A DNA stretch of 64,000 nucleotides from Candidatus Collierbacteria bacterium GW2011_GWB2_45_17. Its GTDB lineage: Bacteria > Patescibacteriota > Microgenomatia > UBA1400 > MFAQ01. Shown one piece after another: positions 1 through 64,000 of the stretch. The number at the start of each line of letters is the position of its first letter. The stretch's first letter is position 1. Both the position numbers and the translations under genes were made by a program. Below the pieces are notes generated by a model. It had not been told where the DNA came from and did no database searches. It saw nothing but the letters and a program-made list of their open reading frames with translations. The stretch is taken from NCBI GenBank assembly GCA_001001485.1, contig LCKO01000001.1, positions 9,381 to 73,380 on the forward strand, written 5' to 3'.

Positions 1-51
1 GAAGCGCGTAAGGAGTATAGGTCAGGCAAAATAAAATCTTGGCCCATTAAA
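1..51 (+). CDS. 3' end of an upstream ORF, probably the antitoxin partner of the RelE/ParE toxin (partial, runs off the window start)
   Basis: Frame 1 reads ...EARKEYRSGKIKSWPIK and stops with a TGA overlapping the ATG of the next ORF (ATGA overlap), the classic TA arrangement. Confidence 0.3.
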
Positions 52-320
52 TGAAAATTTTAGGCACTACTGCCCGATTTGCTAAGAATTTTGCCAAATT
101 ATGTAAATCTCGCGAAAAGAGGTTCAAAATAATTACCGAGAAGAAGATCGAGCTCTTGCAAGTAGATCCAAATCACAATAGTTTGCGTCTTCACAAAATA
201 AATCTGAAAGGAGATCAAGCTTGGAGCATTAGTATCGATATGAAAATACGGGTATTGTTTGTCTACGAAAAAGACGGCATCGTCTTGGTCAATATCGGCA
301 CCCACGACGAAGTCTACTAA
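51..320 (+). CDS. RelE/ParE-family type II toxin
   Basis: 89 aa; conserved LRLHKI...GDQAWSISI...RVLF...VLVNIGTHDEVY pattern of ParE/RelE toxins; 4-nt overlap with upstream partial ORF. Confidence 0.55.
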   Translation: MKILGTTARFAKNFAKLCKSREKRFKIITEKKIELLQVDPNHNSLRLHKINLKGDQAWSISIDMKIRVLFVYEKDGIVLVNIGTHDEVY

Positions 321-325
321 CTTAC

Positions 326-964
326 TCAACAAAATCTATTTTCCTTTCCGCGACCCATTTGTCCTTCGACACCTCTTTCTACAAGGTCTTTGGTTAGATT
401 TTCTGGATTTGTATACAGGATTGTTTCAATCCCTAAATCCTTTGCTGGAATTAAATTATTTTCTAAGTCATCAATAAATATTGATTCTTCAGCTAAGGAG
501 TCGCTAATTTTCAACGCATACTTATAAATTTCTGGATCAGGTTTATTGATTCCTACTTTTGACGAAATAATTAAGTGGTCGAAACTCCCTGAAATATTAT
601 ATTTACTGTCTAAATATGGCCACCACTCGTTCGTTTGATCTGACAAAAGAACTAATTTATAACCCCTTGTTCTTAGTTGAGAGTACAGGTGTGCCACACC
701 CTCGTTTGGAGCAAAAAGATCTAATAATTTTATTCTCAATTCCTTCCAGTCGGTTTTAAGATCGATATTACCTAGAAATTTATTCCAAAAATCTTCTTCC
801 TGAATCTTTCCTGAAAAGTATTCTTTATAGTAAGACAAGAAAGCCGTTTTGCCTTTCTCCACTGGAATGCCTAGTTCTCTATCTAGATAATCCCAAAACA
901 ACCAAATTCCTCTATTTAGATAAACACCACCCAAATCAGATATTATTGTTTTATATTTTGACAT
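326..964 (-). CDS. HAD-superfamily hydrolase
   Basis: N-terminal IISDLGGVYL motif I, SSKVGINKPDPEIY motif III region, FIDD motif IV. Confidence 0.65.
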   Translation of the reverse strand: MSKYKTIISDLGGVYLNRGIWLFWDYLDRELGIPVEKGKTAFLSYYKEYFSGKIQEEDFWNKFLGNIDLKTDWKELRIKLLDLFAPNEGVAHLYSQLRTRGYKLVLLSDQTNEWWPYLDSKYNISGSFDHLIISSKVGINKPDPEIYKYALKISDSLAEESIFIDDLENNLIPAKDLGIETILYTNPENLTKDLVERGVEGQMGRGKENRFC

Positions 965-1044
965 TGTAGATATTATACTTTAGACAATAACTTACCAGAT
1001 ATAAATCTAGTTCAACTTAGTAAAAGCATATATACTAAATCCAG

Positions 1045-2118
1045 ATGGATAATTCTGCCCCAACTTCAGACGCTAATTCAATTGCTCGTCGAGATCTTGA
1101 TATCCTCAATCAGAAACTCGAAGGCGTCGAGATGCCTCCTGAATTGAAGGATAAAGCCCTAGATATGGTCGCTCGTCTGGAACGCATGTTTACCCAAGGG
1201 TTCTACTCCGAAGAGTTTGAAAAAGTCTCACATTACATTGACTGGATCATCAAAATTCCTTGGAATAAAAGAGTCGATCGAGCGATAGACTTAACGGCCA
1301 TCAAAACATCGATGGATAAAAGCCATCACGGCATGGAGTCGGTCAAAGAAAGAATTATCGAGTACATGGCCGTTCTCAAACTTCGTGCTACCAGAAATTT
1401 AGGTGCCGCTCGCGCCCCCATTATCTGTCTCGTCGGTCTCGTCGGTACCGGAAAAACTACTTTTGCTTACGCCCTCTCCGAAGCTCTCGGCCGCCCCATT
1501 GCCCGCATTCCCTTCGGCGGTCTTGGCTCAGCCCGCGACCTTCGCGGTGAGTCTCGTCTCCATATCGAAGCCGAACCGGGCTACGTCGCCCGCGCTCTCT
1601 GTACCGCCGGCGTCAAAAACCCCATTATTCTTCTCGATGAAATTGACCGTGTCACCGAAGAAGCCCGTATGGATATCATGGGTGTACTGGTGGAACTTCT
1701 GGATCCGAGCCAGAACGATCGTTTCCTAGATCACTTTATCGATTATCCGGTCGATCTTTCGGAAGTCATGTTTATCGCCACCGCCAACAACACCGGCAAT
1801 CTGGCCACCGCCGTCATGGATCGTCTCGAACCGATTCAAATGCCCTCCTACACCGACGAAGAAAAAACTCATATTGCCCAAAATTACCTTCTCCCCAAAG
1901 CTCTCTCAGCCGCCGGAATGGATCCGTCTACTATATCTATCGATCCGGCTCTTTGGCCCACTCTCATCCGCCCCCTAGGTTACGACGCCGGTATTCGAAC
2001 TCTGAATCGTACCATCGAGGGTGTAGTACGCAAAGTAGCCACCATGGTGGTCACCGGTCAAGCCAAAACCGTCCAAGTCACCCCCGAAAATGTGAAAGGC
2101 TTCCTCCCCAAATGGTAG
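1045..2118 (+). CDS. Lon-like AAA+ ATPase module only (no N-terminal LON domain, no C-terminal S16 protease domain); possibly truncated lon
   Basis: Collinear with Lon from the helical linker (YIDWIIKIPWNK, HHGMESVKERIIEYMAVLKL) through Walker A GLVGTGKTTF, Walker B ILLDEIDRV, sensor TANN and LGYDAGIRTLNR. The ORF stops at 2118 exactly where a hairpin-repeat cluster begins. Confidence 0.6.
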   Translation: MDNSAPTSDANSIARRDLDILNQKLEGVEMPPELKDKALDMVARLERMFTQGFYSEEFEKVSHYIDWIIKIPWNKRVDRAIDLTAIKTSMDKSHHGMESVKERIIEYMAVLKLRATRNLGAARAPIICLVGLVGTGKTTFAYALSEALGRPIARIPFGGLGSARDLRGESRLHIEAEPGYVARALCTAGVKNPIILLDEIDRVTEEARMDIMGVLVELLDPSQNDRFLDHFIDYPVDLSEVMFIATANNTGNLATAVMDRLEPIQMPSYTDEEKTHIAQNYLLPKALSAAGMDPSTISIDPALWPTLIRPLGYDAGIRTLNRTIEGVVRKVATMVVTGQAKTVQVTPENVKGFLPKW

Positions 2119-2124
2119 TCCATC

Positions 2125-2257
2125 GTCATTGCGAGGAGCAGGGCGACGTGGCTCTCCTGGATACCCCTTGCGGGTAAATCTCACTCCACCAACAAGTCAT
2201 GCCGGACCAGATCCGGCATCCAGGCATTTCTGGATTCTGAATCAAGTTCAGAATGAC
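2125..2257. repeat. Cluster of GTCAT-initiated hairpin repeats (MITE-like): GTCATTGCGAGG..., ...ATCTCACTCCAC, GTCATGCCGGACCAGATCCGGCATCCAG and a TTCTGAATCAAGTTCAGAA hairpin
   Basis: Inverted-repeat stems are seen directly; the same motif families recur at about 10 other loci in the window. Confidence 0.6.
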
Positions 2258-2258
2258 A

Positions 2259-3635
2259 TTATTTTCCGGTCAATAGTTTTTTCATTTCAAATTCCAGTGC
2301 CTCGGCTCGCTTTTTATTTTTTCCGAAAATAATATAAGAGAGATATCCATCATGGAGCAGATTAGAAGAACAAATCACTAGTCCCTCCTTCGATTTTCTG
2401 GAGAAAAGTATTGGTTTCATTAGTTTGTAAAGTTTTCCAAAAGTAAATTTCTTCTTCAAAGGGAGGGTGAACATGTTATTTGATAAAACAAAACTTTTTT
2501 TGGTAAAGTTTCTCCCCACCAGTTCTTTCCCGGCTTCATAAACATGTGTTCCGCCGGTGACTCTCACATTTGACTCACTCAAAAAAACCTCTCCACCCTT
2601 CTCGGCAATAAAATCCACATCAAAATATCCTCGGTAACCATCTTTACTAAATTGTTCACCAATCAAATACCCAATATCCGTAATTCTGGAAGCCACCCTT
2701 TTTGGCAGGACACCCTCACCTATCTCCACCCCACAAAAAATCCCTTTTTCGTCTACCCTCATGCCACAGTAATACAAAAACTCTACCTCACCATCTTGCC
2801 GGATAAAAAATTCGGCGTTTGGAAAGCCTCCACCGATTCTAGGGTTTGGAATCACAAGCGACTCCACGACAATAGGAAATTTTTCCCAATAAGAGTCTCG
2901 ACTGAGTATTTTGATAATTTTTTTCTCACATTGTGCAAAGTTTTTTGGTAAATCTCCTTTACGGAATATCAACACTCCCGCGCCGGAGTGGCCCTTGTTG
3001 GTTTTGATCACCACCCCACCTTCCTTAATGTATTTATTGGCCGCCATTCCGGCTGTATCAATGATTCCCGAACTCACCACTCCGTTCGGCATCTTCAGAT
3101 CGGCTCGGATCGCTCCGTTTATTTGAGTTAGCTGTCGTATCCCGGACTTACTACCATAAAAATTTACCGTCCAGGCATTTGACTCTTCCGGCGCTTCCGA
3201 GGTTCGGACTTCCACCCCATTTTTTCTAAGCGTCTCAACTAGTCTCAAAAAGTATGGCGTAGTTGAATAACCCGTCAAATTTAATCTTTGATACTCTTTA
3301 CCCAATTGAAGTAGTCTTTCCATCACCGTCTTATCGTTCAAGATGTCTTCACAGAGTCTTCCCGAGTGGTTTTTGGGGACCAGAATTTCTAGATCCCGCA
3401 CCATACACAGTTTCTTGTAATACTCGACAAAAAGAGGATCAATGGATCTGGGTGTAATAAAGGTAAACTCGAACTCCTCAGCCATCGAAAAAAGGTCTTT
3501 GTCTGTCAGGTTGGCGTTTTCTTTTATTTCCCAGGCCTGCAATTTTTTGTCTCCGTAAGCCTCAATAAACGGCCAAACGTCTTCCGACAGGTTAAAAATC
3601 CTCACCACTCGCTCTTTATTTTTTCTCTTCTCCAT
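2259..3635 (-). CDS. Hypothetical protein, possibly ATP-grasp fold (carboxylate-amine ligase-like)
   Basis: 458 aa ORF; KGHSGAGVLIF and glycine-rich segments are reminiscent of ATP-grasp enzymes; no firm family assignment. Confidence 0.35.
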   Translation of the reverse strand: MEKRKNKERVVRIFNLSEDVWPFIEAYGDKKLQAWEIKENANLTDKDLFSMAEEFEFTFITPRSIDPLFVEYYKKLCMVRDLEILVPKNHSGRLCEDILNDKTVMERLLQLGKEYQRLNLTGYSTTPYFLRLVETLRKNGVEVRTSEAPEESNAWTVNFYGSKSGIRQLTQINGAIRADLKMPNGVVSSGIIDTAGMAANKYIKEGGVVIKTNKGHSGAGVLIFRKGDLPKNFAQCEKKIIKILSRDSYWEKFPIVVESLVIPNPRIGGGFPNAEFFIRQDGEVEFLYYCGMRVDEKGIFCGVEIGEGVLPKRVASRITDIGYLIGEQFSKDGYRGYFDVDFIAEKGGEVFLSESNVRVTGGTHVYEAGKELVGRNFTKKSFVLSNNMFTLPLKKKFTFGKLYKLMKPILFSRKSKEGLVICSSNLLHDGYLSYIIFGKNKKRAEALEFEMKKLLTGK

Positions 3636-3752
3636 TTCCTATACAGTTTACATGCTATACTATCCCCAGTCCACGGAAACGCTGTTGAGAGTGAATTGTC
3701 TGAGTTCCCCCCAAAACTAACCGTAAACTAGGATTATTAGTATAATAAAATT

Positions 3753-5405
3753 ATGTCTCAACTTAAGTTGATTCCTCTCGGCGGTGTTGGTTCGGTCACC
3801 AAAAATATGTACGTTTACGAATACGGTGATGACCAGTTGGTCATCGACTGCGGTATGGGCTTCCCCAAAGACAATGCTCTTGGTGTGGATTCAGTCATTC
3901 CCGACATTAGTTACTTGGAAAAACCGGGCAAAAGACTGCTCGGTATCGTTCTGACTCACCCTCACATGGATCACATCGGAGGCCTGCCTTACATTCTCCC
4001 TCGTCTCAAAGAGGTTGAGGTCTTTGGTGGCAAGCTAGCCATTGCCATGGCCGAAATTCGGGTTCGTGAGTTTGGCATTCCCAATCGTATGACTCCAGTC
4101 GAGGGAACACTGGATCTGGGACCTTTTCACATTCAGTTTATTCACTCGACTCACTCGGTCCCGAACTGTTTCCATTTATTAATCAAGACTCCGGCCGGAA
4201 CTGTCTATCACGGCGCCGATTACAAGTTTGATCTCACCCCTATCGACAATCTCCCTCCGGATCTAGGAGCCATGGCCGCCGCCGGCAATAACGGTGTCGA
4301 CCTTATGCTTACCGACTGCTTGGGTATCGAAAAGTCCGGTTTTTGTCCTTCGGAGAGAACTTTGATGGGAGCCATCGATAACGAAATCAGAAATACTCAG
4401 GGAAAACTTATCTTCACCACCATGTCTTCATCGATCTCACGATTTCAAATTGCTATCGACTCTTCGGTCAAGTACCATCGTCGCATCGCCATCATTGGTC
4501 GATCCGTCGAACAGAACATTGAGGCCGCCGCCAAAACCGGTTTTATCAAAATCCCGAATGGTGTTTTGATCAAACCTGCCCAGATTGCCGATCTGCCAGC
4601 CAATCAAGTCACCATTCTTATCTCCGGCTCCCAAGGCCAGTCCGGTTCAGCCATGCATCGGCTGGCTAACAACGAACATCGGCTGGCTAACTTGAAAAAA
4701 GGCGACAAGGTTATCATCAGCTCCAACGCTATCCCTGGTACCGGCAACGACGCCGACATTTTTGACCTTATGGACACCTTGTACAAAAACAGTATCGATG
4801 TTGTTTACTCCGGTACTTCGGAAAATCTTCACGTCTCTGGTCATGGCTACCGAGGTGACATGGCTCTACTGGCTCGTTTAATCCGACCCAGGAACATTAT
4901 CCCCATCGGTGGCGATCTCCGTCATATGATGCTTTATAAAAATCTTGCCAAAGATTTGAACATGGATGCAGAAAAGGTTTTTGTACTTTCCGAGGGTCAG
5001 TCCATCATTCTCGAAGACCATGTCGTTAAAGAAGGTCCCAAGTTCGAAACAAAAAATATCTATGTTGATGGTCTGGGTATCGGTGACGTTGGCACCGTGG
5101 TTCTACGTGACCGTCAGGTCATGTCTGAAGATGGCATTCTTCTCACGATTGTCCCCATTAGGCGCGACAACTCCCAGGTGGGCGGTGATATCGAGATTAT
5201 TTCTCGAGGCTTCGTCTATCAAAAGGAGTCTCAAGATCTCATTCGCGATGCCCGCAAGCAGGTGCAAAACTGTCTGAAAGATATCAAGGGACCGGCCACC
5301 GACTGGGGCTTCCTCCGAAAGAAGATCGAAAGCCAGCTGGAAAAATTTGCCTTCGACCATACCCAGCGCCGCCCCCTCGTCATCGCCATTTTGATCGAGG
5401 TTTAG
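3753..5405 (+). CDS. rnj: Ribonuclease J (beta-CASP metallo-beta-lactamase RNase)
   Basis: HPHMDHIGG motif, beta-CASP region, 550 aa, typical RNase J architecture. Confidence 0.8.
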   Translation: MSQLKLIPLGGVGSVTKNMYVYEYGDDQLVIDCGMGFPKDNALGVDSVIPDISYLEKPGKRLLGIVLTHPHMDHIGGLPYILPRLKEVEVFGGKLAIAMAEIRVREFGIPNRMTPVEGTLDLGPFHIQFIHSTHSVPNCFHLLIKTPAGTVYHGADYKFDLTPIDNLPPDLGAMAAAGNNGVDLMLTDCLGIEKSGFCPSERTLMGAIDNEIRNTQGKLIFTTMSSSISRFQIAIDSSVKYHRRIAIIGRSVEQNIEAAAKTGFIKIPNGVLIKPAQIADLPANQVTILISGSQGQSGSAMHRLANNEHRLANLKKGDKVIISSNAIPGTGNDADIFDLMDTLYKNSIDVVYSGTSENLHVSGHGYRGDMALLARLIRPRNIIPIGGDLRHMMLYKNLAKDLNMDAEKVFVLSEGQSIILEDHVVKEGPKFETKNIYVDGLGIGDVGTVVLRDRQVMSEDGILLTIVPIRRDNSQVGGDIEIISRGFVYQKESQDLIRDARKQVQNCLKDIKGPATDWGFLRKKIESQLEKFAFDHTQRRPLVIAILIEV

Positions 5406-5408
5406 CCA

Positions 5409-5440
5409 CTTGACTTCGGGTAATTTTTGGTAGTAAACTT
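5409..5440 (+). promoter_or_regulatory. Promoter-like element CTTGACTTCGGGTAATTTTTGGTAGTAAACT (-35 TTGACT, then a -10-like TAGTAAACT) immediately after the rnj stop, upstream of the HigBA-like cassette
   Basis: Sigma70-like hexamers; a near-identical copy lies at 6634-6664. Confidence 0.4.
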
Positions 5441-5483
5441 GTTGCAGATGTCAATTGACATTATGATAAATTTATCATAAAAT

Positions 5484-5780
5484 ATGAAACTAGAGATCGA
5501 CAAAAGAGTTCTTAATTTTCTCAAAAAAATCCCCCTCAAGGACTCCACGAAGGCTCTTAGTTACATCGAACTCTTCGAAAAATATCAGTTTAATCTGGAC
5601 GCCAGATATTTAAAAAAAGTGTCTGGTCCAGTCTGGGAACTAAGGCCAGGCAGAATAAGGCTTTACTTATTAGTCAAGTCACCCAGACAAATTGTTATTT
5701 ACGCTATTATCAAAAAATCACAAAAAATTACCAAAGCAGATCTAAAAACAATTCAGTCAAGGCTGAGCGAATATCTATGA
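5484..5780 (+). CDS. HigB-like toxin (RelE superfamily, phage Gp49-like/DUF891)
   Basis: 98 aa; VWELRPGRIRLYLLV...IVIYAIIKKSQKITKADL matches the Gp49-like toxin pattern; toxin-first order with a 4-nt overlap to an XRE HTH gene. Confidence 0.65.
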   Translation: MKLEIDKRVLNFLKKIPLKDSTKALSYIELFEKYQFNLDARYLKKVSGPVWELRPGRIRLYLLVKSPRQIVIYAIIKKSQKITKADLKTIQSRLSEYL

Positions 5781-6067
5781 AAACCAACCCAAAAACTATA
5801 TCTGTTTCAGAACTCAAAAAGGAGCTTCTAAAAAATAAAAACTTTAAACTTGAATACGAGTCCAAACTTCCTGAGTCTCAAATTGCCTGTCAAGTAATTG
5901 AGGCAAGGCTTAAACAAAACATGTCCCAGGTTGAGCTTGCAAACAAAATTCATTCCGGTCAGGCAGTTATCTCCCGCTTGGAAAGCTTGAACTCCAAACC
6001 ATCCCTCTCGCTTCTGATCAAAATCGCCAAAGCTCTCGACACAAAAATAAACCTATCGATCGGATAA
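5777..6067 (+). CDS. HTH XRE-family antitoxin (HigA-like)
   Basis: MSQVELANKIHSGQAVISRLE helix-turn-helix; ATGA overlap with the upstream toxin. Confidence 0.65.
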   Translation: MKTNPKTISVSELKKELLKNKNFKLEYESKLPESQIACQVIEARLKQNMSQVELANKIHSGQAVISRLESLNSKPSLSLLIKIAKALDTKINLSIG

Positions 6068-6116
6068 TCACACCCAGCGCCACCTCCTCGTCATCGCGAT
6101 TTTAATCGAGGTCTAA
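6068..6116 (+). repeat. Degenerate copy of the rnj 3' end, about 85% identical to 5357-5405; in frame it still encodes HTQRHLLVIAILIEV*
   Basis: Direct comparison with the rnj terminus CATACCCAGCGCCGCCCCCTCGTCATCGCCATTTTGATCGAGGTTTAG. Confidence 0.6.
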
Positions 6117-6122
6117 ATATTC

Positions 6123-6194
6123 GTCATTCCGAGTTTCGTACCCGAACCGAAGCAATCTCACTCTCTGTCATTCCGGGCTTGACCCGGAATCCAG
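6123..6194. repeat. Two adjacent hairpin repeats: GTCATTCCGAG...GAAGCAATCTCACTC, then GTCATTCCGGGCTTGACCCGGAATCCAG
   Basis: Inverted repeats TTCCGGG/CCCGGAA; the same families occur elsewhere in the window. Confidence 0.6.
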
Positions 6195-6223
6195 AAAATT
6201 AATTATTTTGATAAAATTCACGC

Positions 6224-6625
6224 ATGGTTAAAAATATTTCTATTGCTCTGTTTCACGATAAAGAATCGATTGTAATGCAAGATAGAAAATCTAGGTCAAA
6301 ATATGGTGAGAGGTATGGTTTTTGGGGTGGCGGTGTTGAAATAGGAGAAACTCCCCTAGAATCAATTAAAAGGGAATTAATTGAAGAGCTTGACTACAAA
6401 CCTCCCAAACTAATCTACTGGCGAGACTATAATTTTATTGTTGGCAACGACGACATTATTCTTCATCTGTTTTTATCGCCAATCACTCCAGAGTTACTTA
6501 AATCTCAAGTTTCCGAAGGTGACGGAGTGGTCAACTTTAGTTTTCAAGAAATACTTGCAAGTGAAAAATTTGACAAAATAGATAAAGCTATTATTTCTCT
6601 TTTAATTTCACATCTAAAAACATAA
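6224..6625 (+). CDS. NUDIX hydrolase
   Basis: Nudix box GGGVEIGETPLESIKRELIEELD. Confidence 0.6.
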   Translation: MVKNISIALFHDKESIVMQDRKSRSKYGERYGFWGGGVEIGETPLESIKRELIEELDYKPPKLIYWRDYNFIVGNDDIILHLFLSPITPELLKSQVSEGDGVVNFSFQEILASEKFDKIDKAIISLLISHLKT

Positions 6626-6633
6626 AGTAATCT

Positions 6634-6664
6634 CTTGACTTCGGGTAATATTTGGTGTTAAATT
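6634..6664 (+). promoter_or_regulatory. Second copy of the promoter-like element CTTGACTTCGGGTAATATTTGGTGTTAAATT, upstream of the Bro-N gene
   Basis: Identical to the 5409-5440 element apart from three substitutions. Confidence 0.4.
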
Positions 6665-6670
6665 GTAATT

Positions 6671-7498
6671 ATGGATACTTTAAACAGAATTGCAATTTTT
6701 CGGGGAAAGAAAATTAGAAAAGTTATTTTCCTCAACGAATGGTGGTTTTCTGTAGTAGATATTTGCGGAGCTCTTATCGATAGTCCAGATCCTGGTGCCT
6801 ATTGGAGAAAACTTAAACAAAGACTTATTTCAGAAGGAAGCCAAGTCGTGACATTTTGTCACGGGTTGAAATTACCAGCTCCTGATGGAAAAATGCGCGA
6901 AACAGATTGTGCTAACACCGAAGGCATCTTCCGTATCATCCAGTCCATTCCTTCTCCCAAAGCGGAGCCATTTAAAATGTGGTTAGCTAAAGTTGGTTAC
7001 GAAAGGGTTCAAGAGATAGAAGACCCAGAACTAGCCACCAAACGCACCAGAGCTCTCTACAAGGCCAAAGGCTATCCAGATTCCTGGATCGAAAAACGAA
7101 TGCGGGGTATTGTCATCCGCGAAGAATTAACCGAGGAGTGGCAACAAAGGGGAGTAAGGCAAAAAAAAGATTACGAAATTCTAACTTCCGAAATCTCCAA
7201 AGCCACTTTCGGCGTCACTCCCAAAGAATACAAAAATCTAAAAGGCTTAGAGCGCGAAAATCTAAGAGATCATATGGACGACTTTGAACTCATTTTTACC
7301 ATGTTGGGGGAGCGTTCTACTACCGAAATCCACCGCAATGAAAATTCCCAAGGCGTTCCAAAACTAAAAAAAGATGCCAACAGGGGAGGCAGAGTCGCAG
7401 GCGTTGCCAGAAAAGAGCTCGAAAAAGAAATCGGCAGATCAGTAGTAACAAAAACTAACTTCCTCTCAAAACCTAAAAAGAGATTGAAAGCCAGCTAG
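6671..7498 (+). CDS. Bro-N domain protein (phage antirepressor / DinD-like family)
   Basis: N-terminal FRGKKIRKV...EWWFSVVDICGALID...TEGIFRIIQSIPSPKAEPFKMWLAKV is the Bro-N signature; the C-terminal region is conserved as in Bro-N/DinD-like proteins. Confidence 0.6.
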   Translation: MDTLNRIAIFRGKKIRKVIFLNEWWFSVVDICGALIDSPDPGAYWRKLKQRLISEGSQVVTFCHGLKLPAPDGKMRETDCANTEGIFRIIQSIPSPKAEPFKMWLAKVGYERVQEIEDPELATKRTRALYKAKGYPDSWIEKRMRGIVIREELTEEWQQRGVRQKKDYEILTSEISKATFGVTPKEYKNLKGLERENLRDHMDDFELIFTMLGERSTTEIHRNENSQGVPKLKKDANRGGRVAGVARKELEKEIGRSVVTKTNFLSKPKKRLKAS

Positions 7499-7564
7499 AA
7501 AAATTTGCCTTCGACCACACCCAGCGCCGCCCCCCCAGTCATCGGCATCTTCATCGAGGTCTAG
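7477..7564 (+). repeat. Second, longer copy of the rnj 3' end (about 88% identical to 5318-5405), frameshifted; its first codons supply the stop of the Bro-N gene
   Basis: AAAGCCAGCTAGAAAAATTTGCCTTCGACCACACCCAGCGCCGCC... compared with the rnj terminus. Confidence 0.6.
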
Positions 7565-7580
7565 TTAACTCCTCCATCGT

Positions 7581-7603
7581 CCTGCAAGGACAGTCCTTGC
7601 AGG
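7581..7603. repeat. Perfect 10-bp stem hairpin CCTGCAAGGA-CAG-TCCTTGCAGG, no T-tract
   Basis: Inverted repeat seen directly. Confidence 0.4.
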
Positions 7604-7630
7604 CAAGAAAGCGACAAGGACTAAATAAGT

Positions 7631-8056
7631 TTAGATATCGGAGTTTGATCTGTAGATTACCCCTGAAAAGTAGTTATCAAGAGCATCCTTTGACGCTACA
7701 AATAGATTGTCGGGTAATTTACTTTCTGGGAACCATGTAAGTTCCGAGTGTATCTCCGGCTCCATGTTCTTAGGGGTTCCCTCATAAGACTCGGCTAGGA
7801 ATACAAAAACAATGTAGTGATTTCCCATTTTCATATTTGGGGTTACAGATACCAACTCACTAATTCTTACATTTATTCCGAGCTCCTCTTTACATTCTCG
7901 TGTCACACACTGTTCAAATGTCTCACCAAATTCAATGTGACCACCGGGTAATTCCCATTCTCCAAATCCAAACTCTTTCTTCCTTTTAGATAATAGAATT
8001 TCCCCCTTATCGTTTTTGATAATTATTTGCGTTCCCAAACCAATGTGTTTTTCCAT
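7631..8056 (-). CDS. NUDIX hydrolase
   Basis: Nudix box GGHIEFGETFEQCVTRECKEELG. Confidence 0.65.
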   Translation of the reverse strand: MEKHIGLGTQIIIKNDKGEILLSKRKKEFGFGEWELPGGHIEFGETFEQCVTRECKEELGINVRISELVSVTPNMKMGNHYIVFVFLAESYEGTPKNMEPEIHSELTWFPESKLPDNLFVASKDALDNYFSGVIYRSNSDI

Positions 8057-8058
8057 TT

Positions 8059-8673
8059 TTATATAATTTTTTCTAATTCTACAATGTTTCTTACTACATA
8101 ATCAGGGTTCTTATTTCTGAGTTTTTGCTCCATATTCAGACCCCATGTGACTGCAACAGATTTAACTCCTAGCTCTTTTCCCGCCATAATTTCATTGTAA
8201 CTATCTCCAACTATATAAGTATTATCGAAGTCAAGACTGTTTTTGTTGATTAGTTCCCGAAGGGCATCTGACTTTTCGTGAACCTTAGTCACAACATCGT
8301 CAAAAACACTATCAAGGTTAAATCTCTTTAGCTCAGGAAAAAACGAATCTGGCAAGTCAGACGTAATTACGGCCACATAATCACCCCGATTCTTAATTTT
8401 TTTAATCAGTGCTACTATTCCGGGGAATGCTCCAGCTTCAGGGTAGCCTTTGTCTGACACACCTTCCCTATATGCAGACTGTATTTCTTCAATATCAAGT
8501 TTTGGAAGATATTTTTTAAAAAAGATCATATAAGGCTCTTCCCAGCTCACTTTTAGCTCCTCAGCAGAAAGTTCTCTAATCTCATATTTTCTGAAAATTC
8601 TATTTACTACCCAGTGATGGCTATTAAAAGCATCTTTGATAACTCCAGATCAGTCAAAAATAATATTTTTCAT
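8059..8673 (-). pseudogene. HAD-family hydrolase interrupted by an in-frame TGA at codon 8 (MKNIIFD*SGVIKD...); paralog of the 326-964 HAD
   Basis: The reading frame is continuous from the ATG at 8673 through the ORF-track ORF 8059-8550 except for one TGA at about 8650-8652. The N-terminus matches IISDLGGV of the paralog. TGA is used as a true stop elsewhere in the window (alaS, sortase, rplX). Confidence 0.45.
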
Positions 8674-8729
8674 AGTTTCAATCGATTTTATCTAATAAGA
8701 GCATACATAGTTTATACTAGAAACTATCT

Positions 8730-10865
8730 ATGGCTCGTAAAAAAGGACGCCGTTCTAAACCCTACAAACTAAATCTTAAAAAGGACACCACAAACTCTGT
8801 CTTGGCCGTGATTCTCATGGGGATTGGCGGTCTCATTGCCATCTCATTTTCTCAACAGGGAGATTTGCTTACTAAAATCAACGAAATTGGTCAGCAATTT
8901 TTTGGTTGGCCTCTTCTTTTTCTCCCCTTTATTTTTATCGTCGGGGGTCTCATCATCACTCACGTCAAATTGGCCATTGCCTCCACCCACGTACTTCTTG
9001 GTAGTGTCGTCACCATGGTTTCACTTTCCGGCTTGTTCGGTACCGGTAGTCTGGGTCTCGGGATCAAAGAATCCGTGGTTTCACTTATTTCAGTCCCCGG
9101 GACCATCCTTTTTTATCTCGTAGGTACCGTGATCGGCATTTTTATTCTTTTTGAAACCTCCATCGAAGACCTTTTGGTCCTCGTTCGAAACATCGTCTCC
9201 GGATTGGACGTCGTTACTAGAAAGCTTAGAGGACTTGTCGGTATCAAAGGGAATACTCCTACTTTTTTAAATAAGAGTAACACCGTCAAAATTACCGGGG
9301 GTGATGAACCCGTTACGACTATTTCTCGCCAGACGGTTGAGCCGGTCAAAATTGTCAGCCGTGACCTTGGACATACTACGCAAGCCGTTCTTGAGACCAG
9401 GCGTTTACCGGACGGTGCCTCCGCCGGAGTCTGGCAGTATCCGCCGCTTACCTTGCTAAGTGATCAGAAGCTGGGTAAGGCTGACAGGGGTGACATCAAT
9501 AATAATATCGAAATCATCCAGAACACCTTGGCTTCTTTTGGTATCCAAGCTAAAGTTATGGAGGTTCACCAAGGTCCGGCTGTCTCCCAGTACGCTCTGG
9601 CGATCACCATGGGAACGAAGCTCAGCAAAATCAGTGCTCTTCAGTCCGATTTGGCTTTGGCCCTCTCCGCTCCCCAGGGGCAAATTCGTATCGAAGCCCC
9701 CATCCCTGGTCGCGATTTGGTTGGCATTGAGATTCCCAATCGGTCTCTAGAGTTTGTCTCACTTCGCGAGATGCTTTCCAAAAAAGTCATGCAAGAAAAT
9801 CGTTCCAAAACCGCTTTTTCACTCGGGCTAGATGTTTCCGGTCAAGAAGTTGTCGCCGATCTAGCCAAGATGCCTCACTTGCTCATTGCCGGCACTACCG
9901 GTTCCGGTAAATCTGTCCTAATCAACGCCATCATTTCCTCAATTCTTTTTCGAGCCTCTCCGGAGGAAGTTAAATTCATCATGGTCGACCCCAAACGGGT
10001 GGAACTTACTCCTTACAACGACATCCCCCACCTACTGACTCGAGTGATTACCGACGTTTCTAAAGTCAGTAACGCTCTCGGTTGGTTAGTGGTCGAAATG
10101 GAAAAACGCTACCGCCTTTTTGAAGAGCTGAAAGTCAAAAATATTGCCGGTTACAACGAAACGATCGGTTTTCAGACCATGCCCTTTATCATTGTCATCG
10201 TCGATGAAATGGCCGATATCATGATGTCCAAGAACGCCGGAGAAATTGAGGAAAAAATAGTCCGCCTGGCTCAGATGGCTCGGGCCGTCGGTATCCATCT
10301 GATTCTTTCTACCCAACGTCCCTCTGTCAACATTCTTACCGGTATCATTAAGGCCAATATCCCCGCCCGTATTGCTTTCCAGGTGACCTCCATGATTGAT
10401 TCCCGCGTCATCATCGACACCCCCGGTGCCGAAAAACTCCTTGGCAAAGGAGACATGCTTTACGTTCCGCCGGACATCGCCAAACCAAAACGTATCCAAG
10501 GCGCCTTTGTTTCCGATAAAGAAATTAAGACTCTTCTCGATTTTATTCGCCGCACCGGAGTTACTTCTCAGATGGACGACACCATCATTAAAGCCAAAGA
10601 ATCCCCCGGAACTCTTTCTGCTTCAGGCCAAAACCTAGGCGATGTTGACGACAAATTTGAGGAAGCGGCTCATTTGGTCATCGCTGAAGGTAAGGGTTCC
10701 GCCTCACTCCTTCAAAGACGTCTAGAAATCGGCTATGCCCGCGCCGCCCGCATTCTCGATCAATTGGAAATGGCTGGTGTCCTCGCTCACGCGGAAGGAA
10801 ACAAGCCCAGAGAAATCATTGTTAGTAGTCTGAGTGAAGTTTTTCCCGGTGAAGATAATTCATAA
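8730..10865 (+). CDS. ftsK: DNA translocase FtsK/SpoIIIE
   Basis: N-terminal TM helices, Walker A LLIAGTTGSGKSVLIN, C-terminal gamma domain LLQRRLEIGYARAARILDQLE. Confidence 0.8.
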   Translation: MARKKGRRSKPYKLNLKKDTTNSVLAVILMGIGGLIAISFSQQGDLLTKINEIGQQFFGWPLLFLPFIFIVGGLIITHVKLAIASTHVLLGSVVTMVSLSGLFGTGSLGLGIKESVVSLISVPGTILFYLVGTVIGIFILFETSIEDLLVLVRNIVSGLDVVTRKLRGLVGIKGNTPTFLNKSNTVKITGGDEPVTTISRQTVEPVKIVSRDLGHTTQAVLETRRLPDGASAGVWQYPPLTLLSDQKLGKADRGDINNNIEIIQNTLASFGIQAKVMEVHQGPAVSQYALAITMGTKLSKISALQSDLALALSAPQGQIRIEAPIPGRDLVGIEIPNRSLEFVSLREMLSKKVMQENRSKTAFSLGLDVSGQEVVADLAKMPHLLIAGTTGSGKSVLINAIISSILFRASPEEVKFIMVDPKRVELTPYNDIPHLLTRVITDVSKVSNALGWLVVEMEKRYRLFEELKVKNIAGYNETIGFQTMPFIIVIVDEMADIMMSKNAGEIEEKIVRLAQMARAVGIHLILSTQRPSVNILTGIIKANIPARIAFQVTSMIDSRVIIDTPGAEKLLGKGDMLYVPPDIAKPKRIQGAFVSDKEIKTLLDFIRRTGVTSQMDDTIIKAKESPGTLSASGQNLGDVDDKFEEAAHLVIAEGKGSASLLQRRLEIGYARAARILDQLEMAGVLAHAEGNKPREIIVSSLSEVFPGEDNS

Positions 10866-10867
10866 GT

Positions 10868-11488
10868 ATGAAGACCGTCGGTCAAATCATTTCTCAAGCG
10901 AGACAGAAGAGAGGTTTGTCTATTGACCAACTTTCCGGCCTCACTAAAATAGACTCTAGATACATCTCTGCCCTGGAACAAGATAGATATCAACTGCTTC
11001 CGTCAGAAACCTTTGCCAAGGGCTTTATCAGAAACCTTTGCCAAAGATTGGACTTAAATCCAAACGAATTAATTGCTATCTTCCGTCGGGACTTTCGCCA
11101 TCCGGAACAACCACCCGTCTCAAAACATCGCTCTCGGCTATTTTTGCCCGATAACGCTACCCAGTTTCTTCCTTTTATGGTTGGAGGCGTTGTCTTCCTG
11201 GTTTATCTTATTTTTCAGTTTCGAGCCATCGTTATTCCGCCAAAACTTTCAATTTCTAACCCGGAAAATAATGCCGTTTTAGTGTCTCCGGTAGAGATAG
11301 AGGGAAATACAGCCATCGACGCTACAATCTTCATCAACGAAGATATCAAAATCAAGCCGGACGCTTCCGGACACTTTATCGCTCGCCTTAATTTTCCTCA
11401 AGGCGAAATTGCTATTCAAATAAAAAGTGTCAATCGCTTCTCCCGCTCCGTCACCAAAAACCTTTCGGTCACCATCATCTCCAAATAG
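10868..11488 (+). CDS. RodZ-like cytoskeletal protein (N-terminal HTH, single TM)
   Basis: VGQIISQARQKRGLSIDQLSGLTKIDSRYISALEQDRYQLLP...FAKGFIRNLCQRLDLNPNEL HTH followed by a TM segment. Confidence 0.5.
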   Translation: MKTVGQIISQARQKRGLSIDQLSGLTKIDSRYISALEQDRYQLLPSETFAKGFIRNLCQRLDLNPNELIAIFRRDFRHPEQPPVSKHRSRLFLPDNATQFLPFMVGGVVFLVYLIFQFRAIVIPPKLSISNPENNAVLVSPVEIEGNTAIDATIFINEDIKIKPDASGHFIARLNFPQGEIAIQIKSVNRFSRSVTKNLSVTIISK

Positions 11489-11505
11489 ATCTGATATTAT
11501 TACTT

Positions 11506-11808
11506 ATGACCCTACCTCAAATAATTTCCATGGTTTCTGTAGTTTTACTCACCATCGTCGCCGTCGCAGTTGGAATCCAGCTAATTTACCTCCTCAAAGA
11601 ACTCCGTTACTCACTAGGCCGGATTAATCAGACCATAGACAACGTTTCTAATACTTTTGAGAAAATATCTCAACCGGCTCTCGGACTTTTTGCTATCCTG
11701 GAAGGATTCAAGGAGAGTGGCAAAATTATGGAGACTATCTCTCATCTGCTGGGTAGAGACAAGCCCAAACCTCCGGTAGACATCGACGCTTATGACAACT
11801 CTCTCTGA
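11506..11808 (+). CDS. Small membrane protein, function unknown
   Basis: 100 aa with one TM helix. Confidence 0.4.
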   Translation: MTLPQIISMVSVVLLTIVAVAVGIQLIYLLKELRYSLGRINQTIDNVSNTFEKISQPALGLFAILEGFKESGKIMETISHLLGRDKPKPPVDIDAYDNSL

Positions 11809-12052
11809 TAAACCGAGAGGTGGCCCACTGCCTTTTGCTTTTGGTATTCTCTTTGGCGTCGCCGCCACTTTTCTCTTTGGTACCGATGAGGGTCGCAAGT
11901 TAGTCAAGAAAGTCCTCGATCCATCGTTACCCCCAACTACTCCTCTGATCTTTCCCGAAGAAACCCAGCACCATTCCACTCTTGAATCCCCTCCACCTCC
12001 CTCTCCTTTGGTTCGCCCTGTTCGTCCCGAACCCTTCAAACCCACTCTCTAG
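11792..12052 (+). CDS. Small proline-rich membrane protein (uncertain)
   Basis: 86 aa with a TM helix then a Pro-rich tail; overlaps the previous ORF by 17 nt. Confidence 0.25.
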   Translation: MTTLSDKPRGGPLPFAFGILFGVAATFLFGTDEGRKLVKKVLDPSLPPTTPLIFPEETQHHSTLESPPPPSPLVRPVRPEPFKPTL

Positions 12053-12084
12053 CTGGTCACTCTTAGGCTATAATTTGTCTGAAC

Positions 12085-13917
12085 ATGACCATCAATGAAA
12101 TTCGTCAGAAATATCTGGACTTTATGCAACGGCGGGGGCATGCCTTGACACCTTCCGCTTCCTTGGTTCCCGAAGGCGATGCCACTACCCTTTTTACTTC
12201 AGCCGGCATGCAACCGATGATGCCTTATTTACTTGGAGAAAAACATCCTCTTGGCCCTCGCCTTGTCGACTCTCAAAAATGTTTCCGTTCTCAAGACATT
12301 GAATCGGTTGGAGACAATCGTCATAGTACTTTTTTTGAAATGCTAGGCAACTGGTCTCTCGGTGATTACTTTAAAAAAGAACAACTAAAATATTTTTTCG
12401 AGTTTCTCACCGACCCCAACAAAGGGCTTGGTTTGGATCCTTCCCGACTCTTTGTTACCGCTTTTGAAGGCGACGGTCAAATTAAAAAAGATACCGAAAC
12501 CATTGAAATTTGGCGCGATCTGTTTATCAGAGCCAATCTAAAAAATGTCGATGAGCATATCTTTACTTATCCTGCCAGCAAAAACTGGTGGTCTCGCGCC
12601 AGTGTACCGGAAAAAATGCCTGTGGGGGAGCCAGGCGGTCCGGACTCAGAGGTTTTTTATGACTTCGGTGTGAATCATAGATTTCATGAATCTTCTGCCT
12701 ATAAAAACGGCGAATGTCACCCCAACTGTGATTGCGGCCGCTTTCTGGAGATTGGTAACTCGGTTTTTATGCAGTACCAGAAAAACTCCGATGGCAGTCT
12801 CTCCGAGCTTCCCCAAAAAAATATAGATTTTGGCGGTGGTCTCGTTCGTTTAGCCGCCGCCGTCAACAATGATCCTGACATCTTCCACACTAGTATCTAC
12901 GATCCCATCGTTAAAGAAATCGAAAAATTATCCGGTAAGTCCTATGAAGACGAAGAAAACCAGCCTCCCATGCGGATCATCGCCGATCATCTCACCGCCG
13001 CCACCTTTCTCATCAAAGACGGTATTTTCCCCAGTAACAAAGCTCAGGGGTACGTTCTCCGCCGCCTTCTTCGTCGCGCGGCTGTTAAGCTTCACTTCTT
13101 AATGGGTGGTCGTGAAGGTATTATTCAGCTCGCCGGTATCACTTCGTCGATTATAGAAATTTACAAAAGCATTTACTTTGTCAAAGACGATTCGCTCTAT
13201 GTTCAAGGCGCTATTGCCAATGAGATTAGCCGGTTTGAAAAATCATTGGACAAAGGGATTAAAGAATTGGAAAAGAAAACCGATGTTTCCGGTAAAGACG
13301 CCTTTGACCTTTATCAAAACTACGGTTTTCCTCTGGAGATTACGACCGAGATTTTGGCTCAAATCGGTAAGTCGATAGACACGGAACAATTTCAGAAGGA
13401 ATTTGAAAAACACCAAGAACTCAGCCGAACCGCTTCAATGGGCATGTTCAAAGGCGGTCTGTCCGACCACTCCGCCATCGTGACCGCTTATCACACCGCC
13501 ACCCACTTGCTTCATTCTGCCTTAAGAATAATTTTGGGCACTCATGTAAGTCAAAAAGGCAGCAACATTACCGCCGAGCGTCTCCGATTCGATTTTTTTC
13601 AGCCTGAAAAAATATCCGACGATCAAATAAAATCTATTGAAGATTTAATCAATCAAAAAATATCGGAAAAATTACCAGTTACTCGGGCAGAAATGCCCAA
13701 AGAAAAAGCGATCGCCGAAGGCGCCATGGCTTTTTTTGGTCAAAAATATCCCGACATAGTGAGCGTATTCACCATTGGTGAAGAGCCGAACCATTTTTCC
13801 AAAGAGCTATGTGGAGGTCCGCATGTGGCAAGTCTGGCAGAACTTGCTAAGATAAAGGTAGTCAAACAAGAGTCTTTGGGCGCCGACACCCGACGTCTCT
13901 ATTTACAGTTTGTTTGA
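12085..13917 (+). CDS. alaS: Alanyl-tRNA synthetase, short form lacking the C-Ala domain
   Basis: Class II catalytic core, editing-domain HTATHLLHSALR and CGGPHV zinc motif; 610 aa. Confidence 0.8.
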   Translation: MTINEIRQKYLDFMQRRGHALTPSASLVPEGDATTLFTSAGMQPMMPYLLGEKHPLGPRLVDSQKCFRSQDIESVGDNRHSTFFEMLGNWSLGDYFKKEQLKYFFEFLTDPNKGLGLDPSRLFVTAFEGDGQIKKDTETIEIWRDLFIRANLKNVDEHIFTYPASKNWWSRASVPEKMPVGEPGGPDSEVFYDFGVNHRFHESSAYKNGECHPNCDCGRFLEIGNSVFMQYQKNSDGSLSELPQKNIDFGGGLVRLAAAVNNDPDIFHTSIYDPIVKEIEKLSGKSYEDEENQPPMRIIADHLTAATFLIKDGIFPSNKAQGYVLRRLLRRAAVKLHFLMGGREGIIQLAGITSSIIEIYKSIYFVKDDSLYVQGAIANEISRFEKSLDKGIKELEKKTDVSGKDAFDLYQNYGFPLEITTEILAQIGKSIDTEQFQKEFEKHQELSRTASMGMFKGGLSDHSAIVTAYHTATHLLHSALRIILGTHVSQKGSNITAERLRFDFFQPEKISDDQIKSIEDLINQKISEKLPVTRAEMPKEKAIAEGAMAFFGQKYPDIVSVFTIGEEPNHFSKELCGGPHVASLAELAKIKVVKQESLGADTRRLYLQFV

Positions 13918-16051
13918 CAACCAAGAATCTGTGAATCTAGTTAACCTATTTGGCAATAAATCAAAGCTCCCAGAGCCGGAGTATTTTCTGGCTATCGAAA
14001 TTCACGAATCGCTCATCAAAACCGCCCTCTGGGAAGTTTTAGAAGGCCAACCTGAAGTGGTGAATGTCGGTTCATACGAATCCTGGGCCGATGAAGAGTC
14101 TCTTATCAACGGTGTTGATTCCTCTCTGGATCAGGCTATCAAAGTCATCAAAGGTCAACCCAAGAGAGTTGTTTTTGGTCTACCCGCTTCCTGGATGGAA
14201 GATGAAAAAATCCATTCTACCAAGACTAAACTAGTCACTCGTCTTTGCAAGGAGTTGGGGCTAGAACCCATTGGGGCGGTCACCACCAATCGGGCCATTG
14301 CCCACTTCCTCAAAAAAAGAGAAGGCATGCCCCCCACAGTCATTCTCTTGGAAGTCTATACCAGCAAGGTGGCCGTTTCCTACGTTTATCTTGGAGCCGT
14401 CAATAAAACGGAAGAGGTGGCTAGATCCGGAGATCTGGCTCACGACGTTGAGGAAGGACTTACCAGAATGGATCTTAATAACTATCCCGCTCGTTTCATC
14501 CTGACGAACGGTAACGGCTTGGAAGAAGAGTCGCAACAGATTACGGCTTTTCCTTGGACAGATAGGCTTCCCTTTAAACATATTCCGAAAGTAGAAATAC
14601 TTCCAATAGATTTTTCCATCAAAGCCATTGCCCTTACCGGGGGCATCGAAGCCGTCCAGTCGATTGGTTTCGAAATTAAAGAAGCGGTTGAAGAATCTAA
14701 TTTGGTGGTTCCTGAAAAAACACCTTCGTCAATGGAAGAGCTGGGTTTTTCCTACGAAGAAACCGCTCCTCCTCCCTCCATTTCATTGGCAGAACCGGTA
14801 GAACCCTCTGAAGAAGACCTAGAACCAAAATATGCCTTCTCTGGAGATGAGATCGGCTCGTCACCCCAGAAAAAATTTCACTTTAAAATTGCCCTACCCT
14901 CACTACCTAAAATAAATCTTCCCCACCCTCCTCGTCTGAGTTATCTATTATTCCTGGTCATCCCCGCCATCTTGTTTCTGGGGCTAATCGCTTACTTGTT
15001 TTTGGGCCAGGTCGAGATAGCTATTCACTTCAATCCTCAAAAAGTAAACAGGCAGTTGGGGATCGCTATCGCCGAGACTCTGCAGGAAAGTATACCGACC
15101 TTAATTGCTACCAAGAAAACTTTTTCCGGCTCCGCTCAAGAGTCAATCTCCACTACCGGAACGGCCACGGTCGGCGACAAGGCTACCGGCACCATTACCA
15201 TTGGCAACAAGTCCAGCGCCCCCCTTATCCTCAAGGCCGGGTCCACTGTCAGTAACGACACCGGAAAGTATTCATATATTTTACAAACCGCCGTTACTAT
15301 CGCCTCTGCCAGCGCTGACTCTCTGGACACGATTTCCGGAAAGGCAACCGGTGTCCAGGTCACTGCGACCAAAATTGGCGCCGAACACAATCTTCTCAAA
15401 GGAACCATTTTTAGCGTCGATAGTTTTTCCAAAGCCATTGCCGTAGCCGTTTCCGAATCTGACTTCGCCGGTGGAACTTCTCGCACCGTCAACGCTGTTT
15501 CCAAAGTCGACCAAGATAAATTGCTGGCTACCGGTACCGAAAAAATCAAGATCAAAGTTCAGTCCGACGCTCAAATGGAAAATCCCGAACTAAAAACCCT
15601 ACCTCTTTCCGACATTATTTTTACCAAGAAACAGTTTGACCACAACCTTTCCGAAGAAGCAACTACCGTCAGTCTCACACTGGAAGGCTCATTCGACGCT
15701 CTGGTTTACTCTCAAGGAAGTCTCAATGATTTAGCTACTAATGAATTAAAAAGCCAAATTCCGGCGGGCTCATATATCAAAAAGGAATCGACCACCGTTA
15801 GTTTGGAAAATCCCACTAAATCAGGTGGCATTTACCAATCAAAAGTCATGATTGAAGCCTCTCTTTATCCGGAAATAGACGAGCAAAAACTGGCGGAATT
15901 CATCAAAGGCAAGTCCGTTTCCGGCCTGCGTCATTTCTTTGAACCGATTCCTGGTTTTACCGGAGTCAATATCAAGATTTTCCCTTCCCTGCCGTTCATT
16001 ACCAAGATTCTCCCGCTCCGAAACATTAAGTTCGACCTCGTTAGCAACTGA
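13910..16051 (+). CDS. Membrane protein with an N-terminal actin-like ATPase (FtsA/PilM-family) domain, one TM helix and a large Thr/Ser-rich extracytoplasmic domain
   Basis: LAIEIHESLIKTALWEV start and RVVFGLPASW...LEPIGAVTTNRAIAHF resemble FtsA/PilM; TM at about residue 340. Confidence 0.4.
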   Translation: MFDNQESVNLVNLFGNKSKLPEPEYFLAIEIHESLIKTALWEVLEGQPEVVNVGSYESWADEESLINGVDSSLDQAIKVIKGQPKRVVFGLPASWMEDEKIHSTKTKLVTRLCKELGLEPIGAVTTNRAIAHFLKKREGMPPTVILLEVYTSKVAVSYVYLGAVNKTEEVARSGDLAHDVEEGLTRMDLNNYPARFILTNGNGLEEESQQITAFPWTDRLPFKHIPKVEILPIDFSIKAIALTGGIEAVQSIGFEIKEAVEESNLVVPEKTPSSMEELGFSYEETAPPPSISLAEPVEPSEEDLEPKYAFSGDEIGSSPQKKFHFKIALPSLPKINLPHPPRLSYLLFLVIPAILFLGLIAYLFLGQVEIAIHFNPQKVNRQLGIAIAETLQESIPTLIATKKTFSGSAQESISTTGTATVGDKATGTITIGNKSSAPLILKAGSTVSNDTGKYSYILQTAVTIASASADSLDTISGKATGVQVTATKIGAEHNLLKGTIFSVDSFSKAIAVAVSESDFAGGTSRTVNAVSKVDQDKLLATGTEKIKIKVQSDAQMENPELKTLPLSDIIFTKKQFDHNLSEEATTVSLTLEGSFDALVYSQGSLNDLATNELKSQIPAGSYIKKESTTVSLENPTKSGGIYQSKVMIEASLYPEIDEQKLAEFIKGKSVSGLRHFFEPIPGFTGVNIKIFPSLPFITKILPLRNIKFDLVSN

Positions 16052-16052
16052 C

Positions 16053-16805
16053 ATGTTATATAGCTACCGCAAGGCTACACAGGGTAATCCCCACCCCGGC
16101 CGCCGCATTCCTCTCTATCTCAAGACCATCCCCACTCTGGTTTCTGCCTTGGGGCTCGCCATTCTTGGTGGTGTGGCTTACCCTGTCGTCAGTTATCAAC
16201 TTAATAACTTCCGCTTATTTAATCTGGCTGACTCGGGTCTACTTTCTCCGGTCTATTATCAATCCCAAGCCCAGGATGAGGGTGAGCCTATCGTTGTTTC
16301 AGGGTTAGACTTTACCAAAGCCAGTAGTTGGTTCCCTGGTACCCCTCAAAACAATCTTTTCGCCTCCAAAAAAACTTTCGGAGAAAATGTTCCGGATTTT
16401 TACACTCTTTCTATACCCTCGCTAGGAATTTTTGATGCCACTGTGGCTCTTCGAGATGAAGACCTCACCCAACACTTGGTTCAGTATCCCCAAACAGCCT
16501 TGCCGGGACAGATAGGCTCTCCGGTTATTTTTGGTCATTCGACCTTACCTCAATTTTTTGATCCAAAAAAATACACCACTATTTTTTCAACTCTGCCTAA
16601 GATCAAGGTTGGCTCCGATATATTTGTGACCTACGATGGCGCCGAGTACACTTATCGCATAAGCAAAACCTTTGAGGTCAAGCCCAAAGAACTTTGGGTT
16701 CTGCGTCAAGAATACTCAGACAAAACCCTTAAACTGATTACCTGCGTTCCTCCGGGCACCACTCTGAGACGCCTAGTAGTTGAAGCCAACCTAATTCCAA
16801 ACTGA
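16053..16805 (+). CDS. Sortase-family transpeptidase
   Basis: N-terminal TM, His (VIFGHSTLP), catalytic TLKLITCVPPGTTLRR (TLxTC plus Arg). Confidence 0.65.
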   Translation: MLYSYRKATQGNPHPGRRIPLYLKTIPTLVSALGLAILGGVAYPVVSYQLNNFRLFNLADSGLLSPVYYQSQAQDEGEPIVVSGLDFTKASSWFPGTPQNNLFASKKTFGENVPDFYTLSIPSLGIFDATVALRDEDLTQHLVQYPQTALPGQIGSPVIFGHSTLPQFFDPKKYTTIFSTLPKIKVGSDIFVTYDGAEYTYRISKTFEVKPKELWVLRQEYSDKTLKLITCVPPGTTLRRLVVEANLIPN

Positions 16806-16812
16806 CGTACTC

Positions 16813-16925
16813 GTCATTGCGAGCGTAGCGCGGCAATCTAACTCTAATTATAGTGTCATCCCGGACCTGGATCCGGGATCCATCCCCTCCGTCATTGCGA
16901 GTCTCGTATTCGAGCCGAAGCAATC
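16813..16925. repeat. Three adjacent hairpin repeats: GTCATTGCGAGCGTAGCGCGGCAATC, GTCATCCCGGACCTGGATCCGGGATCCATCCCC and GTCATTGCGAGTCTCGTATTCGAGCCGAAGCAATC
   Basis: Members of the same GTCAT repeat families seen elsewhere in the window. Confidence 0.6.
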
Positions 16926-16956
16926 TAGCATTCGCTATCATTGGCTATCGCTCGCA

Positions 16957-17265
16957 TTGACAATGACAATACAATATAATATAATTACGCAAGTGAAACC
17001 AATTCAATGGGATTCAAACAAGAGTATTAAACTTAAAGAATCTCGAGGTGTTTCCTTTGAAGAGGTCTTCGAACTTGTTTTCAATCGCGAAGTGGTCGCG
17101 ATTGTTGATAATCCAAATCAAAAAAGATACCCGGGGCAGAAGATCATTCTGGTTATCTTCAATTCATATATGCACTGCATACCGTTTGTTGAGGATGAAG
17201 AAAAAATCTTTCTCAAAACAATTTTTGCTAGCCGTAAATATCATAAAAAATATTACAAAAAATGA
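16957..17265 (+). CDS. BrnT toxin (DUF497)
   Basis: IQWDSNKSIKLKESRGVSFEEVFELVF...IILVIFNSYMH...FLKTIFASRKYHKKY fits the BrnT pattern. Confidence 0.65.
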   Translation: MTMTIQYNIITQVKPIQWDSNKSIKLKESRGVSFEEVFELVFNREVVAIVDNPNQKRYPGQKIILVIFNSYMHCIPFVEDEEKIFLKTIFASRKYHKKYYKK

Positions 17266-17537
17266 AATATTACAAACTCACCAAAGAAGAAAAACAAATT
17301 GAAAAAGATCTTATAGCTGGTAAATATGTTCCAGTACCTAACATGGAACAAGAAATTGATCGCTTCCAAAAAATAGCCCAAGCTCAACTCAAAAATAAAA
17401 CTGTTAATTTCCGTATTGCAGGGTCAGAGCTAGAAATCTTTAAATCCAAATCTGGCAAAGTTGGCCTTCCTTATCAGTCTCTACTATCTCTCCTTATTTC
17501 TCAATACAATCGAGATAAATTTTCCATCAAGCTTTAA
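17262..17537 (+). CDS. BrnA antitoxin
   Basis: VNFRIAGSELEIFKSKSGKVGLPYQSLLSLLISQY; 4-nt overlap with BrnT. Confidence 0.65.
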   Translation: MKYYKLTKEEKQIEKDLIAGKYVPVPNMEQEIDRFQKIAQAQLKNKTVNFRIAGSELEIFKSKSGKVGLPYQSLLSLLISQYNRDKFSIKL

Positions 17538-17543
17538 CTTTCC

Positions 17544-17936
17544 ATGCCCATTATTCTTTGTCTTGACCCAGGTACCTCTCACACAGGCCTCGCTATTTCT
17601 GAGGAGGGGATTCTCGCCACACCGGTCGCCACTATTTATGAAAAAGAGTTAGATCAATTGGTCACCAAATTACTGCCCTTTCTAAATCGATATCATCCGG
17701 ACAAAATCGTCATTGGAGTCCCGGAGTATGGTCCAATCGTCAAATTTGCCACAGACTTAAGTGAAAAAATTTACACCGTTTTTCCCAAAGAAATAGTCTT
17801 TTTTCGTGAAGATCTCAGTTCTCACACCGCCAGGAATGTCATGAAAGAGCAAGGGAAAACTCTGACTAAACGAAAGAAAGAAGAGCACCAAACCGCCGCC
17901 GCCCTCATCCTCCAAGACTACCTCGATTCTTTCTAG
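17544..17936 (+). CDS. ruvX: Holliday junction resolvase-like YqgF/RuvX (pre-16S rRNA nuclease)
   Basis: ILCLDPGTSHTGLAISEE RNase H-like start. Confidence 0.7.
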   Translation: MPIILCLDPGTSHTGLAISEEGILATPVATIYEKELDQLVTKLLPFLNRYHPDKIVIGVPEYGPIVKFATDLSEKIYTVFPKEIVFFREDLSSHTARNVMKEQGKTLTKRKKEEHQTAAALILQDYLDSF

Positions 17937-17974
17937 TTTATTCGCAACTTTGATTATGCGATAGAATTGGGTAC

Positions 17975-19033
17975 ATGGAGGCAAAAGTATCAATAGATTC
18001 AGAAAAAACAATAGCTCCCGAAAAAGAATACGAAAAAATTTTAGCCCTTTTTTGCGATAATTCAGGGCTTGACGTAAAAGAAGTAGAAACCAGAATGAAG
18101 TCATCGGGTTTAGACAAAATCGTAACAGGTCCAAAAACTGGATTACTAAAAAAATTATTTCCGGACGAAAAAGATAGAGATCTAAGAGAAATTTTCCAAT
18201 GGATAGAACTGGATAGGGATCACATCATTAAGGGAGGCAAAATATTTCAATGGTTAGATCTAGTTGTTACTTGGACTCAAATTGGGTCTGGTAAAAACAA
18301 ATTTGAACTCTTATTTCCGGTAGTAGCAGACAATGCTTTAGTCCAATTAAAAAAAGAATTACACAATTGGGAAACAAACCTACAATCAATATCGAACGAA
18401 ATTAATAGAGATCCATATCTATTAGAACAAAAAGCTACCGTCACTAAGAGAGTTGGGAGGGTAGATGATACTTTAAGACGAATAAACACCATAGGTATAA
18501 AGGAAATAGCGAAAGGAAGAATTCCTGTTACGAGAGTACTGTCTTTTACCGCAAATGAAGAAAATAATAATCCAGAAATATCACAACTAGCCTTAGACGT
18601 TTTGGTTTCTGAATCGACCTTCGGTATTAACAATCAGTCTAGGTTGGTCAACATGACCCTAGCTGATCTAAATAGGCATAAAGCTTGGCCAGAAAAAGGT
18701 TCCCCCCTGACATCTTGGAGTTTCGCTTCACTAAACAACCATCCAGCCTTGCGAAATATTGCTGTTGAAAAGTCGATAATACAGGTGAGTAGCTTACCCA
18801 TTATGGAACTTTGTTGGTCCAGAGATGCAATTCAAGCCGCAAGTTTAAGAGACGATCTTTATCCTATCCGAAGATGGTACGTTGGTGATGATCTTCACGC
18901 GCCAGCGATGGATAATAAAATGAGGTTAGATGATTTGGGTGAAAGAAATATTCACGCTGGAATTTTTCAATCAGAAGACGAGGCTACAGTATGGGGAAAT
19001 ATCCCAAATCTAGGGGTATTCAACTTGCTTTAA
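17975..19033 (+). CDS. Hypothetical protein, no recognizable family
   Basis: 352 aa ORF; AT-richer than neighbouring genes. Confidence 0.4.
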   Translation: MEAKVSIDSEKTIAPEKEYEKILALFCDNSGLDVKEVETRMKSSGLDKIVTGPKTGLLKKLFPDEKDRDLREIFQWIELDRDHIIKGGKIFQWLDLVVTWTQIGSGKNKFELLFPVVADNALVQLKKELHNWETNLQSISNEINRDPYLLEQKATVTKRVGRVDDTLRRINTIGIKEIAKGRIPVTRVLSFTANEENNNPEISQLALDVLVSESTFGINNQSRLVNMTLADLNRHKAWPEKGSPLTSWSFASLNNHPALRNIAVEKSIIQVSSLPIMELCWSRDAIQAASLRDDLYPIRRWYVGDDLHAPAMDNKMRLDDLGERNIHAGIFQSEDEATVWGNIPNLGVFNLL

Positions 19034-19057
19034 GAATCCATAATATATAATCAATCT

Positions 19058-19264
19058 ATGTTCAAGAATATCATCGCTCCTGTTCAAGCTTGGCTTTTAT
19101 CGCGTGGTACTTGCGTCGGCTGTGGTACTTCGCTCACCGAAGGTCAAAGTAAGCCATCACCAAAGGTCAAAGACACGGATCAAATCACCTGCAAGTGCGG
19201 TCGAGTTTTTATCTACAATTCGAAGACGAATATCTATCGTCGGGCACTTCTAAGTGAGATCTAA
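19058..19264 (+). CDS. Small zinc-ribbon protein (CxxC...CxC)
   Basis: 68 aa; CVGCG and CKCG pairs. Confidence 0.3.
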   Translation: MFKNIIAPVQAWLLSRGTCVGCGTSLTEGQSKPSPKVKDTDQITCKCGRVFIYNSKTNIYRRALLSEI

Positions 19265-19267
19265 ACT

Positions 19268-20248
19268 ATGTTTAAGCGGCTATTTATCGCTACCACCATT
19301 TTGTCCGTTCTCGGATTTTCCTGGTATTTTCAAGCCATGCAACCGGTCACTCGGACAGCGACCTCTCTTTTGGACTTCGAAATCAAACCCGGCACTGGTA
19401 TCGACAAAATCGCCAATGATCTCAGCTCAGCTCAACTAATTAGATCCAGAATCGCTTTCAAACTCACCGTCATTCGTCTGGGTATAGCGAGCAAAATTCA
19501 AGCCGGTTATTTTAAGCTTTCTCCGAACATGGATGCTACCGAAATGGCTCAGGCTTTGCTTCACGCTTATTCTCGCCAGGTCCGTGTGACCATTCCGGAA
19601 GGCTTAAGAAGTGAAGAAATAAACTTTCTTTTTGACAAAGCCTTCAGCCAAATAAAAGAAAATAACTACAATCCATTACAATTTACTTCCCTGACCCGAG
19701 GCAAAGAGGGTCGTCTCTTTCCTGACACTTACGATTTTGCCCCGGAAGCTTCTGCTTCGGACATTGTGAAACGACTGACTAAGCAATTTGAAGAAGTCAC
19801 GGCCGATATTCCTTCGGATAAATTAAATGGCGTCACCACCCTGGCTTCATTACTGGAAAGAGAAGCGGCTTCGTCTGCCGAAATGCCCTTGATCGCCGGA
19901 GTTATCGCCAATCGTTTAAAAATCGGCATGGCTTTGCAAATAGACGCTTCGGTTCAATACGCTTTAGGATCAGCCCGCTGTAAGCAGATCAACTGCGATT
20001 GGTGGGAAAAAGACCTTACCCTTGAAGATCTCAAACTTAAATCTCCCTACAATACTTATCTCAATACCGGACTTCCGCCCACGCCAATAGCCAATCCCGG
20101 CAAAGATGCTCTCTCCGCCGCCTCCGATCCACAGGAAACTTCATCCATGTACTATCTCCATGACTTAAACGGCAAAATTCATTTCGCCGACACCTTCGCC
20201 GAGCACTCCAAAAACATCTGTACCTTCCTCAAAAAAGACTGCAACTAA
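19268..20248 (+). CDS. mltG: Endolytic murein transglycosylase MltG (YceG family)
   Basis: N-terminal TM plus YceG-like domain, YYLHDLNGKIHFADTFAEHSKN. Confidence 0.7.
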   Translation: MFKRLFIATTILSVLGFSWYFQAMQPVTRTATSLLDFEIKPGTGIDKIANDLSSAQLIRSRIAFKLTVIRLGIASKIQAGYFKLSPNMDATEMAQALLHAYSRQVRVTIPEGLRSEEINFLFDKAFSQIKENNYNPLQFTSLTRGKEGRLFPDTYDFAPEASASDIVKRLTKQFEEVTADIPSDKLNGVTTLASLLEREAASSAEMPLIAGVIANRLKIGMALQIDASVQYALGSARCKQINCDWWEKDLTLEDLKLKSPYNTYLNTGLPPTPIANPGKDALSAASDPQETSSMYYLHDLNGKIHFADTFAEHSKNICTFLKKDCN

Positions 20249-20252
20249 TCTC

Positions 20253-20287
20253 GTCATCCCGACCAAAGTGGAGGGATCTCACTCCAC
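20253..20287. repeat. Hairpin repeat GTCATCCCGACCAAAGTGGAGGGATCTCACTCCAC, followed by a bidirectional terminator-like hairpin CCGGCAACCTTTCGGCCACCGG
   Basis: Same ...GGGATCTCACTCCAC family as the copies at 41852, 46334 and 46988. Confidence 0.5.
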
Positions 20288-20322
20288 AAAAAACCGGCAA
20301 CCTTTCGGCCACCGGCAAATGA

Positions 20323-20739
20323 CTACAAATCTCCCCAATGCTCAATTTTTTCGGCCTCGATCTGGCCTCTGATCCTCTTTGTTTCTTCAAAGTCAGCCTT
20401 AAAGTTCACATCATATGCCACCCGGTTAAAATCCCACTTCAGTTTGTAAAGAGCAAAAATCACATCTTCAATGCCTACTCCCTGCCTCATAGCAATCCTC
20501 TCGAACATCCAAAGTGTTCCGAAGGTAGTTACTACGATTATTATCCCTGTGGACAGGACAATCCCGAGCGTGGCAATCAGTATTGCCGATGCTGTGCCTG
20601 CACCCGTTAAGATTGTCTCTTTTGAGAACCATAGGATGACAAAGGAGATTAATAGCAAAAACAAAGTTCGTTCCAGAACACTTAGCCAAAATATTTTCAA
20701 AGCAGCCTCCTTCAGAATTTCCTGTATTGTACCAAACAT
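20323..20739 (-). CDS. Hypothetical membrane protein
   Basis: 138 aa with 3 predicted TM helices. Confidence 0.4.
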   Translation of the reverse strand: MFGTIQEILKEAALKIFWLSVLERTLFLLLISFVILWFSKETILTGAGTASAILIATLGIVLSTGIIIVVTTFGTLWMFERIAMRQGVGIEDVIFALYKLKWDFNRVAYDVNFKADFEETKRIRGQIEAEKIEHWGDL

Positions 20740-20869
20740 CAGATTGACAGGCGCGCAATGTGCCTTTATACTTACGGCACTGTCCTAAACTTGGCTGATA
20801 TTTTTTCCAGTCAGGTTTTTGTATGTTGTCCATCGTTATTTACTCTGCCTAAAAAAACCCAAAATACGG

Positions 20870-23800
20870 ATGATAAAACAAACCAAACGCGAAGATTGGG
20901 GCAATATTGCCTCTAAGTTACCCGAGTCAAACCTAGCCCAAACTCAGCTAGACTCATACAAACAATTTCTCGAAGATGGTATCCGTGAATCACTACTAGA
21001 GCTAAATCCCATCAGGGACTTCACAGGCAAGGTCTTTGAGTTCGAATTTTTAAGTAACCGTGTTGGTCTGCCTAAGTTTTCTCCCAAGCAAGCTATCGAA
21101 AAGGGTGTCACCTTTGAAGCTCCTCTCTGGGCCACGGTCAAACTGACCAACCTCCACACCGCCGCTACTCAACAGCAAGAAATTTTCCTGGGAGACATTC
21201 CTATGATGACCTCCATTGGTACCTTTATCATCAATGGTGTCGAGCGCGTCGTGGTTAACCAGCTCGTCCGCTCTCCTGGTGCCTACTTTACCCGTGAAGT
21301 CGATCCGCACTCCGGTCGTGTCATTCACCAGGCCGAAGTTCGTCCTATGCGTGGATCCTGGCTCGAGTTTATAGTCAGTCGCAACGATCATATCTCCGTC
21401 CGAATCGACCGTCACCGCAAAGTTTCTGCCACTACTCTTATTCGTGCCCTAGGCTTTAGTACCAATGAAGAAATCTTGGCTCTCTTTACCGATGTCGATA
21501 CCGACAAGGAACACCGTTACATTTCTACCACCCTTCTCAAAGACTCCAGTACCAACACCGAAGAAGCTCTTCTCGAGTTCTATCAGAAAGTTCGCCCCGG
21601 TGAGCCGGCGGTGTTAGACAATGCCAAAGCCCTCCTCCACCAGATGTTCTTCGACGCTCGCCGCTACAATCTTGGCTTGGTCGGTCGCTACAAGATGAAT
21701 CGCAAGCTGGGTCTTAATACCCCCATCGACAAGCAACACATTACCTTGACGACTGAGGACTTTATAGGCTCTGTCAAATACTTAATTGGACTTCAAAATG
21801 GCACTGGTAAAACCGACGATATTGATCATCTGGCCAACCGTCGTCTTCGTTGCGTGGGAGAACTAGTCAATCAGACATCTTTCAAAGCTGGACTTCTCAG
21901 ATTGGAGCGATCTATCAAAGAAAAGATGTCTCTCGCCAAGCCCGACGAACTACCTACTCCCGCCGCTTTCGTCAATCCTCGTCCCATTATTTCCGCTATT
22001 ACCGAATTTTTCCGTCGCAACCGACTTTCGTCAATCCTCGATCAGGTCAATCCTCTTTCCGAGATTGATAACCTTCGCCGTATCTCCGTCATGGGACCTG
22101 GTGGCATCACTCGTGAACGCGCCAGTTTCTCCATGCGCGACATCCACTCTTCCCAGTACTCTCGTATCTGTCCGGTTAGGTCTCCCGAAGGACCAAATAT
22201 TGGTTTGGTCACCTATCTGGCTCTTTATGCTCGTATTAATGCTTATGGCTTTTTGGAGGCTCCATACTTACCGGTAAGCAAGATCGTCAAAGGCGGAAAA
22301 ACTACTTTTAAAATCGGCAATGAGGCTGTTTATCTCGCCGCCGATGATGAAGAAGATGCTTATATTACCCACGCCGGCATCGAGAGAGATGGAGACTCTA
22401 TCACTCAGAAATGGGTTCCGGTAAGATACGCCGGTAAGTTTATTGAAGCCGACATCGACAAAGTCCAATACATCGATGTTATTCCCCGCCAGGTGGTTGG
22501 CACCTCCGCCTCTCTGATTCCGTTTATTCAACAGGATGAAGGTACTCGCGCTCTTATGGGAACTCATCACCTTACGCAAGCTCTTCCCCTGGTGAAGCCT
22601 ACCGCTCCCATCGTCGGTACGGGCATGGAGGCCATCACCGCCGCCGGCATGGGTTGGGTGGTTTCATCTGACTTCAATGGTGTAGTTCTTTCTGTTGACG
22701 GCAATCATATTAGTGTCAAGATTTCCGAAAAAGACGCCGTTTCGGCCGCCTCCGGAATTTCCCCTTACGATTACGGCTTCATTGAGATCAAAAAGGATAT
22801 TGTTACTTATCATCTTCGTAAATATCACAACTCTTCTCAAGACACCTGTTACAACCAGCATCCTCTGGTCTCCCTCGGAGACAAACTTAAAAAGGGTGAT
22901 GTCATCATCAACGGTCCTGCTTCGGAAAATGGTGAACTGGCTCTTGGTCAGAATCTTTTGATAGCCTACGCCGCCTTTGAAGGTCTGGGTTACGAAGACG
23001 CTATCGTGGTTTCCGATCGTTGCGTCCGTCAAGATTTACTTTCTTCGGTTCACATCCACGAGCACACTTGCGATGTCATGGATACCAAGCTTGGTGCCGA
23101 AGAACTGACCCGAGATATTCCAAACGTCGCCGAAACCGATCTTCGAAACCTGGGTGAAGACGGCACTATTGCTATCGGTTCCACCGTCGGCCCAAACGAC
23201 ATCTTGGTTGGCAAAATTGCCCCAAAAGGGGAAACTGAGCTTACCGCCGAGGAACGACTCTTGAGGGCCATTTTTGGAGAAAAGGCCAGGGAAGTCAGAG
23301 ACACTTCTTTGCGTATGCCTCATGGTGAACAAGGCACCATTGTTTCGGTGAGAATCTTAAGTCGTGAAGCCGGGGACGAGTTGGACGCCGGTGTCATTCA
23401 ACAAATAAAAATCAAGGTGGCTCAGCTCAGAAAAATCACTGTTGGCGATAAGGTGGCCGGTAGACATGGAAACAAAGGTGTCATTTCCAAGATAGTTTCC
23501 GATGCCGACATGCCTCATCTGGCCGATGGCCGTCCGGTAGATGTCATCATTTCTCCTCTTTCGGTTCTGGCTCGTATGAATCTTGGTCAGCTACTGGAAG
23601 CTCAGCTGGCTTTTGCCGGAGAGAAACTTGGCAAAAGATACTCCGTTCCAGTTTTTGAAAACGTTTCTGAAGCCAAACTAAACAAGACATTGATCGAGGC
23701 CGGCTTACCCATCAATGGCAAAGCTCAGCTTTATGATGGCCGTACCGGTGAACCCTTTGGTCAGGAAACAGCCGTCGGAATAAGTTACATTCTCAAGCTC

Positions 23801-24313
23801 AATCACATGGTTGAGGACAAGACTCATGCGCGCTCCATTGGACCTTACTCTCTAGTCACCCAACAACCTCTTGGAGGCAAAGCTCAAATGGGTGGTCAGC
23901 GTTTAGGAGAAATGGAAGTTTGGGCTCTTGAAGCGCACAAAGCCGCTTACTCCCTGCAAGAAATGCTTACTCTCAAGTCCGATGATGTTGTTGGCCGTTC
24001 CAAAGCTTTTGAAGCTATTGTCAAAGGTGAAACTATCCCGATGTCTTCAATTCCCGAGTCCTTTAAGGTCTTGGTTAAGGAGCTAAACTCTCTTTGTCTC
24101 GCCGTTATTCCTACCGGTCAAGTAGTGGCTCATGTCGAAGAGCCCTTGCCTGTCAAGCCAGAGATTGCCGCCGAGATAGCCGAAGCCACCAGTATGTCCG
24201 ACGAGCTTAAAGTTTCCACCTTCGAGGAAGAAACCGATGAGTCCGGTGAAGACATCGTCGATCCAATAGATGAGGAAGCAGTATTAAACAAAACAACTAA
24301 CAATAATGAATAA
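20870..24313 (+). CDS. rpoB: DNA-directed RNA polymerase beta subunit
   Basis: Unambiguous RpoB similarity along its length; start placed at MIKQTKREDWGNI inside the ORF-track ORF 20819-24313. Confidence 0.9.
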   Translation: MIKQTKREDWGNIASKLPESNLAQTQLDSYKQFLEDGIRESLLELNPIRDFTGKVFEFEFLSNRVGLPKFSPKQAIEKGVTFEAPLWATVKLTNLHTAATQQQEIFLGDIPMMTSIGTFIINGVERVVVNQLVRSPGAYFTREVDPHSGRVIHQAEVRPMRGSWLEFIVSRNDHISVRIDRHRKVSATTLIRALGFSTNEEILALFTDVDTDKEHRYISTTLLKDSSTNTEEALLEFYQKVRPGEPAVLDNAKALLHQMFFDARRYNLGLVGRYKMNRKLGLNTPIDKQHITLTTEDFIGSVKYLIGLQNGTGKTDDIDHLANRRLRCVGELVNQTSFKAGLLRLERSIKEKMSLAKPDELPTPAAFVNPRPIISAITEFFRRNRLSSILDQVNPLSEIDNLRRISVMGPGGITRERASFSMRDIHSSQYSRICPVRSPEGPNIGLVTYLALYARINAYGFLEAPYLPVSKIVKGGKTTFKIGNEAVYLAADDEEDAYITHAGIERDGDSITQKWVPVRYAGKFIEADIDKVQYIDVIPRQVVGTSASLIPFIQQDEGTRALMGTHHLTQALPLVKPTAPIVGTGMEAITAAGMGWVVSSDFNGVVLSVDGNHISVKISEKDAVSAASGISPYDYGFIEIKKDIVTYHLRKYHNSSQDTCYNQHPLVSLGDKLKKGDVIINGPASENGELALGQNLLIAYAAFEGLGYEDAIVVSDRCVRQDLLSSVHIHEHTCDVMDTKLGAEELTRDIPNVAETDLRNLGEDGTIAIGSTVGPNDILVGKIAPKGETELTAEERLLRAIFGEKAREVRDTSLRMPHGEQGTIVSVRILSREAGDELDAGVIQQIKIKVAQLRKITVGDKVAGRHGNKGVISKIVSDADMPHLADGRPVDVIISPLSVLARMNLGQLLEAQLAFAGEKLGKRYSVPVFENVSEAKLNKTLIEAGLPINGKAQLYDGRTGEPFGQETAVGISYILKLNHMVEDKTHARSIGPYSLVTQQPLGGKAQMGGQRLGEMEVWALEAHKAAYSLQEMLTLKSDDVVGRSKAFEAIVKGETIPMSSIPESFKVLVKELNSLCLAVIPTGQVVAHVEEPLPVKPEIAAEIAEATSMSDELKVSTFEEETDESGEDIVDPIDEEAVLNKTTNNNE

Positions 24314-27300
24314 CATCATCGATTTTTCCGGATTACAGATTAGACTGGCGAGCCCCGAAGATATTAAGAGTTGGTCATATGGTTTGGTCACCAAACCGGA
24401 AACAATTAACTACCGAACTCAAAAACCGGAAAAGGACGGCCTTTTCTGTGAACGAATTTTTGGTCCTACTAAAGACTGGGAATGTTATTGTGGTAAGTAC
24501 AAACGAGTTCGTTTCAAAGGTATTGTCTGCGACAAATGCGGTGTTGAAGTTACTCTGAGCCGTGTCCGCCGCGAGCGTATGGGTCACCTTGAGCTGTCTG
24601 CTCCGGTCGCTCACGTTTGGTTTTTCAAAGGCGCTCCCAGCAAACTTTCTTTACTGCTTGATATTTCTCCCAAGGCCCTCACCTCCGTCATCTACTTCAG
24701 TAAATACCTCATCATGTCGGTCGATGAAGCCGGCCGAGAAGAGGCTCTGGCCAACATTGAAACTCAAAAAGAAACCAAGTTAAACGAGGTCCGCACCAAC
24801 TTTGATAAACAGATTGAAGACGTCAAAGATCTGGGAGAAAAGGAAATTAAAGAACTCAAGAAAAAAATAAGAGCTAAAGACGAACTGGAGCTAAAGTCCG
24901 AAGATCTAAAGGTCGATTACAAGCAGAAGGTAGCCAACCTCAGGGAGCAGATGGTCGTTGAACTGGCTTTCACCGAAGAAATCTACAGTAAATTAGGCTC
25001 GTTAATTGAAAGAATTCAAGCCAATTCTCTGGTATCCGATTCGGAGTTTGCCAAGCTAGAGGAATACCGTCTCGTCGATTGGATTGAAGCCGGTATGGGC
25101 TCGGAAGCCCTTCTTGAGGCTTTAAAGAAAATAAATCTCGAAGAACTGGGCTCCAAGTTAAAAGAGGATCTCAATAGCTCTTCGGAAGCCAAAAGACTTC
25201 GGGCCACCAAAAGACTTCAGGTGGTTCGTGGACTTTCCGACGCCAAAATTAAGCCGGAATGGATGATCGTTCAAACTCTTCCGGTTATCCCTCCGGACCT
25301 TCGTCCTATGGTCCAGCTTTCCGGTGGTCGCTTTGCCGCTTCAGACTTAAATGATTTATATCGCCGAGTTATCAATCGCAACAATCGTCTTAAACATCTG
25401 ATCGATCTTGGGGCTCCGGAAATCATTTTGAGAAATGAAAAACGTATGCTTCAGGAAGCCGTCGATTCTTTAATTGATTCTTCCCAAGCCCGTTCTACTC
25501 GCAGGTCACGCACCGGAAAAACCTTAAAGTCTCTTTCCGACATGCTTCGTGGTAAGCAAGGCCGTTTCCGTCAAAACCTTCTCGGTAAGCGCGTCGACTA
25601 TTCAGGTCGTAGTGTTATCGTCGTCGGACCGGAGCTAAAACTTAACCAATGTGGTTTGCCCAAGGACATGGCTCTGGAAATGTTTAAACCCTTTGTACTT
25701 CACGAGATCATCAAACAAGACTTGGCTCCGAATGTCAAAGCCGCCAAAGCTCTCATCGAAAAACGTCTACCGGAAGTTTTTGATATTCTCGAAAAAATTA
25801 CCAAAAAACACCCCGTGCTTCTTAACCGCGCTCCTACATTGCACAAGCTTTCGATTCAAGCTTTTTGGCCGGTACTGGTCGATGGCGCCGCTATTCGTCT
25901 TCATCCTGTCGTCTGTTCCGGTTTTAACGCCGACTTCGACGGAGACCAGATGGCTGTACACGTCCCCCTAACCAAAAAAGCCATTCAAGAAGCCAAGAAT
26001 CACATGCTTCCTCAATACAACCTGGTCAAGCCTTCTGCCGGTAACCCGGTTTCTATTCCTGACTCCAAGGAAATGGCCATCGGTGTTTACTATCTCACAT
26101 CCATAGATACCAAATTGGCCCCATACAGCATGCCGTTTTCCTCTCCCACCGAAGCCATCACTGCCACTCAGACAGGTGTGGTCAACGTCCGTCAGCTAAT
26201 ATTGGTGAGACTTCATCCGGAAGAAAGCAGTGAGCTTACCGAAACTACTGTTGGCCGTATTATTTTCAATAAAATTCTCCCCAAAGAGTGGAAATTCCTA
26301 AATCACAATCTACCTCGTAAAGAAATTTCCGCCATGTTCCATCGTGCGATTCGCGAGCTAGACATCAAGCGAGTTGTCAGATTAATTGATAATGTCAAAG
26401 ATATTGGTTTCCACTACTCAACCGTTTCCGGTCTTTCCTTTGCCATCACCGACAATGAAATGTACTCTGACAAAGCGGCCTTTATCGAAGGTGGAAACGT
26501 CAAGGCTAAAGAGATCGAAGAAAACTTTAACTCCGGTTTGATCACCAATGAAGAAAGACGAAAGCTTACTATTCAAATGTGGATGGATACTGCCGACGAT
26601 CTGGCCGAAAAAACCTGGCAGGAATTTTCTGAAGATAATCCGGTTCGCTTAATTATCGATACCGGCATGGGACGTATTACCAAAAATACCATCAAACAAC
26701 TCTCCGCTATGCGTGGTATCAACGTCGATCCTCTCGGCAATATGGTTGAGCTACCCACCAAGGGAAACTTCCGTGAAGGTCTTTCTATCTTTGAATACGT
26801 TACCTCCATTCGTGGTTCCCGAAAGGGTCTTACCGACACCGCTCTTCGTACTGCCGATGCCGGTTACTTGACTCGTCGCCTGGTCGATGTCAGCCATGAT
26901 GCTATTATTCGAGCAGAAGAATGCGGCACCGAAGAGTTTCTCACCATCTCTACCGATGGTACTCGTGGAAAAGTCTTCGAAAAGAGCATTACTTCCAGGT
27001 TTTCGGCCAAAAAAGTTGTTGCTCCCGAAACACGCAAAGTTCTTGTTTCTGCAGGTGAAATGATCACCGAAGATGTCGCCGCCGCTATCGTCAAGTCGGG
27101 TATCAAAGAGGTCGAAATCCGCTCTCCGCTCACTTGTAAGATGCGCTTCGGTCTTTGTGCCAAGTGTTACGGTAATAATTTAGCTAACAATGCTCCAGCG
27201 GTCATTGGAGATCCGGTTGGTGTCACTGCCGCCCAATCCATCGGTGAGCCTGGAACCCAGCTTACTATGCGTACCAAACACTCCGGAGGTGTCGCCGGTG

Positions 27301-28016
27301 TCGACGTTACCCAGGGTCTGCCTAGAGTTACCGAACTTTTTGAAGTCCGTATGCCCAAACTGGTTGCTCCTCTAGCCGAAGTCTCGGGCAAGGCCAAAAT
27401 TGTCGAAACCGACAACGGCAACCTAATTACTATTACCCCTACCGGCAAAAAAGAAGATCGCAAAGAGTATCTCATTCCTTTAGCCATGCATCTTAAGGTC
27501 GAAGATGGTGATCTTGTAGCCGTTGGAACTCAACTGGCCTCAGGAGGGGTGGACATTAGAGAACTTTTGAAGATCAAGGGTTTGAGAGCCGCTCAAAACT
27601 ACCTTATTGCCGAGATTCAATCAATTTATGAATCTCAAGGTATCAGCATTCACGACAAACACTTTGAAGTCATCACTAGAAAAATGTGCGACTATGTTCG
27701 AATTGACTCCGTTGGAGACTCAAGCCTCGTCGCCGGAGACGTTATCAGTCGAGGCAGTTACGAAATGGCCAATGAAGGCGTTATCGCTCAAGGAGGAGAG
27801 CCTGCCACCGCCACCAATCTTATTCTTGGTACCATTCGCGCCGCTCTACACACCGACAGTTGGCTTTCAGCCGCCTCTTTCCAAGACACCACCAGTGTCT
27901 TAACCGACGCCGCGGTTCAGGGAAAAGTTGACCATCTCGTGGGTATGAAGGAAAACGTTATTATTGGCCGCTTGGTTCCCACCAGCAAACTCCGTGCCAG
28001 GATCGAGAATATCTGA
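24306..28016 (+). CDS. rpoC: DNA-directed RNA polymerase beta' subunit
   Basis: NADFDGDQM catalytic motif, zinc-binding Cys clusters, 1236 aa. Confidence 0.9.
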
Positions 28017-28035
28017 TAAAATACACGAGCAAACA

Positions 28036-28458
28036 ATGCCTACCACGAATCAATTAATCAAGTCCGGCCGGGTGAGTAACGCCCGAAAAATAAAAACCAC
28101 CGCTCTTCGTAAGAGTTTTAACTCGGTCAAGCGTCGAATGGTTGTCACCCAAAGTCCTCAAAAGGCTGGGGTCTGTTTACAGGTCAAGACCATGACTCCC
28201 AAAAAACCAAACTCCGCATTACGGAAGATTGCCCGAGTGAGACTGTCAAACAAACAAGAAGTGACCGCTTACATCATGGGTGAAGGTCACAACTTAGCCG
28301 AGCACAGTATCGTCCTGATTCGCGGTGGTCGAGTTCGAGATCTTCCTGGTGTGAAGTTTCATATTATTAGAGGTAAGCTCGATACCGGTGGCATTGAAAA
28401 ACGCCGCACCTCCCGCAGTAAATACGGCACCAAACGCCCCTCAGTAGCAAAGAAATAA
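28036..28458 (+). CDS. rpsL: 30S ribosomal protein S12
   Basis: [12 protein letters not shown]...[10 protein letters not shown]. Confidence 0.9.
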
Positions 28459-28460
28459 AT

Positions 28461-28937
28461 ATGCGATCCAAAAAAACCCCACCTAAAAAAGTCCAATTTG
28501 ATCCGATTTACGGTAGTCCCTTAGTGGCCAAGTTAATCGCCTGTGTTATGGAAGACGGTCGAAAATCTGTCGCCGCCAAACAAGTTTACAAGGCTATTGA
28601 CATTGTCGCCGAGCAAACCAAGCAAGATGGAGTCGAGTATCTTCACACATCTCTGGACAACATCAAGCCGACTATCGAAGTCCGCTCCCGTCGTGTTGGA
28701 GGCGCTTCCTATCAAGTACCTACTCCTATCCGTCCGGAACGTCGTGACTCTCTGGCCATCCGCTGGCTCATCAATGCCGCCAAAGCTAGAGGCGCCAATC
28801 CTTACCGTACCCTTGCCGACAAACTCGCCGCCGAAATCGTGGAATCTCACGAAAATGCCGGCGCCGCCATCAAAAAGAAGCTCGACACTCACAAGCAAGC
28901 TGAGGCGAATAAGGCATTCGCTCACTTTAGATGGTAA
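28461..28937 (+). CDS. rpsG: 30S ribosomal protein S7
   Basis: S7 signature; 158 aa. Confidence 0.9.
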   Translation: MRSKKTPPKKVQFDPIYGSPLVAKLIACVMEDGRKSVAAKQVYKAIDIVAEQTKQDGVEYLHTSLDNIKPTIEVRSRRVGGASYQVPTPIRPERRDSLAIRWLINAAKARGANPYRTLADKLAAEIVESHENAGAAIKKKLDTHKQAEANKAFAHFRW

Positions 28938-29022
28938 TCCTATAGCATTATTACAGGACTACAATTTTTCATATTTGTGTTTCGGTATTGATTAGTTTTA
29001 ACTTTGGGTTTATTATGGATAT

Positions 29023-29871
29023 GTGATCACAAATTACTGCCCGATTTGTGGAGAATTGGTATTTAAAAAGCGAAAATTTTGTTCGGTTAAATGTAAGTCT
29101 GAAAGTCAAAATCAAAAGATTGAGTTAGAATGCACTGGTTGCGGTAACCATTTCAGGATATTGCCATATTTACAAAGGAAATCTAATTACTGCTCCGTCT
29201 CTTGCTATCACGACTCCACTAGGAAAAAAGAAATTAAAAATTGTCCGGTTTGCAGGAAGAATTTTTCAGTTATGGCGTGTTTAGTAAAGAAAGGTTTTGG
29301 AATTTATTGTTCTCAGAAATGTCGTTATAAAATTCACAGGAAGACTCAAGTTTGTTATCGATGCGGAAAGGAGTTTACTAGGGCATTATCATTATCTATT
29401 AAATATACAAAGTCATTTTGCAGTAAAAAGTGTTGCGACGACTCAACAAGGGAATATGTTTCGATATCGTGCCGCAATTGTCAGAAAATGATCTCAATTC
29501 CAAGAAGCACAATTAATCGAGGTAAGGGAGGATTCTGCTCCTGGTACTGTTATATCCACTATAAAGGCGAAACATCAATCGAAAAGATTGTGAGAATCCG
29601 ACTAAAAAAGGCCAAAATACCATTTGAACAAGAAGTTAAAATCGGTAAATACCATTCAGATTTTATGATCCAAAACACCAACATTCTGATTGAATGTGAT
29701 GGTGATTACTGGCACGGATTACCTTCAGCAATTGCCAAAGATAAGGTTCGAGATTTGATATTACGGACAAAAGGGTATGAAGTGCTTCGATTTACCGAGA
29801 CCGAGATAAAAAAGACAAAAGGAAACTGTGTTATTAATCAATTATCACAAAGGACAGACGTTAAGCAATGA
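29023..29871 (+). CDS. Zinc-ribbon-repeat protein with a C-terminal DUF559 (Vsr-like / restriction-endonuclease-fold) nuclease domain
   Basis: Five repeats of CxxC...x10-15...(F/Y)CSxxC, then IVRIRLKKAKIPFEQEV...SDFMIQNTNILIECDGDYWHG...DKVRDLILRTKGYEVLRFTETEI (DUF559 pattern). Confidence 0.55.
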   Translation: MITNYCPICGELVFKKRKFCSVKCKSESQNQKIELECTGCGNHFRILPYLQRKSNYCSVSCYHDSTRKKEIKNCPVCRKNFSVMACLVKKGFGIYCSQKCRYKIHRKTQVCYRCGKEFTRALSLSIKYTKSFCSKKCCDDSTREYVSISCRNCQKMISIPRSTINRGKGGFCSWYCYIHYKGETSIEKIVRIRLKKAKIPFEQEVKIGKYHSDFMIQNTNILIECDGDYWHGLPSAIAKDKVRDLILRTKGYEVLRFTETEIKKTKGNCVINQLSQRTDVKQ

Positions 29872-30811
29872 ATTCCCTCTCCAAAAAATACTGGGTCAAA
29901 CAAAAGCGGTATTCACTTTCCCGTTTAAATGGTTTCACCATTTTCTTTTGTTTCTGAGTCAGTTTTTCAAAATCTTTTTCGGTCAAGTGGGCCAGTATCA
30001 GGACATCACTTCGTCTCAGTTCTATACCCGTCTCTTTCTTTATTTGCTCTAGTATCTCTATCTGTACCGGCGCGTATTTTTGATAAACATAATCGGCGGT
30101 GAAAGTACTAAATACTTTATCGGCGATAATTAAGGACAAAATATTCTTAAACCACTTGGTGCCATAAAGAGTCTTTACCGGCTCCCGGGTGAAGGTAAAT
30201 CCAACTCGATAGTAAAACAATCCAAAAGGTTTGCTCATCGAGGTTAATACCGCCACGATATTTGGATGGGTATAGTCGAATTTATGTCTCTTGGTCAAAC
30301 CTAAATATGCCAAATCCACAATTACTTTATGTCCCAGATCCGCAATTTGATTAATTAAAGTGTCCACCAAAATATTTCCATCTCTACCGGATGGATTTGA
30401 GATAAACCAATACCCCGGTTTCAATTTCATTATCGTTTCGAAATCCTCCGGTATTTCTTGTACTTTTAGGCCAAGGCCTACGGCGCATTCCCGATAACCC
30501 TCATACTCTCCCTCCAGAGTATAAATTGGTGACTCCGGATGGTCTTTTTTGATTCTCGAAAGCAGGTGATATATTCCCTCACTCGAGCCACCGGTGGGGT
30601 AGCGGTATTCAAAGCTTTCCAAACCCTGAACGTCTTTTTTATAGAAATTAATCATCTTCTCAATGATTGGTTTCTCGTAGTCATCGAGTCCCGGCTTAAT
30701 CGATTTCAAAAATTCTCCATGTGGGAACTCTGCTGTAATCTCCGAAATCAGTTTCCTAATTTCCGGAAAGTAGTAAGAATAAACGGCTCGAATCGCTTTT
30801 AATTTCTTCAT
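29861..30811 (-). CDS. Class I/II PLP-dependent aminotransferase-fold enzyme (HisC/CobD-like, short)
   Basis: ISNPSGRDGNILV (NPxNPTG-like) and SMSKPFGLFYYRVGF (PLP-lysine motif). The probable start is the internal Met giving a 4-nt ATGA overlap with the upstream radical SAM gene; the ORF track extends to 30838. Confidence 0.55.
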   Translation of the reverse strand: MKKLKAIRAVYSYYFPEIRKLISEITAEFPHGEFLKSIKPGLDDYEKPIIEKMINFYKKDVQGLESFEYRYPTGGSSEGIYHLLSRIKKDHPESPIYTLEGEYEGYRECAVGLGLKVQEIPEDFETIMKLKPGYWFISNPSGRDGNILVDTLINQIADLGHKVIVDLAYLGLTKRHKFDYTHPNIVAVLTSMSKPFGLFYYRVGFTFTREPVKTLYGTKWFKNILSLIIADKVFSTFTADYVYQKYAPVQIEILEQIKKETGIELRRSDVLILAHLTEKDFEKLTQKQKKMVKPFKRESEYRFCLTQYFLEREFIA

Positions 30812-31683
30812 AGAATAATTGCCCCTTTGTATTGCCAATCAAATCGAATGTGTCCGTCGGGGAAGAAGATCATCTGTCGAATGTCATCCGTTCCGGGTTT
30901 TATCGTTAGAGCATCTGTCAAACAAACATTTTGTCCGGCGACATCATAGATTCTTGAGTTGTGTTCGTAAGAAAGAAGTAATCTCCCTTCCTTTTCCAGC
31001 CAGTCATTTATGTCCGCAATTTTCTTAGGAGTTAGCATCATCTTCACCGTATCTGTTTTATATTTCTCACTTTCCGAATTTTCCGGCGCAGCCACCGGTC
31101 TCAGAGACACTTGCTCCACTCCCCACTTGTTAGCCATCTCCACCATTTTTTTGGCCTCTTTGGGAGTGTCGATATGATCTTTGATCAGGACTACCGAAAA
31201 TCTTACGGAGTAGCCAATTTTATGCAGTTTGGCGATTATCTTTCCCAAATCCGGATATATTTTTTTACCGGGCACATAATTGGCTCTATTTTTCTCCGGA
31301 TCATAGTGCACCACCGATATCGAGATAATGGACAATCCAAGTTCAAACCACTCTTTTAAATATTTCTCATAACTTTTTTCTTGTTCGGAAAACAAAATAG
31401 CATTTGTCTGTAGTTCCAGAATAGGGAAGTCATATTTCTGAAGGTGTTTCAAATATTCGGTCAGCTGATCGGGGTATAAAGTCGGCTCACCCTTGCCGGT
31501 AAGCAGTACTGTCGTAATGTTATTTATCTGGGCAATCCTACAAGCTTTGTGAAAGTTGTGCCAGTTTATCAAGGTGGGTTTGGTGCCAATTCCCCTTATT
31601 CCCGTCATTTTCGAAACACAAAAGGGACAACTGGCATTACAAATGGCATTCCCCGACACTACCGTAAAAGTCTGTATCTTCAT
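30808..31683 (-). CDS. Radical SAM enzyme
   Basis: CNASCPFC (CxxxCxxC) near the N-terminus, TVLLTGKGEPTLYP glycine-rich SAM motif; 291 aa, no SPASM extension. Confidence 0.65.
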   Translation of the reverse strand: MKIQTFTVVSGNAICNASCPFCVSKMTGIRGIGTKPTLINWHNFHKACRIAQINNITTVLLTGKGEPTLYPDQLTEYLKHLQKYDFPILELQTNAILFSEQEKSYEKYLKEWFELGLSIISISVVHYDPEKNRANYVPGKKIYPDLGKIIAKLHKIGYSVRFSVVLIKDHIDTPKEAKKMVEMANKWGVEQVSLRPVAAPENSESEKYKTDTVKMMLTPKKIADINDWLEKEGRLLLSYEHNSRIYDVAGQNVCLTDALTIKPGTDDIRQMIFFPDGHIRFDWQYKGAIIL

Positions 31684-31801
31684 CTTAGTGTATATATTAC
31701 ACTAATAAAGAAGAATTGTCAAATATATCCAATTTAGCCACTATATACCTAGTGGAGTATAATCACCTTAGTACATTTCCAAACTCTTACGGAGGTAAAT
31801 C

Positions 31802-32233
31802 ATGTTTGAATGGTTATTTGGTTATAAAATTGATCCTCAAACCACGGTTGAGTGTTGGTTCCTTGAGTCCTATTCCATTACAGAAGAAAGTGCCAAGGGA
31901 AATCGTACTTTGGCCTACACCACCACTTGGAAAGAATACCAGTACAAGAGCCTTATCCATCCGAAGAACAAATTCGGTCCGAAAGATACCTTAGTGGTCA
32001 TAGGTCTTAACGTCAATCTAACCTCAGATTATAATTTTTTCACAAAGGAAGATTTCGAAAACCGAGCCAAGAATGTGCCAATCAGGAACGAAGAGGAGAG
32101 AGCTGCCTGGATCGATCGCATGCTTGAAACTCTTCCTTCAAAAAAAGAAAGTTTGGACAAATTAATTACGAAAATTGAGTCTTTGCGGGAAGGACTTTCC
32201 ACACTCGTCGATGAGCTACATTCACTTTCCTAG
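31802..32233 (+). CDS. Hypothetical protein with a canonical SD (GGAGG)
   Basis: 143 aa; SD 7 nt upstream of the ATG; its leader is duplicated upstream of the MttB gene. Confidence 0.4.
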   Translation: MFEWLFGYKIDPQTTVECWFLESYSITEESAKGNRTLAYTTTWKEYQYKSLIHPKNKFGPKDTLVVIGLNVNLTSDYNFFTKEDFENRAKNVPIRNEEERAAWIDRMLETLPSKKESLDKLITKIESLREGLSTLVDELHSLS

Positions 32234-32243
32234 AAGATAATTT

Positions 32244-32272
32244 AAAACCCCGATCAATTTTCGGGGTTTTTT
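32244..32272 (+). terminator. Intrinsic terminator AAAACCCCGATCAATTTTCGGGGTTTTTT
   Basis: GC stem then T-tract directly after the 32233 stop. Confidence 0.6.
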
Positions 32273-32338
32273 GTGCCTAATCATAAAGCGTATAATCACG
32301 CCAGTACATTTCCAATTTATTCTTCCAAAGGAGGCTCT

Positions 32339-33796
32339 ATGAAGCCAAAACTGACCTTGCTCGATGATGAATTGATTGCACGCGTCACTGACGAAGCTTT
32401 TCAATTATTGATGAGTCCGGGAATCAAAGTCCAAAATGTCGAAGCCCGTGAGCTACTTCGCTCCGCCGGAGCCGAAGTCGACGAGACCACTCTGGTTGCC
32501 CGGATTCCGAAATCTCTGGTCTTCACATCCCTCAAAACCGTGCCTCGTCATTTTCATCTTTATGATTATCAAGGCAACCAAAAAGTTCACTACGGCGGCG
32601 ACTCGGTTCACTTCGATCCAGGCTCCTCAGGCACCAATATTTTAGACACGGTGACTTTAGAGCATCGGCCAGCGCAAACTCAAGATCTTCTTCGGGTTAT
32701 CAAAGTGGTCGAAGGTCTTTCCGAGTACGACGCTCAGTCCACGGCTATTGTTTGTAGCGATGTGCCGAAAGAGATCCAAGATCTCTATCGCTTATATCTG
32801 GTTTTACTTTTCTCCGGGAAACCCATCGTCACCGGAGCCTTCTCCAATGAGAACGTCGAGCACATGATCGATATACTGGCCATCATTCCCGGTAGCCGCG
32901 AAAATCTGCGGCGTTTCCCCCGTGCCATATTCGATGTTTGCCCGTCGCCTCCACTCATTTGGTCCAATTTTGGCTCAGGCAATCTTATTGCTCTGGCGCG
33001 TGCCGGCGTTCCGGCCGAAATGGTTTCTATGCCCCTTGCTGGTGTGGCCGCCCCCGTGACCCTCATTGGCTCCGTCACTCAGCACGCGGCCGAGTGCCTC
33101 AGTGGGATCGTCATTCACCAATTAGCCGAAGCCGGCTCTCCCATTGTTTGGGGAGGTGCTCCGGCCATCTTCGACATGCGCAAAGGTGGCACTCCCATGG
33201 GTGCGATCGAGACCGCTATGATCGATAGCTCATATACCCAAGTCGGTAAATCCTTGGGACTTCCCACCCACGCCTATTTAGGCGGTTCCGATTCTAAGTT
33301 GGTCGACGGTCAAGCCGGCTTCGAAAGTGGCATGTCCATTCTTGTGGGCGCCCTCAGCGGTATCAATATGATCTCCGGTGCAGGTATGATCGACTCGCTT
33401 CTTTGTATGAGTCCGGAAAAACTGGTTATCGATGCCGAGTGCATTGCCATGGCTCGTCGAATGCTGAGGGGAATCGACACTCCGACCGAGACTCTAGCCT
33501 CAGGCTTTTATGAAGGTATAGACTTCAAAGGAAACTTTCTCAAGCAGAGAATTACCTCTGACCTATTCCGAAAGGAACAGCATCTCCCCAGCTCGGTAGT
33601 AGATCGGGATTCAGTTCGCGGCTGGAAAGCTTCAGGCAGTCTGGATACTTTTGCCCGAGCCAAGCTCGAGGTTGATAGACTTGTTGCCTCTTATCATCGT
33701 CCACAGCTAGACCCTTCTCAGGAAAAAGCCATTCGCGATCTTGTTGCCTCCTTCGCCCGCGAGGCCGGTATGCCCGCTCTCCCCCCTCTAGACTAA
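32339..33796 (+). CDS. MttB-superfamily (trimethylamine / glycine-betaine:corrinoid) methyltransferase, non-Pyl form
   Basis: Collinear similarity to MttB: AECLSGIVIHQL, GGAPAIFDMRKGGTPMG, LVIDAECIAMARRMLRGIDTPTETLA. The gene is visibly more GC-rich than its neighbours. SD AAAGGAGG upstream of the Met at 32339; the ORF-track ORF starts at 32273. Confidence 0.75.
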   Translation: MKPKLTLLDDELIARVTDEAFQLLMSPGIKVQNVEARELLRSAGAEVDETTLVARIPKSLVFTSLKTVPRHFHLYDYQGNQKVHYGGDSVHFDPGSSGTNILDTVTLEHRPAQTQDLLRVIKVVEGLSEYDAQSTAIVCSDVPKEIQDLYRLYLVLLFSGKPIVTGAFSNENVEHMIDILAIIPGSRENLRRFPRAIFDVCPSPPLIWSNFGSGNLIALARAGVPAEMVSMPLAGVAAPVTLIGSVTQHAAECLSGIVIHQLAEAGSPIVWGGAPAIFDMRKGGTPMGAIETAMIDSSYTQVGKSLGLPTHAYLGGSDSKLVDGQAGFESGMSILVGALSGINMISGAGMIDSLLCMSPEKLVIDAECIAMARRMLRGIDTPTETLASGFYEGIDFKGNFLKQRITSDLFRKEQHLPSSVVDRDSVRGWKASGSLDTFARAKLEVDRLVASYHRPQLDPSQEKAIRDLVASFAREAGMPALPPLD

Positions 33797-33839
33797 ATAC
33801 TTGCTAAACTACAAACAAATACCTTAAAAAAGGAGAAAA

Positions 33840-34328
33840 ATGTCTAAGTACTACGACATTGTAGTTATCAAAAGTTTCTCTATGGTTGCAGATGAATCGA
33901 CGGATGAAATTTTCAGAATGAACTTCGCTAAAGATGTCAGATCAAAACGCCTCGTTATAACTCATGCTCATCAATTAATAATTTTTAGCGTAGAGGCTAA
34001 AAGAATTGATCTCAATGCTGTCAAACGATTTGAAAATTTCCTCAGATCAAACGGTTTCACCAAGCTTTTTTCGGCAGTATACTCAGATAAAATGTCTGAT
34101 CTAGACGCCCGCTTCTTTACGATCAGATTGCATTCCAAGAATTTTTCCGATATGAAAGATCTGCTAATTTCCAAAATCGAAAAAGCCATCGGTGGAAAAC
34201 TCAAGGTTTACCACGACGAAATATACTATTTTCATTTGACCAAGTCCCAAATAAAGTCCAGACGTTTGGTTAGGCTAATAGACGATCTAGTCTTCTCTCC
34301 CGCAATCGAAATAGTCATCTGTATCTAA
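33840..34328 (+). CDS. Hypothetical protein (SD AGGAG upstream)
   Basis: 162 aa ORF with an SD. Confidence 0.4.
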   Translation: MSKYYDIVVIKSFSMVADESTDEIFRMNFAKDVRSKRLVITHAHQLIIFSVEAKRIDLNAVKRFENFLRSNGFTKLFSAVYSDKMSDLDARFFTIRLHSKNFSDMKDLLISKIEKAIGGKLKVYHDEIYYFHLTKSQIKSRRLVRLIDDLVFSPAIEIVICI

Positions 34329-34354
34329 CACTCCTCACAAGGGGGTGTTTTTTT
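34328..34354 (+). terminator. Intrinsic terminator ACACTCCTCACAAGGGGGTGTTTTTTT
   Basis: 7-bp stem with one G-U pair, plus T-tract. Confidence 0.45.
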
Positions 34355-34497
34355 GGCACAATAAAGTCTAGCTATTTGCCAGACTCCTTCTTGAAAAACT
34401 TCTTCACTCTCTGGTGGGCGCCTTTTGGGGCACGTTCGTAGGGGCGGGGTTTCCCCGTCCAACAACAACCCCAAAGAAAATTTGCTAACATAAATTC

Positions 34498-34827
34498 ATG
34501 TCCTCTGTCGATTTTTACCTCGACCATCGCAACAATAGTCCTGTCAGTGACTTTTTAGACAAAAACAAAGAGGTCAAAGTCAAAGCTTTAATTATCATCA
34601 AAAACATCATCGAGTTTGGCCTTTCCACCGCCATTCCCCACATCAAGAAACTCTCGGGTCTTCCTCTCTGGGAAATTCGTATCTTAGGCAAAAGCAACGC
34701 TCGCATTCTTTATGTCCACAAGGTTAAGAATCAAATAATTCTCCTCCACGCTTTCAAAAAGAAAACTAACAAAACTCCCACCAAAGAAACAAACATCGCT
34801 CTCAATCGCCTCAAAGATATCACTTGA
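34498..34827 (+). CDS. HigB-like toxin (Gp49-like/DUF891), second copy
   Basis: LWEIRILGKSNARILYVHKVKNQIILLHAFKKKTNKTPTKE. Confidence 0.65.
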   Translation: MSSVDFYLDHRNNSPVSDFLDKNKEVKVKALIIIKNIIEFGLSTAIPHIKKLSGLPLWEIRILGKSNARILYVHKVKNQIILLHAFKKKTNKTPTKETNIALNRLKDIT

Positions 34828-34860
34828 CATCTATATCCTATACGATATACAATTAGAACC

Positions 34861-35139
34861 ATGAACCTCCTCTCTTTTGACCAATATTTATCTGATAGCC
34901 TCAAAGATCCAGCATTCAAGAAACTCTGGGAAAAAGCCGACCCTGAATACCAGCTCTCCAGGCAAATAATCAAGGCCAGACTAGAGGCAAAAATGTCTCA
35001 AAAAGACCTCGCCAAAAAGGCTCACACCACTCAAGCCATCATTTCTCGTCTCGAAAACTCCAGCTTCAACCCCTCCCTCTCATTTCTCAAAAAAATCGCC
35101 ATTGCTCTCAACACCCCTCTCCATATCTCTCTTCCCTAA
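34861..35139 (+). CDS. HTH XRE-family antitoxin (HigA-like), second copy
   Basis: MSQKDLAKKAHTTQAIISRLE HTH; paralog of 5777-6067. Confidence 0.65.
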   Translation: MNLLSFDQYLSDSLKDPAFKKLWEKADPEYQLSRQIIKARLEAKMSQKDLAKKAHTTQAIISRLENSSFNPSLSFLKKIAIALNTPLHISLP

Positions 35140-35155
35140 CCTGTAAATCTCTCCC

Positions 35156-35180
35156 GCTCACCTCATTGGTGGGCTTTTTG
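35156..35180 (+). terminator. Terminator-like hairpin GCTCACCTCATTGGTGGGCTTTTT
   Basis: 7-bp stem plus T-tract between the antitoxin and fusA. Confidence 0.35.
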
Positions 35181-35196
35181 TGGTAAAATTAGCCTC

Positions 35197-37317
35197 GTGA
35201 ATATTGTCGGAAAAAAAGTTCCCCTTGATCGTGTTAGAAATACGGGTATTATCGCGCACATCGATGCCGGCAAGACCACCACTACCGAACGTATTCTTTT
35301 TTATACCGGTAAGTCATATAAAATTGGCGATATCGATGATGGTAATACCCAGATGGACTGGATGGACCAAGAAAAAGAGCGGGGTATAACGATCGTCTCC
35401 GCGGCCACCACCGCTTTTTGGACCCCTGTTTTGCCCCATGCCCGCTTCAAAGAAGAGCATCGCTTCAACATCATTGATACTCCGGGCCACGTCGATTTTA
35501 CGGCTGAGGTCGAGCGTTCTCTTCGTGTTCTCGATGGAGGCGTTATTGTTCTGGATGCCGGCTCCGGTGTCCAGTCTCAAACCGAAACCGTTTGGCGTCA
35601 AGCCGACAAATACCACGTTCCTCGCATTGCTTTTATCAACAAAATGGACGTTCTGGGAGCCGATTACATGGCTACCATCAAGGATGTGCATGAGAAACTC
35701 GGTGCCAAAACGGCCGTCATGGCTCTGCCTCTAGGTGTCGAAAACACTTTCCGCGGTATTGTTCTCCTTCTCGAGAGGGAAACTATTGTCTGGAAAGGCG
35801 ACGAAACCGGTGCTCTGTACGAAGTTACCGAAGGCTTCCCTGAGGAGATGAAAGACGAGTGTGAGCTCGAACGTGCCAAATTGATCGAATCCATTGTCGA
35901 ATTTGATGAAGTCCTCATGGGCGAGTATCTTGATGGTCAAGAACCGAGCCTGGACGCCCTCAAGACCGCTCTCCGGACAGCCACCTGTGCCAATCAGATC
36001 GTTCCTGTCTTTCCCGGTTCGTCCCTTCGCAACAAAGGCGTCCAGCCTCTTCTTGACGCCGTGGTTGATTTTTTACCTTCCCCACTAGACAAGCCCACCA
36101 TTACCGGTACCAATCCCGAAACCAACGAAGAGGAAACTCGTCTAGCCGACCCTGCCGAACCTTTCTCAGCCCTAGCTTTCAAGATTCAGGCCGATCCTCA
36201 TGTTGGTAAGCTGACTTATCTTAGAATATACTCCGGCAAAATTACCTCAGGTTCATTTGTTTATAATGCCTCCAAGCGCGAGCGCGAGAGACTTGGTCGT
36301 TTGATGCTCATGCACGCCAACACTCGTGAAGAAGTTAGCGAAGCCGGTGCCGGAGAAATTGTCGGCGTCGTCGGTCTCAAAGCCACCAAAACCGGCGACA
36401 CTCTTTGCGACGAATACAAGCCCTTGGTTCTGGAATCCATCAATTTTCCTGATCCGGTCATTTCTCTAGCCATTGAGCCCAAAACCAAAGCCGATCAAGA
36501 AAAGCTGGATGTGGCTCTGAGTCGTCTAGCCGAGGAAGATCCCACTTTCCGCATCAAAACCGATCACGAAACCGGCCAAACCGTTATCTCCGGCATGGGT
36601 GAACTTCATCTGGAAATATTGGTTGACCGTCTTCGCCGTGAGTTTAAGGTCGAGGCCTCTACCGGTGCTCCTCAAGTGGCTTACCGCGAAACTATCACCA
36701 AACCAGCTCGAGGAGAAGGTAAGTACATCCGCCAATCAGGTGGTCGAGGCCAATATGGTCACTGTATTCTCGTCATTACTCCCAAAACCAGAGGAGAGGG
36801 TTTTACTTTTACCAACAAGATCGTTGGCGGCACCATTCCCAAGGAATTTATCTCCCCAATCGAAAAAGGTGTTCGTGAAGCTCTCGACAACGGTGTTATT
36901 TCCGGTTTCCCTTTGGTTGATCTTGACGTCGCTGTTATAGACGGTTCCTTTCATGAGGTGGACTCTTCCGAAATGTCTTTCAAGATTGCCGGTTCCATGG
37001 CTCTTCAGGACGCCGTCAAAGCCGCCGGGCCGGTCATCCTCGAACCGATTATGAAGGTAGAAGTTACCACTCCCGAAGGTAACATGGGTGACATTATCGG
37101 GGACCTTTCCTCTCGCCGGGCCCAAATCGCCGGTTCCGCCCAACGGGGCAACGCTCGAGTTATCACCGCCACCGTGCCTCTTTCGGAGCTTTCCGCCTAC
37201 GCCACCGCCATTCGTTCTTTAACCGCCGGCCGAGCCAACTACTACATGGAACCCAGTCATTATCAGGAGCTTCCAAACAGTTTGGCGGCCAAGTTATTGA
37301 AAAACCCGACAAACTAG
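35197..37317 (+). CDS. fusA: Elongation factor G
   Basis: GTG start; [10 protein letters not shown]-domain motifs; 706 aa. Confidence 0.9.
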
Positions 37318-37384
37318 AGTAAAATCTGCTAAAATAAATAGGCTCGAAAAAAAGTAATTATAAAATATTAAACAATTAAACAAA

Positions 37385-38560
37385 ATGGCAACATATCAAA
37401 GAACCAAACCCCACGTTAATATTGGCACCATCGGTCACGTTGACCACGGCAAGACGACCCTTACTGCCGCCATTACCACTACTTTAGCCACCGCCGGCTT
37501 AGCCACAGCGCTTCCCTTTGATCAGATCGATAAATCTCCAGAGGAGAGAGAACGTGGAGTTACGATTCAGATTTCTCACGTCCCTTACGAAACCAAAAAA
37601 CGCCACTACGCCCACATCGATTGCCCGGGTCACCGAGACTACATCAAAAATATGATCACCGGTGCCGCTCAGATGGATGGTGCTATCTTGGTCGTCGCCG
37701 CTACCGATGGCCCTATGCCTCAAACCAACGAGCACTTGCTTTTGGCCAAACAAGTTAATGTTCCCAGATTAGTCGTCGCTCTCAACAAAATCGACGCTGT
37801 TTCCGATCCCGAACTCATCGAGCTGGTGGAGATGGAAATCCGCGAAAAACTAAAAAAATACGGTTTTGAAGAGGACACTCCCATTATCCGAGTTTCCGCT
37901 CTTAAAGCACTTGAAGGCGACAAAGATGCTCAAGCAGACATCATGAAACTCATGGACACGGTTGATGAATGGATCCCGGATCCGGTTCGTGAACTCGACA
38001 AACCCTTCCTCATGCCTGTTGAAGATGTTTTCTCAATCAAAGGTCGAGGTACTGTGGTTACCGGTCGTATCGAAACCGGTGTCGTTAAAGTTGGTGAAGA
38101 AATTGAAATCGTCGGTATCAAAGATACTCGTAAATCCGTTATTACCGGTGTGGAAATGTTCCACCAACAGCTTGAGCAAGGTCAAGCCGGTGACAACGTC
38201 GGTCTTTTGCTTCGCGGAATCGAAAAGGATGATGTCCAAAGAGGTCAAGTTCTATCCAAGCCTGGTTCGATCAAGCCTCACACCAAGTTCGAAGCCGAAG
38301 TTTATATCCTAGGCAAAGATGAAGGTGGCCGTCACACTCCTATGTTTACGGGCTACAAACCCCAGTTCTTCATCCGCACCACCGATGTTACCGGAGAAGT
38401 CAAACTGGCCGAAGGTGTCGAAATGATCATGCCTGGAGACTACGCCAAGATGTCTGTCGAGCTTATTCAACCCATCGCCATGACCGATGGCCAGCGCTTC
38501 GCCATTCGCGAAGGCGGTCTAACCGTCGGAGCCGGGGCTATTACCAAGGTGATTGCCTAA
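37385..38560 (+). CDS. tuf: Elongation factor Tu
   Basis: [19 protein letters not shown] motifs. Confidence 0.95.
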
Positions 38561-38594
38561 GACAAAAGTAACCGCACCTTTATTCTTCTAGATC

Positions 38595-38906
38595 ATGACA
38601 GACCAACCACGCATTCGCGTCAAACTCAAGTCATTTGACCATCGGGTTATTGATGAAGCCGCCAAAAAGATTATTCAGGCCGCTTTAGTTTCCGGTGCCC
38701 AAGTGGTTGGACCTGTGCCTCTGCCCACCAAGAAGAAAGTTATCGTCGTTACTGCTTCTCCTCATACGGACAAAGATAGTCGCGAGCAGTTTGCCATCCT
38801 GACTCACAAGCGGTTAATCGATATTGTCAATCCAACCAATAAAACTATCGACTCACTTCAACATTTGGATCTCCCTGCCGGTGTCGGCATCGAAATTAAA
38901 ATGTAA
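38595..38906 (+). CDS. rpsJ: 30S ribosomal protein S10
   Basis: S10 signature. Confidence 0.9.
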
Positions 38907-38938
38907 ATATATGTCGAAAACATTAAATAATTACAAAT

Positions 38939-39505
38939 ATGTTAAATCAAGTATACGCCACCAAAAAGGCCATGACTCAGGCCTTCTCGGAAGGAAAGCG
39001 GATCCCCTTGACCGTTCTGACGGTGGTTCCTCACGTAGTTATCGCCCATAAAACCGTTGAGAAAGATGGCTACTCTGCCGTCATTTTGAGTGTTCGCCCC
39101 AAAAAGATTAAAGAAGTTTTGTCTCACGACGTTCTTGAATCAAAAACCGAAATTAATCTTTCCGAAATTCTCATTCCAGGTTCCACTGTTAGTGTGATGG
39201 CCAGTTCCAAGGGCAAAGGCACTTCGGGAGTGATGAAACGTTGGGGCATGCATGGAGGCCCCAGAACTCATGGCCAGTCAGATCGGCAGCGAGCTCCCGG
39301 CTCCATCGGTCGTGGTACTACTCCGGGTCGAGTTCTTCCGGGTAAGCACATGGCCGGTCGAATGGGAAATACCAACACTTCAGTCAAAAATCTTAAAATC
39401 CATTCTTTTGATCCTGCCACCGGCATTCTTGAAATTACTGGCTGTATCTCCGGTGGTCGTGGAGCTCTGGCTTTGATTACCATCACCAAAAAATATGGCT
39501 ACTAA
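38939..39505 (+). CDS. rplC: 50S ribosomal protein L3
   Basis: L3 signature. Confidence 0.85.
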   Translation: MLNQVYATKKAMTQAFSEGKRIPLTVLTVVPHVVIAHKTVEKDGYSAVILSVRPKKIKEVLSHDVLESKTEINLSEILIPGSTVSVMASSKGKGTSGVMKRWGMHGGPRTHGQSDRQRAPGSIGRGTTPGRVLPGKHMAGRMGNTNTSVKNLKIHSFDPATGILEITGCISGGRGALALITITKKYGY

Positions 39506-40103
39506 AAAACCAACCACCACCATTTCGAACCAACCAGATCTTTCGGTGTTTGCTCAAGTAGAGGTCAAACCCTCCCTAATCACTCAAGCTTTACATGTTT
39601 ATCGCGAAAACAGTCATCGTGGTGTTTCTAAAACTAAAACCAGAGGCGAAATCAATGCCACCAAGAAAAAAGTTTATAAACAAAAAGGTACCGGTAACGC
39701 CCGTCACGGCGCCAAGTCTGCCCCTATTTTTGTTGGCGGTGGTGTCGTCTTTGGACCAACCGGTTTGAAGTCCGCTCCCAAGTCTCTCAATCAGAAAATG
39801 AAAGTCAAAGCTCTGGCAGGCATCCTCAGTCTTTATCAAAAGGAAAACCGTCTATCACTGGTCAGCGCCACCGAAATAAAAGAAACCTCTACCAAGTCGG
39901 CTCAAAAAGCTTTGGGTAGGGATGAGGCCGCTTTTGTGTTCTTCTCCGAAAAACCCGGCCTTCTGAAAGCCGTTTCCAACCTGGAAAATATTATTATTCT
40001 TTCGGCCAGACGCTTAAATGTTTACTCGGTCGCGAGCTCCCCCAAAATATTCTTGACTACCTCGGCCTACGAACACTTGATTACTCGATTAAAACTTATC
40101 TAA
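39495..40103 (+). CDS. rplD: 50S ribosomal protein L4
   Basis: L4 signature. Confidence 0.85.
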   Translation: MATKKPTTTISNQPDLSVFAQVEVKPSLITQALHVYRENSHRGVSKTKTRGEINATKKKVYKQKGTGNARHGAKSAPIFVGGGVVFGPTGLKSAPKSLNQKMKVKALAGILSLYQKENRLSLVSATEIKETSTKSAQKALGRDEAAFVFFSEKPGLLKAVSNLENIIILSARRLNVYSVASSPKIFLTTSAYEHLITRLKLI

Positions 40104-40104
40104 A

Positions 40105-40413
40105 ATGTCCACTCCCTTAATCCACCAAAATACCATTCTTAAGCCTGTCGTTACCGAGAAAAGCCACTCTTTAGCCATTCTGGACAAGTATGTTTTTCAG
40201 GTCGACCCGAGTGCCAGCAAGTATCAGATCAAAAAAGCGGTTGAGGATCTCTTTAAGGTCAATGTTGTCTCCATTAATACGATCAAACATGCCTCCCGCA
40301 AAATCAAATCACCCAAAACTGGCCGCCACCTTTCCGTGCCTTCAGACAAAAAAGCGGTTGTTCAGATCAAAAAAGGCCAAAAAATCGAGATTTTTAACTC
40401 TCTTAAGTCATAA
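40105..40413 (+). CDS. rplW: 50S ribosomal protein L23
   Basis: L23 signature. Confidence 0.85.
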   Translation: MSTPLIHQNTILKPVVTEKSHSLAILDKYVFQVDPSASKYQIKKAVEDLFKVNVVSINTIKHASRKIKSPKTGRHLSVPSDKKAVVQIKKGQKIEIFNSLKS

Positions 40414-40418
40414 TAAAC

Positions 40419-41174
40419 ATGAAAACCATACCTAAAAAACTTATCAAGCTAAATCCTAAATCTTCGGGACGCAATTCTTCTGGTAAAATAACCGTTCGAC
40501 ATCAGGGTGGTCGTGAAAAGCGTTTTCTCCGTCATATCGACTGGAAGAGGAACCTTGCACTCACCGCTCGAGTTGAATCTATCCAGTACGATCCCAATCG
40601 CACTTCCGATATCGCCCTTTTAGTTTATGTGAGCGGCATCAAAGACTACATTCTGGCCCCCCAAGGCCTCAAAGTCGGAGATACCGTTATTTCTTCCGAA
40701 GCCGCCGAAATTAAGGTTGGTAATTGTTTACCCCTAAAGAACATCCCCATTGGGATCGAGATTCACAATCTTGAAATTGTCCCCGGCAAAGGCGCTCAAA
40801 TGGTCAGAAGTGCCGGAAACACCGCTACCGTCCAAAGCAAGGAAGGCAATGTTGTCGTGGTCAAACTTCCTTCCGGGGAAATTCGTCAATTCGATGGCAC
40901 TTGTAAAGCCACCATTGGTGCTCTCAGCAATCCTCATCACAAAGAAGAAATCCTTGGTAAAGCTGGCCGCAAACGCCACATGGGTGTCAGGCCGACAGTC
41001 AGAGGTGTGGCTCAGGATCCCCGCTCTCATCCTCACGGTGGTGGAGAGGGACGTAGTGGCATCGGTATGAAGTCTCCTAAATCTCCTTGGGGCAAGAGAA
41101 CTTTAGGAAAACGCACTCGAGATCGCAAAAAATATAGCAATAAACTGATTATTAAACGTCGTTACGTCAAGTAA
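40419..41174 (+). CDS. rplB: 50S ribosomal protein L2
   Basis: L2 signature (GRNSSGKITVRHQGG, HPHGGGEG). Confidence 0.9.
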   Translation: MKTIPKKLIKLNPKSSGRNSSGKITVRHQGGREKRFLRHIDWKRNLALTARVESIQYDPNRTSDIALLVYVSGIKDYILAPQGLKVGDTVISSEAAEIKVGNCLPLKNIPIGIEIHNLEIVPGKGAQMVRSAGNTATVQSKEGNVVVVKLPSGEIRQFDGTCKATIGALSNPHHKEEILGKAGRKRHMGVRPTVRGVAQDPRSHPHGGGEGRSGIGMKSPKSPWGKRTLGKRTRDRKKYSNKLIIKRRYVK

Positions 41175-41191
41175 AATTAAATTAAATAAAC

Positions 41192-41476
41192 ATGTCTAGA
41201 AGTTCAATCAAAGGTCCATTCGTAGACGAAAAGCTCATTGTCAAAATTGAGCGACTTAAACTGGCCGGCAAGAAAGAACCCATCAAAACTTGGGCCAGAT
41301 CGTCTCAGATACCTCCGGAATTTGTCGGCTACACTTTCGCTGTTCACAACGGCAAAATTTTTAAAGAAGTTTTCATTACCGAGGACATGGTCGGTCACCG
41401 TCTAGGTGAGTTTTCTTTAACCAGAAATTTCCGAGGACATGGTCGGATCGTCAAAAGAACTCTATCCAAAACCTAA
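41192..41476 (+). CDS. rpsS: 30S ribosomal protein S19
   Basis: S19 signature. Confidence 0.9.
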
Positions 41477-41482
41477 AGCTCT

Positions 41483-41923
41483 ATGGCCACTAAAACAATT
41501 AAACAACTTGTCATCGCCAAAGCCAGTCACGCGCTTTCTTCTCCGCGTAAAACCAATCTGGTGCTTAAGGCCATTGTCGGTAGACCGGCACTTTTGGCAA
41601 TTAAACAATTGGCCGTCATTCCCAAGAGGGCCGGAGAACCTGTTGTTCAATTAATTAAACAGGCCATCGGTAATGCCGTTTCCAGATTTCAAGCCTCACC
41701 AGACAGTTTAATCATCGACTCCGCTTTCGCTACCAAAGGTCGTGTTCTAAAACGCGCTCACATCGGCGGTCGAGGTAAAACCAAGCCTTACGAACGCACC
41801 ACTTCACACTTGACTCTATATCTACGAGTTCTGACCCCCAAAGCCATCCCTGTCATCCCGAGCGCAGTCGAGGGATCTCACTCCACCAAGAAAGTCGTTA
41901 AATCTACCAAAAAAACAAAATAA
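41483..41923 (+). CDS. rplV: 50S ribosomal protein L22 with an extended C-terminus that contains an in-frame hairpin repeat
   Basis: L22 core; the tail ...PVIPSAVEGSHSTKKVVKSTKKTK is encoded by GTCATCCCGAGCGCAGTCGAGGGATCTCACTCCAC. Confidence 0.85.
   Translation: MATKTIKQLVIAKASHALSSPRKTNLVLKAIVGRPALLAIKQLAVIPKRAGEPVVQLIKQAIGNAVSRFQASPDSLIIDSAFATKGRVLKRAHIGGRGKTKPYERTTSHLTLYLRVLTPKAIPVIPSAVEGSHSTKKVVKSTKKTK
41852..41886. repeat. Hairpin repeat GTCATCCCGAGCGCAGTCGAGGGATCTCACTCCAC embedded in-frame in the rplV 3' end
   Basis: Same family as the copies at 20253, 46334 and 46988. Confidence 0.6.
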
Positions 41924-41925
41924 TC

Positions 41926-42579
41926 ATGGGAAAAAAAGTTAACCCAATCGCTTTTAGAACCGGCTACATCTTTCCCACCAAGTCGATCTGGTTTGCCAAT
42001 TTTAGAAACTACGCCAAGTATGTTTTGGAAGACAACAAGATCAGACGCTTTTTGGAAGCCAAGTTAAAGCTCGCCGGTATCACCAGTATCGAGATCAAAC
42101 GCTCGATCAATTCGGTTGATATTTTTATGAACGTTTCCCGCCCCGGCGTCGTTATTGGTCGTGGCGGTTCTTCTCTGGAAATTCTCAAAAAAGACATCGA
42201 AAAGCTCCTTAAAATTAATCCCAAGGCCAAAAACGCCGTCAAGATTAATCTTCACCCCCTAGAGATTAAAAATCCCGACATGAACTCAGCCATCATTGCC
42301 GATCGTCTAGCCAACCAATTGGAACACCGTTATCCTTTCCGTCGTGCCGCCAACCAAGCCATCGAAAAGGTTATGGCTTCCGGAGCCAAAGGTGTCAAAC
42401 TCGTTTTTGCCGGTCGTATCGATGGCGCCGAAATTGCCCGTGTCGAAAAGTTCAAACAAGGTCGAATTCCTACTCAAACCTTACGTGCCAACATTGATTA
42501 CATAGAGAAAAAAGCTCTTACCCGTTCCGGGTATGTTGGCATCAAAGTTTGGATTTATTCAGGCGACATCATCAGCTAA
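41926..42579 (+). CDS. rpsC: 30S ribosomal protein S3
   Basis: S3 signature. Confidence 0.9.
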   Translation: MGKKVNPIAFRTGYIFPTKSIWFANFRNYAKYVLEDNKIRRFLEAKLKLAGITSIEIKRSINSVDIFMNVSRPGVVIGRGGSSLEILKKDIEKLLKINPKAKNAVKINLHPLEIKNPDMNSAIIADRLANQLEHRYPFRRAANQAIEKVMASGAKGVKLVFAGRIDGAEIARVEKFKQGRIPTQTLRANIDYIEKKALTRSGYVGIKVWIYSGDIIS

Positions 42580-42615
42580 GTCCTATCAACCAACAACTAA
42601 TAACAAAGAACTAAC

Positions 42616-43029
42616 ATGTTACAACCAGGGAGACGCAAATATCGAAAAGAGTTTAGAGGTAGTATGGGAGGCGTTGCCACTCGTACCCATGAACTCTCTT
42701 ACGGAGACTTCGGGATCAAAGCCTTAGAATGTGGTTGGCTATCGGCCAACGAAATTGAATCTGCTCGCCGCACCATCACTCACCACACTAAACGGGTCGG
42801 TAAATTTTTCCTTCGTGTTTTTCCTCACAAACCTATCGGTCACAAGACTCCTGGTGCTCGTATGGGTTCCGGCAAGTCGGATGTGTCAGGCTACGTTGCC
42901 GTCGTCAAGCCCGGGCAGATACTGATGGAGCTTTCCGGAGTAACCAGAGAAATTGCCACCGAAGCCATCCGTCTCGCCGGCCACAAACTCTCCGTTAAAA
43001 CCAAATTAATTGAAAAAGAAAATGCCTAA
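42616..43029 (+). CDS. rplP: 50S ribosomal protein L16
   Basis: L16 signature. Confidence 0.9.
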   Translation: MLQPGRRKYRKEFRGSMGGVATRTHELSYGDFGIKALECGWLSANEIESARRTITHHTKRVGKFFLRVFPHKPIGHKTPGARMGSGKSDVSGYVAVVKPGQILMELSGVTREIATEAIRLAGHKLSVKTKLIEKENA

Positions 43030-43201
43030 AACAAAGACCGTTACCTCCACCACGACCCTTGAAGAGCTCAAAATTAAGTTAGCGAGCATCAAGCTTAATA
43101 TCCGTGCCGGTATCGAAAAAAATACCAACGCTCACAAGAAGACCAAAGTCCAAATTGCTCAGCTCTTGACTAAGAACAATCAACCAATAACTAATAACTA
43201 A
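43010..43201 (+). CDS. rpmC: 50S ribosomal protein L29; its C-terminal NQPITNN is encoded by an AACTAA-type tract
   Basis: L29 signature. Confidence 0.8.
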   Translation: MKKKMPKTKTVTSTTTLEELKIKLASIKLNIRAGIEKNTNAHKKTKVQIAQLLTKNNQPITNN

Positions 43202-43202
43202 A

Positions 43203-43430
43203 ATGAAACACCTACTCGGCACTGTTAAAAGCGACAAAAATATTAAAACCGCCATCGTTGATGTCGTCAGATTCAAAGTTCACCCCAAATACCTGAAACG
43301 TATCAAGGTCAATAAGTCTTACGCTGTCCAAAACGACCTCGGCGCCAAAGTCGGGAATCGTGTCCGTCTCGAAGAAACTCGTCCCATTAGTAAAACCAAA
43401 CGTTGGAAAATCTCTAAAATTATAAAATAA
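43203..43430 (+). CDS. rpsQ: 30S ribosomal protein S17
   Basis: S17 signature. Confidence 0.9.
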
Positions 43431-43431
43431 T

Positions 43432-43806
43432 ATGATTCAACTAAGATCCGTCCTTAACATTGCCGACAACTCCGGAGCCAAACAGATCAAGGTCATTTTG
43501 GTTCATGGAGGCTCTCACCGTCGCTTCGGTCGCATTGGTGACGTGGTTACCGCCGCTGTCGAAGGTGCCTCTGCCGATGGCACAGTCAAAGACAAGCAGG
43601 TGGTCAAAGCCGTGCTCGTCCGCACTCGCAAGGAAACCCGCCGGCCGGACGGTACCTACGTTCGCTTTGACGACAACGCCGCTGTTATTATTGACTCAAT
43701 TGCGAGTAAGCTCCCTTTGGGAACTCGTATCTTTGGCCCCATCGCCCGTGAGGTAAAAGATGCCGGTTTCTCCAAGATTGCCTCACTCGCCCCCGAAGTC
43801 GTCTAA
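43432..43806 (+). CDS. rplN: 50S ribosomal protein L14
   Basis: L14 signature. Confidence 0.9.
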
Positions 43807-43811
43807 CAATC

Positions 43812-43849
43812 GTCATTGCGAGTCTCGTATTCGAGCCGAAGCAATCCAG
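43812..43849. repeat. Hairpin repeat GTCATTGCGAGTCTCGTATTCGAGCCGAAGCAATCCAG between rplN and rplX
   Basis: Same family as the 16813 and 46920 elements. Confidence 0.6.
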
Positions 43850-43871
43850 AAAAAATAAAACTATAAAACAT

Positions 43872-44195
43872 ATGTTCAAATTCAAAATCAACGATACTGT
43901 TCAGATCACCGCCGGCAAAGACAAGGGGCGCAGTGGTAAAGTCCTAAAAGTCCTGCCAGTCGACCAAAAAGTCTTGGTGGAGGGGATTAATCTTTACAAA
44001 AAACACATCAAGCCCAAAGGTAACGAAGCCGGTACCATCCTGACACTTCCTCGTGCTCTATCCACTGCTTCCGTTGCTCTCATCTGCCCGAGCTGTGGCA
44101 AGCCCACCAGGGTCGGCTTTGATGCCTCCCAAACCCCCAAAGTCAGAATTTGTCACAAGTGTCGTCAGATAATTACCAGTGAAATCAAAAAATGA
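43872..44195 (+). CDS. rplX: 50S ribosomal protein L24 with a C-terminal C4 zinc-ribbon extension
   Basis: KOW domain, then CPSCGKPT...CHKCRQ. Confidence 0.85.
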   Translation: MFKFKINDTVQITAGKDKGRSGKVLKVLPVDQKVLVEGINLYKKHIKPKGNEAGTILTLPRALSTASVALICPSCGKPTRVGFDASQTPKVRICHKCRQIITSEIKK

Positions 44196-44740
44196 TTCAA
44201 AATTTAAAAGAAAAATATTTAAAAGAAATTCGTCCGGTCCTCCAAAAAGAGTTGGGTCTTTCCTCTGTTGAGGCCGTTCCCAAGATCACCAAGATCACGG
44301 TCAACACCAGCTCCAAGGACTTCAAAACCGACAAAGACTTGCTGGCCAAAACCAAGGACTGGATGAGCAAGATCACCGGCCAAGCTCCATTGGAGACCAA
44401 GTCGAGATCCAGTATCGCCGCCTTCAATTTGCGCGAAGGTGAGGTAGTTGGTTTAAAAACTACACTTCGAGGCACCAGAATGTATGACTTCCTGGAAAAG
44501 CTCATCTCCATCGTTCTCCCGCGTCTAAAAGATTTTCAAGGTATCTCCACTAAAGCCTTCGACAACAAAGGCAACTACACCATTGGTTTTCCCGAACAAA
44601 TAGTGTTTCCCGAGGTCGAATATGATAAAATCGGGAGGATTCAAGGGCTAGAAGTGACCGTCTCCACCAGTGCGAAAGACTCCAAAACCTCTTTGATGTT
44701 CTTAAGAGTCTTAGGCATGCCTTTTACCAAGGAGTCATAA
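44192..44740 (+). CDS. rplE: 50S ribosomal protein L5
   Basis: L5 signature. Confidence 0.9.
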
Positions 44741-44750
44741 AATATTTAAG

Positions 44751-44936
44751 ATGGCTAAAAAAAGCAAAATTGCTAAAACACTTAAACTTGCCGGTCACAG
44801 CACCCGTGATCACCGTCGTTGCCAGCTCTGCGGCCGACCTCGTGGTGTCATCCGTATCTTCGGTCTTTGCCGTCTCTGCTTCAGAGAAATGGCTCACCGA
44901 GGAGAGTTACCCGGTGTTTTCAAAATGTCAAAATAA
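44751..44936 (+). CDS. rpsN: 30S ribosomal protein S14, zinc-binding type Z
   Basis: 61 aa; CQLCGRP...CRLCFRE. Confidence 0.9.
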
Positions 44937-44937
44937 T

Positions 44938-45327
44938 ATGGATACTACCGCCGACTTTTTAACTATCATCCGCAATGGCTACCTCGCCAAAAAAGACACA
45001 GTGGTTGTCGAATTTTCCAAAGCCAGAGAGGAACTCACTAAGATTCTTAAGACAGAGGCTTTTATCGTCGATTACTCAGTCGAAAAAGCTAAACCCGTTA
45101 ACAAACTCATCATTAATCTTCGTTATTTCGACAAGGGCCTGCCTGCCGTTACCGGTATCAAGAAAATCACCAAACCTAGTGTCCGAATTTACTCTGGGTA
45201 CAATCAAATTCCACGAACTCTCTCCGGCGCCGGCACTACCATTCTGACTACCTCGGCTGGTTATATGACCGGCAAGACCGCTCGTGAAAAACATCTTGGC
45301 GGCGAAGTTATTTGTCAAATTTGGTAA
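44938..45327 (+). CDS. rpsH: 30S ribosomal protein S8
   Basis: S8 signature; start at MDTTADFLTIIRNG (the ORF-track ORF 44770-45327 has an over-extended 5' end). Confidence 0.85.
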   Translation: MDTTADFLTIIRNGYLAKKDTVVVEFSKAREELTKILKTEAFIVDYSVEKAKPVNKLIINLRYFDKGLPAVTGIKKITKPSVRIYSGYNQIPRTLSGAGTTILTTSAGYMTGKTAREKHLGGEVICQIW

Positions 45328-45330
45328 CAA

Positions 45331-45399
45331 ATACCAACTAAACTAACCATTAACCAATAACTAATAACCATTAACCAATAACTAAGCACTAATAACTAA
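45331..45399. repeat. AACTAA-rich low-complexity tract with two direct repeats of ACCATTAACCAATAACTAA
   Basis: Similar AACTAA(T/G)AAC tracts at 42581-42615, 43180-43202, 56971-57005 and 59385-59426. Confidence 0.45.
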
Positions 45400-45400
45400 C

Positions 45401-45952
45401 ATGAGCCGCATTGGACGAAAACCACTATATCTTCCCGAAACTGTCAAGCTTGAAACTTACGAGACCTCGTTGAAGTTCACCGGCCCGAAGGGTACTCTGG
45501 AATCAGTCGTTCCTAAAGGTATCAAGGTCGAAATCAAAGGTAGTGTTATAAACTTTACTAGAGACAACAACATACCGGCCACCCGTGCCCTACACGGCCT
45601 AGCTCGCCGATTAGCCCAGAACTGCGTTACTGGCGTCACCGACGGTTTTTCAAAAGACCTTCTGTTGGTCGGAACCGGTTATCGTGTTTCTCCTCACGCC
45701 GAAGGTCTTTCCTTCTCGGTCGGTTACTCTCATCCGGTTATTTTCAAAAAGGTTGAAGGTGTTACCATTACCACCGAAGGTCAAGATAAAATCAAGGTTA
45801 CCGGCATCGACAAACAACTGGTTGGCCAAGTCGCCGCCAATATCCGCGAGATTAGAAAACCCGAGCCTTACAAAGGCAAGGGGATTCGCTATGTCGACGA
45901 AGTCATCCTCAAGAAGCAAGGTAAAACAGCTACCAAAACCGCCGCCGTTTAA
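45401..45952 (+). CDS. rplF: 50S ribosomal protein L6
   Basis: L6 signature. Confidence 0.9.
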   Translation: MSRIGRKPLYLPETVKLETYETSLKFTGPKGTLESVVPKGIKVEIKGSVINFTRDNNIPATRALHGLARRLAQNCVTGVTDGFSKDLLLVGTGYRVSPHAEGLSFSVGYSHPVIFKKVEGVTITTEGQDKIKVTGIDKQLVGQVAANIREIRKPEPYKGKGIRYVDEVILKKQGKTATKTAAV

Positions 45953-45960
45953 AACCAAAA

Positions 45961-46332
45961 ATGAAAAAGCTAAACGATAAACAATCCAGAGCCGGCCGCA
46001 TCCGATCCAAATTGCTCGCCCGCACCACTCGTCCTCGTCTGACGGTCAGTCGTAGCAATCAAAATATTTTTGCCCAAATTATCGATCAAACCGGTAAGGT
46101 TCTGGCTGCCTTTGGTTCAGCGTCATTGCGAGGAGGTCGCCTCAGACGACCGACGAAGCAATCTATAAAAATGACCAAAACGGAAATGGCTACCGAAGTT
46201 GGTAAGAAACTTGGCGAAATAGCCAAAAACAAAAAAATTTCCACTGTCGTTTTTGATCGTGGTTCTTACCGTTTTCATGGCCGTGTCAAAACCCTCGCCG
46301 AAGCCGTCCGCGCCACCGGCATCAAATTCTAA
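45961..46332 (+). CDS. rplR: 50S ribosomal protein L18 carrying an in-frame hairpin-repeat insertion
   Basis: L18 core; the inserted segment SLRGGRLRRPTKQS is encoded by GTCATTGCGAGGAGGTCGCCTCAGACGACCGACGAAGCAATC. Confidence 0.85.
   Translation: MKKLNDKQSRAGRIRSKLLARTTRPRLTVSRSNQNIFAQIIDQTGKVLAAFGSASLRGGRLRRPTKQSIKMTKTEMATEVGKKLGEIAKNKKISTVVFDRGSYRFHGRVKTLAEAVRATGIKF
46122..46163. repeat. Hairpin repeat (GTCATTGCGAG...GAAGCAATC family) inside the rplR coding sequence, in frame
   Basis: Sequence identity to the intergenic copies. Confidence 0.6.
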
Positions 46333-46333
46333 C

Positions 46334-46368
46334 GTCATTCCGACCGAAGCGGAGGAATCTCACTCCAC
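46334..46368. repeat. Hairpin repeat GTCATTCCGACCGAAGCGGAGGAATCTCACTCCAC
   Basis: Same family as the 20253, 41852 and 46988 copies. Confidence 0.6.
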
Positions 46369-46396
46369 TAAATAAACAAATATAAAATAAAACAAA

Positions 46397-46915
46397 ATGG
46401 CCTACACAGGAAATACAAACAACAGCAATCGAGGCGGCGGTCGTCCGGCTCCAGAAGGCTTCGAACAAGTCCTTCAGATCCGTCGCGTCAGCAAGAAGAC
46501 TCAGGGTGGTACCAATGTCTCCTTCTCTGCGTTAGTGGTGACCGGGGACAAAAAAGGTAAAGTTGGTCTAGGTTTAGCCAAGGCTCCCAACGTCGCTGAT
46601 GCTATCAAAAAAGCCATTCGTCTCAGTAACCGAGACTTGGTTCAAGTTCCCCTGGTCGATGGTACTATCCCCTACGAAACCAACTCCAAGTACGGCGCCG
46701 CCAAAGTTCTTTTCCGCCCGGCTCCCAAGGGTACCGGTCTTATCGCCGGTTCATCCGTCCGCGCCGTGGTTGAAGCCGCCGGTATTACCGACATCGTTTG
46801 CAAGGTTTTGGGTACCAACAACAAGACCAGCAACGCCAGGGCTACTTTCAAAGCTCTCAAACAGATCGAAACTCTAGGTAAAAAATACCAATTGCTCAAA
46901 GCCCTGAGGGCGTAG
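46397..46915 (+). CDS. rpsE: 30S ribosomal protein S5
   Basis: S5 signature. Confidence 0.9.
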   Translation: MAYTGNTNNSNRGGGRPAPEGFEQVLQIRRVSKKTQGGTNVSFSALVVTGDKKGKVGLGLAKAPNVADAIKKAIRLSNRDLVQVPLVDGTIPYETNSKYGAAKVLFRPAPKGTGLIAGSSVRAVVEAAGITDIVCKVLGTNNKTSNARATFKALKQIETLGKKYQLLKALRA

Positions 46916-46919
46916 CCCC

Positions 46920-47022
46920 GTCATTGCGAGTTTCGGTACTCCGAACCGTGGCAATCCAGAACAATAAATATAATATACAAATTAATTGTCATCCCGAGCG
47001 AAGTCGAGGGATCTCACTCCAC
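46920..47022. repeat. Two hairpin repeats (GTCATTGCGAGTTTCGGTACTCCGAACCGTGGCAATCCAG and GTCATCCCGAGCGAAGTCGAGGGATCTCACTCCAC) occupying the position where rpmD (L30) would normally lie
   Basis: No L30-like ORF lies between rpsE and rplO. Confidence 0.6.
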
Positions 47023-47030
47023 AAAACAAT

Positions 47031-47483
47031 ATGAAAATGCTTTTATCCAATCTTCCCAAAATAATCGAAACTCCCAAAAAGCGCCTTGGACGAGGCTTTG
47101 GCTCTGGTGTCGGCGGTCACACCGTCGGACGTGGTCAAAAAGGTCAAAAAACCCGCGGTATTATCCCTCTTTGGTTTGAGGGCGGTCAGCTTCCCTTGGT
47201 CCGCCGGACTCCTTTCATCAAGGGTAAGCACCGTTTCCAGGTTATCAAGCCTCAGCCTATCACCGTCAACTTCGATCGCCTCGACAAGTTTGCCGAAAAC
47301 TCGGTCGTAGACGCCCTTTTCCTTGCCACTGCCCTCAAGGTGAGCGAGAAAGAAGCCAAGCGCGGCTTCAAGATTATCGCTACCGGTAAGCTCACCAAAC
47401 CCTTCCAAATCGCCGTCCCGGCCTCCGCGGGGGCCATCAAGGCTATTGAGAAGGCCGGCGGCAAGTTCCTCGCCTCCAAATAG
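47031..47483 (+). CDS. rplO: 50S ribosomal protein L15
   Basis: L15 signature; start at MKMLLSNL (the ORF-track 5' extension translates the repeat). Confidence 0.85.
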   Translation: MKMLLSNLPKIIETPKKRLGRGFGSGVGGHTVGRGQKGQKTRGIIPLWFEGGQLPLVRRTPFIKGKHRFQVIKPQPITVNFDRLDKFAENSVVDALFLATALKVSEKEAKRGFKIIATGKLTKPFQIAVPASAGAIKAIEKAGGKFLASK

Positions 47484-47566
47484 CGTCACCCCACTCTTGA
47501 CTTTAGACCTATAATTTGATATAGTTTCAGTATAGGTTCACACTAAAACTAACGTTGGAGGTAAAG

Positions 47567-47905
47567 ATGTACACTGTTGATGATTTTGCAAAGGATATGC
47601 ATGCGGATGTATGGGCGATTCGAGGCAGGCTCTTGGAAATAACTTCAAAATGTCTCCAATGGGGTGAATTAAGCGTCAAACACTTAAAGCTTAAGGATGC
47701 CAAAGTAGTTGGGAACGTGCTCTTTCTTCGCTTTGTTGCTAGCAACGATTATTTGGCGATTGATCCAGTTGAGAAAAGAATCTACCAGGCCAATTACGAT
47801 CTCAAGGAAGTTCCTGGAAAGCACGAGATAGATCTATCTATCATCAATAATATTTCCAAAGAGCTTAAAACTCGGTATTCAAAGGCTAGCCCTGTCAGCT
47901 TTTAA
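47567..47905 (+). CDS. Hypothetical protein A of the rplO|secY island (SD GGAGG)
   Basis: 113 aa from the Met at 47567 (the ORF-track ORF starts at 47555); SD then ATG; followed by a strong terminator. Confidence 0.45.
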   Translation: MYTVDDFAKDMHADVWAIRGRLLEITSKCLQWGELSVKHLKLKDAKVVGNVLFLRFVASNDYLAIDPVEKRIYQANYDLKEVPGKHEIDLSIINNISKELKTRYSKASPVSF

Positions 47906-47916
47906 ATATATGCAGA

Positions 47917-47946
47917 CAAAACCATTCCCCCCGGGAGTGGTTTTTT
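47917..47946 (+). terminator. Intrinsic terminator AAAACCATTCCCCCCGGGAGTGGTTTTTTG followed by a -10-like CTATAAT
   Basis: Long GC stem plus T-tract. Confidence 0.6.
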
Positions 47947-47988
47947 GCTATAATATCCCAGAACATTAAAATTCCAGGAGGTATACCC

Positions 47989-48417
47989 GTGTTTAACATT
48001 CGTTTTCAGAATCTACCCAAGCTTGTCTTTAACCCGCGCCTTTTCGCTTTTGAACCTGCCCATGTGGACACGCTCCGCCAAGTTATCGGCACACTCTTAA
48101 GATGCCCGCCGGAACTACCCCAACTCTTAATTGAAAGATCGGAGTGCTTTATTTTGGAAGACAAAAGCCTCGTAGCGGCCCCCGTACGGATTATCGTCGA
48201 GTGGTACTCTGAACGCCCTAGTTCCGACACTATTTTTGGCCTGGCTCTGGCCTTTTACAACTTTCTAAAAGCTTATGGCTTTGAAGCAGGTCTGACAGTC
48301 ATCTTTTCCGGTATTTCCGAAGGTGACGCCTTCATTGAGAAAGATGGTCGTTTGATTTCCGCTCCCCGTCTCCCCACTCCACATTTTAACTATCGTGGCT
48401 TTCAAGGCAAACGCTAA
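47989..48417 (+). CDS. Hypothetical protein B (GTG start, SD GGAGG)
   Basis: 142 aa ORF, no recognizable family. Confidence 0.45.
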   Translation: MFNIRFQNLPKLVFNPRLFAFEPAHVDTLRQVIGTLLRCPPELPQLLIERSECFILEDKSLVAAPVRIIVEWYSERPSSDTIFGLALAFYNFLKAYGFEAGLTVIFSGISEGDAFIEKDGRLISAPRLPTPHFNYRGFQGKR

Positions 48418-48426
48418 AGGAGATTT

Positions 48427-48801
48427 ATGAAATCTTTGCTCACCTTAAACAATCTCGGCTACGCCAGAGACGTTTCCGGGGGACCAGAATGTAATTGCGA
48501 CCTCGGGGTATTCATTTTCGCCTCCGAACAAAGCCTCAAAATACGCACCTATTTCTATCTGAAGAATCAGTCGGAAAAACAATTGGTCATCGGTAAGTTG
48601 GTGGATGGTGTCAATGATAGTGCGGATCTAGACCATGGCAAGCTAACCTTCAGGTTCGAAAGTAACGGACACGTTGAACTCTCCTGGGAAAACCAAGAAG
48701 GCCATCAAACTGCCACCTTCAATGAAATTGCTTTGGTCCAGCTTATGGAAGTCGAATGGGTCCGAACCCTCGTCAAAAACCGCACCGCCAGCTATCTCTA
48801 A
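48427..48801 (+). CDS. Hypothetical protein C (SD AGGAG)
   Basis: 124 aa ORF, no recognizable family. Confidence 0.45.
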   Translation: MKSLLTLNNLGYARDVSGGPECNCDLGVFIFASEQSLKIRTYFYLKNQSEKQLVIGKLVDGVNDSADLDHGKLTFRFESNGHVELSWENQEGHQTATFNEIALVQLMEVEWVRTLVKNRTASYL

Positions 48802-48807
48802 TCTTTA

Positions 48808-48833
48808 CGCCACCCTTCACTGGGTGGTTTTTG
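48808..48833 (+). terminator. Intrinsic terminator GCCACCCTTCACTGGGTGGTTTTTG followed by a -10-like TTACAAT
   Basis: GC stem plus T-tract. Confidence 0.55.
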
Positions 48834-48872
48834 TTACAATACTCGGGAACATTCAAATTTCAAGGAGGTCAA

Positions 48873-49469
48873 GTGGATAAAAATTCAATCCTTCATCAGA
48901 TCAACATCGATTTTTTTATACTTTCAGCCACTGTCGTTCAAGATCTCAAAATGATCGCTCTTTGCCGATCCCCTTACTACAAGCACCCTATTGGTTGTCC
49001 AAACTGGGATCACAAAGACGGTTGTCCGCCCCATACCAAACGTTTTTTATCAGTCTATGAGCCGACAGTTTACATCGCCATTGCTCGCTTGGATTTTGGT
49101 AAGTATCTGAAACTTAAAGAAAAAATTCATCCGGGGTGGACAGAGAAAGCTTTAAAAAACCCTCGTCACTGGCAAGGTCACCTAAGAGCCGCTCTCAGAA
49201 ATTTTCTAACTCCGGACAAAATCCACACCGGCTTCGAAATAGTTAAAAATGCGGAAGCCATGGGCATCAATTTGTTCGAAACCTGTGCCAATGCCGGCTT
49301 CGTTCTCGAAAGAGATCCGAAAAATTATGTTTGCCACCTTAATCTCTTGGCTAAACCCACCACCCCTCACCGGGTGGTTTTTTGTTTCGTGGCACCGTGT
49401 CACAGTGTTACCGTGCCACACACCTTATCATTCTCGACCGACTATAATTTAACAAATGGATCTTATTAG
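48873..49469 (+). CDS. Hypothetical Cys-rich protein D (GTG start after AGGAGG); its 3' end reads through a terminator hairpin
   Basis: CRSPYYKHPIGCPNWDHKDGCPP Cys/Pro motif. The upstream part of the ORF-track ORF 48756-49469 was rejected because it spans the preceding terminator and promoter. Confidence 0.4.
   Translation: MDKNSILHQINIDFFILSATVVQDLKMIALCRSPYYKHPIGCPNWDHKDGCPPHTKRFLSVYEPTVYIAIARLDFGKYLKLKEKIHPGWTEKALKNPRHWQGHLRAALRNFLTPDKIHTGFEIVKNAEAMGINLFETCANAGFVLERDPKNYVCHLNLLAKPTTPHRVVFCFVAPCHSVTVPHTLSFSTDYNLTNGSY
49353..49384 (+). terminator. Intrinsic terminator AAACCCACCACCCCTCACCGGGTGGTTTTTTG; followed by a second hairpin GTGGCACCG...CGTGCCAC and a -10-like TATAAT about 9 nt before the ATG at 49456
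   Basis: GC stem plus T-tract. Confidence 0.55.
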
Positions 49470-50343
49470 AAAAATTATTATGGATCTCTGCAAATTCTCT
49501 CCTCGTCAAGGAGAGAACGAGGTCAGAACTGCCCAGTATTTGGAGAACTTTTTGACTCAGAGAAAAATCAACTTCACTTCTCAGTATTTCAAAACCGAAA
49601 TCCCCAATGTTATTCACGCGGAACTCTATCTAGATGGCCAAAGGATACCATGTCTCGGAAAATCATTCGTCGGTGGCATGATTACTTCCAAGGATCAAAT
49701 CGATTTTAGTCCGTATTCAGACTATATCGAAACTATCACTTTTCGGCCCATTCCCACAGTTGCCATTTCCAGGACAAACGCTAAATTCCTAGAGAAAGCC
49801 AACCACGTCCGCGGGGAAGTTGTAGTTGAGAAATATTTATTCCAATCAAGAAACATATTAGTTGGCGATACCATTAATCCCAAAAAAATTATTTTTGCTC
49901 ACTACGATGGTCTTGGTGGGGGAGCAGTGGACAACGCTGGCAGTGTCGCCATTTGTCTCGAACTCTTAATTGAAAACCCTGAACTGTTATCCGAGAACTT
50001 ATTTGTTTTTGCTGGCAACGAAGAACTCAGTTACGACTCTGGAGACTACTGGGGCAAGGGCTACCGTGAATTTGAAAATGAATATCTCACCCTACTAAAA
50101 TCCGCTCTGGAGATTGTGGTTGTCGATGGCGTCGGGGTCAGCCCTCCTGTTATTGTTTCCGAAGACCGAGAAGATGTCTTTCCAATCAATCATTTCGACG
50201 AGTTCTCATCAAAAATTACCTGGCTTTCCAGCATCCAATCAGAAGTCCTCAAATGCTATCACTGTTTGGAAGATACACTTGACAAGTTAAATTTCGGCCA
50301 TTTCGAAGAAACCAGAAAAATGTTAGAAAAGATGTTAGGATAA
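49456..50343 (+). CDS. M28-family zinc peptidase-like protein
   Basis: IIFAHYDGLGGGAVDNAGSVAICLELL resembles the M28/M20 metal-binding segment; N-terminal region SPRQGENEVRTAQYLENFL as in aminopeptidases. Confidence 0.5.
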   Translation: MDLIRKIIMDLCKFSPRQGENEVRTAQYLENFLTQRKINFTSQYFKTEIPNVIHAELYLDGQRIPCLGKSFVGGMITSKDQIDFSPYSDYIETITFRPIPTVAISRTNAKFLEKANHVRGEVVVEKYLFQSRNILVGDTINPKKIIFAHYDGLGGGAVDNAGSVAICLELLIENPELLSENLFVFAGNEELSYDSGDYWGKGYREFENEYLTLLKSALEIVVVDGVGVSPPVIVSEDREDVFPINHFDEFSSKITWLSSIQSEVLKCYHCLEDTLDKLNFGHFEETRKMLEKMLG

Positions 50344-50346
50344 ATT

Positions 50347-50544
50347 ATGACCAATAAATTTAAAAACCTGAAGCCGTATATAGTCAGGACATCAGAAAAT
50401 AATGCATATACTATCCCGAAACTGGTAAGGGGGGAAAAACGCGATAAAATGATTTCCGAAATGGTTGAACTAATCAAAGAAAATAAGAAAATTATTGACG
50501 ATCTCAAATCATCCTCGAAACCAGATGGGTATCTTTTTGGATGA
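50347..50544 (+). CDS. AbrB/MazE-type (swapped-hairpin) antitoxin-like protein
   Basis: 65 aa; IVRTSENNAYTIPKLVRGE resembles SpoVT/AbrB DNA-binding antitoxins; immediately precedes and overlaps a PIN gene. Confidence 0.45.
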   Translation: MTNKFKNLKPYIVRTSENNAYTIPKLVRGEKRDKMISEMVELIKENKKIIDDLKSSSKPDGYLFG

Positions 50545-51094
50545 AAATTTCAAAGAATCAGTAAGAGGTAAATATTGCCTGTTGGATAATGATTTTCTTG
50601 GTGCCTTATTCAATGACAATTCTCTATTCCTTGCGATGAAGGACCTTTTAAATGACTATCCCTTTGTATACGATAATCTGACAAGTTTTGAATTCTTAAG
50701 AGATATCTATGTTCCTAGTCAGATAGTACTCAGGGAAAAATTTTTATCGAAGGATTTATTGTTTCCTCTCTCTGATCATCAAGAAATATATACAAAGACT
50801 CAAACCAATGCTCTCATCCTTTCCAAGATTTATGCCCAAAATAATTCAAAGTTAAATCAGAAGGGTTCAGCAAGTTTTACCGATATTTTTTTAGCTTCTA
50901 GATTAATGTCTTTGGGGAGTAAATACTTACTTATTACCGGAAATAAAAAAGACTTTCCCAATTATATCTTTGATACAAAAGGCATCATTACAAACGAGGA
51001 GGCAAGCGGAGCTCTAAGAAGCTACTCACTTCTATCATTTGATCCGGATAAATTTGATAAGTGTTTCAAGGAATTAGGCGGGGTGGGCAATTAA
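50525..51094 (+). CDS. PIN-domain nuclease-like toxin (VapC-like)
   Basis: CLLDNDFLGALFND near the N-terminus and LLITGNKKDF near the C-terminus fit the PIN acidic motifs. The ORF-track ORF starts at 50495; Met at 50525 chosen. Confidence 0.45.
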   Translation: MGIFLDENFKESVRGKYCLLDNDFLGALFNDNSLFLAMKDLLNDYPFVYDNLTSFEFLRDIYVPSQIVLREKFLSKDLLFPLSDHQEIYTKTQTNALILSKIYAQNNSKLNQKGSASFTDIFLASRLMSLGSKYLLITGNKKDFPNYIFDTKGIITNEEASGALRSYSLLSFDPDKFDKCFKELGGVGN

Positions 51095-51124
51095 ACCTAG
51101 AGCTGGTAGAATAAGAATCACGAC

Positions 51125-52405
51125 ATGAATACTTTATTAGCCCCCTTGCGCGCCTTATTCAAGATTAAAGATCTCAGGAATCGCCTTATTTTTACCGCGA
51201 TTATTATTGCTATTTTTCGTTTAGTGGCTCACATTCCGGCTCCCGGAATCAATTTAGCCGCTCTGAAACAGCTTTTTGATGGTTCTGCCTTCCTCTCCCT
51301 TCTTGATATTTTTTCTGGCGGTACGCTGACTAATTTTTCCGTCATGGCTCTTGGTCTTAATCCCTACATCAACGCCTCTATCATTATGCAGATGATGGGT
51401 ATGGTCGTTCCCAAGTTGGAAGAGCTGCAAAAAGAAGGGGACTATGGTCGCCAGAAAATTAATCAATACACTCGCCTTTTAACTATCCCTCTTTGTTTCT
51501 TTCAAGGGATCGCTTTAATATTTCTTCTTCGGGGTCAAGGACTTACCACCACCACCGATCCTCTAAAACTCGCCGCCATTGTCTTTACCCTCGCCGCCGG
51601 CACTTCATTTCTCATCTGGCTCGGTGAACAGCTCAACGACTATGGTGTGGGCAACGGTATTAGTTTGATTATCTTTGTCGGTATCGTTACCCGTTTGCCG
51701 GTCGCCGCCGCTCAAATGTTAGCCACTATTGACCCCACCAAAATATTTACTTACTTAATTTTTGCTTTTTTTGCTATCGCCTCGGTCTATGCCATTGTCC
51801 GCGTCGGCGAAGCCGTTCGCGAAGTTCCCATCCAATCGGCGAGACGCGGCGCCTCTTTTACCTCGACATTGGGCAATCACCTGCCTCTCCGTCTAAATCA
51901 AGCCGGCGTGATCCCGATTATCTTCGCTGTTTCTTTTATGTTGATTCCGAATCTTCTTGGTCGGGTCTTCGCCGGTTCTGGTCAAGCCTGGTTAGCCGGA
52001 GTCTCCCGAAACATTACTCTCTATTTGGCGCCGGAATCCATTCTTTATAATGCCCTCTACTTTGGTTTAGTAGTTGCCTTTTGTTATTTCTATACTGCCG
52101 TGGTTTTTAATCCCGAAAAAATCGCCAAGGATCTTCGTCAGTCCGGCTCTTTTATTCCCGGTATCCGTCCCGGTCCCAACACGGTTGATTACCTAAATTT
52201 TGTTCTAAATAGAATTACTTTGGTAGGAGCCTCATTTTTGGGTCTGGTGGCCGTCTTTCCCTCCATTATTTCCGGGATGACCGGCATTACCGGGTTGGCC
52301 ATCGGCGGCACCGGTATCTTAATCGTCGTCTCCGTCGTTCTGGAAATTCTTAAATCCATCAACTCTCAGCTCTACATGTACAGTTACGATAAATTTCTCG
52401 ACTAA
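51125..52405 (+). CDS. secY: Preprotein translocase SecY
   Basis: 10 TM helices, SecY signature. Confidence 0.9.
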
Positions 52406-52460
52406 AATGAAAATAATTTCAGCAAGACTAGTCTCTGGCTAGCAAGTGACAAATCAATAA

Positions 52461-53294
52461 ATGGTCAAGAAAAGATACAATCTCAAAGTTAAAGGCCTTG
52501 AAATAAGTATTTTTCAAATAGACAACTCTGATTACGTTTCCCTTACCGATATGGCCAAGTACAAAGATATTTTTAGAAGCGATTATATTTTGCAAAATTG
52601 GATTAGAGGCAAGCATGTCATAGAGTTTCTCGGACTATGGGAAAAACTTTACAACAAAAACTTTAAACCCATCGAATTCGATGGGTTTATGTCAGAGTCA
52701 GGGTCAAACAGTTTTGTCCTGACACCAAAAAAGTGGATCGAGAAAACAAATGCCATCGGTATTATTTCCAGAGTTGGTCGGGGGGGAGGAACCTATGCCC
52801 ACAAAGATATTGCCTTTGAGTTTGCTTCATGGATAAGTGTTGAATTTAAACTATATCTTATTAAAGAATTTCAAAGACTCAAAGAAGAAGAGGGTCTTCG
52901 GTTAGAACAAGGTTGGGATACCAAGCGCACTCTTGCCAAAATAAATTACAAAATTCACACCGATTCTATCAAAGAACATATCATTCCCACAGTTATACCA
53001 AAAACCAAGTCGAGTACAATTTACGCCAACGAAGCAGACGTATTAAACGTAGCTTTATTTGGTCAAACAGCCAAAGATTGGCGAGTAAAAAATCCAAACA
53101 AAGATGGCAATATTCGAGACTACGCTAATGTAATGCAACTAATCATCTTGGTCAATCTGGAAAGTTTTAATGCTGAACTAATTAGGCGAGGTATTTCACA
53201 ATCTGTAAGGTTAGTTGAATTAAACAAAGTTGCAATCTTTCAAGCAAGATCGTTAATAGGTAACAGCCAAATTAATAAAATAGGTAAAATATAA
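52461..53294 (+). CDS. KilA-N domain protein
   Basis: GGTYAHKDIAFEFASWISVEFKLYLIKEF is the conserved KilA-N core. Confidence 0.6.
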   Translation: MVKKRYNLKVKGLEISIFQIDNSDYVSLTDMAKYKDIFRSDYILQNWIRGKHVIEFLGLWEKLYNKNFKPIEFDGFMSESGSNSFVLTPKKWIEKTNAIGIISRVGRGGGTYAHKDIAFEFASWISVEFKLYLIKEFQRLKEEEGLRLEQGWDTKRTLAKINYKIHTDSIKEHIIPTVIPKTKSSTIYANEADVLNVALFGQTAKDWRVKNPNKDGNIRDYANVMQLIILVNLESFNAELIRRGISQSVRLVELNKVAIFQARSLIGNSQINKIGKI

Positions 53295-53296
53295 AT

Positions 53297-53857
53297 ATGA
53301 ACATCATTATTCTCGGTCCACAAGGATCCGGCAAGGGCACTCAAGCCCAGTTACTGGCCGAAAAATTTGGTTTAACCAATATTTCTTCCGGAAAACTTCT
53401 TCGTGAGGAAGCCAAAAATGATACCGAAAAAGGCAGATTGGTTGCCGACCTTCTCACTACCGGCGCTCTTCTTCCCTTCGACACCGTCCTTGAAGTCACC
53501 GAGCCAGTACTACTTCAGGCAAAATCCGGATTTATTATCGATGGCACCCCGCGAGACTTAATGCAAGCTGAGTATCTTGATTGGTATCTATTAGAGCGTC
53601 AGATAAATATCGACAAGGTGATCCTTCTGAACATTCCTAGAGAAGTTAGTCTGGATAGACTGTCCAAAAGAGCCAAAATTGAAAACCGCTCCGATGATAC
53701 TCCGGAAGCCATTCACGAAAGACTGGATATTTACGAGAGAGAAACCCTTCCCGTTGTCGAGTATTATCGAAAACAAGGAAAACTTATCGAAATCGATGGT
53801 ACCCCCGATATTCAAAGTATCTTCCTAGACATTGTCACCAAACTATCCACCAAATGA
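53297..53857 (+). CDS. adk: Adenylate kinase
   Basis: GPQGSGKGTQ P-loop; 186 aa. Confidence 0.9.
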   Translation: MNIIILGPQGSGKGTQAQLLAEKFGLTNISSGKLLREEAKNDTEKGRLVADLLTTGALLPFDTVLEVTEPVLLQAKSGFIIDGTPRDLMQAEYLDWYLLERQINIDKVILLNIPREVSLDRLSKRAKIENRSDDTPEAIHERLDIYERETLPVVEYYRKQGKLIEIDGTPDIQSIFLDIVTKLSTK

Positions 53858-54588
53858 CCAAACTTCAAGTTATGACCGAAGGCGGCAAGCGTCTGGGTCG
53901 GATCAAAAGTCAGTTGGCTGATATGGTCAAAGAAGGTGTTACTCCTCTGGAAATTGATAATTTTGCCGAGAAACTCATTAGTGAAGGAGGAGATAAACCT
54001 TCATTCAAGATGGTTCAGGGCTACAAGTACTCTACCTGTATCAATATCAACGCCGGCATGGTTCATGGAATCCCCGGGAAAACCCCTTTTAGACCAGGTG
54101 ATGTAGTCAAAGTAGATATGGGACTTTTTCATGAAGGTTATCATCTTGATACCTCCACCACCATTCAAATTCCTCCTTATACCCCTGAAGTCAGCAAATT
54201 CCTTAAGGTCAGCCAAGAGTCTCTCAAAGCCGCTATCTTTGCCGCCACTCCCGGTAACACTGTTTACGACCTTGGAGTGGCCATGCAGACCGTGGCGGAA
54301 AGCGCGGGCTACAACGTCATTCGTGACCTCACCGGCCATGGGATCGGCCGTCAGCTTCACATGGAGCCTTTTATTCCTTGCTTCGCCGACAAGAGAAACA
54401 AGAAGTTTGTTCTGGCCGTAGACCAGACCGTGGCTATCGAGGCTATGGTAACTATGGGGGACTGGCATCTGGTCGAAGATCCGGACGGCTGGACTCTGTC
54501 TACCCAAGACGGCTCTCTCACGGCCATGTTCGAAGAAACCGTCTACCTCACCCCCAACGGTCCCCTCATCCTCACCGCCGTGTGTTAA
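53854..54588 (+). CDS. map: Methionine aminopeptidase type I
   Basis: Pita-bread fold motifs. Confidence 0.85.
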   Translation: MTKLQVMTEGGKRLGRIKSQLADMVKEGVTPLEIDNFAEKLISEGGDKPSFKMVQGYKYSTCININAGMVHGIPGKTPFRPGDVVKVDMGLFHEGYHLDTSTTIQIPPYTPEVSKFLKVSQESLKAAIFAATPGNTVYDLGVAMQTVAESAGYNVIRDLTGHGIGRQLHMEPFIPCFADKRNKKFVLAVDQTVAIEAMVTMGDWHLVEDPDGWTLSTQDGSLTAMFEETVYLTPNGPLILTAVC

Positions 54589-54630
54589 AATACCCATCTT
54601 CTCGCAACTTAAAATTATAGGAGGCTTCCC

Positions 54631-55008
54631 GTGTCCAAAAACAAAGTTCTTGTCCTTCATTCCGCAGACAGTTCTGCTCGAGCCGAAACTTTCAAAAAAT
54701 GGCTGGAAAACCTGGATTTTAGTGTTTCAACCATGAACGACTTAAACAAATCAGAATCCGAGTCCGCCTACCGTCTTTTACAAAAAGCGATCGAAGGAAA
54801 CGATCGTGTTGTTATCTTGGTTTCCACCGGGATTTTTAACAGTTGTGTTCTGAGGTTTGGTATAGGCTACGCCCTCGGTGCCGGCAAGAAGATAGTCTCA
54901 GTCGTCAAGGACACCGATAGGGTTATTATGCCCTCTTGGTACGCCAATCTATTTGTACCGTTAAATAGCTACGACGAGGGCGAAATCTGGTCCAAACTGA
55001 AAAAATAA
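54631..55008 (+). CDS. Small TIR-like / SLOG (nucleoside 2-deoxyribosyltransferase-like) fold protein
   Basis: KVLVLHSADSS (TIR beta-A-like), then DRVVILVSTGIFNSCVLRFGIGYALGAGKKIV; SD AGGAGG with GTG start; own terminator. Confidence 0.4.
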   Translation: MSKNKVLVLHSADSSARAETFKKWLENLDFSVSTMNDLNKSESESAYRLLQKAIEGNDRVVILVSTGIFNSCVLRFGIGYALGAGKKIVSVVKDTDRVIMPSWYANLFVPLNSYDEGEIWSKLKK

Positions 55009-55012
55009 CTTC

Positions 55013-55037
55013 CCAGCCCCCGAAAGGGGGCTTTTTC
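55013..55037 (+). terminator. Intrinsic terminator AGCCCCCGAAAGGGGGCTTTTT
   Basis: 7-bp GC stem, GAAA loop, T-tract. Confidence 0.65.
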
Positions 55038-55105
55038 TAGCCAAGATTAGCCACTAGCCTAAGCAATATTTGACATTCCGTACACATCGTCATAATATAT
55101 AAGTA

Positions 55106-55402
55106 GTGAAATTTGACTGGAATCCAGACAAAAACAAGCTTTTAAAATTAACCAGAGGGATTGATTTTCAATCAATTGTGCGGGCCATAAAGAAAAAGAA
55201 GGTCTTGTTAGATACGCCACACTTTGATCAAATCAGGTATCCAAAACAAAGAATATTAATTATTTCTATCAAAAGTTACGCCTATATTGTCCCATATGTT
55301 CAAAATGGACCAACACGATTTTTAAAAACTATTTATCCAAGTCGCCGATATTATAAAAAATATTTAAAAAATGCCCAAAAAGCCAAAATTCGATCCCTTT
55401 AA
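55106..55402 (+). CDS. BrnT toxin (DUF497), second copy
   Basis: MKFDWNPDKNKLLKLTRGIDFQSIV...RILIISIKSYAY...FLKTIYPSRRYYKKY. Confidence 0.65.
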   Translation: MKFDWNPDKNKLLKLTRGIDFQSIVRAIKKKKVLLDTPHFDQIRYPKQRILIISIKSYAYIVPYVQNGPTRFLKTIYPSRRYYKKYLKNAQKAKIRSL

Positions 55403-55673
55403 AAACCTAGTTCTGGACGAGTACGAACAAGAATTGGAAGATAGTATCCCAGACGACATTGTATTAACTCCACCCTCACCAGCTAGGCTTGCTATACTCA
55501 AGAAAGCCGCCGAAAATACTCTCAGAGACTTAGAACTTCAAAAAAAGAGCAAAAACATCAATTTGAGAGTCACCGAGGCCACCTTTCGCAACCTAAAATC
55601 AAAGGCCACCAGGCTCGGTTTGCCATATCAAACTCTAGCCTCTAGTATTCTTCACCAATACTCCAGTAAATAG
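55371..55673 (+). CDS. BrnA antitoxin, second copy
   Basis: INLRVTEATFRNLKSKATRLGLPYQTLASSILHQY. Confidence 0.65.
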   Translation: MPKKPKFDPFKNLVLDEYEQELEDSIPDDIVLTPPSPARLAILKKAAENTLRDLELQKKSKNINLRVTEATFRNLKSKATRLGLPYQTLASSILHQYSSK

Positions 55674-55738
55674 TACCCAAATTAGCCACTAGTCAAATGT
55701 GGCTAACTTTGGTACAATACCGTTTGCACAACTAAAAT

Positions 55739-55957
55739 ATGGCTAAAAACCAGATGACTGAGGTAAACGGAGTCGTCTCCGAGTCGCTACCCAATATGCA
55801 GTTTCGGGTAACTCTCGAAGATGGCAGAGAAATCTTGGCTCATCTTGCTGGCAGAATGCGGCTTCATCGCATTCGCGTCATGCCCGGGGACAAAGTAAAG
55901 CTCGAAATGAGCGAATACGACCTGGACAAAGGCAGGATAGTTTACAGATCAAGCTAG
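55739..55957 (+). CDS. infA: Translation initiation factor IF-1
   Basis: S1-like OB fold; 72 aa. Confidence 0.9.
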
Positions 55958-56003
55958 ATTCCGTTTCACTCACCAATAATTATTTAAATAAACTAAAACG
56001 CGC

Positions 56004-56117
56004 ATGCGGGTTCAATCGTCCGTCAGACCTCGTTGCAAGAATTGCAAAATTATTAAACGCCATGGTAAGGTGTTGGTCATTTGTACCAATCCCCGCCATA
56101 AACAACGCCAAGGATAA
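56004..56117 (+). CDS. rpmJ: 50S ribosomal protein L36 (not in the ORF track; found by manual translation)
   Basis: ATGCGGGTTCAATCG... translates to [37 protein letters not shown]. Confidence 0.8.
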
Positions 56118-56120
56118 CCC

Positions 56121-56546
56121 ATGCCCAGACTTTCCGGTATCGATATTCCCAACGAAAAAAGAATTGATATCTCTCTAACCTATATCTATGGTGTCGGTGA
56201 TATGGTCGCCAAAGATATCCTCAAAAAATCCAAGGTGGCTCCTCATATTCGTACCAAAGATCTCTCCGGAGAAGAGTTAAAAAGTATTCAAACTGTCTTA
56301 GACACTCTCCCCACCGAAGGAGAACTTCGTAAAATGGTGCGCGATAATATCGAAACTCTCAAAAGAATTCAAGCCTACCGAGGGACAAGACACTCTATGG
56401 GTCTTCCGGTTAGAGGCCAACGGACCAAAACCAACGCCCGTACCAGAAAAGGCAAGCGAAAGACCATTGGTGCTATCTCCAAAGAAGCCTCTACCGCTAT
56501 CTCCCCCGCTCCGGCCGCCAAGGCTCCTGTAGCCAAAAAGAAATAA
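56121..56546 (+). CDS. rpsM: 30S ribosomal protein S13
   Basis: S13 signature. Confidence 0.9.
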   Translation: MPRLSGIDIPNEKRIDISLTYIYGVGDMVAKDILKKSKVAPHIRTKDLSGEELKSIQTVLDTLPTEGELRKMVRDNIETLKRIQAYRGTRHSMGLPVRGQRTKTNARTRKGKRKTIGAISKEASTAISPAPAAKAPVAKKK

Positions 56547-56556
56547 CTAAAACCAC

Positions 56557-56970
56557 ATGCCAGAAGAAAAACCCATCATCAAACCGGTCTTAAAAAACAA
56601 AAAAGCCTCCGCCATTCATTTTAAAAGCGGTCAGGGTAAAATGTATGTCAAGTCTACCTTCAATACAACCTATGTTACTTTTACCGACACCACGGGCAAC
56701 ACTGTTTGTTGGAGTAGCGCCGGCACTTGTGGTTTCAAAGGGGCCAAGAGATCCACTCCGTTTGCGGCTACCACCATTATTGAAGAAGGTCTTCGAAAAG
56801 CCAAAACTCTAGGCCTAACTAACATCGATGTCTATCTCAAAGGCCCCGGACCAGGGAAAGACGCCGCTCTTCGTGTTCTAAAGACCTCCGGTGCCGAAAT
56901 CAATATGCTGGCCGACACCACTCCCATTCCCCACAACGGCTGTCGCCCCAGAAAACATCGCCGAGTCTAA
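56557..56970 (+). CDS. rpsK: 30S ribosomal protein S11
   Basis: S11 signature. Confidence 0.9.
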   Translation: MPEEKPIIKPVLKNKKASAIHFKSGQGKMYVKSTFNTTYVTFTDTTGNTVCWSSAGTCGFKGAKRSTPFAATTIIEEGLRKAKTLGLTNIDVYLKGPGPGKDAALRVLKTSGAEINMLADTTPIPHNGCRPRKHRRV

Positions 56971-57005
56971 ACCAAGAACTAATAACCAATAACTAAAAAT
57001 AAAAC

Positions 57006-57629
57006 ATGGCCAAATACATCGATCCCAAATGCAGACTTTGTCGCCGAGAAGGTGAAAAGCTTTATTTGAAAGGTGCCCGTTGTTTCACCCCCAAATGTCC
57101 CATTGAAAAAAGAGGCGGTCAAATCCCCGGTCAGCACGGCAAAAAAAGAACCCGTGGTCGTATTTCCGGCTATGGCATTCAGCTTCGTGAAAAACAAAAG
57201 GCCAAACGCCTTTATGGTGTTCTCGAAGGCCAGTTCCATCGCTACTACGAGCTCGCTATCAAATCAAAAGACAACACCGCCGAAATGTTGGTCCAGCTCT
57301 TGGAATCCCGTTTAGACAATATCTGTTACCGCCTAGGTTTTACTCTTTCCAGATCACTTGCTCGTCAATTAGTTACTCATGGCAACGTTCTGGTCGATGG
57401 TAAAAAGGTCGATGTACCCTCATTTCAAACCAAACCCGGTATGATTATCTCTCTTCCTGCCCATGCCGCTAAGTTCGACTTTGTCGCTCCTAATCTGATC
57501 GAAAAAAATGCCCCCGCCAAGTGGCTTTCTCGTGTGGGCACACAGGGTAAAATCGACCGTCTACCAGGAAGAGACGAAGTTGGCACGGACATGAAGACCA
57601 ATCTCATTATTGAGTTCTACTCAAGATAA
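57006..57629 (+). CDS. rpsD: 30S ribosomal protein S4
   Basis: S4 signature. Confidence 0.9.
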   Translation: MAKYIDPKCRLCRREGEKLYLKGARCFTPKCPIEKRGGQIPGQHGKKRTRGRISGYGIQLREKQKAKRLYGVLEGQFHRYYELAIKSKDNTAEMLVQLLESRLDNICYRLGFTLSRSLARQLVTHGNVLVDGKKVDVPSFQTKPGMIISLPAHAAKFDFVAPNLIEKNAPAKWLSRVGTQGKIDRLPGRDEVGTDMKTNLIIEFYSR

Positions 57630-58557
57630 TTTATTAACAATTAGTCACAAAAAAATGTTAGAACCAAACTTCAAAATCACCCTTAAGGACAAAGAGATAA
57701 ACTCTGCCGAGGTCATTATCGAACCGCTTCCCCAAAACTTTGGTCACACCATGGGCAATGCTCTTCGTCGTGTTTTATTAACCTCTCTTGAAGGCGGTGC
57801 CGCCGTGAGAGTCAAAATTGACGGCGTTTCTCACCAGTTTTCTACCCTCACAGGTCTCAAAGAAGATATCCTCGAGTTTGTTCTCAATCTTAAGACTTTA
57901 AACTTTTTTGTCGATTCCGACGAACCGGTCGACATCAAGCTCAAAGCCACCGGAATCAAAGTCGTTAAAGCCTCCGATCTTGATTTGCCCTCAAACGTCA
58001 CCATTGCTAACTCCGGTACCGTTCTGGCGAACCTTACCTCTCCAAAATCAAAACTGTCTGCCGTGATTACCGTTTCTAGAGGCATGGGCTATGTCGGTTC
58101 CGAGGACAACGCCACCAACGAAATAGGTGTAATCCCCTTGGATGCCTCTTTTTCTCCGGTTATCAAAGCCAACTACACCGTCGAAGCCGCCCGTGTCGGG
58201 CGTTCCAGTAACTACGATAAAGTTCGCTTGAGTCTCACGACCGATGGTACCATTACCCCTGAAGAAGCAGTCAGAAGCGCCGCTCGAATCCTCACCGGTT
58301 TCTATGACTACGTTAACTCAGCCGAGGCTTATGTGATCGAGAAGAAGTCTTCTCACGAAGCCACTACCGCCGGCTTCGTCGACGACCTCGACCTTCCCAC
58401 TCGTGTTTTAAACGCCCTAAAAAAGGCTGGCTTTAACAAACTAGCCGATCTCAAAACTCTCACTCTCGCCGACTTAAGGAAAGTTAAAAATCTAGGCGAA
58501 AAATCAGCCATACAAGTGGTTGAAAAAGCCGGGGAAAAAGGTATCGACATTATCTAA
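57610..58557 (+). CDS. rpoA: DNA-directed RNA polymerase alpha subunit
   Basis: Alpha N-terminal domain and C-terminal domain; 315 aa. Confidence 0.9.
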   Translation: MSSTQDNLLTISHKKMLEPNFKITLKDKEINSAEVIIEPLPQNFGHTMGNALRRVLLTSLEGGAAVRVKIDGVSHQFSTLTGLKEDILEFVLNLKTLNFFVDSDEPVDIKLKATGIKVVKASDLDLPSNVTIANSGTVLANLTSPKSKLSAVITVSRGMGYVGSEDNATNEIGVIPLDASFSPVIKANYTVEAARVGRSSNYDKVRLSLTTDGTITPEEAVRSAARILTGFYDYVNSAEAYVIEKKSSHEATTAGFVDDLDLPTRVLNALKKAGFNKLADLKTLTLADLRKVKNLGEKSAIQVVEKAGEKGIDII

Positions 58558-58563
58558 CACAAC

Positions 58564-58977
58564 ATGGGACGCCGACATCACTCAAAACTAGCCAAACTCA
58601 ACCGCAGTACCAAGGAGAGAAAGTCTCTCTTCAAGATACAGCTCCGTCAGCTCATCGAACTTGGCAAAATCACTACTACTGTGGCAAAAGCCAAAGTGAT
58701 CAAACGTCTTTTTGACAAGTTGGCGGCCAAAGCCACCGACGGTACCCTGGCCGTGAGACGCAATATCGCGGCCCAGCTCAGTAGCCCCAAGACTGCCAAC
58801 AGACTGGTTGATTTCATTATTCCCATCATGGGTGGCCGACGTAGTGGCTTCACCAGTATCCAAAAGGTGGGTATCCGCAAAGGCGACTCCACTCTGACTG
58901 CCTCCTTAACTCTAGTGGTTCCTCTTCCCCCAGAGCCGGAAAAGATTAAGAAAGTCATTAAAGCAAAAACCAAATGA
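58564..58977 (+). CDS. rplQ: 50S ribosomal protein L17
   Basis: L17 signature. Confidence 0.85.
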   Translation: MGRRHHSKLAKLNRSTKERKSLFKIQLRQLIELGKITTTVAKAKVIKRLFDKLAAKATDGTLAVRRNIAAQLSSPKTANRLVDFIIPIMGGRRSGFTSIQKVGIRKGDSTLTASLTLVVPLPPEPEKIKKVIKAKTK

Positions 58978-59423
58978 ACACTACTACCCTCAAATTCTCT
59001 GACGTGAAACACAATTGGCACTTAGTTGATATAGATGGTCAAATTCTCGGCCGGGTAGCCGTTCAAATTGCTAAACTTCTCACCGGCAAAGGTAAGGCTC
59101 TGACCGGCGATCATCTCGATAACGGTGATTTTGTCGTCGCCATTAATGCAGCCAAGTTCAAAGTCACCGGCAAAAAGATGGCCGATAAAATGTATTATTC
59201 TCACTCCGGCTTCCCAGGTGGTTTCAAAGAGATCACTCTGGCCCAGCTCGCTGAAAAGGACGCTCGAAGGGTCATCGAAAAGGCCGTTAAGGGAATGCTC
59301 CCGAAGAACAAACTCCAGCAAACTCGCCTCAGGCGCCTTAAACTTTATCTCGACGACAAACATCCCTATGCTGTCGAACTAGGACTCAAAACTAAGAACC
59401 AAGAACTAACAACTAAGAACTAA
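58974..59423 (+). CDS. rplM: 50S ribosomal protein L13; its C-terminal KTKNQELTTKN is encoded by an AACTAAGAAC tract
   Basis: L13 signature. Confidence 0.85.
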   Translation: MNTTTLKFSDVKHNWHLVDIDGQILGRVAVQIAKLLTGKGKALTGDHLDNGDFVVAINAAKFKVTGKKMADKMYYSHSGFPGGFKEITLAQLAEKDARRVIEKAVKGMLPKNKLQQTRLRRLKLYLDDKHPYAVELGLKTKNQELTTKN

Positions 59424-59426
59424 TAT

Positions 59427-59903
59427 ATGGCTCAAAAACTATCCAAAAAATCCAAAATCGCTATCAAACCGGTAAAAACAGTTCCCGTTAAAAAAGGTAC
59501 TCTCACCATGCCCAAAGAATTCTTTTCCGCCGTCGGTCGTCGCAAAACCGCCATCGCTCGTGTTCGTCTCTGGTCCGGTAAGCAAGAATTAACTGTCAAC
59601 GGCAAACCCATCTCCGAGTATTTCAAAGGAGAGTCTTTCAAAAGAATCTATCAATCACCATTCTTGGTGACCGACACTCTTAGTCAATTCACCGGTAGTA
59701 TCAAAGTAGTGGGCAGCGGGCTTATGGGTCAAGTAGGTGCTTTGGTACACGGTTTGTCCCGCACTCTGGTCAAGATTGACGAAGCCCACAAATTACCTCT
59801 CCGGGAAAAAGGTTTCATCACTCGAGATCCCCGTATGAAAGAGACTCGAAAAGCCGGTCAGGGTGGCCGAGCTCGCGCCAAGAAGCAATCCCCCAAACGT
59901 TAA
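59427..59903 (+). CDS. rpsI: 30S ribosomal protein S9
   Basis: S9 signature, C-terminal ...KKQSPKR. Confidence 0.9.
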   Translation: MAQKLSKKSKIAIKPVKTVPVKKGTLTMPKEFFSAVGRRKTAIARVRLWSGKQELTVNGKPISEYFKGESFKRIYQSPFLVTDTLSQFTGSIKVVGSGLMGQVGALVHGLSRTLVKIDEAHKLPLREKGFITRDPRMKETRKAGQGGRARAKKQSPKR

Positions 59904-59911
59904 ATTATCCT

Positions 59912-60020
59912 GTAGGGGCTGGGTTCACCCTGCCCGTACGTGTGTCATTGCGAATCTCGTACTCGAGCTGTGGCAATCTCACCCCACTGTCATCCCGGAC
60001 TTGATCCGGGATCCATCCCC
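59912..60020. repeat. Hairpin repeat cluster: GTAGGGGC...GCCCGTAC, GTCATTGCGAATCTCGTACTCGAGCTGTGGCAATC and GTCATCCCGGACTTGATCCGGGATCCATCCCC
   Basis: Same families as the 16813 cluster. Confidence 0.6.
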
Positions 60021-60057
60021 TGTTACAATACCCCATAACCCATTTAGGAGGCGCACC

Positions 60058-60462
60058 TTGGACATCGTAATTGAAGTAAAAAATGTCGGCCAAAATTTTA
60101 AACCAGAACAGGTTTCTCTTAAGTATTTGTTGACTGACGTTCTCAAGTTCTTTGAGCAGGCAGTCTATCCGATAAAACTTGACGGTAAGGTACGCGCAAT
60201 CTTTATTCCCGCCAAGAAACTTGAGTTCAATCCAGAAACCGGAACAATGATTCCCGCCGAACGGGTTGAGGTCATTATCAAATATGAATACGTCAAGGGT
60301 GGTGCCCAGCCACCAATGATCAGTGATTTTCATGACAGTGCCATAGAGATTGTCAAAGACGTAATGTTATTTTTAGATCACACCAACAACAGTGACCTGT
60401 TTCTTCCAGCCATCCATATCGTCGTGAGTTTGTCCAGCCCTCAGTACTTTGTTCGAATATAA
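60058..60462 (+). CDS. Hypothetical protein (TTG start 7 nt after AGGAGG)
   Basis: 135 aa from the TTG; the upstream part of the ORF-track ORF 59863-60462 translates the repeat cluster. Confidence 0.4.
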   Translation: MDIVIEVKNVGQNFKPEQVSLKYLLTDVLKFFEQAVYPIKLDGKVRAIFIPAKKLEFNPETGTMIPAERVEVIIKYEYVKGGAQPPMISDFHDSAIEIVKDVMLFLDHTNNSDLFLPAIHIVVSLSSPQYFVRI

Positions 60463-60465
60463 CCA

Positions 60466-60490
60466 CCACCCCTCGCAAGAGGGGCTTTTA
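60466..60490 (+). terminator. Intrinsic terminator CACCCCTCGCAAGAGGGGCTTTT
   Basis: 6-bp GC stem, GCAA loop, T-tract. Confidence 0.6.
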
Positions 60491-60510
60491 GTATAAAATG
60501 GGTGTAAATT

Positions 60511-61329
60511 ATGACAAACGAATCGATAGTTATTTTTGAAAGTATAAAAAGGGTTAACGATGACAACAACGAGTTTTGGACGGCTCGAGCAATGGCTCGC
60601 GAGCTTGGTTATTCTGAATACCGTCATTTTTTACCAGTCATAGAAAAGGCGAAGCTTTCATGTAAAAATAGCGGTCAATCAATCAAAGATCATTTCGAGG
60701 ACTTCCTCGACATGATCGAACTTGGTAAAACAGCATCAAGAGAAATGTTAGACATTAAACTTTCCAGATATGCTTGTTATCTCATCATGCAAAATGCTGA
60801 TCCCTCAAAAGAGATCGTTGCCCTAGGGCAAACCTATTTTGCTATCCAAGCCAGAAAACAAGAGGTCCAAGAGCAGATTGTAGAAGACATAAAGAGAGTC
60901 GATCTCAGGGGAGAAATATCAATTCACAACAAACATCTCGCCGAAGCGGCCAGTATGGCCGGAGTGAGAAACTACGGATTGTTTACCAATTATGGCTATA
61001 GGGGTTTGTATGGTGGTAGGACGATGCAGGATATACAAAGGGTTAAAGGACTAAAGAAATCTCAGCAAATTCTTGACCATATGGGCAGTGAAGAACTAGC
61101 GGCAAATTTATTTAGAGCCACTCAAACAGATGCCAAAATCCGGCGTGAGAACATCCAAGGAGAAGCAAGGGCAAACGAAGCTCATCTTCAGGTAGGAAAA
61201 AAAGTCAGACAGACAATAAAAGATATTGGTGGTACCATGCCGGAAATCCTACCAGTCTCAGATGCAATAAATAAAGCCAAGACCAGAATAAAAAGAGGAG
61301 GAATCTCGTTGATAGAGGTAAAACCATGA
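60511..61329 (+). CDS. DNA-damage-inducible protein D (DinD)-like protein
   Basis: LSRYACYLIMQNADP, LGQTYFAIQARKQE, GYRGLYGG, KGLKKSQQILDHMGSEELAANLFRATQTDAKI match the DinD family. Confidence 0.6.
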   Translation: MTNESIVIFESIKRVNDDNNEFWTARAMARELGYSEYRHFLPVIEKAKLSCKNSGQSIKDHFEDFLDMIELGKTASREMLDIKLSRYACYLIMQNADPSKEIVALGQTYFAIQARKQEVQEQIVEDIKRVDLRGEISIHNKHLAEAASMAGVRNYGLFTNYGYRGLYGGRTMQDIQRVKGLKKSQQILDHMGSEELAANLFRATQTDAKIRRENIQGEARANEAHLQVGKKVRQTIKDIGGTMPEILPVSDAINKAKTRIKRGGISLIEVKP

Positions 61330-62279
61330 AAATTTCCTGGCTCATTTTTTTATTCCTCATTATATTTTTGTCTCCCCTCCTCTTTAGTCAAAAAAATCCT
61401 TCTTCTGTCATCTCCGAAGGTGTTCTTGAGCAACCATCTGTCATCCGAGATCTAAAATCTGAGAACTCTGTTTTTACCCTCCTCTTCGGAGGAGATGTCA
61501 TGCTCGGCCGTTCGGTCAATACGAGAATTATCAAGTATGCCGATTTTTCCTGGCCTTTCCGAAAAATAACCTCTCTGTTTTCGGAGGCGGATTTAACTAT
61601 GGTCAATCTCGAATCTCCCTTTCAAACCGGATGCAAGCCGACTGATAAAGGTATGATTTTTTGCGCCGATCCCCGCTCGGTTGAGGGCTTAACCACTGCC
61701 GGCATTGATATCGTCAATCTGGCCAACAATCACATCAATAATCAGGGCCAGGAGGGGATCGACGAAACGATCAATATTTTAAATAAGAATAATATTGCTT
61801 ATGTAGGGGCGAGGCGTGACTCGTCCGTCGTTTTCAACATCAAAAATACCAAAATTGCCTTCCTGGGATTCACCGATATCGCTTCCGGTTCCAAAGATGT
61901 TTCTACTGCCTCACCGGACAGCATTAAGTCCCAAATTTCTGAGGCCAAAAAATCAGCCGACCTAGTCATTACCACTTTTCACTGGGGCAATGAGTATAGT
62001 CAGCGTTCTCTTCATCAGGTAGAGTTGGCTCACTTGGCGATCAATTCCGGCGCCGATGTGGTGATCGGACATCATCCTCATTGGGTGCAGGAAACCGAAG
62101 AATATAAAGGTAAACCCATCTACTACTCCTTAGGAAATTTAGTCTTCGATCAGATGTGGTCCGAAGAAACCCGAAAGGGCTTGGTTGTTAGCCTTATCTT
62201 CTCAGGTAATCAATTGGTAAATAAAGAAGAAATCCCCATAAAGATTTTTGATTACGGTCAGCCAAACTTGGTAAATTAA
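61326..62279 (+). CDS. CapA/PgsA-family metallophosphatase (poly-gamma-glutamate-synthesis-like)
   Basis: Signal/TM start, FGGDVMLGR, NLE, GHHPHW motifs. Confidence 0.65.
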   Translation: MKISWLIFLFLIIFLSPLLFSQKNPSSVISEGVLEQPSVIRDLKSENSVFTLLFGGDVMLGRSVNTRIIKYADFSWPFRKITSLFSEADLTMVNLESPFQTGCKPTDKGMIFCADPRSVEGLTTAGIDIVNLANNHINNQGQEGIDETINILNKNNIAYVGARRDSSVVFNIKNTKIAFLGFTDIASGSKDVSTASPDSIKSQISEAKKSADLVITTFHWGNEYSQRSLHQVELAHLAINSGADVVIGHHPHWVQETEEYKGKPIYYSLGNLVFDQMWSEETRKGLVVSLIFSGNQLVNKEEIPIKIFDYGQPNLVN

Positions 62280-62350
62280 ATTAAAATAAATCCAAACAAT
62301 ATAGATAGAACTAGACGTACGGATAAAAATTGATATATCAACCTATATTG

Positions 62351-62422
62351 TCGGGGCACCCGGAATTGAACCGAGATCATGTCGACCCCATCGACACATA
62401 CTAGCCGTTATACTATGCCCCG
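62351..62422 (-). tRNA. tRNA-Pro (anticodon GGG)
   Basis: Manual fold of the reverse complement: acceptor CGGGGCA/TGCCCCG with discriminator A (C1-G72 and A73 are typical of bacterial tRNA-Pro); D-loop AACGGCTA; anticodon stem TGTCG/CGACA with loop ATGGGGT (U33, anticodon GGG, G37); T-arm CTCGG-TTCAATT-CCGGG; no encoded CCA. Confidence 0.7.
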
Positions 62423-62479
62423 AAGAATATATTCTACCATGTACTTGACATTTCGGGTTATATTTGTATAAATTAATAT

Positions 62480-63343
62480 ATGTATGAGATCGAAGTAATC
62501 TGTGACCACTGTAAAAAAGAATTTGAGAGACCATTAGGGAGATTCAACGAAGCCGTGAAGTTTGGCTGGAAACAATTTTGTTCGGCAGAATGCCAATCAA
62601 AATCAAAGTCTAAAAAGATATCAAAAATCTGTGATAATCCAGTGTGCCATAAATCAATATTGGCTAAGAAAACAACCAGCTATACATACTGTTCGAGAAA
62701 TTGTAGCGCAACTCACAACAATTTATTGAGGTTAAAACCATTTGTTTTGGAAAAGTGTGCCAATAAAAACTGTAACAATTTTCTCAGAAATCACGAATGT
62801 AAGTATTGTTCTAGAGATTGTGTCAATAAGTCCAAAAAAGGTCTGTCTTCGTATTCAAAAGAAAAACTAATACAAATTATTCAAAAGTTTCAACTAGATA
62901 ATGGAAGAATTCCTACCAAAGCAGAACTAGGATATCTCAATAGACCTGCAAGAAACATTTTTGGTTCTTGGAACAAAGCTGTTAAAGCTGCCGGCTTCAT
63001 ACCCAACAAAGTCATTTTTTCTAAAAAGTTTACAGCCAACGATGGTCATATCTGTGATTCTTTGTCAGAAAAAATCGTCGACGATTGGTTATCCGCTAGA
63101 AGCATAAAGCATGAAGTTCACATTAGGTATCCCTGGAAAAACGGTATGTCCGCAGACTTCAAGATTGGTAAATATTGGGTAGAGTTATTTGGTCTTACAG
63201 GTCAACTTAAAAAGTACGATAGCTTAATGAGAACAAAGTTAGAATTAATCAAACAATATAATCTCAAGCTAATCAGTTTGTACTTATCAGACATTTTTCC
63301 CGTTAACCATCTTGATAAAAAATTATCCCTATTGCGAAAATAA
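62480..63343 (+). CDS. Zinc-ribbon-repeat protein with a homing-endonuclease-associated-repeat-like segment and a C-terminal DUF559-like nuclease domain; paralog of 29023-29871
   Basis: Three CxxC...(F/Y)CSxxC repeats as in 29023-29871; GRIPTKAELGYLNRPARNIFGSWNKAVKAAGF; the C-terminal ADFKIGKYWVELFGL...QYNLKLISLYLSDI aligns with the DUF559 block of the paralog. Confidence 0.5.
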   Translation: MYEIEVICDHCKKEFERPLGRFNEAVKFGWKQFCSAECQSKSKSKKISKICDNPVCHKSILAKKTTSYTYCSRNCSATHNNLLRLKPFVLEKCANKNCNNFLRNHECKYCSRDCVNKSKKGLSSYSKEKLIQIIQKFQLDNGRIPTKAELGYLNRPARNIFGSWNKAVKAAGFIPNKVIFSKKFTANDGHICDSLSEKIVDDWLSARSIKHEVHIRYPWKNGMSADFKIGKYWVELFGLTGQLKKYDSLMRTKLELIKQYNLKLISLYLSDIFPVNHLDKKLSLLRK

Positions 63344-63367
63344 CCCCAATAGTTATAATGATTTTAA

Positions 63368-64000
63368 ATGCTAAAGAAAATCAAAAAAACCAAAGAGGAG
63401 AAAATCGTTGCTAAACCGGTAGATAACAGCGCTCGTCTCACCGCCGTCAAGATCGCCATGCAACAAATCACTAAACAGTTCGGTGAAGGAGCCATCATGC
63501 ACATGGGCTCGGATCGTGTCGGCGAAAAAATTCCGGTCATTTCTTCCGGTTCAATTGGTTTGGACATTGCTCTGGGGGTAGGTGGTTTTCCCAAGGGGAG
63601 AATTGTCGAAATCTACGGCCCGGAGGCTTCCGGTAAGACTACCGTTGCTCTCCACGCTATTGCCGAAGCTCAAAAAGCCGGTGGTATAGCCGCCTTTATA
63701 GACGCAGAGCACGCTGTTGATCCTTCCCGCGCCAAATCCATCGGAGTTGATCTGGACAGCTTACTTCTTTCTCAGCCGGACAACGGTGAACAGGCCTTAG
63801 AAATTGCCGAAACTCTCATCCGCTCCGGCGGTGTGGATGTTGTGGTTATCGATTCGGTCGCCGCCTTGGTTCCCAAGTCCGAGATCGAAGGTGAAATGGG
63901 GGACGCGTCTATGGGTATGCAAGCCAGGTTAATGAGCCAGGCTCTACGTAAGATTACCGGCGCCATCTCCAAGAGCAAGTGTATTGTCATCTTTACCAAT
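63368..64000 (+). CDS. recA: Recombinase RecA (5' part; runs off the window end)
   Basis: GPEASGKTT Walker [16 protein letters not shown] motifs. Confidence 0.9.

Follow-up and report, generated by a model that had tools for sequence, protein, structure and literature searches.

A nuclease gene between tRNA-Pro(GGG) and recA

Near the right-hand end of the window, i.e., the whole stretch of 64,000 nucleotides of Candidatus Collierbacteria DNA that was analysed, a gene for a putative nuclease lies between a tRNA gene and recA. The neighbours of the tRNA are genes for a Bro-N protein and a CapA protein (PGA_cap), a 142-amino-acid ORF without a Pfam match, the nuclease gene and recA. The features of the locus, together with a distant paralogue elsewhere in the window, are as follows:

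29023-29871, plus strand: distant paralogue with FCS zinc fingers and a DUF559/MTES_1575 nuclease domain (Pfam)
62325-62341, minus strand: AT-only palindrome TTGATATATCAA and then TTTTT, directly 3' of the tRNA (sequence reading, repeat scan)
62350-62422, minus strand: tRNA-Pro(GGG) gene (ARAGORN; Rfam RF00005 gives 62351-62422)
62431-62439, minus strand: predicted extended -10 element of the tRNA promoter, TGgTAGAAT, ending 8 nt ahead of tRNA position 1
62445-62472, plus strand: predicted nuclease promoter with -35 TTGACA (62445-62450), a 16-nt spacer with TTTCGGGTTATATTTG, and -10 TATAAA (62467-62472) (promoter scan)
62480-63343, plus strand: nuclease ORF, ATG start, 287 amino acids
62480-62839, plus strand: N-terminal region (residues 1-120) with four CxxC...(F/Y)CSxxC treble-clef zinc fingers of the FCS/MYM/eL24 type
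62852-62998, plus strand: HNH_repeat (homing endonuclease associated repeat, Pfam PF18780; residues 125-173), a three-helix module
63017-63343, plus strand: C-terminal Vsr-like PD-(D/E)xK nuclease domain (residues 180-287)
63332-63359, plus strand: predicted recA promoter, TTGCGA, 16 nt, TATAAT (promoter scan and comparison with loci L168-L171)
63368-64000, plus strand: recA, cut by the window end (PF00154, E 8.5e-91), a backbone neighbour and not part of the element

The minus-strand tRNA-Pro had been found by folding in the first-pass annotation, and it proved to be real: ARAGORN called it as the single tRNA of the whole window, and the Rfam tRNA model RF00005 matched it with 50.3 bits (E 5e-10) in a scan of a 400-nt slice. 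At gathering threshold, Rfam gave no match over the complete window, which was a filter miss. A custom covariance model (R1) gave 76 bits on the tRNA of a locus from the same species (L161), in which complete recA is present plus recX and rny. The gene carries C1:G72 and A73, which are bacterial tRNA-Pro identity features, and G37 too; its CCA end is not encoded. The TGnTAnAAT form of its predicted -10 element recurs at the equivalent place in L168-L171. Judged from its sequence, the palindrome with its TTTTT tract is possibly a weak terminator of the tRNA gene; it was missed by the terminator scan because its stem lacks G-C pairs.

Domain architecture and fold of the nuclease

The N-terminal array of four fingers presumably binds DNA. 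Invariant Cys columns are found at C8, C11, C34, C38, C51, C56, C71, C75, C93, C98 and C110, and profile searches linked the region weakly to MYM-type fingers and to eL24. One family member (P0062) has PF06467, phrog_1271 matches the zinc-finger region, and the AF2 model reaches a pLDDT of about 90 there. The adjoining motif, which had earlier been described as resembling a homing-endonuclease-associated repeat, is a genuine HNH_repeat, with a PF18780 match (E 6e-12, 46.1 bits) above the gathering cut-off of 26 and helices at residues 127-141, 151-161 and 164-170 of the AF2 model.

When the PDB was searched by sequence, both the protein itself and the profile picked up zinc-finger look-alikes only, so that a fold search was needed. 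The alpha-beta-beta-beta-alpha core of the C-terminal domain superposes on Vsr-like nucleases, with I-Bth0305I and Vsr as the best fold matches; the domain is a member of the PD-(D/E)xK superfamily, in the Vsr-like branch, and closest to the EDxHD enzyme I-Bth0305I. Family-invariant residues are D188, C192, S194, E197, D201, H211, D226, E235, G238, Y246 and K253. Four of these, which we infer to be catalytic, are invariant in 96 sequences: E197 (helix 195-206), D226 (strand 224-229), E235 (strand 232-236) and K253 (helix 244-259).

A DUF559-like domain had been proposed for this protein. At the level of Pfam or NCBIfam this does not hold, as neither DUF559 (PF04480) nor Vsr (TIGR00632) matched the ORF at E <= 1 or 0.1; what stands is remote homology to the DUF559 protein encoded at 29023-29871. 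BLASTP between the two proteins aligned the Cys repeats alone (E 1e-4), and hhalign of the nuclease family profile against ORF 29023-29871 gave a probability of 95.7% (E 9e-9) over an alignment that spans the nuclease core (helix SxxEKIV, strand xDF and strand xIE). The idea that the gene is a second member of the CxxC nuclease family is thus upheld beyond the Cys motifs, with the two proteins as distant paralogues.

N-termini are swapped among homologues (L066 has an HTH, and L025 and L169 have a smaller number of fingers), and similarity can be mosaic: the C terminus of P0005 is near-identical to that of the window's protein and its N terminus has diverged. Together with two copies carrying in-frame stops (L022 and L054, of 80), these observations indicate a modularity typical of homing endonucleases.

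Linkage to tRNA-Pro(GGG) across Patescibacteria

A homologue search yielded 80 loci, one per assembly, all titled as or resembling Patescibacteria. Leaving out six loci without usable upstream sequence, tRNA-Pro(GGG) borders the 5' end of the nuclease gene in 73 of the 74 loci that could be tested across the Patescibacteria, L068 being the sole true exception. ARAGORN placed the tRNA directly upstream in 57 loci, and a purpose-built covariance model found tRNA-Pro in 13 further loci plus two cut by contig ends; the anticodon was GGG throughout. In about 1.2 Mb of loci, 72 tRNA-Pro(GGG) genes (59 from ARAGORN, 13 from the covariance model) compare with about 20 other tRNAs. The adjacency is far beyond chance and not incidental. 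The tRNA lies on the same strand as the nuclease gene in 53 loci and on the opposite strand in 19. The 5' end of the nuclease gene always faces the tRNA, a rule that the homing model discussed below does not predict.

The genomic backbones around the pair differ, being recA-recX-rny in about 30 loci and rpsL-rpsG-fusA in about 10, and the linkage survives at least three types of rearrangement. Counted by distance, recA-recX-rny is found within about 2 kb in 36 of the 80 loci. It is kept without a nearby recA in Parcubacteria-type loci beside rpsL-rpsG-fusA, and tRNA-Pro(GGG) and recA are neighbours in genomes without the gene, too (L081, L131, L168 and L171). The gene for RecA is found near the nuclease only because it adjoins tRNA-Pro(GGG) in the Microgenomates backbone. 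The tRNA and recA had been taken for generic integration neighbourhoods; the attachment is instead specific to tRNA-Pro(GGG), phylum-wide. A signature peptide of the family occurs in 104 of 185,579 species representatives, and the family forms 273 clusters at 50% identity. No description of a tRNA-Pro linkage of such a nuclease was found in the searchable literature, of which coverage is incomplete.

A relative is also encoded on a jumbo-phage-like IMG/VR contig (L172), where ORF 4539-5543 shows 36% identity to the nuclease over residues 105-280 and matches phrog_9084, 'homing endonuclease'. It begins 43 nt after a tRNA-Pro(UGG) gene, within a tRNA cluster. The GenBank phage collection contained no protein-level match.

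T- and D-loops are non-canonical in about a third of the gene-linked tRNA-Pro(GGG) genes. For the T-loop, this applies to about 24 to 32 of 72 linked tRNAs versus 0 of 5 unlinked ones, the latter being too few for a test. ARAGORN overlooks tRNA-Pro(GGG) genes with odd T-loops, which are recovered by the covariance model.

Presence, absence and inheritance of the gene

Among Collierbacteria with RecA proteins 86 to 91% identical, the gene is present in L169 and L170 and absent in L168 and L171, which keep tRNA-Pro(GGG) on the minus strand beside recA. More empty sites are provided by L081, L131 and L083. A RecA-seeded metagenome search, in which the matches listed were mostly from unrelated bacteria (62 to 73% identity), gave at least three useful CPR loci. 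In blastn alignments of the window with empty loci, homology stops at the 5' end of the tRNA (62424) and resumes at the -35 element of recA (63332). The gene is hence polymorphic for presence and absence among close relatives, with sharp boundaries. Permissive tblastn searches of the empty L168 and L171 spacers revealed no convincing nuclease remnants, and in the window's own species the gene is present in 24 of 24 contigs.

In a neighbour-joining tree of the C-terminal 168 amino acids, sequences from Collier-, Levy-, Woese- and Gottesmanbacteria and from Parcubacteria (taxonomy from record titles) each cluster. As this tree largely follows taxonomy, long vertical residence accounts for it better than frequent homing between lineages would, and the gene may be an ancient resident or partially domesticated. 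Pairwise identities of RecA and the nuclease are weakly correlated (rho 0.31), both being near saturation and hence uninformative for vertical versus horizontal inheritance. Within Collierbacteria, no consistent substitution separates gene-linked from gene-less tRNA alleles, and the gene-linked tRNA of L003 has the same anticodon stem as that of the gene-less L171.

Promoters and expression

The ATG of the nuclease gene follows 7 nt past the predicted -10 element and no Shine-Dalgarno sequence is present, so that the mRNA is, on this reading of the sequence, probably leaderless. The promoter motif occurs three times in the window versus 0.16 expected copies, and 24 of 31 matches in 1.2 Mb of related loci lie directly upstream of members of the nuclease family. 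Toxin-antitoxin and Bro-N genes elsewhere in the window also have the motif.

The last nuclease codons (L-L-R-K-stop) overlap the recA -35 element, and the spacer of the recA promoter, AAATAACCCCAATAGT, repeats the element of the nuclease spacer in inverted and slightly degenerate form. This element, TTTCGGGTTAT(A/T)TTTG, is inverted in the recA promoters of Collierbacteria, including the gene-less L168 and L171, and has the forward orientation in those of L020, L040, L057 and L061. Sharing of the element suggests that the nuclease gene is regulated together with the recombination machinery or regulates itself. Autorepression is known for I-TevI, which sets a precedent for a self-regulated homing endonuclease.

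In 20 loci the start codon lies 0 to 14 nt past the tRNA, a spacing that requires co-transcription followed by separation through processing. In many lineages the nuclease would be expressed by read-through of the tRNA transcript. In the 19 loci with an opposite-strand tRNA, including the window, it has its own promoter.

A putative homing-endonuclease-type gene as the best explanation

The gene is best explained as a free-standing homing-endonuclease-type gene that has the tRNA-Pro locus as its home and is driven by a conserved, probably leaderless promoter sharing an element with recA promoters; we put the probability of this reading at about 0.55. With one tRNA gene as its fixed address, it resembles a selfish or semi-domesticated element. 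Its site beside a conserved host gene is fixed, and its presence or absence is marked by sharp boundaries, as is characteristic of homing genes. It is not housed in an intron or intein: the tRNA is uninterrupted, the ORF stands alone behind a promoter of its own, and no intron was detected by Rfam.

That the protein cleaves DNA, where its target lies, that the gene homes and how it is regulated are inferences. By analogy with phage T4 SegB, the zinc fingers and the HNH_repeat would direct the protein to a long DNA sequence within or next to a gene-less tRNA-Pro(GGG) locus, and the nuclease domain would cut there. RecA-dependent repair off the gene-bearing allele would then copy the nuclease gene along with the adjoining tRNA allele, and only copies tightly linked to the tRNA gene would persist. 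Expression would rely on the compact promoter, with a probably leaderless mRNA, or on tRNA read-through in many lineages.

An unlikely alternative is a domesticated host repair or recombination endonuclease that is co-regulated with recA and sits at tRNA-Pro(GGG) by conserved ancestral synteny. The frequent proximity of recA-recX-rny, the recurrence of the promoter spacer element in recA promoters (gene-less relatives included), a tree that follows taxonomy, and invariant catalytic residues with few pseudogenes would all agree with such a role. However, the tRNA linkage persists without nearby recA and through the rearrangements described above, where ordinary synteny is not conserved. Moreover, close relatives lack the gene, its occurrence among species representatives and its number of clusters (both given above) are low for a core repair gene, and a phage carries a relative beside tRNA-Pro(UGG).

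A bolder version of the homing reading, which we regard as quite unlikely, takes nuclease and tRNA-Pro(GGG) as an ancient module. Here the nuclease would act on the tRNA gene itself and set off an arms race of drive and resistance, with fast, structure-preserving remodelling of the tRNA (non-canonical T- and D-loops, whole-stem replacements among close relatives), and coupling of its expression to the recA regulon would time the cuts to periods of recombination repair. If true, this would be a chromosomal gene drive shaping a component of translation across a bacterial phylum and its phages.

It is improbable that the protein is an RNA-processing enzyme, encoded beside its substrate, whose Vsr/RAP-like domain cleaves or binds pre-tRNA-Pro(GGG) or a tRNA-mRNA co-transcript. 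The processing required at the 20 closely spaced loci and the non-canonical loops in about a third of the linked tRNAs would suit such an enzyme. Yet, 19 loci, including the window, have an opposite-strand tRNA and a separate nuclease promoter, genomes without the gene keep and presumably use tRNA-Pro(GGG), and a trans-acting RNase has no need of strict cis linkage. In addition, the HNH_repeat and the best fold matches are those of DNA enzymes.

A role as a single-gene anti-phage defence nuclease that lodged in a variable region by chance is very improbable. Residues 180-282 match the candidate defence system PDC-S69 of PADLOC (E 3e-10), and HEAT_CxxC_PD-DEXK matches at 8e-4; accessory genes (Bro-N, CapA) occupy the flanking interval, and toxin-antitoxin and Bro-N genes share the promoter motif. 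The PDC-S69 match is confined to the generic nuclease domain, though, and PDC systems are candidates that await validation; defence genes are not known to keep to a single tRNA species throughout a phylum, and a phage itself has a relative.

The interval from rpsI to the tRNA had been regarded as an accessory block, which agrees with its variability among relatives: it is empty in L081 and L083, holds a 135-amino-acid ORF and RNase HII in L169, and contains Memo-CapA, bactofilin and others in L168 and L170. Despite this variation, cargo of an integrase-type island at a tRNA or recA hotspot is extremely improbable, as no integrase or recombinase was seen beside the tRNA in the interval, the nuclease gene of the window flanks the 5' end of the tRNA and not the 3' att side, and the same gene-tRNA pair occurs in 73 loci with unrelated surroundings. 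The island model was rejected on the att-site test: the att-like duplicated tRNA 3' fragment for which a check had been suggested earlier does not exist in the window, as no second copy of the 22-nt tRNA 3' end was found in the 64 kb at up to three mismatches, nor any tRNA-derived repeat in 56000-64000.

Relation to known systems

Phage T4 SegB is a free-standing GIY-YIG homing endonuclease encoded in a tRNA cluster, and its proposed way of spreading is to cut SegB-less genomes in their tRNA region (intronless homing). The nuclease gene described here resembles it as a free-standing gene among tRNA genes, and the L172 phage relative lies in just such a cluster. Unlike the present nuclease, SegB is a GIY-YIG enzyme, phage-only and not known to keep to a single tRNA species throughout a bacterial phylum. 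I-Ssp6803I, the PD-(D/E)xK homing endonuclease of a tRNA-fMet group I intron (PMC3239194), is likewise a homing enzyme of this superfamily with a tRNA gene as target, the target being putative in our case. Its gene is carried by an intron within the anticodon loop, whereas here the tRNA is uninterrupted and the gene lies outside.

I-Bth0305I and the EDxHD family (PDB 3R3P) include free-standing members (PMC3239194). I-Bth0305I itself is intron-encoded inside phage recA and has NUMOD/HTH modules, in contrast to the FCS zinc fingers and HNH_repeat of the free-standing nuclease beside a tRNA gene. The two have no detectable sequence similarity, and the sequence profile does not reach 3r3p. With E...D...ExF...K, the active site looks more canonical than the composite E-D-x-H-D of the EDxHD enzymes, for which D196, N208, H213 and D222 are the residues in I-Bth0305I. 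D226 and E235 are present in the nuclease family, in which a counterpart to the general-base His is not obvious beyond strand 3.

PDC-S69 shares the C-terminal position of the profile and a similar protein length with the nuclease, the N-terminal part being unmatched. To our knowledge, no tRNA linkage has been described for this unvalidated defence candidate.

If the homing reading is true, Patescibacteria have a Vsr-like subfamily of homing-type endonucleases, unnamed until now, that joins FCS zinc fingers and an HNH_repeat in a new DNA-binding architecture and has a single tRNA species as its address; the address of a sister subfamily is the rpsG-fusA junction. An annotation would follow for a few hundred protein clusters now called 'hypothetical', and these would be rare free-standing homing-type genes that persist phylum-wide in cellular chromosomes rather than in phages or organelles. 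Enzyme and candidate target locus would also form a testable pair toward new long-site nucleases. The odd elbows of tRNA-Pro(GGG), the promoter element shared with recA and the apparently leaderless expression may inform on regulation and tRNA evolution in these little-studied bacteria.

Compared with DUF559/Vsr/MTES_1575 proteins, including that of ORF 29023-29871, the nuclease has 'E(F/L)FGL' in place of the 'ExDG..H' segment, and an HNH_repeat is inserted. The addresses of the two paralogues differ as well, being tRNA-Pro(GGG) for the nuclease and the 3' end of rpsG for ORF 29023-29871. Members of the latter family lie directly behind rpsG in five of five independent contexts (the window, L162/L163, L164, L165 and L167), and the genes downstream of them vary.

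Architecture of the nuclease gene beside tRNA-Pro(GGG)

The gene examined here lies between a tRNA-Pro(GGG) gene and recA, with the following features:

62350-62422, minus strand: tRNA-Pro(GGG) (ARAGORN), the sole tRNA in the 64-kb window
62445 (TTGACA) and 62467 (TATAAA), plus strand: nuclease promoter with a 16-nt spacer, the ATG following 7 nt later
62480-63343, plus strand: nuclease ORF, 287 aa
63368 (start), plus strand: recA (Pfam RecA, E = 8.5e-91)

The minus-strand tRNA-Pro proposed in the first-pass annotation was borne out by ARAGORN and by the Rfam tRNA model (50.3 bits, E = 5e-10, slice 62200-62600). An Rfam gathering scan of the whole window returned no family at all, although this tRNA scores 50 bits on the short slice against a gathering score of 29; this is a filter artefact, and negatives from the whole-window scan are unreliable for short RNAs. 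C1:G72, A73 and G37 are present, and CCA is not encoded. The gene order of the window was repeated in 24 of 24 contigs read with its exact S9 protein. Adjoining rpsI, a 142-aa ORF (59905-60333) without a Pfam match may not be a real gene. MITE-like repeats, short and palindromic, of the TCCCGGAYYTGATCCGGGAT type were seen at about 59985-60015, within the region of this ORF, and at about 16850-16890 and 6140-6190.

The nuclease carries one copy of HNH_repeat (PF18780; residues 125-173, Pfam E = 6e-12). In an alignment of 96 sequences, four CxxC...(F/Y)CSxxC units have invariant Cys pairs, and a block in the C-terminal part is strongly conserved (D188, C192, S194, E197, D201, H211, D226, E235, G238, Y246, and K253). 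The zinc units show likeness to MYM/FCS fingers and ribosomal eL24, and PF06467 is present in one homologue. An AlphaFold2 model from this alignment reached a pLDDT of 90.4, and the place of E197, D226, E235, and K253 in the predicted secondary structure suggests that they form the canonical PD-(D/E)xK set. The prototype of the EDxHD family is I-Bth0305I, and free-standing genes are among its members (PMC3239194). Pfam detected no DUF559 in the 287-aa protein and an NCBIfam scan gave no match; the earlier label "DUF559-like" fits only the ORF at 29023. Source annotations of the family, which comprises 273 clusters at 50% identity (E <= 1e-30), read "hypothetical" or "homing endonuclease associated repeat-containing protein."

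Three related loci differ at the N terminus while keeping HNH_repeat, nuclease, and tRNA-Pro(GGG) adjacency: L066 (5986-6753) has a helix-turn-helix in place of the zinc-finger array, and L025 (9932-10711) and L169 (4190-4954) have fewer fingers.

Linkage to tRNA-Pro(GGG) across Patescibacteria

Relatives were sought with a family signature peptide in one genome per GTDB species. From the 104 relatives found, 80 loci were retained, and all of these come from Patescibacteria or bins resembling them. In 57 of the loci, ARAGORN placed a tRNA-Pro(GGG) 6 to 300 nt upstream of the gene. It rejects the T-loops of many remaining tRNAs. A covariance model built from the ARAGORN set revealed a further 13 loci with the tRNA, plus 2 cut by contig ends, with anticodon GGG in every find. 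Once six loci without usable upstream sequence had been left out, tRNA-Pro(GGG) was linked to the gene in 73 of 74 testable loci, L068 being the one real exception. The tRNA always stands at the 5' end of the nuclease gene; the two share a strand in 53 cases and lie on opposite strands in 19 (window included). About 1.2 Mb of related loci contain 72 tRNA-Pro(GGG) versus about 20 other tRNAs. The genes around the tRNA-nuclease pair vary: about 30 loci have recA-recX-rny, placed in one of three ways with respect to the pair, and about 10 Parcubacteria-type loci have rpsL-rpsG-fusA. The linked tRNA sequences are strongly diverged among loci and are the hosts' own, not a recently spread cassette. 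This linkage was undescribed in the literature searched on HNH_repeat/PF18780 and on homing endonucleases with tRNA-Pro or CPR, and a recent paper on Patescibacteria tRNA introns mentions neither tRNA-Pro nor free-standing genes.

About one third of the nuclease-linked tRNAs have the T-loop GGGGCGGAACC, GGGGCAGTACC, or GGAGCGTTACC instead of GGTTCGAATCC, accompanied by D-loops without GG; 13 of these were overlooked by ARAGORN. Other tRNAs in the L030 locus are canonical, as are the loops of all five gene-less tRNA-Pro(GGG) genes seen.

Loci with an odd-loop tRNA just upstream of the match
First half: L003, L004, L006, L007, L017, L024, L027, L028, L030, L034, L036
Second half: L040-L042, L048, L059, L064, L065, L070, L071, L075, L078, L079

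Weak, GC-rich covariance-model matches (14 to 15 bits) lie exactly at the nuclease gene 3' end in L006 (1027-1069) and L072 (402-444) and may represent either terminator hairpins or sequences resembling tRNA fragments.

Empty sites

Where the gene is missing, tRNA-Pro(GGG) on the minus strand directly adjoins recA on the plus strand (L081, with an rpsI-sized ORF just upstream of the tRNA, and L131), or the order is rpsI, tRNA, two membrane ORFs, and recA (L083). Among four Collierbacteria-level relatives chosen by RecA identity alone (86 to 91%), the gene is present in L169 and L170 and absent from L168 and L171, and the tRNA is kept in all four. The tRNA does not need the nuclease gene. In blastn comparisons of the window with empty loci, the tRNA aligned and homology picked up again precisely at the -35 hexamer of recA (63332); the intervening 907 bp (62425-63331) are specific to gene-bearing genomes. 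No nuclease-gene remnants were detectable in the empty spacers.

In the gene-less close relative L168 (4717-4775), 12 nt at the tRNA 5' end (ATACCCCGAAT on the plus strand), made up of tRNA positions 1 to 9 and 3 nt of leader, are directly duplicated, with the second copy 33 nt further, between tRNA and promoter. This repeat is scar-like. MITE-like palindromes (GTCATTCCCGACCTGATCGGGAATC) occur in the same spacer.

Relatives behind rpsG and in phages

The window encodes a second CxxC nuclease:

29023-29871, plus strand: zinc-finger nuclease paralogue (FCS fingers plus DUF559/MTES_1575)

BLASTP aligned only the Cys repeats of the two proteins. Comparison of the family profile with this ORF by hhalign (95.7% probability, E = 9e-9) also aligned the nuclease core, which upholds the kinship claimed in the first-pass annotation; the two are distant paralogues with a common architecture. 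The second family lies directly behind rpsG in all five independent contexts examined (window, L162/L163, L164, L165, and L167), with identities down to 43%, followed by varying genes (helicase, toxins, unknowns) and, where the contig reaches, by fusA further on. This resembles another free-standing gene of homing type, one whose fixed site is in the str operon. A pair of related nuclease families that each keep to one position next to a highly conserved gene is what would be expected of selfish nucleases with site specificity.

L172, a 179-kb jumbo-phage-like IMG/VR contig, encodes a 334-aa relative (ORF 4539-5543) in which zinc fingers, HNH_repeat, and nuclease are laid out in the same way. 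Identity is 36% across residues 105-280, and the protein matches phrog_9084 ("homing endonuclease"). Its gene begins 43 nt past a tRNA-Pro(UGG) that belongs to a phage tRNA cluster. This tRNA (4410-4496) is 87 nt long with a long variable arm, and the cluster also contains an HNH-RNA ligase fusion (2798-3826). In L175, another relative borders a tRNA cluster.

Promoter and expression signals

Since the ATG follows TATAAA by 7 nt and no Shine-Dalgarno sequence is present, the nuclease mRNA is probably leaderless. In 20 loci, the start codon lies 0 to 14 nt after the tRNA, and the gene must therefore be read from the tRNA transcript. About 27 loci, from both orientation classes, share a conserved spacer element, TTCGGGT-N3-4-ATTYGG(TA), ahead of the gene, and 24 of the 31 matches to TTGAC-N0-4-TTYGK-N5-9-TTYGK in the 1.2 Mb lie directly upstream of the nuclease gene. 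The 16-mer of the nuclease promoter turns up in recA promoters as well: inverted in those of Collierbacteria, gene-less members included, and forward in those of L020, L040, L057, and L061. As the element also occurs in recA promoters of several lineages, the genes carrying it may constitute a small regulon; a common regulator (SOS-like regulon) or autoregulation is plausible.

Elsewhere on the plus strand of the window, the motif TTGACTTCGGGTAAT(T/A)TTTGG recurs twice: at 5410-5430, ahead of two genes resembling a toxin-antitoxin pair (5484-5780 and 5777-6067), and at 6635-6655, where the ATG of a Bro-N-like ORF of 275 aa (6671-7498) follows 16 nt later. The recA promoter (63332-63359) has its -35 hexamer within the last nuclease codons (L-L-R-K-stop). 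With its ATG (63368) only 8 nt past the -10, recA may also be leaderless here.

A proposed homing-type gene and competing explanations

We favor, at a probability of roughly 0.55, a free-standing homing-endonuclease-type gene homed at tRNA-Pro. This reading draws on the predicted fold, HNH_repeat, swapped N-terminal DNA-binding modules, and near-invariant cis linkage to one conserved gene, as well as on the sharply bounded presence/absence polymorphism, the phage relative, and the sister family addressed to rpsG.

With the promoter element shared with recA in mind, a repair nuclease co-regulated with recA is a possible but distinctly weaker candidate. An RNase for pre-tRNA-Pro, against which the tRNAs retained at empty sites count, is unlikely. 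PADLOC PD-DEXK models match the same C-terminal nuclease residues; a defence nuclease seems slightly less probable still. Cargo of an island, the integration reading of the first-pass annotation, is contradicted by the lack of att repeats (checked as a tRNA 3' duplication) and of an integrase at the locus and is very improbable.

For the homing-type gene, three findings count against frequent homing: the C-terminal tree mostly tracks taxonomy, in-frame stops occur in L022 and L054 only, and in the species of the window the gene has reached fixation. The element may have been inherited largely vertically for a long time, with losses, or may be partly domesticated. The stops in L022 (about 10690) and L054 (about 5402) are single ones in otherwise intact copies, and L078 (6880-7810) has a frameshift with N-runs; these three copies are possibly pseudogenes or assembly errors.
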